Position numbers and translations under genes: made by a program. DNA of 32,000 nt. It comes from Candidatus Syntropharchaeum caldarium (GTDB lineage Archaea > Halobacteriota > Syntropharchaeia > Syntropharchaeales > Syntropharchaeaceae). Of this stretch, positions 1-32,000 are shown in pieces. How positions within the stretch are numbered: position 1 is the stretch's first letter; the number at the start of each line of letters is the position of its first letter. The stretch covers positions 210,001 through 242,000 of the forward strand of contig LYOS01000001.1 in assembly GCA_001766815.1 (NCBI GenBank). The letters run 5' to 3'. The notes beneath the pieces are model-generated. The model had not been told where the DNA came from. It searched no databases and saw only the letters and a list, made by a program, of their open reading frames with translations.

Positions 1-157
1 GGGGCAACCTCAGGAGGTGATCTCGTGGTCCCGACCTCTGATAGCTTAAGAAGCACTCTTTTTATGATTTCTTCTCTGAGGTGGTCATCTGTTGTAACGA
101 TCTGTGCACACCTTACAGCCTGATCGAGAAAACAGGGAACACACTCGATGTACGACT

Positions 158-1300
158 TCATTTCTCAATTATTGTCTCCTCGATCTTCATCCCGAAGTGT
201 CTTCCACTCTCTTCAAGGTGTACAAGCACCTCATCTCCAACCTTAATATCCGCAACTGAGATCGGTGTGCCGTCAGGTGCAACGAGTTTTATCGTCTCTG
301 CGTTCTGGAGGATCGTATTCAACCGCCGCTTCCCGACCTCCGCCTCGATCAATATCAACGGACGCTTCTCAATCTTGACGCGCCCAACAATTGCATTCTT
401 TGTCCCGCCATCACGATCAACCACCATCACATCATCACCTGACTGGAGTTCTGCAAGGTAGCGGGTCTTCTCGCCTACAAGCACATAGGCATGTACCGCT
501 CCTGCGTTCACCCTGAAAGGGCGTGATGCAACATACGGGCTCTCTTCAGTCTCTGCATGAACCAGAAAGAATGCATCAGCAGCAGAGCCAATCAACATCC
601 CCTCTCCAAGTTTCATCATGCTGCACGTGTCGACACAGACACGATCCCCCATCCCAAGCTGCTTCACATTGATGACCTTTGCAGCAAGAAGTGGTAGACG
701 TTCTCTACCCACCTCCTCCACCACACTCATAACTTTTTTAACCTCGGACGGGTCATCAGCATCAAGAAGTATCCCATCTGCACCGTGCTCAAGCGTCTCA
801 AGAGCAAGTTTAGCCTCTTTAGCATCCTTCACCCCTGCGATGATCCTGCAATCATAGTCCTGAAGCTCCGCGATGAGGTTCTCAAGAGGGATTACCTTCC
901 AGTCTGTCCCAATCACGATCAGGTAATCAGAAGCCTTTGCAAGCTCGGCTGCAAGCCGTTCATAATCCTTGTTCTTGATTATAACAAAAGATGCAGTGGT
1001 GTACTTCTCCTTTGAAAGTTCTCTGAGTGTATCAAGATCCTTTGACGCTGACAGATCTTCTGGAAGCTCTATGGTGCCGTCACCTTCTCCTTTTCTCCCA
1101 ACAACGATGACATCAGCGTGAGGACTGTCACCAAAGGCTGCAACCCTGATCTTTCCAAGTTCACGCACCTTCTCAACATCACTCTCCTCTACAAGGACAC
1201 AGTCAACCCCTGATTCAAGTGCAGTTGTAATTCTGGGCTTCTTATCTACTTCCCACGCCCCTTCATCTGCTTTTATCCATACCTCTTTCTTTCCTGACAT
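158..1300 (-). CDS. aroB': 3-dehydroquinate synthase II (archaeal type)
   Basis: 380-aa ORF. The N-terminus MSGKKEVWIKADEGAWEVDKK...TTALESGVDCVLV and the length match my recollection of the archaeal MJ1249-type DHQ synthase II family. Confidence 0.8.
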   Translation of the reverse strand: MSGKKEVWIKADEGAWEVDKKPRITTALESGVDCVLVEESDVEKVRELGKIRVAAFGDSPHADVIVVGRKGEGDGTIELPEDLSASKDLDTLRELSKEKYTTASFVIIKNKDYERLAAELAKASDYLIVIGTDWKVIPLENLIAELQDYDCRIIAGVKDAKEAKLALETLEHGADGILLDADDPSEVKKVMSVVEEVGRERLPLLAAKVINVKQLGMGDRVCVDTCSMMKLGEGMLIGSAADAFFLVHAETEESPYVASRPFRVNAGAVHAYVLVGEKTRYLAELQSGDDVMVVDRDGGTKNAIVGRVKIEKRPLILIEAEVGKRRLNTILQNAETIKLVAPDGTPISVADIKVGDEVLVHLEESGRHFGMKIEETIIEK

Positions 1301-1306
1301 AACTGA

Positions 1307-1525
1307 TCATTCCTCCATCCTCACAATCTGTTTTAAAAGTATCCACGATACTGCAATAACTGATAGTGCAAATCCAGCCTCGACAATCGAGCTGTACCTG
1401 TAGTCAAAGAGCCTTGTTATTACATCAAGCACGCTGAAATAGAATGTGAGTGTTGCGATCAGAAGAAGCAGAATGAGTATGCCTGCGGTTGCGAACTTCA
1501 AGATCCTGTGAAGATTATTTGCCAT
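1307..1525 (-). CDS. small hydrophobic membrane protein, unknown function
   Basis: 72-aa ORF with two long hydrophobic stretches. It overlaps the stop of the upstream 1515-2567 ORF by 11 nt, which suggests translational coupling. Confidence 0.4.
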   Translation of the reverse strand: MANNLHRILKFATAGILILLLLIATLTFYFSVLDVITRLFDYRYSSIVEAGFALSVIAVSWILLKQIVRMEE

Positions 1526-2567
1526 GTTTATCCCTCCTCACCAGTAGAGCGATCAATAGTGCAAAGATCACGCCTGCTAAGCCAAATCCCGGAGCGCGTG
1601 GTGCCATACCATCCATCCCGTAAGGTATCATTTCTACGTCTGGTGTTGGTACAGGTCTCGGTGCTATAAAATCTTCCACTTTGATCTCGGGCTCTTTCTC
1701 AACAACCGTGCCTGTAACAGGTATAAACTCGGTTCTATCGCCAAACGGACTCAAAGCCACCATTCCATAGCCCTCTGCAACGATTTTATCACCATTCCAT
1801 ATTGTGAGATCAATCAGATGGTCCCGTTCACTCAAAAGGTTGAGTCTTGCAGATCTCACCGATGTCCCACTTCCAGTGAGTGTGCCAACATCAACCTCGA
1901 TCTTATCCACAAGAAGCCCTGTCTTCTCATCCTCTGCCTTTATGAGCATCCTGAGTGGGGGCGTATCCTTTGACTTGAGATTCTCGATGTATGCAGTGGC
2001 ATCAATCAGTGTGCGATCACCGGTACTGCCGTTTACAGCAAAGTCAACATCCCTTATCTTAAGTGCAACGTCGCCCTTTACCTCAAGTGTGGATAGCCCT
2101 GAAATCCTGGCTTCCCGGCTCGTAACAAATTTATCACCCTCAAATAGCTCAACACTCACCCGATACGATCCCTCGCGCGGGACTGTAAACGGTAGCCTTG
2201 TCTCAACTGTTCCCTTACCCTTCTCTATAACAATCACCTTCTTCTCCTGCATCACACCCTTAGCATCCATATAACGCTGGTACTCGATCGTGCCAACGGG
2301 CGCAGATCTCTCATCAAGTAGCAACCCGGTCTCCCCATCGTATAGCTTTGCGAGAAGTTCAACATCACTCGCCGCGTCCCCCTCATGCTCAACCATGATT
2401 ATCGCTGTGATGTTTACCTCACTCTCATCGACCGCATCTGCCATAATATCGATATTCCTGATCCAGAGGTGTGATTCCTCTTTGATACCGCCAGATACGG
2501 CAAGAAGCCCTGCAAAGAGAAGAAACAACACCACAACGATCGCTATGCTCAACAGATTCCGATCCAT
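1515..2567 (-). CDS. PGF-CTERM-anchored surface protein with two internally repeated beta-rich modules
   Basis: It has an N-terminal signal/TM segment (LLSIAIVVVLFLLFAGLLAV). The C-terminus APGFGLAGVIFALLIALLVRRDKHGK is PGF + TM + basic tail, the archaeosortase A sorting signal. An internal repeat is visible: IRNIDIMADAV...GETGLLLDERSAPVGT versus IRDVDFAVNG...EKTGLLVDKIEVDVGT. Confidence 0.6.
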   Translation of the reverse strand: MDRNLLSIAIVVVLFLLFAGLLAVSGGIKEESHLWIRNIDIMADAVDESEVNITAIIMVEHEGDAASDVELLAKLYDGETGLLLDERSAPVGTIEYQRYMDAKGVMQEKKVIVIEKGKGTVETRLPFTVPREGSYRVSVELFEGDKFVTSREARISGLSTLEVKGDVALKIRDVDFAVNGSTGDRTLIDATAYIENLKSKDTPPLRMLIKAEDEKTGLLVDKIEVDVGTLTGSGTSVRSARLNLLSERDHLIDLTIWNGDKIVAEGYGMVALSPFGDRTEFIPVTGTVVEKEPEIKVEDFIAPRPVPTPDVEMIPYGMDGMAPRAPGFGLAGVIFALLIALLVRRDKHGK

Positions 2568-2639
2568 GAGGTTTAATCTACTTATATCTACTTATACTTT
2601 CGTGTCACGATAAAGTTTGGAAAGTGGTAGAGGAGAGCA

Positions 2640-2730
2640 GTTGTATTTTAAAAATGATGTTAATTAGTTCGAAATCTTTATAAATGATAAGCTAAGCATC
2701 TGTTTTCCTACAAAATTTATTTATTAGGAT
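2640..2730. promoter_or_regulatory. divergent intergenic promoter region with archaeal BRE/TATA-like boxes
   Basis: This is an AT-rich 208-bp gap between divergent genes. It contains cgaaa-tc-tttataaa (2670-2684) and atttatttatta (2715-2726), upstream of the 2785 start with ggagg at 2771-2775. Confidence 0.35.
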
Positions 2731-2784
2731 CTTCAGTAGTGGTTCGTGCGGGTTAATCAATAACATACTGGAGGAGTGAGTCGG

Positions 2785-3051
2785 ATGCATAAGGAAGAGC
2801 TTATCCAATTTCATATGTTTCTGGTACAGCTTAAAGACTACTTTGAGAAAGAAGTCGGCGGATATGAATTCTCAAAGTACGGTCAGTTAAATATATCACC
2901 CCTTCAAATTCATCGTAGTAAAGCCGATCACAAGCGTGCGATCTTCACTCTGAGTAATGAGATCGCATCACTGGTTGCTGCAGATGAACCCTCGGGGCTT
3001 GCCAGAACCGCTGCAAGAATGGAACAACTTGCCCAGATGGATAATAAATAA
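2785..3051 (+). CDS. small conserved archaeal protein (UPF0058-like)
   Basis: The ORF track starts at GTG 2776. The ATG at 2785 gives MHKEELIQFHMFLVQLKDYFE, which I recall as the typical N-terminus of the ~90-aa archaeal UPF0058 family. An SD-like ggagg lies just upstream. Confidence 0.45.
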   Translation: MHKEELIQFHMFLVQLKDYFEKEVGGYEFSKYGQLNISPLQIHRSKADHKRAIFTLSNEIASLVAADEPSGLARTAARMEQLAQMDNK

Positions 3052-3132
3052 CCAGCTTAGAGAATTTGACAACATACATTCGAATCTGGACGTGCCAGTT
3101 AACTATATAACAGATTCCGCTCCATGCTATGA

Positions 3133-3651
3133 TTGATGTTATCTGGTGGTTCAATCGATGATGTGATCGTTGATGCACTCATTGCTGGGAGGATCGATCT
3201 TGTATGTAGCCTCCCATGCAACATGCTTGCAGGGATCATCAAAATCATTGAAGACCGCCAGGATCACATCACTCATATATCGCTTACAAGAGAAGAAGAG
3301 GGTGTGGGAATTGCCGCTGGTGCGTACCTTGGTGGGAAGCGACCAGCCATACTGATGCAGAACTCGGGGTTTGGAAACTCAATCAATGCCCTGCTCTCAT
3401 TGACACGTTTTTACGAGATGCCACTCCTTATAATGATGAGTCACAGGGGTGGAAAGGGAGAGAAGATTGCGGCTCAGATACCGATGGGTGATGCAATCAT
3501 TCCCCTGCTTGAAGCACTTGAGATCGAATATTGCTGTATCTCGAAACGATCAGAAATTCCTTCAATAACGAAGTTTGCAGCAGATGCAATCTCAAATTCA
3601 AGTATAATGGCGATACTGCTTGAACAGGAGCTATGGGATGAAGAGAGTTGA
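3133..3651 (+). CDS. comD: sulfopyruvate decarboxylase subunit alpha (coenzyme M biosynthesis)
   Basis: 172-aa ThDP-enzyme N-terminal (PYR) half: VCSLPCN...EEEGVGIAAGAYLGGKRPAILMQNSGFGN. It is followed immediately by the beta half. The likely start is the ATG at 3136. Confidence 0.8.
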   Translation: MMLSGGSIDDVIVDALIAGRIDLVCSLPCNMLAGIIKIIEDRQDHITHISLTREEEGVGIAAGAYLGGKRPAILMQNSGFGNSINALLSLTRFYEMPLLIMMSHRGGKGEKIAAQIPMGDAIIPLLEALEIEYCCISKRSEIPSITKFAADAISNSSIMAILLEQELWDEES

Positions 3652-4216
3652 TATTCTGAGAGTTGTACTCAGAGTTGCAGTGGAAACAAAGGGGTTTATC
3701 ATCTCGAATATCGGTTTTACATCACGGGAACTTTATCATATTGGAGACAGGGATGCAAACTTCTATATGCTTGGATCGATGGGAATGTGTGGATCGATCG
3801 CACTTGGGCTTGCGGTTTCGTTACCAGCAAAGAAAATAATCGCTATAGAGGGCGATGGTTCGATCCTGATGAACCTTGGGTCACTTGCAACAGCGGCAAA
3901 CATAGCACCAGCCAACCTGACAATCCTGATCGTGGATAACGAGGCACATTCATCGACAGGCTTCCAGCCAACATTCACCGCAGGAGTTACCGATCTTGCA
4001 GCTGTGGCAGAGGGTGCTGGGATAAAGGATGTGGCAACTGTCCATGATGTGAACGAGCTTGAATCAAAACTTTCTGATGCGCTCAGGTCTGATAACCTGA
4101 CTCTGATCGTTGCAAAGTCAGAGAAAAGCTGGGAAGACGTTCCTGTAATCGATCTCGATCCTGTAAAGATCAAAAACCGATTTATCAGTGCGCTCAGAGC
4201 GGATTCTGAGGAATGA
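3638..4216 (+). CDS. comE: sulfopyruvate decarboxylase subunit beta
   Basis: It carries the ThDP-binding motif GSMGMCGSIALG...IEGDGSILMNLGSLAT...NEAH. The ATG at 3638 (MKRVDIL) follows aggag at 3625-3629 and overlaps the comD stop. The ORF track offers an earlier start at 3620. Confidence 0.8.
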   Translation: MKRVDILRVVLRVAVETKGFIISNIGFTSRELYHIGDRDANFYMLGSMGMCGSIALGLAVSLPAKKIIAIEGDGSILMNLGSLATAANIAPANLTILIVDNEAHSSTGFQPTFTAGVTDLAAVAEGAGIKDVATVHDVNELESKLSDALRSDNLTLIVAKSEKSWEDVPVIDLDPVKIKNRFISALRADSEE

Positions 4217-4940
4217 CCCCAAAGAGTTTTACGACATCACCTATCACGATGATAGCAGGTGGTTTCAGGTTACAATCTTCTGCGATCTCTGTGATATTAC
4301 CGAGTGTGCCTGTTATAACCCGCTGATCCTTCCTTGTACCATTCTCAATGATCGCAACAGGTGTTTCGGGTGATTTGCCAGATTCAAGCAGTCTCGATGT
4401 ATTTCGCTCAAGTCCACCAACACCCATTAAAATTACAAGAGTACCGCTCAATCTGGCAAGAATATCCCATTCGAGTATCTCATCATCCTTGTGCTCACCT
4501 TCATGCCCTGTGATGAAGGTGACCGAAGATGCATAATCTCTGTGGGTTACAGGAATACCTGCATACGCAGGGACTGCAATCGCTGATGTAATCCCTGGCA
4601 CAACCTCTACTTCGATCCCTGCAGCAGTAACCTCCTCTGCTTCCTCGCCTCCCCTACCAAAGACGTACGGATCACCGCCCTTCAGCCGCACAACAACATT
4701 TGAATGTTTAGCCTTCTCAATTAAGAGTTTGTTTATATCTTCCTGCGGTAGCGTGTGCTTTGACGCAAACTTACCTACAGATATACACTCAGCAGTTTCA
4801 GGAAATGAACTTATGATCTTTTCACCACAGAGCTGATCATAAATTATCACATCTGCGCCATCAATCAATCTCCTTGCTTTTATCGTTAGAAGTTCAGGGT
4901 CGCCTGGACCCGATCCAACCAGATAAACTTTTCCGACCAT
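4194..4940 (-). CDS. cobA: uroporphyrinogen-III C-methyltransferase (SUMT)
   Basis: VYLVGSGPGDPELLTIKA...RLKGGDPYVFGRGGEE...VPGITS is the classic tetrapyrrole methylase signature. The 3' end converges on and overlaps comE by 23 nt. Confidence 0.85.
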   Translation of the reverse strand: MVGKVYLVGSGPGDPELLTIKARRLIDGADVIIYDQLCGEKIISSFPETAECISVGKFASKHTLPQEDINKLLIEKAKHSNVVVRLKGGDPYVFGRGGEEAEEVTAAGIEVEVVPGITSAIAVPAYAGIPVTHRDYASSVTFITGHEGEHKDDEILEWDILARLSGTLVILMGVGGLERNTSRLLESGKSPETPVAIIENGTRKDQRVITGTLGNITEIAEDCNLKPPAIIVIGDVVKLFGVIPQNPL

Positions 4941-5003
4941 AATATCAACCCAGCAGCCCTCAAATCGCCTCCATAAGATTTATATTTTCCTGTAACAACA
5001 AAC

Positions 5004-5732
5004 CTACCTGAACTCCTTCTCAGTTCCATCCCTGTACAACCTGTGAACCTGTGGGATCACCATCACCTTTTTGCCCAGATAAGATCCTGCAACCTCTGAG
5101 AGCCCAAACAAAAGCTCAATCGAGGGTTTTCTGCTACCGGTGAGCGGCTGGAGAACCAGGTCTATCTCGTATTCTGCAATATCACGGCAGATGGATGCAA
5201 GCATATGATGCGTTGTATCATCGACTATCACGATCTTTACGATCGTATGAAGCCCTGATCTGTTTGCTATCCTGATACACTCAAGTTCCTCGTGATATAA
5301 TTTTTTCCATGCATTAATCCCAAGAACCGCCCTGTGGTTGGGAAGTTTCAGGTCGATCGCTGCATAATCGAAGAAATCTACAACTTCTGTGAATATACTG
5401 GCATCAATACCTGCAGTTTCGAGATAACATGCGAGATCAAGCTTTTTGCAGGATGATGCAAGCTTTTTTAGCAGATTGGGGGATACAAGCGGCTCACCTC
5501 CTGTGAATGAGACGCTATGAAGATCGGGAGTTACAAGCGCTTTTATCTCACTTATCACTTTCTCCGGGTTTGTATCAGGTAACGAATGGTTTTTGATCCG
5601 TGCATCCACAGTATCGCAGTAAAAACAATTAAGTGGGCATCCGCTGAACCTGACAAAGATCTGTCTCCTACCAACAAGCGAACCCTCGCCCTGAAAGGAT
5701 GTAAAGATCTCGTATATATCCCGACTTAACAT
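5004..5732 (-). CDS. queE: 7-carboxy-7-deazaguanine synthase-like radical SAM enzyme (archaeosine pathway)
   Basis: FTSFQGEGSLVGRRQIFVRFSGCPLNCFYCDT contains the QueE-type CxxxCxxC cluster motif, and FTGGEPL is also present. The ORF is 242 aa. Confidence 0.7.
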   Translation of the reverse strand: MLSRDIYEIFTSFQGEGSLVGRRQIFVRFSGCPLNCFYCDTVDARIKNHSLPDTNPEKVISEIKALVTPDLHSVSFTGGEPLVSPNLLKKLASSCKKLDLACYLETAGIDASIFTEVVDFFDYAAIDLKLPNHRAVLGINAWKKLYHEELECIRIANRSGLHTIVKIVIVDDTTHHMLASICRDIAEYEIDLVLQPLTGSRKPSIELLFGLSEVAGSYLGKKVMVIPQVHRLYRDGTEKEFR

Positions 5733-5781
5733 AACTCATTTAAGATATCTAAAATTACTTAAAGATAAGGGGGCGGATCCC

Positions 5782-6978
5782 GTGCGACGCAAGATTCGAG
5801 AAGATCTATTTGAGAAGCTCAGGCACCTTAACCTCAGACGGGAGGCATCACTTGCACCTGTTTCAACCGGTAGCGAGGAGGGGATACGCAGACAGGCGGA
5901 AGAGGAGGATATACGCCCCTCCTTCTCAAGAGATACGGACCGAATTATCCATTCAAGATCATATACTCGATATATTGACAAGACACAGGTCTTCTATTTT
6001 GTTGAGAATGATCACATAACTCACAGAGTACTTCACGTCCAGCTTGTATCAAAAATCGCAAGACAGATCGGGCGCTCGCTGGGACTTAATGAAGATCTGA
6101 TCGAGGCGATAGCACTTGGGCATGACATCGGGCATGCGCCGTTTGGACACACAGGAGAGAAGTTGTTATCAAAGATCTGTGAAGAAAATGGAATCGGCAA
6201 ATTCTGCCACAATGTCCAGAGTGTGATCTCACTTGACCACATAGAGCGTTGGAATCTCACGCTGCAGGTGCTCGATGGGATTCTCTGTCACAACGGCGAG
6301 ACCCATGAGCAGGTACTGAAGCCAGATCGGGGTAAGACGTGGAATGATCACGATCGTGAGATTCAGTCGATGATCAAGGGGGATCCTGGTAACTATCCAA
6401 TGACGCTTGAAGGCTGTGTTGTCAGGATCTCAGATACAATAAGCTATATCGGAAGGGACCTTGAGGATGCGATCATGGTGGGGTTGATTGAAAGGGATGA
6501 AGTTCCTGAACGTTGTGCGGAAGTGATCGGCAATGAGAATCGGGACATCGTTAACACGCTGATAATTGATGTAATCGAGAATAGCTGGGAGTGTGATTAT
6601 ATCTCGCTGAGTAAAGAGGTCGCAGAGGCGCTCGATGAGTTCAAGCGGTTCAACTATGAAAAGATCTATGAGAACCCTGTTGTGAACAGAGAGGTTGATA
6701 AGATCGAAAAGATGTTCAGACTGATGTTCGGAGAGTTTTTGCACGACCTTGAGGCAGATAAACGGGATTCAAGGATCTTCCAGCACCACATCGATCTTAT
6801 AAAGGATAAAAACCCATCGTACGCGGATGAAACATCAAATGCCGAGATTGTTCGTGATTTTATCGCAGGTATGACGGATAAATACTTCAGTGATACAATG
6901 ATGGAACTATATTTCCCGAAACGCTACAAGTACAGCGTTACCCAAAAAGATTTTTATAGTGACAGGCTGATTAATTAG
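5782..6978 (+). CDS. dGTPase-like HD-domain triphosphohydrolase
   Basis: SFSRDTDRIIHSRSYTRYIDKTQVF...HRVLHVQLVS...ALGHDIGHAPFGHTGE is the Dgt/SAMHD1-family signature. The start is GTG 5782, preceded by ggggg. Confidence 0.75.
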   Translation: MRRKIREDLFEKLRHLNLRREASLAPVSTGSEEGIRRQAEEEDIRPSFSRDTDRIIHSRSYTRYIDKTQVFYFVENDHITHRVLHVQLVSKIARQIGRSLGLNEDLIEAIALGHDIGHAPFGHTGEKLLSKICEENGIGKFCHNVQSVISLDHIERWNLTLQVLDGILCHNGETHEQVLKPDRGKTWNDHDREIQSMIKGDPGNYPMTLEGCVVRISDTISYIGRDLEDAIMVGLIERDEVPERCAEVIGNENRDIVNTLIIDVIENSWECDYISLSKEVAEALDEFKRFNYEKIYENPVVNREVDKIEKMFRLMFGEFLHDLEADKRDSRIFQHHIDLIKDKNPSYADETSNAEIVRDFIAGMTDKYFSDTMMELYFPKRYKYSVTQKDFYSDRLIN

Positions 6979-6979
6979 C

Positions 6980-8689
6980 ATGAAAGGAGAGATCTTCAAG
7001 GACGTGCGGGTAGTTGCATTGATATTGCTTGTTCTCGCATCGATCATAGCAATACATCCTGTTTACTCAACGACTCCTGAACCACACTTCGGATCGAATC
7101 TGGAATACGGGCTTGAGCTTGTCGGAGGGACATCAATCCAGCTCAAACTCGAAGGAGTACTTGTTGATATTGATTTTGACCGCGATAAGGTCTTCAGTGC
7201 CTTGATGGAAGATCTTCTGAATAACACGATCACGATAACCTCGTCGGATGATGAATCTATCACATTCACAACACCTGCCAGCGTTACCCAGGAGGAGATG
7301 ACAAACCTTGGGCTTGGAAATGCAACTGTCTCACCATTTGAAGGAGGTTCCAGGGTAACGATCGAGACAACTCCTCAGACGATCATGTCAACCTACCTCC
7401 AGAAGCAGCTTGATACAGAGGTAGTATACACCAGATATAAAGATCACTGGGTTTATGAGATAAGAAAAGAAGTTGAGAAAGAAGATCTCGAAAGTTTGCT
7501 TGCCAAGGTTGGTGCAAAAATTGCGCTCGATGAAGAAAGAAAGGAGATCTTCATTGAAGGCGTAACCCCTCAGACACTGGATGTTACAAAGCAGGTGATC
7601 GATGACAAGATCAATACGATCGGACTCAAGGATATTCACACGCGTACAGTAGGAAATAAGTACATCCTTGTCGATCTTCCGGGCGCTGACATCGAGACTG
7701 CCAGAGCAGTTGTTGGAAAGCCAGGTAAGTTTGAGATCAGAATTCAGACAACAGGAGGTGCGGGTGCAATTCAGAAGGGTATGAAGTTCGATGAGATTGA
7801 AAATATCACGGTGCATGTCTTCTATGGGTCAGAGGGGATCACATCCGTTGACCTCGCACCAAGAAAGACCGGGCATACAGATGATGCGCCATGGGGGGCA
7901 TCTTTTCATCTAAGTGTAAAAGGTGGGGAGGCATTGAGAGATGCTGCGCTCAAGTATGGCGTGGTCCAGGACCCTGTAAATCATGAGGTTGTGATGTTAC
8001 TGGATGATGAGGTCATCTACAGTGCTCCGTTCTCTGATCAGCTCGCAAAGGATATTGTCAAGTCTCCGGTTTACAGTCTTCAGGCATCAACCGGTATAGG
8101 AGATGAGGGACTTAACGAGGCAAAGGTCCTTCTTGTCCATTTGAGAGCGGGGGCACTTCCTGTTAATGTCAAGATACTTGGCGTACCGATAAGCATCTCT
8201 GCGCCGCTTGGTGAAAAGTTCAGACAGCAGACCGCAATCGCTGGACTTCTTGCCATACTCGTTGTCGGGCTTGTGATTTATTTGAGATATCGACAGCCAA
8301 AGATCGTCCTCCCAATGATCGCAACAATGTTGAGTGAGGTTGTGATCCTGCTTGGGTTTGCATCATTGATCAATTGGCAGCTCGATCTCGCCTCGATCGC
8401 AGGTATCATTGCTGTCATTGGGACAAGCGTCGATCACCTTGTGATCATCACAGATGAAGTACTCGGTAGAGGAGAGATTCCGACATCGGGTCTGTTTTTG
8501 AGCAGACTCAAAGGTGCATTTGCAATCATATTCGCGGCTGCTGCAACCACCGTCATAGCGATGAGCCCGCTTGTATGGATGGGCTTTGGGGCACTCAAAG
8601 GGTTTGCAATCATCATCATCGTTGGTGTTCTGATCGGAGTGCTTGTAGCAAGACCTGCTTATGGACGGATCATTCAGAACATACTATAG
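6980..8689 (+). CDS. secD: SecD/SecF-family protein-export membrane protein (SecD-like)
   Basis: It has an N-terminal TM, a large extracytoplasmic domain, and a C-terminal 6-TM block (LRYRQPKIVLPMIATMLSEVVILLGFASLINWQLDLASIAGIIAVIGTSVD). No adjacent secF is present. Confidence 0.7.
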   Translation: MKGEIFKDVRVVALILLVLASIIAIHPVYSTTPEPHFGSNLEYGLELVGGTSIQLKLEGVLVDIDFDRDKVFSALMEDLLNNTITITSSDDESITFTTPASVTQEEMTNLGLGNATVSPFEGGSRVTIETTPQTIMSTYLQKQLDTEVVYTRYKDHWVYEIRKEVEKEDLESLLAKVGAKIALDEERKEIFIEGVTPQTLDVTKQVIDDKINTIGLKDIHTRTVGNKYILVDLPGADIETARAVVGKPGKFEIRIQTTGGAGAIQKGMKFDEIENITVHVFYGSEGITSVDLAPRKTGHTDDAPWGASFHLSVKGGEALRDAALKYGVVQDPVNHEVVMLLDDEVIYSAPFSDQLAKDIVKSPVYSLQASTGIGDEGLNEAKVLLVHLRAGALPVNVKILGVPISISAPLGEKFRQQTAIAGLLAILVVGLVIYLRYRQPKIVLPMIATMLSEVVILLGFASLINWQLDLASIAGIIAVIGTSVDHLVIITDEVLGRGEIPTSGLFLSRLKGAFAIIFAAAATTVIAMSPLVWMGFGALKGFAIIIIVGVLIGVLVARPAYGRIIQNIL

Positions 8690-9214
8690 ATGAATCGAAA
8701 AAGAATTGTTATCCTGAGGATCGGGCATAGGATTGGGCGAGATAAGCGCATTACAACACATATTGGGCTTGCTGCGCGGGCACTTGGTGCTTCAGGGATG
8801 ATCCTGACTTCAGAAGATCGTGAAGTTGAAAAAAGCATCAGTGATGTCGTATCCCGCTGGGGCGGAGATTTCTGGGTAAAGAGTGGATGTAGATGGCAGG
8901 ACGTTCTGAAGGAATGGGAAGGTGCTGTTGTTCATCTGACGATGTATGGGGAAAGTATCCTGAACCTTGAGGATGAGATCAGGAACTGCCCAAAGGATCT
9001 TCTTGTTATAATCGGGGCAGAAAAAGTCCCATTTAGTATTTACGAGCGTTCTGACTGGAATGTTGCAATTACAAATCAGCCTCACTCAGAACTTGCTGCG
9101 ATTGCGGTTTTTCTTGATCGAATACAGCAAGGAAATGAGCTTGAAGCAGATTTTGGTGGTCGAATTAGAATTGTTGGCAAACAAGTTGGGAAAGAGGTTA
9201 TAATCAATGAATGA
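8690..9214 (+). CDS. trm56: tRNA (cytidine56-2'-O)-methyltransferase (SPOUT)
   Basis: The N-terminus IVILRIGHRIGRDKRITTHIGLAARALGASGMIL and the ~175-aa length match aTrm56. The ATG directly abuts the secD stop. Confidence 0.8.
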   Translation: MNRKRIVILRIGHRIGRDKRITTHIGLAARALGASGMILTSEDREVEKSISDVVSRWGGDFWVKSGCRWQDVLKEWEGAVVHLTMYGESILNLEDEIRNCPKDLLVIIGAEKVPFSIYERSDWNVAITNQPHSELAAIAVFLDRIQQGNELEADFGGRIRIVGKQVGKEVIINE

Positions 9215-9479
9215 GAACATAAAGATACAGGTACTTGAACTTGTCGAACTCCACAGATCTGTGGTTGAAGGTGGAGGTGGTGCGCTATGCAGGAGGTTCA
9301 ATATACAGGCATCAAATCTTCTCGTTGAACTTGAGAACGAGGGTTTGGATGCTTTATCAGATCGGATGATGGATGTACTCTCACACTGCGCTGGCGCAAC
9401 ACGGGATGATGACGAGGGTGTGTGTAAGCACAGTGGGATGGTGCAGGGGATACTCGATGGGATGGAAAGTCGGATTTGA
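9207..9479 (+). CDS. hypothetical protein
   Basis: 90-aa ORF whose ATG overlaps the trm56 stop by 8 nt. I recognise no motifs. Confidence 0.3.
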   Translation: MNENIKIQVLELVELHRSVVEGGGGALCRRFNIQASNLLVELENEGLDALSDRMMDVLSHCAGATRDDDEGVCKHSGMVQGILDGMESRI

Positions 9480-9557
9480 AGTGGCGTTTATTGATAGACG
9501 TGCTTAGAAAATCTTATAACTTCTGGTGATGATGATAATTAAATTGGAGGTGACCAA

Positions 9558-10673
9558 TTGTCAAAGACGACTGTAAGTTTGATAAAGGCAGATATTGGAG
9601 GTTATCCTGGACATGCGAGTGTACATCCTGATTTGATTAAGCTTGCTGAAGAAAAACTGACTGATGCACTCAAATCAGGGCTACTGGTTGATTTTAAAGT
9701 GATGGCAGCAGGCGATGATCTGCAGCTTATGATGGGACACACAAAAGGTGTTGACAACCCAGAGATTCATAAACTCGCATGGGATACTTTTGTGGCAGGA
9801 ACCAATGTTGCAAAGGAGTTAAAACTATATGGTGCGGGCCAGGATATGCTTGCTGATGCATTCAGCGGCAACGTTAAAGGCATGGGGCCAGGCATCGCCG
9901 AGCTTGAGTTCACAGAAAGAAAGGGAGAACCACTCGTTGCATACATGATGGATAAAACCGAACCAGGTGCGTTCAACTTACCCATATTCAGGATATTCGC
10001 TGATCCATTCAACACAGCAGGGCTTGTTATAGACCCATCTGCTCATGCAGGTTTCAAATTTGAGATATGGGACATACAGGAGCACACACGGGTCTTCATG
10101 AATGCACCAGAGGAGATGTATGAGATGCTTGCTTTGATCGGTGCAAAGAGCAGATATGTTATAAAACGGGTATATCCGAAAGAGTCAAGTCCACTTCCAT
10201 CTGATGAAGCAGTGGCTGCGATAAGCACCGAGAAGTTGTTCCAGACTGCGGGCAAGTATGTAGGTAAGGATGATCCCGTGGCGCTTGTGAGGGCGCAGTC
10301 AGGATTGCCCGCACTCGGCGAGGTGCTTGAACCATTTGCATTCCCACACCTGGTGAGTGGATGGATGCGAGGGAGCCACAACGGACCTCTGATGCCTGTA
10401 AGCTTTGACAATGCAAGGTGCACCCGGTTTGATGGACCGCCAAGGGTCATTGCAGCAGGATTCCAGATCTCAAACGCCAGACTTATTGGACCTGTTGATC
10501 TATTTGATGATCCAGGATTTGATGAAGCAAGGCAGATTGCAGGTACGATTGCGACTTATATGCGAAGGCACGGTCCATTTGAGCCGCACAGGCTACCTAT
10601 GGAGGATATGGAGTACACAACATTACCAGATGTCCTGAAGAAACTTGAAGATAGATTTGAACCAATTGAGTGA
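9558..10673 (+). CDS. fbp: fructose-1,6-bisphosphate aldolase/phosphatase (class V FBPase)
   Basis: [18 protein letters not shown] is the characteristic N-terminus, and the ORF is 371 aa. The start is TTG 9558, 5 nt after ggaggtga. Confidence 0.9.
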
Positions 10674-10684
10674 ATAGGAGATTT

Positions 10685-12850
10685 ATGGAAGACGCGGAGG
10701 TCACACTGAAGGTACTGGAGGCGTACCACAGAGACGCAGGGCGAGGAATTGCCAGGATCGATATCAGGGTGATGCAGAAACTCAACCTTGTTAGCGGAGA
10801 TGTCATCGAGATCATCGGTAAGTCAAGAACTCCCGCGGTCGTATGGCCTGGCTACTCGGATGATACAGGTAAAGCTGTTATAAGAATAGACGGCAACATA
10901 AGAGGAAATCTTGGAGTTGGAATAGACGATAAGGTCGTGGTCAGGAAGGTTGATGCAAAAGAAGCGATTCGAGTTGCGATATCACCTACAGAACATCTGA
11001 GGATCGTGGGAGGAGATCGATACCTCCTCAAGATACTTGAAGGGAGGGCGCTCACAAAGGGCCAGAATATTCGGCTTGAGATGCTCGGTAACCCGCTGAC
11101 ATTTCTGGTAACTTCAACCACACCAAAGGATATCGTTGTCGTCACAAAAAACACCGAGATCGTATTGCGGGAACGAACCTTCGATCCTGAACAATATGGA
11201 TCACGCATGACCTATGAGGATGTTGGTGGGCTGAAACGAGAAATTGGACTTATCAGGGAGATGATTGAACTACCACTCAGACACCCTGGTTTGTTCCAGA
11301 AACTTGGGATAGAGCCTCCTCGTGGAGTACTGCTTCATGGACCACCTGGTACAGGCAAAACACTAATTGCAAAGGCTGTTGCAAGTGAAACGGACGCAAA
11401 TTTCATCTCGATCAGTGGACCCGAGATCATGAACAAGTTTTACGGTGAATCAGAGAAACATCTACGTGATATTTTTGATGATGCCGAAAAAAACGCCCCA
11501 TCCATTATTTTCATCGACGAGGTCGATTCAATTGCGCCAAAGCGCGGTGAAGTTACGGGAGAGGTTGAACGTCGAGTTGTGGCACAGCTTCTCGCACTCA
11601 TGGATGGACTCAAGTCGAGGGGCGAGGTTGTTGTGGTCGCTGCAACAAATAGACCTGATGCACTCGACGCGGCGATAAGACGGGGTGGGCGCTTTGACCG
11701 TGAGATCGAGATCGGAATACCCGACCAGCTCGGAAGGCTGCAGATCCTCCAGATTCACACAAGAGGTATGCCACTCGACAAAGATGTCGATTTTGAACCA
11801 ATCGCGGCTATGACACATGGATTTGTGGGCGCGGATATTGCAACGCTCTGCAAAGAAGCTGCGATGCATGCTCTGAGAAGAATCTTACCAAACCTCGATC
11901 TTGATGAAGATATCCCGCAGGAGATCCTCGATGAGTTGACCGTAACCCAGAGTGATTTCCTCAATGCGTTGAAGAATGTCGAACCGTCTGCCATGAGGGA
12001 GGTCTCTCTCGAGATACCAAAGGTGAGATGGGATGATGTAGGCGGCTTGAGCGAGGTCAAGGAAGCACTTAAGGAGGCGGTTGAGTGGCCACTCAAGTAT
12101 CCTGAACTCTTCAAGCAAGTGGGTGCAAAACCTCCAAAAGGTATCCTACTCTATGGTCCTCCTGGTACCGGTAAGACGCTGCTCGCAAAGGCGGTCGCGA
12201 ATGAGTCGGGCGCAAATTTCATCAGCATTAAGGGACCCGAGTTCTTCTCCAAATGGGTTGGCGAAAGTGAGAAGGCTGTCAGAGAGATCTTCAGAAAAGC
12301 AAAGCAGGCAGCACCATCAATCATTTTCTTCGACGAGATAGACTCGATCGCAACCTCAAGGGGTGCTACGCTCGATTCAAGCGCTACAGAGCGTGTTATA
12401 AGCCAGATACTTTCTGAGATCGATGGCATAGAAGATTTGAAGGATGTCATCGTGATCGCTGCGACAAACAGACCAGATCTCTTGGATCCAGCACTTTTTA
12501 GACCTGGCAGGATCGAACAACGGATTGAGGTTGGTGCCCCAGAAACAAAAGAAGCGCGGCTTGAGATAATAAAAGTTCACCTGCATGGTAAACAGATTGC
12601 GGATGATGTGGATCTTGATTGGTTTGCAAAGATTACTGAGGGTTTTGTAGGTGCAGACATCGAATTCATCTGTCGTCAGGCTCTTATGAATGCGATACGA
12701 GAATACATAAGGGCGCATCCAGATGAGGATATTCCGGCAGAGGAAGCAAAAAGTATAATAATAAGAAAGGAACATATAGATAATGCACTTGCAAAGGCAA
12801 AAGAATTTGAAGACTCAAAGGGGAAAGTCGGACTTGCGATGTATGCCTGA
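10685..12850 (+). CDS. cdc48: Cdc48/VCP-like AAA+ ATPase (two AAA domains)
   Basis: Two Walker A motifs are present ([15 protein letters not shown] and [15 protein letters not shown]), two Walker B motifs ([16 protein letters not shown]), and a Cdc48 N-domain ([19 protein letters not shown]). The ATG at 10685 follows aggag. The ORF track extends to GTG 10670. Confidence 0.9.
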
Positions 12851-12874
12851 TGTGAGTGCTGTGTTTAAGGGGGG

Positions 12875-12883
12875 ATAAATATA
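12875..12883 (+). promoter_or_regulatory. TATA-like box upstream of hsp20
   Basis: The sequence is ggggg-ataaatata, about 49 nt upstream of the GTG 12932 start. Confidence 0.35.
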
Positions 12884-12931
12884 GAAGAGAAAAGAGAACT
12901 TCTGGATCTCTATCTCAATCTCGATGAGGTT

Positions 12932-13279
12932 GTGAAGACGTTGATAGATGAGATTGAACACACAAAGAATAAAGACGGACGATCTCGTGAGGTTGTGATC
13001 GATCTGCCCGAAGAATTTACCCATGAACCACCACGAGATCCTATTGTGGATCTCTATGTTTATGATGGGATGGTTCATGTGACTTCCGAACTTCTTGGGG
13101 TTGATGCAGAGACGATCCAGGTAGATCTTACGGATCAGATGCTTGTTATACATGCAACAGGTGGTGCAAACATCCATACACGGGAGATATGGTTACCTGT
13201 TGCGGTTGAAAAAGAGGGGATCGAGAAGCACTATAAGAATGGTGTACTTGAAGTAATTCTAAAACAGCGAATGAGTTAA
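12932..13279 (+). CDS. Hsp20/alpha-crystallin small heat-shock protein
   Basis: The alpha-crystallin-domain pattern is present: VDLYVYDGMVHVTSELLGVDAETIQVDL...LVIHA...YKNGVLEVILK. Confidence 0.7.
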   Translation: MKTLIDEIEHTKNKDGRSREVVIDLPEEFTHEPPRDPIVDLYVYDGMVHVTSELLGVDAETIQVDLTDQMLVIHATGGANIHTREIWLPVAVEKEGIEKHYKNGVLEVILKQRMS

Positions 13280-13306
13280 TTGGACGATTAAAGGCGGTTA
13301 AATAAC

Positions 13307-14035
13307 ATGGAATATGATATCACGGGTGACAACCTTCAGATCGTGACGCTGCATCTTTCCAGTGGGGAAATGGTGTATGCTGAAGCTGGAGCCATGAATC
13401 ACATGAGCGCAAATATGCAGATGGAAGCAAAGGCGAGAGGGGGACTCCTGAAGGGAATTATGCGAAAGTTTGCAGGTGAGTCCTTCTTCATGACTGAGTT
13501 CACGCCCCAGGGCGGTCCTGGTTATGTGGCATTTGCAGGGAACGTACCAGGAAAGATTCGAGCCATACCACTCAAGGGAAATGACTTCATCGCGCAGAAG
13601 GATGCGTTTTTATGCGCCGAGAGCGGCGTGAACCTTGAGGTCACACTGACCAGGAAACTTGGTTCAGGTTTATTTGGCGGTGAGGGGTTCATCCTTGAGC
13701 GACTTAGCGGGGAGGGCACGGTATTCATCCATGCATGCGGAGACTTTGTTGAGATGGATCTTCAATCAGGTGAGGCTGTGATGGTTGATACAGGCTCTGT
13801 TGTGGGATTTGATGAGAGTGTGGACTATGATATCACAACAGCAGGCGGAATCAAGTCGATGCTCTTTGGTGGAGAGGGGATTTTCCTTGTGAAGCTGACA
13901 GGACCTGGTAAGATCATTCTCCAGTCACTCTCAATCGCAAACCTTGCAGCGGCACTTGCCCCACATATGCCATTCCAGCGAGGCGAAACTTCTGGAACCA
14001 GCGGGATAAATCTTGGAACGCTGCTTGGGGAATGA
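13307..14035 (+). CDS. AIM24/TIGR00266-family protein (DUF124)
   Basis: MEYDITGDNLQIVTLHLSSGEMVYAEAGAMNHM...GGEGFILERLSGEGTVFIHACG...GGEGIFLVKLTGPG shows the characteristic repeated GGEG motifs. Confidence 0.7.
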   Translation: MEYDITGDNLQIVTLHLSSGEMVYAEAGAMNHMSANMQMEAKARGGLLKGIMRKFAGESFFMTEFTPQGGPGYVAFAGNVPGKIRAIPLKGNDFIAQKDAFLCAESGVNLEVTLTRKLGSGLFGGEGFILERLSGEGTVFIHACGDFVEMDLQSGEAVMVDTGSVVGFDESVDYDITTAGGIKSMLFGGEGIFLVKLTGPGKIILQSLSIANLAAALAPHMPFQRGETSGTSGINLGTLLGE

Positions 14036-14263
14036 GACGTCTCGCAAAGACGATTCAGATATTTTCTGCCGGCTAAGTACGTATGTGGGTAAGAAGGATG
14101 TAGGTGGGATTAGGGAGTCCACTGGATGGCTTACAGATAAAGGGATGTATATGTGAACCTTGTTCGGGTATATCGAGAAATTTTGGGGATGTGCGAAGTG
14201 GGTTCGGGCATGAGTTGATAAGCAAAATGAGCGAGCGGAGCGTCCGCCAGAGGCGGGGCTACT

Positions 14264-15447
14264 ATGATTCCGAAGAACATAGAAAGAGAAGACGTTATTA
14301 AAGTAATGGAGGAAATCAAAAGAAATGGAATCCCAAAGGGTAGGGATTCAAGGAAATTTCTCTTGGAATTTGATGGAGAATGTTACCCTCCTAAATATGT
14401 TATTTCATTAGCCAATAAGTATGCTAATGGCGAAATATTAGATTCTGCACAATTTAGCGGAGGGAAAGAAACAAATGACTTTCTTAGAAATCTTGGCTTT
14501 AATATTATAGAACTCTCAAAGGCAAAGAAAGAGAGAGAAAGAACAAATATCCATCAAGGTGAAAGATGTCCAAAGTGTAAAGAAACCATTAGAAAACTTT
14601 TAGAAAAGATTTATGGAAGAGTTGAGGAAAACTATAAGTTTAGAGTTGGAACTCTCCCAGAAGATTTTAAAAACACTCCATATTATAGCGAATTGAAAAA
14701 AATTTACGAGAAACTCCAAAATCATAGAGGATATAAAGATTTCGTTAAAGCAAAAACTCTTCCAAATTGCGATTTCTTTGTTCCGAATCCGGGATTCATT
14801 GTAGAGTTTGATGAATCACAACATTTCACATTACCAAGAAAAATAACTTTGGGGGAATACCCTACTAACCTTGAATTGGGATTCAGTAAAGAGAAATGGA
14901 TAAGGTTATGCGAAAAAATTGATGCCAAGGATAACGATCCTCCTTATAGAGATGAACAACGCGCATGGTATGACACTTTAAGGGATTTTCTACCAACAAT
15001 ATTAGGTTTGCAACCTACTGTTAGATTATTTGCCAAAGATTTTATCTGGTGCAGTTTGAATCCCAACAATCCAGAAGATGTTGATAGATTCCAAAAAATG
15101 ATAGAATTAGGATCAAAATATTGGAAGATTCAGGTAAAGGAAGATCCCAACCCATTTTTGGCAAGAATAATTATTGCCGATGATTGGAGAGGAGAGCCTG
15201 AAGAGGCAAAGAAATTACTGGAAAACATCTACCAGAAATGGCCAAAAGGTAAAAAAGTAAAATTTATTATAACGTGTGGAGGATTTATTCAATTTGAATG
15301 GCCAAGGTCTGTGTCTAAAGAAACGATCGGCGATTCCAAAAATCCTAACAATAGAGTCGTAAATATTCTGGTTGCTAAAGCAAAAGAATCTATAAAATCA
15401 GTCTTAACAGAAAACTTGCGCAATAAATTGCAAGAGGTAACAGATTA
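14264..15447 (+). pseudogene. 5' part (codons 1-394 plus the TA of codon 395) of an IS-interrupted multi-domain gene with a restriction-type N-terminal module and a Vsr/DUF559-like endonuclease core
   Basis: The ORF runs into the IS at 15448. N-terminal motif: GIPKGRDSRKFLLEFDGECYPPKYVISLANKYANGE...FSGGKETNDFLRNLGF. Nuclease-like motif: CDFFVPNPGFIVEFDESQH (nt 14768-14824), followed by RDEQRAWYDTLRDFL...VRLF. Removing 15448-16531 restores the frame into 16532 onward. Confidence 0.75.
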
Positions 15448-15493
15448 TAGTATTAGACAAAACATTTTTAACTAACAAGTACAATTTACCTGT

Positions 15494-15859
15494 ATGGGAC
15501 GAAGACCTGAAAAAGAAGTTGTTAAGTGGCTGACCCTGGAAGAGCTGAACGAAGAGATTCGAAGTCGAAAAGTATGCGCAGAAGTCCTCAGAAAACTTTT
15601 CTTCATCAAAGAACTCTACAAAGGAGCAACTGTTCCAAAAGCAGCTAAAGAGGTGGGGGTAAGCAAAGTCATAGGCTATGTGTGGCTTGAGAACTGGAAC
15701 GAGAAAGGATTGGAAGGACTCAAACCGAATTATGGTGGAGGTAGACCTTCAGAACTGACTGAAGAGCAGAAAGAAGAACTCAAGAAAATACTTGAGAAGA
15801 GAGATGACTGGACCACAAGAGAAGTAAGAGAGTTCATCAATGAGGAGTTTGGTGTTTGA
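15494..15859 (+). pseudogene. IS630 transposase orfA (HTH part), truncated in copy A by a 1-nt T-run insertion
   Basis: It is 121 aa versus 160 aa in copy B. Copy A has ggtgTTTgaa (15851-15860) where copy B has gatgTTgaa. Confidence 0.75.
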
Positions 15860-15948
15860 ATACAGCATAAGGCATCTCAGCAGAATACTGAAATCGTTTG
15901 GGATGAAGTACTCAAAACCCTATCAGCAAGATTACAGAAGACCTGAAA

Positions 15949-16509
15949 ATGCTGAAGAAGAGCTTAAAAAAACTTGATGAGCTTGATACTGATCTGAAAG
16001 AATGCATTATAGGATTTCTGGATGAGACTTCACCTCAACTCACCTCAAATACCCAACGCTTGTGGTCATTCAATAAACCAGCTGTTAAGAAGAACACCAC
16101 AAAGATGAGAGCAAATACCTTCGGTTTCTATGCAATAAATGGGGAGAGTGTTGTAGATTTTAAAGAAAATTCAAAGAAGGAATCTGTATGTGAGTTTCTG
16201 GAGAGGATAAGAGAAAGAAATCCAGAGAAGACCATAGTAATCATTCTTGATAACTTCAGATCACACTGGGCTAAGAAAACAAGGAGAAAAGCAAGAAAGC
16301 TGAACATCATTCTTGTCTTCCTACCGCCTTACTCACCTGATCTAAATCCAATTGAGCAGATCTGGAGAATCATAAAGAGAGTTCTTTCACCTCTCTCCAT
16401 CAAAACATTGCATGAGCTTAAAAAAGTCATCTCGAAGAGTTTTTATGAGCTAACACAAAGGATCAGCTTTGCAGAAAAGTGGATTAAGAAGTTCTTGAAT
16501 ATTGGTTAA
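15949..16509 (+). CDS. IS630 transposase orfB (DDE catalytic part), copy A
   Basis: Motifs are IIGFLDETS, IVIILDNFRSH and FLPPYSPDLNPIEQIW (the IS630/Tc1-mariner DDE signature). It is 100% identical to 17339-17899. Confidence 0.8.
   Translation: MLKKSLKKLDELDTDLKECIIGFLDETSPQLTSNTQRLWSFNKPAVKKNTTKMRANTFGFYAINGESVVDFKENSKKESVCEFLERIRERNPEKTIVIILDNFRSHWAKKTRRKARKLNIILVFLPPYSPDLNPIEQIWRIIKRVLSPLSIKTLHELKKVISKSFYELTQRISFAEKWIKKFLNIG
15966..15972 (+). promoter_or_regulatory. A7 slippery run in the orfA/orfB overlap (candidate recoding or transcriptional slippage site), copy A
   Basis: The sequence is gag ctt aaa aaa act tga. orfB is in the +1 frame relative to the orfA frame defined in copy B. 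Confidence 0.4.
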
Positions 16510-16531
16510 GTTTGTTATGGTAGATACTATA

Positions 16532-16937
16532 TATAACTTTAGGTGTAGATTCGTATAAGGAGAAAATATCAACAACTCAGAATTATATTAATCAACCACA
16601 CATCGAACTTGTGTTCTTGGTTGATTTAAGAAATAACAAATTTTACTGGACTGGAAAGTCTTACCCAACACCGAACCAACAAAATGGGTTAGTAAGAATT
16701 GCAGATTTAAAAACTCACTTCTTTAACTTAGATGTCGGAAAGGTTATGATATTGGGTTGCCATGACTTAACTATATTTAACCCGAGATCTAAAAATGCTA
16801 AAAGATGGCGTAAAGACGTGAATGAAAGGTTTAAGAAAATCGCAAAAGAAGAAAAGCCCAAAATTGTATTACAACATCCACACACTATGGTAAAAGTCAG
16901 AACTTGGCTTAATGCATGGAGTTGTCTAAAGAAAATG
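16532..16937 (+). pseudogene. middle part of the IS-interrupted gene (C-terminal domain with K...GCHD motif), ending at the palindrome loop
   Basis: It is in frame with 14264-15447 once the IS and one TA are removed (...EVTDY|ITLGVDSYKEK...). It contains NNKFYWTGKSYP and GKVMILGCHDLTIFNPRS...IVLQHPHT. The track's ORF 16611-16979 is the tail of this frame running into the inverted arm. Confidence 0.7.
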
Positions 16938-17316
16938 AAGCCAAGTTCTGACTTTTACCATAGTGTGTGGATGTTGTAATACAATTTTGGGCTTTTCTTC
17001 TTTTGCGATTTTCTTAAACCTTTCATTCACGTCTTTACGCCATCTTTTAGCATTTTTAGATCTCGGGTTAAATATAGTTAAGTCATGGCAACCCAATATC
17101 ATAACCTTTCCGACATCTAAGTTAAAGAAGTGAGTTTTTAAATCTGCAATTCTTACTAACCCATTTTGTTGGTTCGGTGTTGGGTAAGACTTTCCAGTCC
17201 AGTAAAATTTGTTATTTCTTAAATCAACCAAGAACACAAGTTCGATGTGTGGTTGATTAATATAATTCTGAGTTGTTGATATTTTCTCCTTATACGAATC
17301 TACACCTAAAGTTATA
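16938..17316 (-). pseudogene. inverted duplicate of gene fragment 16532-16910
   Basis: It is the reverse complement of 16532-16910. The ORF 16926-17237 translation is identical to 16611-16979 over 100 aa. Confidence 0.85.
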
Positions 17317-17338
17317 TATAGTATCTACCATAACAAAC

Positions 17339-17899
17339 TTAACCAATATTCAAGAACTTCTTAATCCACTTTTCTGCAAAGCTGATCCTTTGTGTTAGCT
17401 CATAAAAACTCTTCGAGATGACTTTTTTAAGCTCATGCAATGTTTTGATGGAGAGAGGTGAAAGAACTCTCTTTATGATTCTCCAGATCTGCTCAATTGG
17501 ATTTAGATCAGGTGAGTAAGGCGGTAGGAAGACAAGAATGATGTTCAGCTTTCTTGCTTTTCTCCTTGTTTTCTTAGCCCAGTGTGATCTGAAGTTATCA
17601 AGAATGATTACTATGGTCTTCTCTGGATTTCTTTCTCTTATCCTCTCCAGAAACTCACATACAGATTCCTTCTTTGAATTTTCTTTAAAATCTACAACAC
17701 TCTCCCCATTTATTGCATAGAAACCGAAGGTATTTGCTCTCATCTTTGTGGTGTTCTTCTTAACAGCTGGTTTATTGAATGACCACAAGCGTTGGGTATT
17801 TGAGGTGAGTTGAGGTGAAGTCTCATCCAGAAATCCTATAATGCATTCTTTCAGATCAGTATCAAGCTCATCAAGTTTTTTTAAGCTCTTCTTCAGCAT
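17339..17899 (-). CDS. IS630 transposase orfB (DDE part), copy B
   Basis: It is identical to 15949-16509 and lies in the +1 frame relative to orfA. Confidence 0.8.
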   Translation of the reverse strand: MLKKSLKKLDELDTDLKECIIGFLDETSPQLTSNTQRLWSFNKPAVKKNTTKMRANTFGFYAINGESVVDFKENSKKESVCEFLERIRERNPEKTIVIILDNFRSHWAKKTRRKARKLNIILVFLPPYSPDLNPIEQIWRIIKRVLSPLSIKTLHELKKVISKSFYELTQRISFAEKWIKKFLNIG

Positions 17900-18353
17900 T
17901 TTCAGGTCTTCTGTAATCTTGCTGATAGGGTTTTGAGTACTTCATCCCAAACGATTTCAGTATTCTGCTGAGATGCCTTATGCTGTATTCAACATCAAAC
18001 TCCTCATTGATGAGTTCTCTTACTTCCCCTGTGGTCCAGTCATCTCTCTTCTCAAGTATTTTCTTGAGTTCTTCTTTCTGCTCTTCAGTCAGTTCTGAAG
18101 GTCTACCTCCACCATAATTCGGTTTAAGTCCTTCCAATCCTTTCTCGTTCCAGTTCTCAAGCCACACATAGCCTATGACTTTGCTTACCCCCACCTCTTT
18201 AGCTGCTTTTGGAACAGCTGCTCCTTTGTAGAGTTCTTTGATGAAGAAAAGTTTTCTGAGGACTTCTGCGCATACTTTTCTACTTCGAATCTCTTCGTTC
18301 AGCTCTTCCAGGGTCAGCCACTTAACAACTTCTTTTTCAGGTCTTCGTCCCAT
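17871..18353 (-). CDS. IS630 transposase orfA (HTH DNA-binding part), copy B
   Basis: 160 aa. It differs from copy A at T46A, R109G, F114L and G120D, plus silent changes. Confidence 0.75.
   Translation of the reverse strand: MGRRPEKEVVKWLTLEELNEEIRSRKVCAEVLRKLFFIKELYKGAAVPKAAKEVGVSKVIGYVWLENWNEKGLEGLKPNYGGGRPSELTEEQKEELKKILEKRDDWTTGEVRELINEEFDVEYSIRHLSRILKSFGMKYSKPYQQDYRRPENAEEELKKT
17876..17882 (-). promoter_or_regulatory. A7 slippery run (T7 on the + strand) in the orfA/orfB overlap, copy B
   Basis: The context is the same as at 15966-15972. It lies immediately 5' of the orfA stop (act tga). Confidence 0.4.
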
Positions 18354-18401
18354 ACAGGTAAATTGTACTTGTTAGTTAAAAATGTTTTGTCTAATACTAT
18401 A

Positions 18402-18642
18402 CATTAATTTAAACATGATAGATCGTAAGATGATAGATAGGGATTTCAAGCGACTCGACTCTCTGATTAAACGATTACTGAAAAACAATTCTACTATATC
18501 TGGAGTTATCGTCACAACTGAGTATTTTGTAAAAGATGTCCAAGGGTACATTTATTCCCATAAGGCAAGAGTTATTAGAAATGAATGGGCAAAATACTCG
18601 CTACCATCAGAATTTGAAATAGTTGGAGAAAAAGGCAATTAA
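18402..18642 (+). CDS. AT-rich open frame abutting IS copy B; either the orphaned 3' end of a disrupted gene or a small hypothetical protein
   Basis: The frame is open through the IS/TA junction and ends at 18642 (...IDRDFKRLDSLIKRLLKNN...IVGEKGN*). The track's start at 18382 lies inside the IS terminus, so it is not a credible native start. Its composition matches the 14264 gene. Confidence 0.3.
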
Positions 18643-18647
18643 TTAAT

Positions 18648-18842
18648 GCGAAAGATTGCTTTGCGATTTTCGCACTACGCGCACTGTCGTTCGCTGTGTA
18701 TAACAGGAGTGCAGTGGAGCGATTTAACGCCTGGATTGAGTCATTCAAGAGGATACTGGTGAGATTCGAGCGGCTGGCGGTGTGCTTCATGGCGGCTGTC
18801 AATTTGGCATGCATCAGGATGGTACTGAGGGTTTTGAAATGA
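18648..18842 (+). pseudogene. C-terminal remnant of an IS5/IS4-type DDE transposase
   Basis: There is no start codon, and the frame is open only from 18618. The translation ...SFAVYNRSAVERFNAWIESFKRILVRFERLAVCFMAAVNLACIRMVLRVLK* matches the conserved Y-x-R-x-x-VE-x-F-x-x-K-x-F-R-x-x-x-R-(Y/F)-E(K/R) C-terminal signature of IS5-family transposases. Confidence 0.6.
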
Positions 18843-19072
18843 GTTCATTGTAATAACCGGCGGTGTGCTGGCAGTAATGTGAAGTTTCACCAGTGCAATT
18901 ATCTCTGCGCAGCGGAGTGTAAGCTTATGCCATGTTTCGCATAACCCATGTGCTTGGTGAGGCATACCGGTGCTTTTTGATGCCATCCAGGATCATCACA
19001 GTTCTCGCAAAGTTTTAAATACTACATGTTATATATATCTAACACAAGGTTAGAAATAAATAACTTCTGAAG

Positions 19073-19471
19073 GTGATGTGTATGGATAGAAAATATGGAT
19101 ATGGTCTGGCTCTGGGAATACTGATGTTGTTAGGGACGATTTTATCGTCTTTGCTGTGGAATAAATTGGATCCAACCATCGTTACAATAGCAATAACTGT
19201 GGGCATAATTTTGATCGCATCCATTCTCATCAGACTCATCAAATACAGAGATCTGCCTGAGAAGGATGAGAGGACGGTAAAAATATCTAATGCCGCGCTG
19301 AGCTATTCATGGTTTCTCACATTGATCTTTATTTCTGTGCTCTTCTGGGTGGACTATCTTGACGTCGTTGAGATGACCGTGGCAGAGGTGATTGGAGCTA
19401 TATACTTTGTGATGATCGCTCTTGCTCTTGTTTTTGTGCGGTATTTCAGCTGGAAGGGTGATGTGGAGTGA
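19073..19471 (+). CDS. DUF2178-like four-TM membrane protein
   Basis: 132 aa with four hydrophobic segments and a central RLIKYRDLPEKDERTVKISNAA loop. It sits beside a small XRE regulator, as is typical for this family in my recollection. The start is ambiguous (GTG 19073, ATG 19076 or ATG 19082). Confidence 0.45.
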   Translation: MMCMDRKYGYGLALGILMLLGTILSSLLWNKLDPTIVTIAITVGIILIASILIRLIKYRDLPEKDERTVKISNAALSYSWFLTLIFISVLFWVDYLDVVEMTVAEVIGAIYFVMIALALVFVRYFSWKGDVE

Positions 19472-19584
19472 GAATCAAACGAGATGAGAATATCCTGCGT
19501 TTTTTGGTACCGCCTATCTCATACCGTAGGGATCTGATCGTGGATTATGTTTCGATGATACCATAATCAAAGGGGCGAAATCGT

Positions 19585-19788
19585 GTGAAAACCCGAATTA
19601 AAGAATTACGAGCAAAGTTCAATCTCACACAGGGAGAACTCGCGAAAAAGGTGGGTGTCAGGCGGGAGACGATTGTATTTCTTGAGAAGGGGAAGTACAA
19701 TCCATCGCTCAAATTAGCTTACAATATTGCAAAGGTTTTTGGGGAAAGAATAGAGGATATTTTTATCTTTGATGAAGAGCAAAAGTGA
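19585..19788 (+). CDS. XRE-family (YozG-like) helix-turn-helix transcriptional regulator
   Basis: [48 protein letters not shown] is a classic Cro/C1 HTH. The ORF is 67 aa with a GTG start. Confidence 0.75.
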
Positions 19789-20090
19789 CCTCACCCCGGA
19801 TTACTGAACTGAGGATTGATGTGTAAAATTGCCTGTGAAAGATCTCCTGTGATCGCACTCAAAGACTCGGTTACAGATGTCATCGGCTGTTCCCAATGGA
19901 AAGATATTCACTGAGATACTGGCAAACTATAGCCAGGGGTTTCAGTATATCTATGAAGAAATCCTTGAATAGTTTGGCAGATGCGACGATATCGATTTTA
20001 CGTATCCCACGTGGCGGATTTCTGACAACCAGCGGGAAGGAAAGACCGGAAATCGTGGATGCGATTTAAAACTTAGCAGGTAGAGTTAGG

Positions 20091-20098
20091 TTTATATC
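20091..20098 (+). promoter_or_regulatory. TATA-like box upstream of 20120
   Basis: tttatatc lies 22-29 nt upstream of GTG 20120. This would imply a leaderless or very short-leader mRNA. Confidence 0.3.
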
Positions 20099-20119
20099 TC
20101 TCGACCAGAAGGTTCTTCT

Positions 20120-21463
20120 GTGGATATTGAAGGATATGCAAAGCGGATGCTTGGAAAGGATGTTTCTGCTGATGCCATCAAGAAAGAACTTTCAAAGCGG
20201 ATCATTGAAATAAAAGGCGACCGCGTAAGTGAGGATTATGCGATACAACTCGCAGAGGCCGTTATCAAAGAGGCAACTGCCACAATCAACCCGAAAGATG
20301 CTCTTCTGAAAAGTCCTGTCACGAATGTTACAATGGGTGAGTTTGGCGTTGGCTCTCGGGGCAGTGGCGACTTCTACCTGCATGAGAAGATCGGTGAACT
20401 CCTGGGCGAAACCTCGGCGGTCGTTGATTCGAGAGAGCTCGACGATTCAGGGGTTGTTGAGGGGGGTGGTGAGTTCATCGTTCTTACCGTGGATGGGATA
20501 CACTCAAGACTGAGCGACTATCCTTTCATTGCAGGATTTCATGTGGCCCGAGCAGCGCTGAGAGATATCTATGCGATGGGTGCAACACCTCTTGCCATGC
20601 TATCAGATATTCATCTCGCGGATGATGGCGATGTCGGAAAGATATTCGATCATATAGCAGGCATAGCGGCGATTTCAGAACTTACGGGCGTTCCACTTAT
20701 AACAGGGAGCACGCTTCGAATCGGTGGAGATATGGTGATCGGTGAGCGGATGACGGGTGCAGTGGGAGCGGTTGGAATCACGGATCGCATCACGGCAAGA
20801 AGAAGCGCAGAACCCGGAGACCTGATCCTTATGTCAGAGGGTGCAGGGGGTGGTACTATCTCCACGACCGCGCTGTACTATGGCGAGGAGGATATTGTCT
20901 GGGAGACGATGAATGTGAAATTTCTGGATGCATGCAGTGCGTTGATAGAGCACGGGCTCAATCGTGAGATCCATTCAATGAGCGATGTTACAAATGGCGG
21001 AATCAGAGGAGATGCAGCAGAGATTGCAAAGGTTGCAGGTGTTAAACTCCTCTTTTATGAGGATAAGATCCGGTCGCTTGTAAATCAAAGGGTCCTTGAC
21101 CTTCTTGAAAGGCACAGAATAGATTATCTTGGGGTATCACTCGATGCGCTGCTTGTTATATCTCCTCGTGATCTATCATCGAAGATACTCGACGTTGTGC
21201 ATGATGCTGGTGTCAGGATGGATGTGATTGGTGAGGTTACAGAGGGAAATGGCTCAAGAATTGTTATCGATGGCAAAGAGCTGGATTTCACTCCCAGATT
21301 CAGAGAATCTGCCTACACACCGATAAAGAAAGTCGTTGGCGAGGTCGCTACTCAGGACTTTGATGAGATGAAGAAGGAAGTGGATCGGGGGGTTGAGGAT
21401 GCAAAGAGGAAGAAGGATTGGGTTGTTGAGAGGGTGAAAGGCACACGCCCTCATTTAATTTAA
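20120..21463 (+). CDS. AIR synthase-related (PurM/HypE/ThiL superfamily) ATP-binding protein
   Basis: FIVLTVDGIHSRLSDYPFIAGFHVARAALRDIYAMGATPLAMLSDIHLADDG is the PurM-like N-domain signature, followed by a PurM C-domain. It may be a methanogen-marker-type paralogue, but I cannot confirm that. Confidence 0.6.
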   Translation: MDIEGYAKRMLGKDVSADAIKKELSKRIIEIKGDRVSEDYAIQLAEAVIKEATATINPKDALLKSPVTNVTMGEFGVGSRGSGDFYLHEKIGELLGETSAVVDSRELDDSGVVEGGGEFIVLTVDGIHSRLSDYPFIAGFHVARAALRDIYAMGATPLAMLSDIHLADDGDVGKIFDHIAGIAAISELTGVPLITGSTLRIGGDMVIGERMTGAVGAVGITDRITARRSAEPGDLILMSEGAGGGTISTTALYYGEEDIVWETMNVKFLDACSALIEHGLNREIHSMSDVTNGGIRGDAAEIAKVAGVKLLFYEDKIRSLVNQRVLDLLERHRIDYLGVSLDALLVISPRDLSSKILDVVHDAGVRMDVIGEVTEGNGSRIVIDGKELDFTPRFRESAYTPIKKVVGEVATQDFDEMKKEVDRGVEDAKRKKDWVVERVKGTRPHLI

Positions 21464-21534
21464 TTTTGTAACTTCACCTCAGATCATATCTATTTAACGT
21501 TACCATTGTGCCTGAAGCACGAGTGATTTCGATA

Positions 21535-21548
21535 AAGATATAAATAAT
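21535..21548 (+). promoter_or_regulatory. TATA-like box upstream of 21589
   Basis: aagatataaataat lies about 45 nt upstream of the ATG. The SD-like ggaggg sits at 21578-21583. Confidence 0.35.
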
Positions 21549-21588
21549 ATGGTGAAAAGTTAGTCAAGAATCTGATTGGAGGGAAATA

Positions 21589-22695
21589 ATGAAGCTTGTT
21601 GTTATTGGTTGTGGATTTGCGGGTGTTGAGGTTGTGGGAGCCATCAGAAAGTTGCTCTCAAAGGATGAACTCGAGATAACGATGATAGATCCTCGCACGA
21701 GGCTGGAATATCAGGCATCACACCCAGAGATCCTGAGTGGAAAGGTGACACCTGAAGAGATCTCCGGGGACTTAGCTAAATTTGCAGCAAAGCATGATGC
21801 AACGTTCGTGAACAAAGCGGTTGAGAGTGTTGATTTCGATAAGAAAGTTGTTAAAGTCGGGGAGGAGGAGATTCCTTATGACTATCTTGTGATCGCAACT
21901 GGAGGACAGTGTACTTTCTTTGGCGTACCTGGTGCAGACAAGTCCTACACCGTCAATACTCTTGCTGATGCAGTGAGAACAAGGAAAGCCCTTGAAAAAC
22001 TCGATCTGAACAAAGAAGTCAAGATCGCGGTCATCGGCGCAGGTTTAACCGGTGTTGAGGTTGTTGGAGAACTCAACGACTACTTCAAGGAGAAGAACGC
22101 CAAAAATGCCAAAATATATCTCATTGAAGCGATGGACAAAGTGTTACCTCCGTTCAAAGATAACGTATCCAATTATGTCAGGAAGTTCTTCGAGGATCGA
22201 GGTGTGGAGATTATGACCTCAAAAGGTGTAAAGAGCATAGATGGCGGCCATATTGTACTTGCTGATGGCACCGAACTCGATACCGATATGGTGATCTGGA
22301 CGTGCGGCATCCAGTGCTCTTCATTAGCAACCACTTTTGGCCTCGAGAACGTACGTGGCTGGATTGTTACCGATGAATACCTGCGGGCCAAGGGTAAGGA
22401 TGACGTCTTCGTGATCGGTGATGCGGCATCTGTTGAGATCGATGGCGTGCTCTGTGGTAAGAACGTCGAGGAGGCAGAGAAGCAGGGGCAGACCGCAGCT
22501 GTTAACATCGCAAACCTCATCAAAGGCAAGCCATTGAAGAAGTATAAACCTGTAAACACGGTCTCAGATCCACGCGCTTTCATATCGCTCGGAGAGAATA
22601 AAGCAGTGATGGTCTTCAAGGGCATGATGTTCAAATTCATGGCATACAGGCTCAAGAAGTTCATAGAGCACCACTACATGAAGCGGTTTGATTAA
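21589..22695 (+). CDS. FAD/NAD(P)-dependent oxidoreductase (NDH-2 / SQR-like pyridine nucleotide-disulfide oxidoreductase family)
   Basis: Two Rossmann motifs are present (VVIGCGFAGVEV and VIGAGLTGVEVVGEL), plus a C-terminal FVIGDAA motif. Confidence 0.7.
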   Translation: MKLVVIGCGFAGVEVVGAIRKLLSKDELEITMIDPRTRLEYQASHPEILSGKVTPEEISGDLAKFAAKHDATFVNKAVESVDFDKKVVKVGEEEIPYDYLVIATGGQCTFFGVPGADKSYTVNTLADAVRTRKALEKLDLNKEVKIAVIGAGLTGVEVVGELNDYFKEKNAKNAKIYLIEAMDKVLPPFKDNVSNYVRKFFEDRGVEIMTSKGVKSIDGGHIVLADGTELDTDMVIWTCGIQCSSLATTFGLENVRGWIVTDEYLRAKGKDDVFVIGDAASVEIDGVLCGKNVEEAEKQGQTAAVNIANLIKGKPLKKYKPVNTVSDPRAFISLGENKAVMVFKGMMFKFMAYRLKKFIEHHYMKRFD

Positions 22696-22748
22696 ATACC
22701 TTTCATACCATACTTGGCGGAGGTCGTAGAGTTCAGGTAGTCTATTCA

Positions 22749-23471
22749 TTGCAGGATCCTGCGGGGTCAACTATTGCATATGCCCTGAGAGAAAAAGGGA
22801 AGGAGGTGCTCGCTGTTAGTGAGAGCCTCCTTTATCTTGAGGATGTCCCGGATACTGATCTGATAATATTTGCGTCACGTCATAGCTCAGCGAGTAAGAC
22901 ACCATCTTTTACCGTTCATTCACCCGGCAATTTCCATCTGGCTGAGTTTGGAGGGGAACCTTTCACTCTTGGGATGGCTTCAGCGATCGCAAACCGCGTA
23001 TTTCTGGAAGAATTTCAGCGAAAAAGGTTTGGATTTGAGTCTTTTAATATTTCGCTCGAGGTTACCCACCATGGACCACTGCTCGGGGTTCCCTCAGTCT
23101 TTGTGGAGCTTGGAAGTTCAAGTGCAGAGTGGGAGAACATCGATGCGGCAAGGCTCGTTGCAGATGTGATTGTGAGCGGAATGAATCGGCTTGAAGAGAT
23201 GGAGGATCTTGAAGTGGGAATCGGTTTTGGTGGTGGGCATTATGCACCGAAGTTCACAAAGTACATCCTCAATGAGGAGTGTGCAGTATCTCATATCTGT
23301 CCAAACTATCATATGCAACACCTGAACAGAGATCTGATCGATGAGATGCTCAGAAAGACCGCAGAAGACGTCGAGGTTGCACTCATCGACTGGAAAGGTA
23401 TGAAAAAGATCGAAAGAGATCGATTGATCAAGATGCTCGATGAGATCGGGATTGATTGGAGGCGGATTTAG
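22749..23471 (+). CDS. dtdA: archaeal-type D-aminoacyl-tRNA deacylase
   Basis: IIFASRHSSASKTPSFTVHSPGN...EVTHHGP...FVELGSS..EW...GFGGGHYAPKFT matches my recollection of Pyrococcus DtdA. The first canonical start (TTG 22749) appears to cut off the conserved N-terminal strand (see findings). Confidence 0.75.
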   Translation: MQDPAGSTIAYALREKGKEVLAVSESLLYLEDVPDTDLIIFASRHSSASKTPSFTVHSPGNFHLAEFGGEPFTLGMASAIANRVFLEEFQRKRFGFESFNISLEVTHHGPLLGVPSVFVELGSSSAEWENIDAARLVADVIVSGMNRLEEMEDLEVGIGFGGGHYAPKFTKYILNEECAVSHICPNYHMQHLNRDLIDEMLRKTAEDVEVALIDWKGMKKIERDRLIKMLDEIGIDWRRI

Positions 23472-24091
23472 TCATACTTAAGCTCAATCCTGTCGATCTC
23501 ATTGAGTAGAATAATGATGCAGTGGTCTGTATGGAGGACATTGGGACTGAGAGAGATTTTCTGGGCACCAAATTCCTCCAGAATCTTCTCATCATCTGCG
23601 TTCACTCCGATATGATCCCCGAGTACAAAGAGCGTCTCTTTCTGAAGCAGACTTTCAAGACTTTCATGCATCTCTCTTATGTCACTGGCCATCTCATGAA
23701 GATATATGATATTATCAAAGTTTTCATCCTCGATTAGATCACGAAAGTCACCTCTCCGTATCGTGATCCCGGGCGTACTTCGCTGCACCATTCCTCTTTT
23801 AAGTCCAACTCCCTTTTTCAACGCTATCCTGAGTAGTGCCCCTGTACTCCGTTCATCTGGGTTTAGATGTCGGAGGTACCTCCCATCAAGTGTTATGATC
23901 TTTGGTGGATCCCCTTCTCCTCGCATCAGGAGGTGAAGACGAACATCTCGCCTGATTCCATGTGAAAGTAGAAATGCCGAATTTATCGATCTGCACAAAA
24001 TATCAATTCGCCCTGACGTTCCCGGGATATCATTCAGACTGAACTCAGGGGTCGTAAGCGCTCTGTTTCCGATCACCAGAATATGTTTCAC
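23468..24091 (-). CDS. trmY: tRNA (pseudouridine54-N1)-methyltransferase (SPOUT)
   Basis: FSLNDIPGTSGRIDILCRSINSAFLLSHGIRRDV...LNPDERS is the TrmY/DUF358 signature. I prefer GTG 24091 (MKHILVIGNR, 207 aa) to the track's ATG 24190, whose extension is hydrophobic junk covering the divergent promoter. Confidence 0.75.
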   Translation of the reverse strand: MKHILVIGNRALTTPEFSLNDIPGTSGRIDILCRSINSAFLLSHGIRRDVRLHLLMRGEGDPPKIITLDGRYLRHLNPDERSTGALLRIALKKGVGLKRGMVQRSTPGITIRRGDFRDLIEDENFDNIIYLHEMASDIREMHESLESLLQKETLFVLGDHIGVNADDEKILEEFGAQKISLSPNVLHTDHCIIILLNEIDRIELKYD

Positions 24092-24120
24092 ATCATCACT
24101 TCTGCAGGGACAAAGATAAA

Positions 24121-24150
24121 CTTTTATAGTGCAAAAAGATAGTATATATA
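24121..24150. promoter_or_regulatory. divergent promoter region (TATA-like boxes for trmY and the Sm gene)
   Basis: cttttatag (24121-9, which reads ctataaaag on the - strand) lies about 30-38 nt upstream of the GTG 24091 start. tatatata (24143-50) lies about 31-38 nt upstream of TTG 24181. Confidence 0.35.
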
Positions 24151-24180
24151 CAATTTGCGTGGCAAGGAGGAGAAGGGATA

Positions 24181-24402
24181 TTGTTTCCAAATAAGAAGGT
24201 CCAGACCTTGATTGGGCAGAAAGTTCAGGTGGAGATGAAAGGCGACAAAAACATACTTGAGGGCATTTTGGAGAGTGCAGATGACTATTTGAATCTTTAT
24301 CTAACCTCTACGACGGAGATTGCAGAGGGAGAACGAAAACGCGTCCTGGGGTCGGTAGTACTCAGAGGAAATAATATTGTACTGATAAACCCCGTCAGCT
24401 GA
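24181..24402 (+). CDS. Sm-like archaeal protein (LSm/SmAP)
   Basis: The Sm1/Sm2 motifs are present: VQVEMKGDKNILEGILESADDYLNLYL...VLGSVVLRGNNIVLINPV. The ORF is 73 aa. Confidence 0.8.
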   Translation: MFPNKKVQTLIGQKVQVEMKGDKNILEGILESADDYLNLYLTSTTEIAEGERKRVLGSVVLRGNNIVLINPVS

Positions 24403-24411
24403 GGTGATGTG

Positions 24412-24813
24412 ATGCTGGAGAACGTGATTCTGGATCTGATTGCATCAGAAGAAGGAACGGGCATCAGACAGAGTGATATCTGGAAGCAGATCGGGATCGA
24501 TAGCAGAACATGTTCGAGGATCATAACAAGGCTTGAAGACAAGGGTTTGATCATAAGAGAGTGGGAGACAGTTGGAAATACGCGAACCTATCGGGTATGG
24601 TTTGTCTCAAAGAAGGAGGACGACAAGGTCGAAGTAGAGCGTTTAATCCCATCTGAAAAGGCAGTACCTGAGGAAAGACCGATTTTGAGTGGTGCAAAAG
24701 ATTACACATTTCTTCTGGCAAACGATACACTTGCACCATGTATGAACTGCAACGATAAATGCACGCCAGAGACCTGTATCAAGCTCACTGAATGGATAAA
24801 CCTGCTGCTATGA
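24412..24813 (+). CDS. winged-helix DNA-binding protein with a C-terminal Cys cluster
   Basis: The wHTH-like segment is GIRQSDIWKQIGIDSRTCSRIITRLEDKGLIIREWE..GNTRTYRV. The C-terminus is CMNCNDKCTPETC. The start is 10 nt after the Sm stop, behind gaggtga. Confidence 0.45.
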   Translation: MLENVILDLIASEEGTGIRQSDIWKQIGIDSRTCSRIITRLEDKGLIIREWETVGNTRTYRVWFVSKKEDDKVEVERLIPSEKAVPEERPILSGAKDYTFLLANDTLAPCMNCNDKCTPETCIKLTEWINLLL

Positions 24814-24817
24814 ATCT

Positions 24818-25096
24818 ATGATTTCGGGTGAAGACGTAAAACATATGGGCTGGCTTTCAAGGATAAAAATTGAGAGTGATGACGCAGAGCGGCTTGCGAA
24901 AGAACTCGATACGATACTTGATTACTTTCAGGTTCTTGATAACGTGGATTCAGATCTCGCCCCCCTCCACCACGTACTGGAGTTATCCAATGTATTCAGA
25001 GATGATGAAATCACCGAATCACTCACAGCTGATGAAGCATTATCCAACACAAAGATGCGGGAGAATGGATACTTCAGGGTACCACGGATTTTGTAG
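24818..25096 (+). CDS. gatC: Asp/Glu-tRNA amidotransferase subunit C
   Basis: The sequence is ISGEDVKHMGWLSRIKIESDDAERLAKELDTILDYFQVLDNVD...VFRDDE. Length (92 aa) and motifs are typical of GatC. Confidence 0.8.
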   Translation: MISGEDVKHMGWLSRIKIESDDAERLAKELDTILDYFQVLDNVDSDLAPLHHVLELSNVFRDDEITESLTADEALSNTKMRENGYFRVPRIL

Positions 25097-25124
25097 AATT
25101 AATTGCAGCAGACCCGGTGATTGA

Positions 25125-25925
25125 GTGCGTGTGGCAGCAGTACAGATGCAGGTTGGGCAAAGCTTTGAAGAGAACCTTGAAGAGGCGAGGAAAAAAGTAA
25201 CTGAAGCCGCGATCAAGGGTGCAAAGGTTGTGGTACTTCCTGAGTATTTTTACCTTCCTCAGATGGGCGATCAACCACTTGAGACGGTTGCATCAGTGAC
25301 GTATGATCAGACCTTTGAACTACTGATGGCTTTATCGCATGAAAAGCAGATACTGCTTGCAGCATGTCTCATCGAACCTGATGCGCATTTATTGTACAAC
25401 ACGGCATTCATATTCAAGGATGGTGAACTGATCGGAAAGCAGCGGAAGGTGCACCTTACAGCAAAAGAGCTCGAACTTGGGATTTCTCGAGGAAACAGTT
25501 TTGATATTATCGAGATTGATCAGATGAAGGTGGGGGTACTTGTCTGTGCTGATGTATTATATCCTGAAGCGTGCAGGGTCCTCGGTATACTTGGCTGTGA
25601 TATCGTCTTCAATCCTGTTGTATCGTTCTATCATAATCCAGATATAACAAAGGGGGCAAGGGACTGCATCTTTATCTCAAGAGCTTTTGACAATACATAT
25701 TTTGTAATAAAAGCGAGTGGTGTTGGAAAAACTCCCTGGGGAGACAAGATCGTTGGAAGAAGCCTGATAGCATCACCATGGGGCGTTATTGAAAGATATA
25801 CCGATGAGAACCGCCCACAGATTCTGATCGCAGAACTCGACTTCCCACTCCTGAGGCGACTACGGGATGAGAATTACTCACTCACCGATCGAGTTAAGGA
25901 GGCGTACAAACCACTTTTTCGCTGA
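25125..25925 (+). CDS. carbon-nitrogen hydrolase (nitrilase-superfamily amidase)
   Basis: The Glu-Lys-Cys triad contexts are present: VVVLPEYF, GKQRKVHL, MKVGVLVCADVLYPE. The start is GTG. Confidence 0.8.
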   Translation: MRVAAVQMQVGQSFEENLEEARKKVTEAAIKGAKVVVLPEYFYLPQMGDQPLETVASVTYDQTFELLMALSHEKQILLAACLIEPDAHLLYNTAFIFKDGELIGKQRKVHLTAKELELGISRGNSFDIIEIDQMKVGVLVCADVLYPEACRVLGILGCDIVFNPVVSFYHNPDITKGARDCIFISRAFDNTYFVIKASGVGKTPWGDKIVGRSLIASPWGVIERYTDENRPQILIAELDFPLLRRLRDENYSLTDRVKEAYKPLFR

Positions 25926-25931
25926 TTCAAG

Positions 25932-27194
25932 ATGATCATCGGGATCGACGATACAGACTCACCTCGTGGAATGTGCACAACCTATCTCGCGTCAGTACTC
26001 CTGGATGAGCTTGGAGTATATGGAAAGATCATAAAACCCCCACTTCTCGTAAGGCTCAATCCAACTGTCCCGTTCAAGACTCGTGGAAATGGTGCTGTTG
26101 CGATAGCGATAGAGACAGATGACATCAAATTTATAAAAGAACATGTGATCAATCGAGTATCTGAGATGGCAAATCTTGAAGATAATGGGACAAATCCCGG
26201 CATTGTATTTGTGGATGCCGGGGATGTGCTACAAGAACTCACACTCTTCTATGAGCGTGCTTTAAAGACTCTGCTCACAATCGAGGATGCAATGAGCGTT
26301 ATAGCAGAACTTGGGATTGATTTTTATGGTTTTAAGAATAAAAGAGGTCTTATAGGTGCGCTTGCTGCAGTCGGAGCATGGAAAATTCTCACCAGTTCTG
26401 ATGCTGATCATACATTTGAGCTTATTGCATATCGAATGCGCGAAAGATGGGGATCCAAACGTCAGATCGATGAAGCTTCGGTATGGAATGCCGATCGCAG
26501 AACGTATCCACTTGTCTGGGACACGGTTGATCGAAGCCTTGGAGACATTATATTTGCACCACACTCCCCTGATCCTGTCCTGTTCGGAATACGAGGTGAT
26601 GACGTCGATTCGATATTCAAAGCCTTCGAGATGATAAGATCTGAAGACTATGAACGATACACACTCTTTCTAACGAATCAGGGGACTGATGCACACTACA
26701 TAGAAGCTTCAATAAGTGAATTACAGGAGTACCGCTCATATATCATTGAAGGAACGGTGACATCTGCACCCAGAACGATACAGGGTGGACACGTCTTCTT
26801 CAAACTCGATAATATGCTTGAATGCGCTGCTTTTGAGCCGACGAAGTCATTCAGGGATGTTATACGCTCACTGCTTCCTGGTGATCGCGTCAGAGTATTT
26901 GGGGGTTTCAAGAATAGAACGCTTAACCTTGAGAAGATCGAGATTCTCCTACCTGTATCCGAAGTTATGCAAAATCCAGTCTGTATCTGTGGCAGACGCA
27001 TGAAATCAATGGGTAAAGAGCAGGGATTCAGGTGCAGGAATTGTGGAATACGGAAAAAGGAACGTGAGTCTGTTAAAATAGAGCGTGCGATTGAACGCGG
27101 GCTGTATGAGGTTGTTCCATCTGCAAGACGCCATATAACAAAGCCGCTGGTGCGTGAAAAGGCAGATAACAGGAATGTGCACGTCGTGAGATAG
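25932..27194 (+). CDS. tiaS: tRNA(Ile2) 2-agmatinylcytidine synthetase
   Basis: MIIGIDDTDSPRGMCTTYLA is the characteristic TiaS N-terminus. A C-terminal Zn ribbon (CICGRRMKSMGKEQGFRCRNC) is present. The ORF is 420 aa. Confidence 0.85.
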   Translation: MIIGIDDTDSPRGMCTTYLASVLLDELGVYGKIIKPPLLVRLNPTVPFKTRGNGAVAIAIETDDIKFIKEHVINRVSEMANLEDNGTNPGIVFVDAGDVLQELTLFYERALKTLLTIEDAMSVIAELGIDFYGFKNKRGLIGALAAVGAWKILTSSDADHTFELIAYRMRERWGSKRQIDEASVWNADRRTYPLVWDTVDRSLGDIIFAPHSPDPVLFGIRGDDVDSIFKAFEMIRSEDYERYTLFLTNQGTDAHYIEASISELQEYRSYIIEGTVTSAPRTIQGGHVFFKLDNMLECAAFEPTKSFRDVIRSLLPGDRVRVFGGFKNRTLNLEKIEILLPVSEVMQNPVCICGRRMKSMGKEQGFRCRNCGIRKKERESVKIERAIERGLYEVVPSARRHITKPLVREKADNRNVHVVR

Positions 27195-27306
27195 ATCACG
27201 TAATTTCGAAATTCTATTTACAGCTTATACGTATTTTTCTTGTAATATTAACAAAAAATTATTTAAAGAATGATGTATATTATGATAGTGCTTGTGGGGG
27301 AACTAA

Positions 27307-28116
27307 ATGCATAGGCTTTCGAAGTGGGGGATAATTCTTGCACAATTCCATCCATCGATGAGTGATGTCAAACTTAAGGGTAGTGACTTCAGAGACCTTC
27401 TGAACGACTATGAACGACTGAAAAAGCTGGAAGAGGTTAAGACAAATTTTCTCATAGTGACAGCTCACGAACTCAGAACACCACTCACAATTATGAAAGG
27501 GTACCTTGAGCTTCTTAAAGAGCGGGTTGGCGAGGAGGATCACATAATTCGCGCGATAGAGGATAGCATGAATGGTATGATATCGATCGTAGATGACATT
27601 GTGACGATTGCAAATATGGATCTCGGGATGCTTGAACTCAAGATCGAGTCTGTATCCATGCTTGACATACTCGATGACCTGATTGACCGGCTCAAAGAGA
27701 TAAACGATGAATGGAGTGATAACCTTCTGATATCTGTAGAAGATCAGGTACTCGAAGCAGACCGGAGATCTATCGAGAAAGTGCTCACAAATCTCATCAC
27801 AAATGCACTCAAATATAACGCACCTGATAAAAGAGTTGAGGTTGAGATCGATTCCGATGGGCGAGACCATGTATTGCTTTCTGTGAAAGACTGGGGGGAG
27901 GGAGTACCAGACGAGGTCAAAGAGGCAATATTCCAGGATTTTGTCCAGTATGTGGACTCACCATTGACACGAGATTATGTTGGGATGGGTCTTGGATTAT
28001 CTGTTGCAAGACGGCTCGTCGATCTTCACAACGGTACGATATGGGTTGAAGATAACCCAGAAGGGGGGAGCATTTTTTATGTCAGACTACCAAAACACCA
28101 TCCTGCAAATATTTAA
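27307..28116 (+). CDS. soluble histidine kinase (HisKA + HATPase_c, no sensor domain)
   Basis: It has the H-box TAHELRTPLT, the N-box LTNLITNALKY and the G-boxes DWGEGVP / GMGLGLS. An alternative start is the ATG at 27358. Confidence 0.8.
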   Translation: MHRLSKWGIILAQFHPSMSDVKLKGSDFRDLLNDYERLKKLEEVKTNFLIVTAHELRTPLTIMKGYLELLKERVGEEDHIIRAIEDSMNGMISIVDDIVTIANMDLGMLELKIESVSMLDILDDLIDRLKEINDEWSDNLLISVEDQVLEADRRSIEKVLTNLITNALKYNAPDKRVEVEIDSDGRDHVLLSVKDWGEGVPDEVKEAIFQDFVQYVDSPLTRDYVGMGLGLSVARRLVDLHNGTIWVEDNPEGGSIFYVRLPKHHPANI

Positions 28117-29353
28117 TAGCGATGTAGAGATAACAAAACAGGCTGTTACACTAAAACAGGTTGTAATAATCGGTATTTTTAGCATTATTGTAACTCTTGA
28201 GCTTATTTATAAGATCCCACTCCTCTATCCTGTGTCTGTGATCTGTGCGCTCTGGCTCTTCTCAACGATGATTTACTCATTTATGAAGAACGTCGATGCC
28301 TCGATACAGATCTCGCATATCAACTTTTTATACTTTGTACTGGAGGTTGCGCTGCTCACGATGATCATCCACTTCCTCGGCTCTGTTGTATGGATAGGGG
28401 CTATCTTCTATCTCATCGCAATTCTCTATGCAAACGTTGTATACTCGTGGCGTGCCGGGATCGTCGTAGCGATCGTATGCGGTATATCCTATCTTGGATT
28501 ATTTATGCTCGAAGCAAACGGCGTGATCCCGCATTACGAACTCTTCTCGCTCGATCCCGCCTATGCTACCAGCTCCAATCCTATCGGTGTTGTGACACTC
28601 ATCTCGATCGCAATTGGTGTCTTCCTGCTCGGCATCTATGCAGTCAATACTTTCAACAATATTATAAAACAGGAAGAAAAAATGGTTGAAGAGAAGAAAG
28701 CGATCATCTCGATGTTAAATCACGATCTCAAGAACTATCTTACGCTGATAAGTGGCTACCACAGCTTCTATTCTCATTATGATGATCCAAAACTTGTGCA
28801 TGCAAATGCGAAGATTGATGAGAACATAAAGCGGATTGATGAGATTCTGACAAGTGCAGGGTTGTATTCAAAAATAGAGGATCCCAGATATGAGATGAAT
28901 ATTGAAAAGCTGGATCTTGGTGTGCTTGTGGCGAATGTGATCGAAAAATTTCAGGATAAAGGTGTCACCGAATCTCAGAAGATTATCTTTGAACCAAACG
29001 GTGAATTCCTCATTGAAGCTGATGCTTTCCTTCTTTCTGCTGTTTTTGAAAATCTCATCCAGAACGCGATGAGTTATGGTGGTGGAAGGCTTGAGATAGA
29101 GATCAGAGATGATGGTGGGGCATACACGCTTGCATTCAGAGATTATGGAGATGGTATTCCGGACGAAATGAAAAGTCGCATCTTCGATCGTTTCAGGGAT
29201 GCAAGAAAAGGTGCAGGGATGAAAGGTACAGGGATCGGGCTTGCACTGGTCAGGAGAATTGTTGAGATGCATGGCGGGAAGGTATGGGTTGAGGATAACC
29301 CTGAAGGGGGCTCGATTTTCTATATAAAGCTTTTTAAACGAGAAGGGGTCTGA
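28079..29353 (+). CDS. membrane sensor histidine kinase (polytopic N-terminal domain)
   Basis: The ATG at 28079 follows ggggggag. It has about six TM segments, then the H-box MLNHDLKNYL, then NLIQNAMSY, DYGDGIP and GTGIGLA. The track's start at 27977 would overlap the upstream HK by 140 nt. Confidence 0.75.
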   Translation: MSDYQNTILQIFNSDVEITKQAVTLKQVVIIGIFSIIVTLELIYKIPLLYPVSVICALWLFSTMIYSFMKNVDASIQISHINFLYFVLEVALLTMIIHFLGSVVWIGAIFYLIAILYANVVYSWRAGIVVAIVCGISYLGLFMLEANGVIPHYELFSLDPAYATSSNPIGVVTLISIAIGVFLLGIYAVNTFNNIIKQEEKMVEEKKAIISMLNHDLKNYLTLISGYHSFYSHYDDPKLVHANAKIDENIKRIDEILTSAGLYSKIEDPRYEMNIEKLDLGVLVANVIEKFQDKGVTESQKIIFEPNGEFLIEADAFLLSAVFENLIQNAMSYGGGRLEIEIRDDGGAYTLAFRDYGDGIPDEMKSRIFDRFRDARKGAGMKGTGIGLALVRRIVEMHGGKVWVEDNPEGGSIFYIKLFKREGV

Positions 29354-29357
29354 TCAT

Positions 29358-31430
29358 ATGAACGCGATAACAGTACTGAAAAAAGAGGGTCTGAAATTAT
29401 ATATAGCCACAGCTCTCGCATTTACGGTTGTTGGTGTAATTATCGCACTCGATGAAATACTTGACCTGCCACATCTTCTCTTTGGGGCACCAGCGACAGA
29501 GATCAACTGGGCGGAAGTGGCAATCGAGTCGGTATTTGTCTTTACCATCTTCGTAATTTCAATCTATTCCCTGAAATATCTCCTCTCGAGATTTAAAGCA
29601 ACACTGGAGAGACTTGAAGAAGCAGAACAGGATATCGCGAACGTATGGAAACGCCGTGAGGGAATACTCGATGGGATACCCGATCCCACGATTACGATCG
29701 CACCAAACGGAAGGATCACATACATAAATGAGGCTGCTCTGAAGCTCACTGGATACACAAAAGAGGAGGCACTCGGAGCCAAGTGTTACAAGATTTTCAG
29801 ACCAAAAGACTATGATGAGCATAGATGCGTAAGGGATCAGTGCCTGATGGTAAAAATCCCTGAAAATGAACTCTCAATAAAGAATATCGAGAGGACAATT
29901 ATTGCAAAGGATGGGACAGAGATCGAGGGGGTCATGAGTTGTGCAAGAGTGAAGGACGAGAATGGAAATATACTCGGTGGTATGGAAGTATTCAGAGATC
30001 TGCGAGAGGAACACAGAAGGCTCAGGGAGATCGAGGAGAGTGAGAACGAACTTGCTGTGATGAATGAAGAGCTAAAAACCGCCAACGAAGACCTGAATGA
30101 GAGTTATATTGAACTCAAGGAGAAAGAAGATGCACTTCTGAAAGCAAACGAAGAACTAAAAGCCACTCAGATGAGAATAGAGCGTCAGAGAGAGATTATC
30201 GAGTCATACGGCAAGGTGATAGCGATACTGAACTCAGAGATTGAACTTGACCCACTAATGAAGAAGACGCTCGATGGTGTGATGAAATTCACAGGGAGTC
30301 AGATCGGTCGTGTATATCTCTATGATGCAGAGAACGGGGTTCTAAGACTTCATACATCATTTGGTGTATCAGATAATGGAAACAGAGAACTCAAAATTGG
30401 CGAGGGGCTGGTTGGAGAGGCTGCAAGAAAACGGAAACCCGTGGTGCTGGAAAATAATCTTGAAGGATATGAAATAAGTGCACTGGACGGCTCAATCTCA
30501 CTGAAACAGATTATCTGTATCCCAGTGATCTATCAGGACGATCTTCTTGCGGTTGTTGAGCTTGGATCTGTGGACAAAATTGATGAGGACATTACTATGT
30601 TCGCCGGGGATTTTGCGATACAGTATGCAACTGCTATCAAGAATGCAATGGCGTACTCGAGTATAGAAGAGCTTGCAAAGGAGCTTAGCGAGCGAAATAG
30701 AGAGATTGAAGAGGCAAACAGGAAGATACAGCGAGCGGATAACCTGAAATCAGAGTTTCTGGCACGGGTATCACATGAGCTGAGAACCCCGATGACATCG
30801 ATACTGGGTTTTACAAAACGTGTTATGAAGAAGTCAGAGGGAATCCTTCCTGAAAAAGAACTTAAACAGCTTGAGATCGTATATCGAAATGCTCAGGAAC
30901 TTTTAAAAATGATAAATGACCTTCTTGACCTCGCAAAGATCGAATCTGGCGAGATAGAACTTGATATTACGCAGTTTGACCTCAAAGATCTCGTGGACGA
31001 ATCAGTTGATCTGGCACGCCCGCTCGCAGAGGAAAAGGGGTTGGAAATTGTCGAAAAGGCCGAAAGTATAATGATGACCTCTGACCGTGCGAAGATCAAG
31101 GAGATGCTTGTAAATCTCATCGGCAACGCGATCAAGTTCACGGAAGAAGGAAGTGTAAATATAATTACCGAGGCGCAGAACGAACACATCTGTCTCATCG
31201 TGGAGGATACAGGTGTGGGGATCAAGGAAGAGGATATTGACTGCATCTTTGATGAGTTCAAACAGGTGGGTTGCGGTTCGCAGAAGCAACATGGTACTGG
31301 ACTCGGGCTTCCGATCACAAAGAAGTACGCAGAGATGCTTGGTGGTGGTATCACTGTTGAGAGCATGGTTGGTAGGGGGACAAAATTTACGATTCAAATA
31401 CAGAAAGACCTTCAGAAGGGAGAAATATGA
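29358..31430 (+). CDS. PAS-GAF hybrid sensor histidine kinase
   Basis: It has two N-terminal TMs, a PAS domain (ILDGIPDPTITIAPNGRITYINEAALKLTGYTKEEALG), a coiled coil, a GAF domain (GSQIGRVYLYD...GEGLVGEAARKRKPV), the H-box SHELRTPMT, and an HATPase domain (DTGVGI, GTGLGLPI). Confidence 0.85.
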   Translation: MNAITVLKKEGLKLYIATALAFTVVGVIIALDEILDLPHLLFGAPATEINWAEVAIESVFVFTIFVISIYSLKYLLSRFKATLERLEEAEQDIANVWKRREGILDGIPDPTITIAPNGRITYINEAALKLTGYTKEEALGAKCYKIFRPKDYDEHRCVRDQCLMVKIPENELSIKNIERTIIAKDGTEIEGVMSCARVKDENGNILGGMEVFRDLREEHRRLREIEESENELAVMNEELKTANEDLNESYIELKEKEDALLKANEELKATQMRIERQREIIESYGKVIAILNSEIELDPLMKKTLDGVMKFTGSQIGRVYLYDAENGVLRLHTSFGVSDNGNRELKIGEGLVGEAARKRKPVVLENNLEGYEISALDGSISLKQIICIPVIYQDDLLAVVELGSVDKIDEDITMFAGDFAIQYATAIKNAMAYSSIEELAKELSERNREIEEANRKIQRADNLKSEFLARVSHELRTPMTSILGFTKRVMKKSEGILPEKELKQLEIVYRNAQELLKMINDLLDLAKIESGEIELDITQFDLKDLVDESVDLARPLAEEKGLEIVEKAESIMMTSDRAKIKEMLVNLIGNAIKFTEEGSVNIITEAQNEHICLIVEDTGVGIKEEDIDCIFDEFKQVGCGSQKQHGTGLGLPITKKYAEMLGGGITVESMVGRGTKFTIQIQKDLQKGEI

Positions 31431-31792
31431 GTGACATACTGATTGTGGATGACAATGAAGATATCAGGGAACTTTTTACGCTGATACTCGAAGATGAAGA
31501 TTACAGTGTGGTGGGCGTTAAATCGGGTGAGGATGCGATCAATTTACTCGAAAGAGGAGAGAAGTTTAAGCTTATTCTGATGGATGTGACACTTGGGACC
31601 GGGATGACCGGGATTGAGACGTCCAGGAAGATCAAGTCAAACCCTGCATGGCGGGATATACCGATAATCGCTATAACGGGCCTGATGTGCAAGAATATAG
31701 AGAACGCGGTCACATCAAATGAATGCGATGCTATACTCAACAAACCTGTGGATGATGACACTCTCATCGAGGTGGTTAGGAGATATACCTGA
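31427..31792 (+). CDS. stand-alone response regulator receiver (CheY-like)
   Basis: ILIVDDNEDIRE...LILMDVTLG...MTGIE...PIIAITG. It overlaps the upstream HK by ATGA. Confidence 0.85.
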   Translation: MSDILIVDDNEDIRELFTLILEDEDYSVVGVKSGEDAINLLERGEKFKLILMDVTLGTGMTGIETSRKIKSNPAWRDIPIIAITGLMCKNIENAVTSNECDAILNKPVDDDTLIEVVRRYT

Positions 31793-31871
31793 GAGAATTT
31801 AGAACAAACCGTCTGCAATAACCTTAATAACGTCGCTCAATAACGATGAATAATAGAGAGACGGGGCGATT

Positions 31872-32000
31872 ATGATGAGAGCAGAAGCTGAGATCGGAAT
31901 TATTGGTGGAAGTGGACTCTATGATCAATCGTTATTTGAGAACGTGCAGGAACTTGAGCTTGATACACCCTTTGGCAAACCCTCTGACCATATACTACTT
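31872..32000 (+). CDS. mtnP: S-methyl-5'-thioadenosine phosphorylase, 5' partial (runs off the window)
   Basis: [43 protein letters not shown] closely parallels the MTAP N-terminus (IGIIGG(T/S)GL...DTPFGKPSD). It is not in the ORF track because no stop falls within the window. Confidence 0.7.

Follow-up and report, generated by a model that had tools for sequence, protein, structure and literature searches.

A near-perfect palindrome of 2.96 kb lies on a 492-kb contig of the Candidatus Syntrophoarchaeum caldarius MAG and was examined here in a window of 32 kb, the whole stretch of DNA analysed. Its arms (15446–16913 and 16935–18401) face each other across a centre of 21–27 nt and consist of two inverted IS copies and fragments of a protein-coding gene, gene X.

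Gene X, its IS elements and their surroundings

The 5′ part of gene X (14264–15447, + strand, 394 codons) encodes a ScoMcrA_N-family protein (PF26345). It is entered in GenBank as SCAL_000256, a 403-aa product with an IS-derived tail at its end, and the protein P0010 is 100% identical to the product of this 5′ part. The original prediction had proposed a search for the uninterrupted locus in relatives, and 11 uninterrupted homologues were recovered and compared: L003 and 10 sequences from JGI metagenomes. The 5′ part aligns to positions 648–1869 of L003 with 92% nucleotide identity. Once the IS and one TA are removed, the 379 nt carried by the left arm (16532–16910, + strand) continue the gene in frame, with 95% nucleotide identity to L003. 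The protein reconstructed in this way is 90% identical over 530 aa to the 586-aa P0001. The cargo had been predicted to continue the IS-interrupted gene, and this is what the alignments establish. Full-length relatives reach ∼586 aa, of which the window retains codons 1–529 only. The GC content of gene X is low, 33–34% (34% in the 5′ part) against 45–47% in the flanks, and the gene is a horizontal acquisition.

Without the insertion, the site in L003 is ...ACAGATTATATAACC...; in the window a 1082-bp insert lies there with a TA on either side (15446–15447 and 16530–16531). The alignments of the window to L003 overlap by TATA; the site itself is TATATA, so the exact duplicated dinucleotide is ambiguous. 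This comparison places the left IS within a TA of gene X, as had been claimed.

This left copy, IS-A (15448–16529, + strand), carries HTH_32 and DDE_3 domains (Pfam) on two transposase ORFs, 15494–15859 and 15949–16509. The first of these ends early because of an extra T at 15855, and an A7 run occupies 15966–15972. The right copy is 1081 bp long and its first transposase ORF (17871–18353, 160 aa) is intact. Both ORFs of the right copy match NCBIfam NF033545 with 106.8 and 141.6 bits (cut-off 100), and the transposase scores 6.9e-26 for DDE_3 and 7e-14 for HTH_32 in Pfam. The termini, TAGTAT...CA.AACA...TTAAC, form imperfect terminal inverted repeats. The transposase is a DDE enzyme of IS630/Tc1-mariner type whose HTH domains are N-terminal, and the lengths lie within the ∼1.0–1.4 kb of the family. 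By transposase type, TA duplication, terminal inverted repeats and size, both repeats are bona fide IS630-family elements, and their earlier assignment to IS630 holds.

The two arms mirror each other part by part. The left arm runs from the outer TA (15446–15447) through the IS (15448–16529) and the inner TA (16530–16531) to the gene fragment (16532–16910); the right arm runs from the gene fragment (16938–17316) through a TA (17317–17318) and the IS (17319–18399) to the last TA (18400–18401). The two outer TAs are the exact limit of symmetry, and the flanks beyond them (...ACAGAT and CATTAA...) share no relation. A repeat search resolved the palindrome into an inner pair of 1058 nt at 100% complementarity with 21 nt between (15856–16913/16935–17992) and an outer pair of 411 nt at 98% (15446–15856/17991–18401), and found no further repeats of similar size in the 32-kb window. 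Global alignment of the arms found eight mismatches and one 1-nt indel, all at 15566–15855, and one further mismatch at 16911/16937. Because of this last mismatch, the centre was counted as 27 nt (16911–16937) in the original prediction and as 21 nt by the repeat search. The palindrome, the order of parts within each arm and the end of symmetry at the IS terminus plus TA had all been read from the sequence beforehand, and repeat search and alignment agree with that reading. Folded as DNA, a 149-nt piece around the centre forms a hairpin of −71 kcal/mol versus −13.5 ± 2.8 kcal/mol for shuffles. A chance origin was rejected.

Beyond the right IS, no match to gene X was found. An unrelated intact ORF of 75 aa, ORF Y (18415–18642, + strand), starts 13 nt past the IS/TA boundary; its sole homologue, P0211, is also 75 aa long and is 83% identical. 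Its GC content of 33% matches that of gene X, which places ORF Y probably in the same acquired island. Next comes what is left of the C-terminus of a transposase of IS5 type (DDE_Tnp_1_2; 18696–18842, + strand; Pfam E = 0.016). The region around the palindrome is littered with defunct mobile elements.

On each side of the segment stands an IS copy whose ends are intact, the two in inverted orientation, and the first transposase ORF of the right copy is unbroken. These features could belong to a functional or mobile unit: a composite transposon moving a hairpin cargo, or a locus selected for a long hairpin RNA. The ∼1.08-kb IS length, TA duplication, DDE_3 transposase, A7 run as a putative frameshift site and inverted placement around a cargo are all shared with IS630-family insertion sequences and composite transposons. 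Here, however, what lies between the IS copies is a truncated pseudogene fragment, the neighbouring host gene copied as a hairpin, and one IS is a mosaic of two copies (see below). Gene X also runs across IS-A from outside to inside, so the unit was not brought in as one piece; with the left flank continuing inside it, the unit did not transpose as a whole. With nothing like gene X past the right IS and no second instance in the JGI metagenome scan, whose 10 matches were all native, a functional or mobile unit is very improbable, and the original statement that this is not an ordinary composite transposon stands.

The fold-back junction and the mosaic right IS

The 27-nt centre (16911–16937, + strand) is native gene X sequence encoding N-A-W-S-C-L-K-K-M, and is identical in L003 and the 10 JGI homologues; the loop that had been predicted is thus a piece of the gene itself. 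Within it, 16912–16913 can pair with 16935–16936, flanked by the 16911/16937 mismatch. Plus-strand homology to every homologue ends exactly at 16937. From 16938 onwards the window retraces its own reverse complement leftwards from 16910, and ∼57 codons of gene X are therefore missing relative to its ∼586-aa relatives, in line with the distal loss that had been suspected. The resulting right-arm cargo (16938–17316, − strand) is an inverted, 100% complementary copy of 16532–16910. After the ATG that ends the centre, all 11 native homologues read on as CTTCCA(A)TCGGTAGAG. The native continuation across the junction reads ...AAAGAAAATGCTTCCATCGG..., and the corresponding fold-back k-mer in the window reads ...AAAGAAAATGAAGCCAAGTTC.... 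At 16937|16938 the microhomology is ∼2 bp (AT/AT) and no more, with a terminal G.A mismatch next to it. Native stems close by that would pair better (CAT/ATG, CCA/TGG and ATGGA/TCCAT) predict junctions other than the observed one, and no pre-existing inverted repeat of more than 2 bp is visible in the 11 native homologues.

The right IS is composed of two unlike parts, both on the − strand. Its inner 674 nt (17319–17992) are identical to IS-A and are interpreted as a copy of it. Its outer 407 nt (17993–18399) carry eight substitutions, lack the extra T and represent another copy, IS-B; sequence inspection places a TA at the outer end of IS-B (18400–18401). All nine IS differences between the arms fall within the outer 411 nt (clustering P ∼1.6e-4), and the inner 674 nt contain 0 differences versus ∼15 expected at the rate of the outer part (P ∼4e-7). 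This confinement makes the right IS a mosaic whose outer end came from another copy. The IS is multi-copy in the sample, with at least three allele combinations, and a Logan contig of SRR3669912 (L005) carries both A-type and B-type alleles. At position 16343/17505 this contig has G, and both arms have A. IS copies from the same read set therefore vary in the inner part as well, and the inner identity is not mere family invariance. These observations directly support the earlier proposal that the structure was resolved in a second, inverted IS copy.

A collapsed repeat would also give a mosaic right IS, because the arm differences extend no further than a large-k de Bruijn graph could have phased them from the unique flanks: consecutive arm SNPs lie <127 nt apart across 15447–15855. 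It is possible, if doubtful, that the join at 16937|16938 is an artefact of library preparation, assembly or finishing, made by a snap-back chimera or a forced gap closure. The assembler might then have walked back through the collapsed IS and exited by the only compatible inverted edge, IS-B. The true genome would in that case keep the 3′ end of gene X and more sequence between its retained fragment and IS-B, an outcome we consider rather unlikely.

Inverted chimeras that arise in libraries or assemblies (MDA, snap-back reads and palindromic contig ends) show an abrupt fold-back, a short offset and little microhomology, as the archaeal palindrome does. Such chimeras are normally rare per site and found at contig ends. 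The archaeal junction, in contrast, is part of the consensus in the interior of a long contig, and its far side leads to a different IS allele followed by unique flanking sequence. The letter N is absent from the whole window, so the junction lies within a gap-free stretch of the 492-kb contig. As no k-mer is common to both sides, the junction requires real reads, and an in-silico k-mer mis-join is excluded or unlikely. The same grading applies to a missed SMRTbell adapter, since the centre is native, neither SMRTbell nor other adapter, and a missed-adapter read would turn symmetrically at the molecule end, without the 27-nt offset. Inversion-isomer mixing as the source of the palindrome is likewise excluded or unlikely. 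The original prediction had offered both a real fold-back and an artefact, and these exclusions narrow that choice. Rare chimeras should also lose to a full-depth native path.

In the Logan assembly of the same sample, contigs of SRR3669912 are 100% identical to the window and stop at 14062 and 18773, the right-hand one (L002) starting inside the IS5-type remnant. For 14063–18772 that assembly has nothing on record but the collapsed IS contig. This failure to span favours an artefact, as does the almost complete lack of microhomology at the junction. The organism made up ∼2% of cells in the Butane50 culture in a 2024 count (PMC11543930); as a minor member, it may have been covered only modestly, which also fits an artefact. 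On the other side, no protein with this gene copy's native continuation occurs in a 5.8-billion-protein collection that includes the sample's Logan contigs. This counts weakly against an artefact, as the collection may lack short contigs, and the fold-back product is not on record there either. With a low-abundance MAG, a finishing error or a rare chimeric molecule is plausible.

The fold-back junction could also be real and the right-hand link wrong, with the IS threaded to the wrong flank from 18402 onward, or the structure could be present only in a sub-population of a polyploid or strain-mixed culture. The allelic variety of the multi-copy IS and the inability of short reads to phase the inner 674 nt leave room for such a link, and the Logan breaks at 14062 and 18773 suggest repeats or heterogeneity at the island borders. 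Yet the IS-B alleles run uninterrupted into the flank at 18402, and the low GC content of both gene X and ORF Y, against 45–47% for the chromosome, fits one acquired island. We consider these possibilities improbable.

A fold-back model and its counterparts

We somewhat favour the view that the palindrome is a passive genomic scar, left by a fold-back at a break and homologous resolution in an inverted IS. It would belong to a known kind of rearrangement, and no function is evident. In this model, the first step, visible in the sequence, was the insertion of IS-A at a TA inside gene X. IS-B, ∼2–3% divergent, would have lain presumably nearby in the opposite orientation, at its visible insertion site 13 nt upstream of ORF Y. 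A chromosome break or replication fork collapse in the 3′ part of gene X may then have left a 3′ end at 16937. This end would have turned back onto the strand it belonged to and started synthesis at 16910, 27 nt further upstream. From there the new strand would have run back over the gene X fragment and on into IS-A, yielding a reverse-complement IS-A copy co-linear with IS-B across the break, a relationship that matches the sequence pattern. Annealing or recombination inside the IS, with a crossover between 17505 and 17993, could have sealed the chromosome. The product would be X5′-IS-A-S-loop-S′-IS(A/B mosaic)-Y, and would lack the final ∼57 codons of gene X as well as anything up to IS-B. 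The identity of the arms suggests that the event was recent. The native centre, the end of homology at 16937, the mosaic right IS and the distal loss all support this model. It is weakened by the 2-bp microhomology with its G.A mismatch, by nearby stems that predict other junctions, by the lack of an independent assembly across 14063–18772 and by the expectation that 1.47-kb arms with a 21-nt spacer attract hairpin nucleases.

A pathway of this kind is well characterised in both yeast and E. coli. The closest counterparts come from Saccharomyces cerevisiae, where experiments have documented a fold-back of single-stranded DNA into a hairpin and, after it, a secondary rearrangement through homology with a repeat in opposite orientation (Li et al. 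2020, PMC7467729). As in yeast, the junction links the sequence with the reverse complement of a stretch some tens of nucleotides further upstream, the inverted segment terminates in a mobile repeat and is resolved by recombining with an oppositely oriented copy, and distal sequence is lost. In MRE11/SAE2-proficient yeast cells the median loop is 35.5 nt, and loops of at least 15 nt escape Mre11-Sae2 surveillance (PMC7467729); the native, non-palindromic archaeal spacer of 21–27 nt belongs to this large-loop class. The shortest priming stem reported in yeast is 4 bp (PMC7467729), whereas the archaeal stem has 2 bp and a mismatch. Related evidence on S. cerevisiae fold-back inversions is given by Al-Zain et al. 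2023 (PMC10622511). Unlike the yeast events, the archaeal one has a duplicated arm of only 1.47 kb and is known from assembled sequence alone. The archaeal chromosome is circular, so neither a dicentric chromosome nor telomere capture would arise, unlike in yeast.

A snap-back, or tandem-inversion-duplication, model has reportedly been developed for Salmonella by the Roth laboratory. Palindrome-centred inverted chromosome duplications in Escherichia coli arise from a pre-existing palindrome or quasi-palindrome in sbcDC recA mutants (Darmon et al. 2010, PMC3315005). The model for these events, in which a 3′ end snaps back after break degradation or at a fork and replication creates an inverted duplication, resembles the one proposed here, and SbcCD or Mre11-Rad50-type nucleases are the expected antagonists in both. 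The archaeal locus, unlike the E. coli events, had no inverted repeat of more than 2 bp to start from, judging by the 11 native homologues.

There is about an even chance that this chromosomal, consensus-level palindrome in a thermophilic, slow-growing archaeon is a natural snapshot of fold-back-primed break repair completed between inverted IS copies. We know of no earlier archaeal example of fold-back-primed break repair completed by inverted-IS recombination. The IS had put gene X out of action beforehand, so the palindrome, real or artefact, is without bearing on the physiology of the organism. If an artefact, it would mark a mis-join inside the Ca. S. caldarius reference MAG and provide a recognisable signature of such errors. 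If real, it would be a clean, fully interpretable natural example of an archaeal fold-back inverted duplication, with an ancestral state that can be reconstructed from 11 homologues, a junction known to the base and a known crossover interval inside the IS. A pathway of yeast, E. coli and cancer genomes would then also shape archaeal chromosomes, with the IS as the resolving homology. The lineage would tolerate, for a time at least, an expected target of Mre11-Rad50/SbcCD-type nucleases, and the locus would serve as a natural case in which to test how Archaea tolerate palindromes.

Anatomy of the palindrome and its insertion sequences

The near-perfect palindrome of the original prediction was borne out in all details by a repeat search of the window and a global alignment of the arms. 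Its inner part, 15856-16913 paired with 16935-17992, is 1058 nt long, 100% complementary and separated by a 21-nt spacer; its outer part, 15446-15856 paired with 17991-18401, covers 411 nt at 98% complementarity. No second repeat of similar size occurs in the 32-kb window, which contains no N bases. The arms differ by eight substitutions and one 1-nt indel, all within 15566-15855, and by a further mismatch at 16911/16937. The 27-nt loop described at first (16911-16937) has the same centre as the 21-nt spacer, differing by the pairing possible for 16912-13 with 16935-36, which adjoin that mismatch. Symmetry ends, as had been noted, at the outer TA dinucleotides, beyond which the flanks are unrelated. 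As a DNA hairpin, the central 149 nt reach -71 kcal/mol (z-score -20).

The assignment of the arms to IS630 was upheld: against NCBIfam NF033545 (cut-off 100), the two ORFs for the transposase in the right copy reach 106.8 and 141.6 bits, and the IS carries the Pfam domains HTH_32/HTH_29 and DDE_3. The termini are imperfect inverted repeats whose first bases are TAGTAT. The overlap between the transposase ORFs falls on an A7 run (15966-15972 in the left copy, 17876-17882 in the right), a plausible candidate for the programmed-frameshift site of the IS630 transposase. The left IS (IS-A, 15448-16529) owes its length of 1082 bp to one extra T (15855), by which its first ORF is cut short. In the 1081-bp right IS (17319-18399) the first transposase ORF is intact, so this mosaic copy is the only one of the two that might still yield a transposase. 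An exact 27-nt pattern of the IS ends had no match in the genome contig collection, where the best match to the AIM24 protein encoded at 13307-14035 is only 91% identical; the source genome therefore apparently lies outside that collection.

Gene X and the fold-back junction

IS-A interrupts a low-GC gene of the ScoMcrA_N family, gene X, leaving a truncated ORF (14264-15475) that is 100% identical to OFV68580.1 (SCAL_000256), encoded on a 491,986-bp contig of the Candidatus Syntrophoarchaeum caldarius MAG. With IS-A and one TA removed, 14264-15447 joins 16532 onward in frame. The reconstructed protein shares 90% identity over 530 residues with P0001, an uninterrupted homologue of 586 aa (ScoMcrA_N, PF26345), and more than 100 relatives measure ~580-600 aa. 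The 379-bp cargo of each arm, taken earlier for host-gene sequence, is thus the continuation of gene X. The uninterrupted locus that was to be sought in relatives is present in L003, the ENA contig encoding P0001, which aligns to 14252-15449 at 92% and to 16530-16937 at 95% nucleotide identity, the two alignments overlapping on TATA. On this comparison, the empty site demonstrates a TA-duplicating insertion of IS-A and confirms that the left IS interrupts a host gene.

Along the plus strand, the alignment to L003 runs to 16937 and no further. In L003, as in each of ten JGI metagenome contigs that share the 32-nt centre, the sequence goes on as ...AAAATG CTTCCA(A)TCGGTAGAG...; that of the window reads ...AAAATG AAGCCAAGTTCTGAC..., the reverse complement of 16896-16910. 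The loop is therefore native gene sequence, not adapter, and the junction is 16937|16938, with AAAGAAAATGAAGCCAAGTTCTGAC as the fold-back string and AAAGAAAATGCTTCCATCGGTAGAG, give or take 1-2 mismatches, as the native continuation. It follows that ~57 gene X codons (the last ~170 nt of the gene, predicted peptide LPSVERYASAGRYYESDRNPSDYDGIDDVLSCTKHGDTIDFIVYLGGE) are missing, together with all sequence as far as the inner end that the right IS originally had, in line with the predicted loss of whatever DNA lay between 16937 and 18402. A scan of JGI metagenomes with the 32-nt centre revealed no further fold-back junction, the ten loci all being native. Exact-protein look-ups returned no record for the truncated gene X product or for an 86-aa ORF at 18382; those of two other proteins, P0210 and P0195, pointed to different samples.

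Gene X resumes inward of IS-A and is absent past the right IS. This excludes arrival as a composite transposon, in agreement with the earlier view that the structure is no ordinary one, and also speaks against a functional or mobile unit, which the palindrome can hardly be. Replicative intramolecular transposition is likewise excluded, as it copies the IS and not neighbouring host DNA and creates no 16937|16938 join.

Gene X was already dead through the insertion of IS-A. Two JGI contigs, L011 (1154-1424) and L014 (2118-2509), hold internally deleted mini-versions that keep only segments matching window 14254-14502, 15402-15450, 16530-16661 and 16835-16937; decay of the gene is therefore recurrent. 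Gene X is 90-95% identical at the nucleotide level in unrelated metagenome contigs (L003, L007, L015, L013, L006), and proteins of the family are named in MAGs from distant phyla: Dehalococcoidia, Odinarchaeia, Bathyarchaeia, TA06 and Thaumarchaeota. Together with a GC content of 33-34% in a 46% GC genome, this distribution points to recent and wide transfer. PADLOC and NCBIfam yielded no function for gene X, which is possibly defence-related.

The mosaic right IS and the artefact alternative

The nine differences between the IS copies are confined to the outermost 411 nt, and the arms agree completely over the 379-nt cargo and the 674 nt of inner IS sequence. Were differences uniform over the IS, such clustering would have a chance of ~1.6e-4. 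At the density of the outer part, the inner part should carry ~15 differences, and none is seen (P(0) ~4e-7). L005, a Logan contig from SRR3669912 that corresponds to 15567-16519 and stops 10 nt short of the IS terminus, has a private G at a site that is A in both arms (16343/17505), so the IS family is not invariant in its inner part. Given this variability and the clustering, the right IS combines the outer end of a second copy, IS-B (17993-18399), with a copy of the inner part of IS-A, as expected from the predicted resolution in a second inverted IS. The outer end of IS-B is natively joined to the flank at 18402, and it is improbable that a real junction is followed by a wrong or heterogeneous right-hand connection.

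The outer part of L005 mixes A-type (left-copy) and B-type (right-copy) alleles. From this collapsed contig, at least three allele combinations of the IS can be inferred in SRR3669912, and the dominant Ca. S. butanivorans possibly carries some of these copies.

The palindrome may well be genuine: a recent fold-back inverted duplication whose resolution took place in a second IS630 copy. An artefact of library, assembly or finishing is less likely but plausible, and several points speak for it. The IS-copy differences are spaced <127 nt apart, the first 119 nt from unique flank, so a de Bruijn assembler with large k could phase precisely this stretch, with everything else collapsed; a mosaic right IS would therefore also be expected from a collapsed repeat. 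Logan contigs from SRR3669912 are 100% identical to the window over 3859-14062 and 18773-31463 and end there. The host is also a minor community member: in the thermophilic butane-oxidising enrichment Butane50, Ca. S. caldarius made up ~2% of cells in a 2024 count (PMC11543930). Against these points, the native path, being at full depth, would normally prevail over a rare chimeric molecule, and the biological reading is for this reason rated somewhat higher. Neither the gene X 5′ product, the fold-back ORF nor the native continuation of the same copy is on record. The smallest Logan contigs met were ~950 nt and a ~480-nt unitig expected at the palindrome centre could be omitted, so this absence weighs little either way.

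Specific artefacts were excluded. A missed SMRTbell adapter conflicts with the native centre and the 27-nt offset, and an in-silico mis-join at a shared k-mer with junction sides that share none. Mis-joining of two inversion isomers, which the original prediction had allowed for, does not hold, since neither isomer contains the 16937|16938 join and their mixing does not duplicate adjacent host DNA.

Genomic setting and a proposed fold-back mechanism

The flanks encode archaeal housekeeping proteins at 45-47% GC (Cdc48, FBPase class V, Trm56, TiaS and an Sm-like (LSM) protein). Between ~14063 and ~19000, GC falls to 33-34% in gene X, 39% in the IS and 33% in ORF Y. A 48-aa plus-strand ORF (18696-18842) is, by Pfam, a remnant of the C-terminal end of an IS5-type (DDE_Tnp_1_2) transposase. 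In the closest relative available, Ca. Syntrophoarchaeum sp. 12019_3 (L017), synteny covers 9504-14072 only; none was found past 14072, hence this relative offers no empty-site reconstruction. Low GC, the IS5-type remnant and the end of synteny place the palindrome within an acquired island that holds many mobile elements. The Logan contig L001 stops at 14062, and nucleotide synteny just past the AIM24 stop codon, making 14033-14072 a probable island boundary, or else a repeat or heterogeneity point. Logan contig L002 starts at 18773, inside the IS5-type remnant, which suggests that part of the remnant is repeated elsewhere in the sample. On the island's right side, a DUF2178-like membrane protein (weak Pfam match) followed by a small HTH_3 (XRE-type) regulator (19073-19788) looks like a conserved two-gene module.

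ORF Y (18415-18642, plus strand, 75 aa) is intact, so IS-B lies 13 nt upstream of it and not within a gene. Its one homologue in 5.8 billion proteins, P0211, also has 75 aa (83% identity) and sits at a contig start beside a Nextera adapter; its ORF occupies L098 31-258, and the homology takes in a further ~60 nt of downstream sequence. No similarity past the gene X 3′ end was found across 13 homologous loci (L003-L004, L006-L016), and PADLOC and NCBIfam gave ORF Y no function.

The observed anatomy, ancestral sequence, exact junction and mosaic IS are most simply accounted for by a single proposed pathway. A break or fork collapse in the 3′ part of gene X would have left a 3′ end at 16937 that folded back and primed at 16910. 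DNA synthesis would then have run back over the gene X fragment and IS-A, producing an IS strand in reverse complement, co-linear with the inverted IS-B on the far side of the break. Annealing or recombination with IS-B, with a crossover between 17505 and 17993, would have restored chromosome continuity and deleted the intervening interval.

Experimental precedents exist for all parts of this model. In yeast, single-stranded hairpins near breaks give fold-back inversions; the median loop in MRE11/SAE2-proficient cells is 35.5 nt, loops of at least 15 nt evade Mre11-Sae2, and products are nearly always stabilised through homology-mediated secondary rearrangements with oppositely oriented repeats, single-strand annealing included (PMC7467729; see also PMC10622511). 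In E. coli, break degradation followed by snap-back and replication yields inverted duplications, suppressed by SbcCD and RecA (PMC3315005). However, yeast fold-backs use at least 4 bp of microhomology (PMC7467729), compared with only 2 bp and a retained terminal mismatch here, which favours an artefact. Better native pairings exist nearby, predicting other, unobserved junctions. Priming through CAT(16915-17)/ATG(16935-37), TGG/CCA or ATGGA/TCCAT and a two-step model (a larger palindrome, then a central deletion) were rejected, as they predict another junction or offer no better microhomology.

To our knowledge, no fold-back inverted duplication of this kind has been described in Archaea. The palindrome, which has no evident function, adds a further example to a type of rearrangement already known.

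Follow-up and report, generated by a model that had tools for sequence, protein, structure and literature searches.

The window analysed here is a stretch of 32,000 nucleotides from Candidatus Syntropharchaeum caldarium (contig LYOS01000001.1, positions 210,001 to 242,000), and at 14264-16937 it contains a gene broken by an insertion sequence (IS). The locus raises the question of what this gene encoded and what its intact relatives may do. In our study, window 14264-16937 was found to be a dead, IS-split copy of a single gene whose 3' end has been lost. The annotated fragment of the broken gene in Candidatus Syntrophoarchaeum caldarius is SCAL_000256.

The split gene and its insertion sequence

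The segments 14264-15447 and 16532-16937 were spliced in silico and gave 530 codons, in frame and free of stops, as the initial annotation had described. The spliced protein aligned over 100% of its own length with intact proteins of 581-595 amino acids. At the DNA level, the intact relatives L005, L087, L093, and L095 were colinear with window 14252-15449 and then with 16530-16937, with a 4-nt TATA overlap, and this arrangement indicates a clean, TA-duplicating insertion. The copies of the TA target site, placed by the overlap and by colinearity with L005, L087, and L095, were found at 15446..15447 on the left and 16530-16531 on the right, with no strand assigned. The G+C content was 0.34 in the gene and 0.39 in the IS, against 0.46-0.47 in the flanks; the islet of foreign composition noted earlier was thus confirmed, and it is surrounded by housekeeping genes.

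The inserted element is an IS630-family insertion sequence of 1082 bp (copy A, 15448..16529, plus strand). Its proteins matched the Pfam models DDE_3 (E 6.9e-26), HTH_32 (E 3.8e-16), and HTH_33, and its terminal repeats start with TAGTAT. It agrees with the IS630/Tc1-mariner family in the DDE_3 transposase with an N-terminal HTH, the length of about 1.08 kb, the TA target duplication, and the imperfect terminal inverted repeats, and departs from the family norm just in the frameshift of copy A and the two-copy fold-back arrangement. The HTH ORF of copy A (15494-15859) was interrupted by one additional T at 15855, and the DDE ORF was present at 15949-16509. An inverted copy B (17319..18399, minus strand), recognised by repeat search, Pfam, and comparison with copy A, contained intact orfA (160 aa) and orfB (186 aa). 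The inner 675 nt of the two copies were identical, and the outer ~410 nt contained 8 substitutions and 1 indel. The fold-back reported previously is a genuine inverted repeat, in which the arms 15856-16913 and 16935-17992 were 100% complementary and the outer 411 nt 98%. Its centre (16914..16934, 21 nt, no strand) is single-copy gene sequence, as seen from the repeat search and from the homology to L005, which continues through to 16937. The segment 16935..17318 (minus strand) is an inverted duplicate of gene segment 16530-16913, identified from the 100% complementary arm and from second tblastn and blastn HSPs.

Homology to the intact genes ends at 16937, and the break point is the inverted duplication. 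The tail of the intact family, LPSVERYASAGRYYE...DFIV, comprises about 48 residues, and in a tblastn search with this tail the last ~48 codons were absent from the whole window (best E 0.68). The ORF at 18402-18642 had been suggested as the orphaned C-terminus; this was rejected, since those codons were found nowhere in the window and the ORF showed no similarity to the C-terminus of the intact homologues. The region 18402..18642 (plus strand) flanks IS copy B and contains an ORF of 86 codons without relation to the broken gene, and its sole Pfam match, to RnlA-toxin_DBD, was non-significant (E 0.08).

The fold-back and the 3' truncation might instead have been made by an assembly chimera. The real gene would then be interrupted by the IS with a normal 3' end, running on into ...CTTCCATCGGTAGAG-like sequence, and IS copy B with the flank from 18402 onwards would belong to another locus. 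We give this explanation serious weight, at somewhat short of even odds. Over 1,058 nt, of which 675 nt belong to the IS, the inner arms are 100% identical, and all 9 differences between the IS copies are confined to the outer 410 nt, a pattern that fits one sequence traversed twice with exit through a different IS copy. The 21-27 nt loop at junction 16937/16938 is typical of hairpin chimeras, and the source genome is metagenome-derived (P0010, the window's own fragment, comes from an NCBI MAG record). However, genuine template-switch inverted duplications give the same appearance, the hairpin and both gene/IS junctions are internal to a 492-kb contig, away from its ends, and a metagenome scan yielded no contig of the same strain.

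Three modules of the reconstructed protein

The three-module organisation proposed in the initial annotation was upheld; its quoted motifs were all present, and most of their residues were invariant across the family. The first module (codons 1-85, 14264..14518, plus strand) is a ScoMcrA-type N-terminal head domain. Precomputed annotation assigned PF26345 to nearly all of the 120 homologues listed, P0010 among them, and a profile matched residues 4-97 of ScoMcrA (PDB 5zmm_A) with an E of 0.0013. The N-terminus of a sister protein matched the PADLOC model mREase_IV (E 3.4e-5). The earlier description of a restriction-type module therefore holds, as this is the head domain of a type IV restriction enzyme, but the label of DNA-recognition module is unproven, no function having been assigned to the ScoMcrA head domain so far (PMC6224610). 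The head domain is followed by a variable, disordered linker (codons 86-99, 14519..14560, plus strand; AF2 pLDDT <50 for residues 86-107 of the intact homologue P0001), which in the window protein is 8 residues shorter than in P0001.

The second module (codons 100-282, 14561..15109, plus strand) is a highly conserved domain and a putative restriction-endonuclease-like nuclease of the DUF559/Vsr type, delimited by conservation, the AF2 model (pLDDT 94.8), and weak profile and fold matches. It contained C102-x2-C105, D170, and E181-F-D183-E184-S-Q186-H187 (14804-14824), followed by the second block R229-D-E-Q-R233-x-W-Y-D237-x2-R240-D241. Sixteen charged residues were (near-)invariant, present in 103-107 of the 107 diverse representatives. 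The spacing of the core hairpin, DF-x8-VE-x-D-x2-QH, was identical to that of DUF559. Compared with Vsr and DUF559 (PF03852 and PF04480; PD-(D/E)xK), the domain shares D-F-x8-[IV]-[IV]-E-x-D-x-x-Q-H, spaced as in E. coli YcjD, and the later D-x2-R...W...V-R-x-F element; it is probably stabilised by Zn through CxxC...C...C, a structural site as in Vsr. It differs from them in ~40 additional residues between the motif blocks, and neither the Pfam Vsr and DUF559 models nor a Foldseek search of PDB gave a match, the best PDB hit being non-significant (influenza PA-N endonuclease, E ~1). The hhalign comparison with a 99-sequence DUF559 profile reached 17% (E 0.0014, 21 columns), in register on the D...ExDxxQH hairpin, and that with E. 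coli Vsr 0.1%. Matches in BFVD (E 0.012-0.3, probability 0.9-1.0, TM (query) ~0.4) were named restriction enzyme, homing endonuclease, and DUF2726, and also included group I intron proteins. DUF7255 (PF23913) matched the window protein with 20.3 bits (E 4.7e-4) and P0001 with 21.2 bits, under the gathering threshold of 27 bits, and the sister protein P0158 with 28.0 bits, above it; these matches cover the first half of the model only. For the earlier Vsr/DUF559 reading, the motif match was striking and the profile and fold matches were weak; a Vsr/DUF559-type endonuclease is plausible.

The third module is divided by the IS. Its first part (codons 283-395, ending two bases into codon 395; 15110..15447, plus strand), supported by Foldseek, the hhalign chain, and conservation, contained I-I-T-C-G339-G-F, with G339 at 15278-15280. 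Its second part (from the third base of codon 395 through codon 530; 16532..16937, plus strand), supported by the splice, homology, hhalign, and conservation, contained K437 (16656-16658), Q444, G-C471-H-D473 (C471 at 16758-16760), and H510-P-H512. As judged from the AF2 model (pLDDT 88), the module has a nitrilase fold; the top 50 Foldseek matches in PDB were all from the nitrilase superfamily (best E 5.7e-7, probability 1.0), with TM (target) values of 0.26-0.54, mostly 0.4-0.5. PF00795 matched neither P0001 (E <= 10) nor the reconstructed protein (E <= 1), and direct hhalign of the C-domain with CN_hydrolase domains was not significant. In two steps, from the C-domain to a 'type-2' domain (87.7%, E 3.4e-6) and from the latter to bona fide CN_hydrolase domains (94.3%, E 1e-7), hhalign paired K437 with the catalytic Lys, C471 with the catalytic Cys, and G339 with the catalytic Glu.

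Among 62 diverse sequences, representatives of 50% clusters, the Lys was present in 60 and the Cys in 61, and the general-base Glu position was occupied by Gly in 61 (I-T-C-G-G vs V-F-P-E). Position 345 was variable (D16, P15, E7, K7, N6). Residues G407, D409, E428, K445, Q452, C479, H480, D481, R488, H518, H520, and W528 (P0001 numbering) were (near-)invariant, at 57-62 of 62. The nitrilase triad proposed previously is thus correct for the fold, Lys437, and Cys471, but not for Glu345, which is variable; with an invariant Gly where the canonical Glu would be, the Glu-Lys-Cys triad is incomplete. The module may be non-catalytic in the window family, since the canonical general-base Glu is missing. 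With canonical nitrilases (Nit, amidases, cyanide dihydratase; PF00795) it shares the four-layer sandwich, a Lys at a strand end (T-G-K-S-Y-P in this module), and a Cys at the strand-helix nucleophile elbow with an acidic residue at +2 (C-H-D), then F-x-P. It differs from them in the Gly that replaces the general-base Glu, a Gln where the second Glu may be, new invariant H472, H510, and H512 (window numbering), and the lack of a sequence-model match; invariant Asp and Glu residues were also gained.

Nitrilase and metallophosphoesterase folds are both four-layer alpha-beta-beta-alpha sandwiches, and the initial annotation offered a degenerate metallophosphoesterase as an alternative. G-C-H-D would then be read as GNHD and H-P-H as GHxH. 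The G-C-H-D and H-x-H motifs are indeed invariant and the sandwich is the same, but there were no phosphoesterases among the top 50 Foldseek matches, the profile-profile links reach CN_hydrolase, DxH and GDxxDR motifs are lacking, and the supposed motifs III and V lie just 38 residues apart with motif IV missing between them. Foldseek and hhalign both point to the nitrilase fold, and we regard the metallophosphoesterase as very improbable.

Distribution, genomic context, and possible function

The homologue search with the 530-codon protein gave 1,243 matches, and the intact length is ~586 aa. The intact homologues sought in the initial annotation therefore exist, with more than 1,200 such proteins in archaea and bacteria, including Odinarchaeia, Bathyarchaeia, Dehalococcoidia, and TA06. 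The best 120 of the 1,243 showed 58-100% identity (58-90% for the intact proteins), mostly with 100% query coverage. Relatives were found in 206 of 185,579 species genomes, a patchy distribution, with one copy per genome among the genomes seen, and none was found in the viral contigs, phages, and plasmids of the collections searched. Archaeal and bacterial copies share 60-72% identity, which indicates recent horizontal transfer. No PADLOC model matched the protein, and no paper on the family was found. Sister proteins of 740-770 aa contained the same N-terminal and middle modules followed by a PF00795 CN_hydrolase domain (E 1.7e-14 to 4.5e-8, above the cut-off). The C-terminal domain is thus swapped within the family, the middle domain being joined to three nitrilase-like lineages, namely canonical CN_hydrolase, 'type-2', and the Glu-less form of the window gene.

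No recurrent neighbouring gene family was found in 28 loci. In half of the 10 annotated contexts (5), defence genes lay at most ~5 genes away, as counted by eye without background comparison; they comprised a type III RM, three RM pairs, EVE-McrBC, BREX, and DruA (Druantia) with HerA-NurA. The other half of the 10 contexts were housekeeping neighbourhoods. In many assemblies, the Bathyarchaeia copy occupies one and the same position, flanked by genes for RNA polymerase, PCNA, and primase and close to Endo_dU. Partial synteny with an AIRS gene is also possible, the protein of the window being 61% identical to that of L097.

The most likely reading, to which we give a probability of roughly 0.55, is that the gene encoded a defence nuclease of an undescribed, single-gene type that includes a nitrilase-type module, horizontally acquired and inactivated here. 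A defence or toxin function is suggested by the genomic context, and the family is a good candidate for an anti-virus defence protein of a new kind. In this reading, the acquired gene was split at a TA by the IS630-type element and has lost its last ~48 codons at the inverted duplication. Intact copies would act as self-contained defence (conflict) enzymes against foreign DNA, the middle domain binding or cutting DNA. A second, Cys-based activity could come from the nitrilase-type module, as thought for DRT1 and DRT11 with their nitrilase effector domains; alternatively, the module could form a two-fold oligomer and provide regulation needed by the nuclease.

Some phages put 7-cyano- or 7-amido-7-deazaguanine into their own DNA. 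It is conceivable, although we rate it as a long shot, that the nitrilase-fold module acts on nucleic acid instead of being a small-molecule effector, recognises or hydrolyses such a nitrile- or amide-bearing base, and so licenses the attached nuclease. This is allowed by the three nitrilase-like fusions, the invariance of the Lys, the Cys, and a reshaped polar pocket, and the lack of another reader domain; no SRA, SBD, EVE, YTH, or similar domain was detected by Pfam, PADLOC, or NCBIfam. If true, a nitrilase-superfamily domain would for the first time serve to read or erase DNA modification, and the family would constitute a new class among the modification-dependent restriction enzymes.

Functions other than immunity were also considered. 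As an accessory enzyme, the protein might serve DNA repair or the modification of DNA or nucleotides; its nitrilase-type domain, anchored to DNA by the remaining domains, would then act on an amide or nitrile substrate by hydrolysis. The housekeeping half of the contexts, such as the Bathyarchaeia site, the possible AIRS synteny at L097, and the repair enzymes among Vsr and DUF559 relatives speak for this, but such an enzyme fits poorly with the very patchy distribution, the recent transfer between archaea and bacteria, the lack of a conserved operon partner, the frequent RM, BREX, and McrBC genes nearby, and a window copy that sits in a low-G+C islet and was lost to an IS with no obvious substitute; we consider it unlikely. 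Slightly less probable still is a self-spreading selfish element or toxin, either a homing-type nuclease gene that stands by itself or a toxin encoded by one gene and maintained through addiction. The gene is single, highly conserved across phyla, often found on very short contigs, and inactivated in the window, and the BFVD matches to homing endonucleases and group I intron proteins agree with such an element. Against it, the flanks differ between loci and hence there is no homing site; an intron or intein context and an adjacent conserved antitoxin-like gene are lacking; and the absence from viral contigs, phages, and plasmids and the single copy in each genome seen are also contrary to it.

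Comparison with restriction enzymes and DRT systems

With ScoMcrA and the type IV enzymes, the protein shares the N-terminal head domain and a single-polypeptide, multi-domain, beads-on-a-string organisation. Both lack a cognate methyltransferase and both occur among RM genes; the stand-alone character of type IV enzymes agrees with the lack of a recurrent adjacent gene family. The protein differs from ScoMcrA in having no SBD, SRA, or HNH domains, and its putative nuclease is a different, DUF7255- or DUF559-like domain, a large uncharacterised nuclease-like domain with very clear candidate catalytic residues. The additional nitrilase-fold domain sets it apart from described restriction enzymes, in none of which, to our knowledge, such a domain is present. 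For this genome, the locus is a record of an acquired accessory gene destroyed by an IS.

Nitrilase domains are required effectors of the defence systems DRT1 and DRT11 (PMC13275509, PMC13436386); DRT11 needs the catalytic Cys, and the nitrilase core of DRT1 builds an oligomer (PMC13436386, PMC13275509). Their essential role in anti-phage systems was recognised only recently. DRT1 (UG1) and DRT11 (UG5), of class 3 UG/Abi, carry a C-terminal nitrilase-superfamily domain in a single-gene defence protein, and the domain is likewise C-terminal in the window family. The window family differs in that its N-terminal partners are restriction-type modules instead of a reverse transcriptase (no RT domain was found by Pfam in the window protein or P0001), and its nitrilase domain is too divergent for PF00795, with Gly at the general-base Glu position, whereas the sister clade keeps the canonical CN_hydrolase. 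In the sister protein P0150 only, a faint Drt1a match (E 0.0049) was found, located on its nitrilase part. This pairing of nitrilase-type and restriction-type modules, with three nitrilase lineages and in many archaeal and bacterial phyla, makes one gene of ~586 aa an independent and simpler system for studying nitrilase modules in immunity.

Interruption of the gene and apparent loss of its 3' end

The gene at window 14264-16937 was found to be split by an insertion sequence (IS) and to be joinable in frame, as the initial annotation had proposed; joining 14264-15447 to 16532-16937 gave 530 stop-free codons. The ORF at 14264-15475 (403 aa), whose final eight codons are supplied by the insertion sequence, was identical to the annotated hypothetical protein SCAL_000256 (P0010) of Candidatus Syntrophoarchaeum caldarius. 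When the reconstruction was searched against about 5.8 billion proteins, 1,243 relatives were returned. The best 120 of these were 58-100% identical, and nearly all of them were intact, with a length of 581-595 aa and 100% query coverage. The DNA of intact relatives at four loci (L005, L087, L093, and L095) aligned in order with window 14252-15449 followed by 16530-16937, the two segments overlapping by 4 nt (TATA); the element at 15448-16529 was thus inserted precisely and duplicated its TA target.

The element encodes HTH_32/HTH_33 and DDE_3 proteins and contains imperfect terminal repeats that start with TAGTAT, which places it in the IS630 family. Two copies of it were present, at 15448-16529 (copy A) and 17319-18399 (copy B). 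The copies differed by eight substitutions and by a T at 15855 that only copy A has; these nine differences all fell within 15566-15855 and none across the inner 675 nt. Because of the additional T, the HTH frame of copy A is broken in two (121 + 45 codons), whereas copy B keeps a 160-codon orfA overlapping a 186-codon DDE orfB, so that, as read from these frames, copy A looks defective and copy B intact. A 48-codon ORF (MYNRSAVERFNAWIESFKRILVRFERLAVCF...) at 18696-18842 had no Pfam match; we take it to resemble the C-terminal end of an IS5/IS4-type transposase, and if this is right, copy B lies inside older IS debris.

Homology to every intact relative ended at 16937, which corresponds to codon 538 of 586 in P0001, an intact homologue. 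From 16935 onward the window repeated 15856-16913 as its reverse complement, with 100% identity over 1,058 nt, and beyond this arm lay the outer part of the second, inverted IS copy (98% identical over 411 nt). The missing tail of the intact homologues (LPSVERYASAGRYYE...DFIV) matched nowhere in the window, and a tblastn search of the window with the last 61 residues of P0001 matched only the first 22 residues, at 16899-16964. The orphaned C-terminus therefore does not lie in the ORF at 18402-18642, contrary to the initial suggestion. We put the chance that the fold-back is an assembly chimera and not a real inverted duplication at somewhat below even. The metagenome scan contained no contigs of the same strain and returned only relatives of 80-95% identity, every one uninterrupted; a contig-index look-up of P0010 found nothing. 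The gene is interrupted by the insertion sequence whether the fold-back is real or chimeric, and the copy in the window is dead.

The head and middle domains

The head domain (codons 1-85) was of a restriction-protein type. The precomputed PF26345 (ScoMcrA_N) match was present on almost all homologues, a profile of 88 homologues matched the solved structure of ScoMcrA (5zmm, residues 4-97; E 0.0013), and the N-terminus of a sister protein matched a PADLOC type IV restriction enzyme model. The initial assignment of the N-terminus was thus correct. The description of it as a DNA-recognition module exceeds the evidence; in ScoMcrA the head domain has no assigned function and is flexibly attached (PMC6224610).

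The middle domain (codons 100-282) was the most conserved part of the protein. Among 107 representatives of 50%-identity clusters, 16 charged residues were invariant or nearly so (103-107 of 107), namely D170, E181, D183, E184, Q186, H187, R192, D223, R229, D230, E231, R233, D237, R240, D241, and R254 in window numbering. C102, C105, C216, and C263 were nearly invariant in the same representatives, which suggests that these four residues form a zinc site. The fold of the domain was predicted confidently (pLDDT 94.8). Foldseek found no significant match for it in the PDB (best E about 1), and the best BFVD matches were named restriction enzyme, restriction endonuclease, homing endonuclease or DUF2726, with probabilities of 0.9-1.0 but E values of only 0.012-0.3 and a TM score of about 0.4. 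The sole Pfam match was to DUF7255, below threshold here and above it in one sister protein. The core motif C-D-F-F-x6-F-I-V-E-F-D-E-S-Q-H was spaced exactly as L-D-F-A-x6-V-V-V-E-L-D-G-G-Q-H in E. coli YcjD (DUF559). In a profile-profile comparison with 99 DUF559 proteins just the core hairpin aligned (probability 17%, E 0.0014), and hhalign found no similarity to E. coli Vsr. Of the proposed Vsr/DUF559-like endonuclease, the DUF559 motif spacing held; the profile match was weak, the PDB gave no significant match, and E. coli Vsr gave none. The best reading of the middle domain is that of a putative restriction-endonuclease-like, DUF559-type nuclease.

The nitrilase-fold domain and the architectures of relatives

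The full-length AlphaFold model of P0001 (pLDDT 88) was compared with the PDB, and the top 50 matches were all members of the nitrilase superfamily, including Nit6803, Nit2, cyanide dihydratase, and amidases (best E 5.7e-7, probability 1.0). No sequence model detected the relationship between the C-terminal domain (codon 283 to the end) and nitrilases, and by hhalign the domain had no significant match to six CN_hydrolase domains of sister proteins or to the CN hydrolase encoded in the window. Two independent observations support the nitrilase reading. Proteins of 740-770 aa were found in which the head and middle domains are followed not by the C-terminal domain but by a bona fide CN_hydrolase (PF00795, E 1.7e-14 to 4.5e-8). 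A third, type-2 C-terminal domain with the motifs LFPGG, GIDG, GRKFYPT, and AVCYD, also fused to the head and middle domains, was matched by hhalign to the C-terminal domain (87.7%, E 3.4e-6) and to CN_hydrolase (94.3%, E 1e-7); the sequence link between the latter two works only through this intermediate. The enzyme at window 25125-25925, which had been called a bona fide CN hydrolase, is one (PF00795 E 1.6e-41; L-P-E, R-K, and V-C-A-D motifs), and is unrelated in sequence to the C-terminal domain by hhalign.

The proposed Glu-Lys-Cys triad was retained in part. hhalign paired T-G-K437-S-Y-P with the catalytic lysine and G-C471-H-D with the nucleophilic cysteine, whereas the catalytic glutamate of V-F-P-E was aligned to G339 of I-T-C-G-G, a position that was glycine in 61 of 62 diverse sequences. 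Glu345, the glutamate originally chosen, was ruled out, its position being occupied by D, P, E, K or N. A new invariant set was found in D401, E420, Q444, H472, D473, R480, H510, and H512 (window numbering). On these alignments the domain is read as nitrilase-derived, with the lysine and cysteine kept and the general base lost; it would either use another catalytic arrangement, such as Cys-His, or serve as a binding or oligomerisation module. The alternative of a degenerate metallophosphoesterase was not supported by the fold matches or the motif order and was rejected. The anatomy given in the initial annotation was largely correct, apart from the triad glutamate, the supposed orphaned C-terminus, and the firmness of the Vsr assignment.

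When 150 cluster representatives were sorted by architecture, 27 contained head, middle, and nitrilase-fold domains, 15 middle and nitrilase-fold, 10 head and nitrilase-fold (about 400 aa), 19 the nitrilase-fold domain alone, and 10 head and middle alone. A further 14 contained head, middle, and CN_hydrolase domains, and in 39 other C-terminal regions, among them several type-2 domains, came after the head and middle domains or after the middle domain only. The middle domain was repeatedly paired with three nitrilase-like lineages, which suggests that it and the nitrilase-like domains work together. In short metagenome variants without the middle domain (L091 905-1424 and L094 2135-2509), the head ran almost straight into the second half of the nitrilase-fold domain. 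The CN_hydrolase sisters P0150, P0158, P0179, P0185, P0190, and P0204 were extended at the C-terminus by a further conserved segment of about 165-180 residues that Pfam did not match; in P0232, P0242, and similar proteins, the type-2 domain was followed by a different extension of about 190 residues.

Distribution, genomic setting and known defence systems

Relatives were found in 206 of 185,579 species genomes, in Bathyarchaeia, Nitrososphaeria, Methanosarcinales, Thermoplasmata, Bacteroidota, Desulfobacterota, Acidobacteriota, Planctomycetota, and others; the cultured Desulfacinum hydrothermale DSM 13146 holds one full-length copy. The window protein was 60-72% identical to both archaeal and bacterial copies, which implies horizontal transfer. 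The family was absent from 2.9 million viral contigs, GenBank phages, and plasmids, except for one plasmid match to the head domain only (NC_015471.1 26566-26862, Thermococcus barophilus MP; 47% identity across residues 2-97), at a gene whose product is annotated as hypothetical. The gene and the IS debris form a low-G+C islet in the window (0.34-0.39 vs 0.46-0.47); the housekeeping genes that flank it are FBPase, CDC48, Hsp20, and AIM24 on the upstream side and HTH, AIRS, and others on the downstream side. At L097 (GCA_053530535.1), an intact homologue had GATase and AIRS-family genes immediately downstream of it; the AIRS-family proteins of window 20120-21463, just downstream of the islet, and L097 10375-11691 were 61% identical, which may be what remains of a shared insertion site or of old synteny. 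The Bathyarchaeia homologue P0072, listed in 77 contig-index blocks, occupied the same housekeeping site in both assemblies compared (L102 7001-8764 and L103 6323-8086), flanked on one side by RNA polymerase subunit L/ECR1 genes and on the other by a gene for an MTS methyltransferase. The homologue seems to be a stable part of the chromosome in this lineage, and not an island gene.

No gene family recurred beside the gene in 28 loci. By a simple count, defence genes lay within about five genes in 5 of 10 Pfam-annotated contexts: type III RM, UvrD-PDDEXK, and SLFN; three methylase/restriction pairs and NERD; EVE-McrB/McrC; BrxC/PglY and a PglX-like gene; and DruA and HerA-NurA. The other five had mainly housekeeping or toxin-antitoxin surroundings, and PADLOC v2, NCBIfam, and Pfam matched no defence model to the protein or its other architectures. 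A defence role, as initially proposed, is inferred and is the best available interpretation, and the family looks worth experimental testing.

In our literature search, no paper turned up that treats DUF7255 or the fusion of ScoMcrA_N, or of a restriction-type module, to a nitrilase. Nitrilase domains are established and catalytically required in the defence proteins DRT1 and DRT11, where the substrate is still unknown (PMC13275509, PMC13436386), and CN-hydrolase is among the effector domains listed for bacterial NACHT proteins (10.1101/2022.07.19.500537). We read the family as a putative single-gene, multi-domain, defence-type nuclease with a nitrilase-type module.
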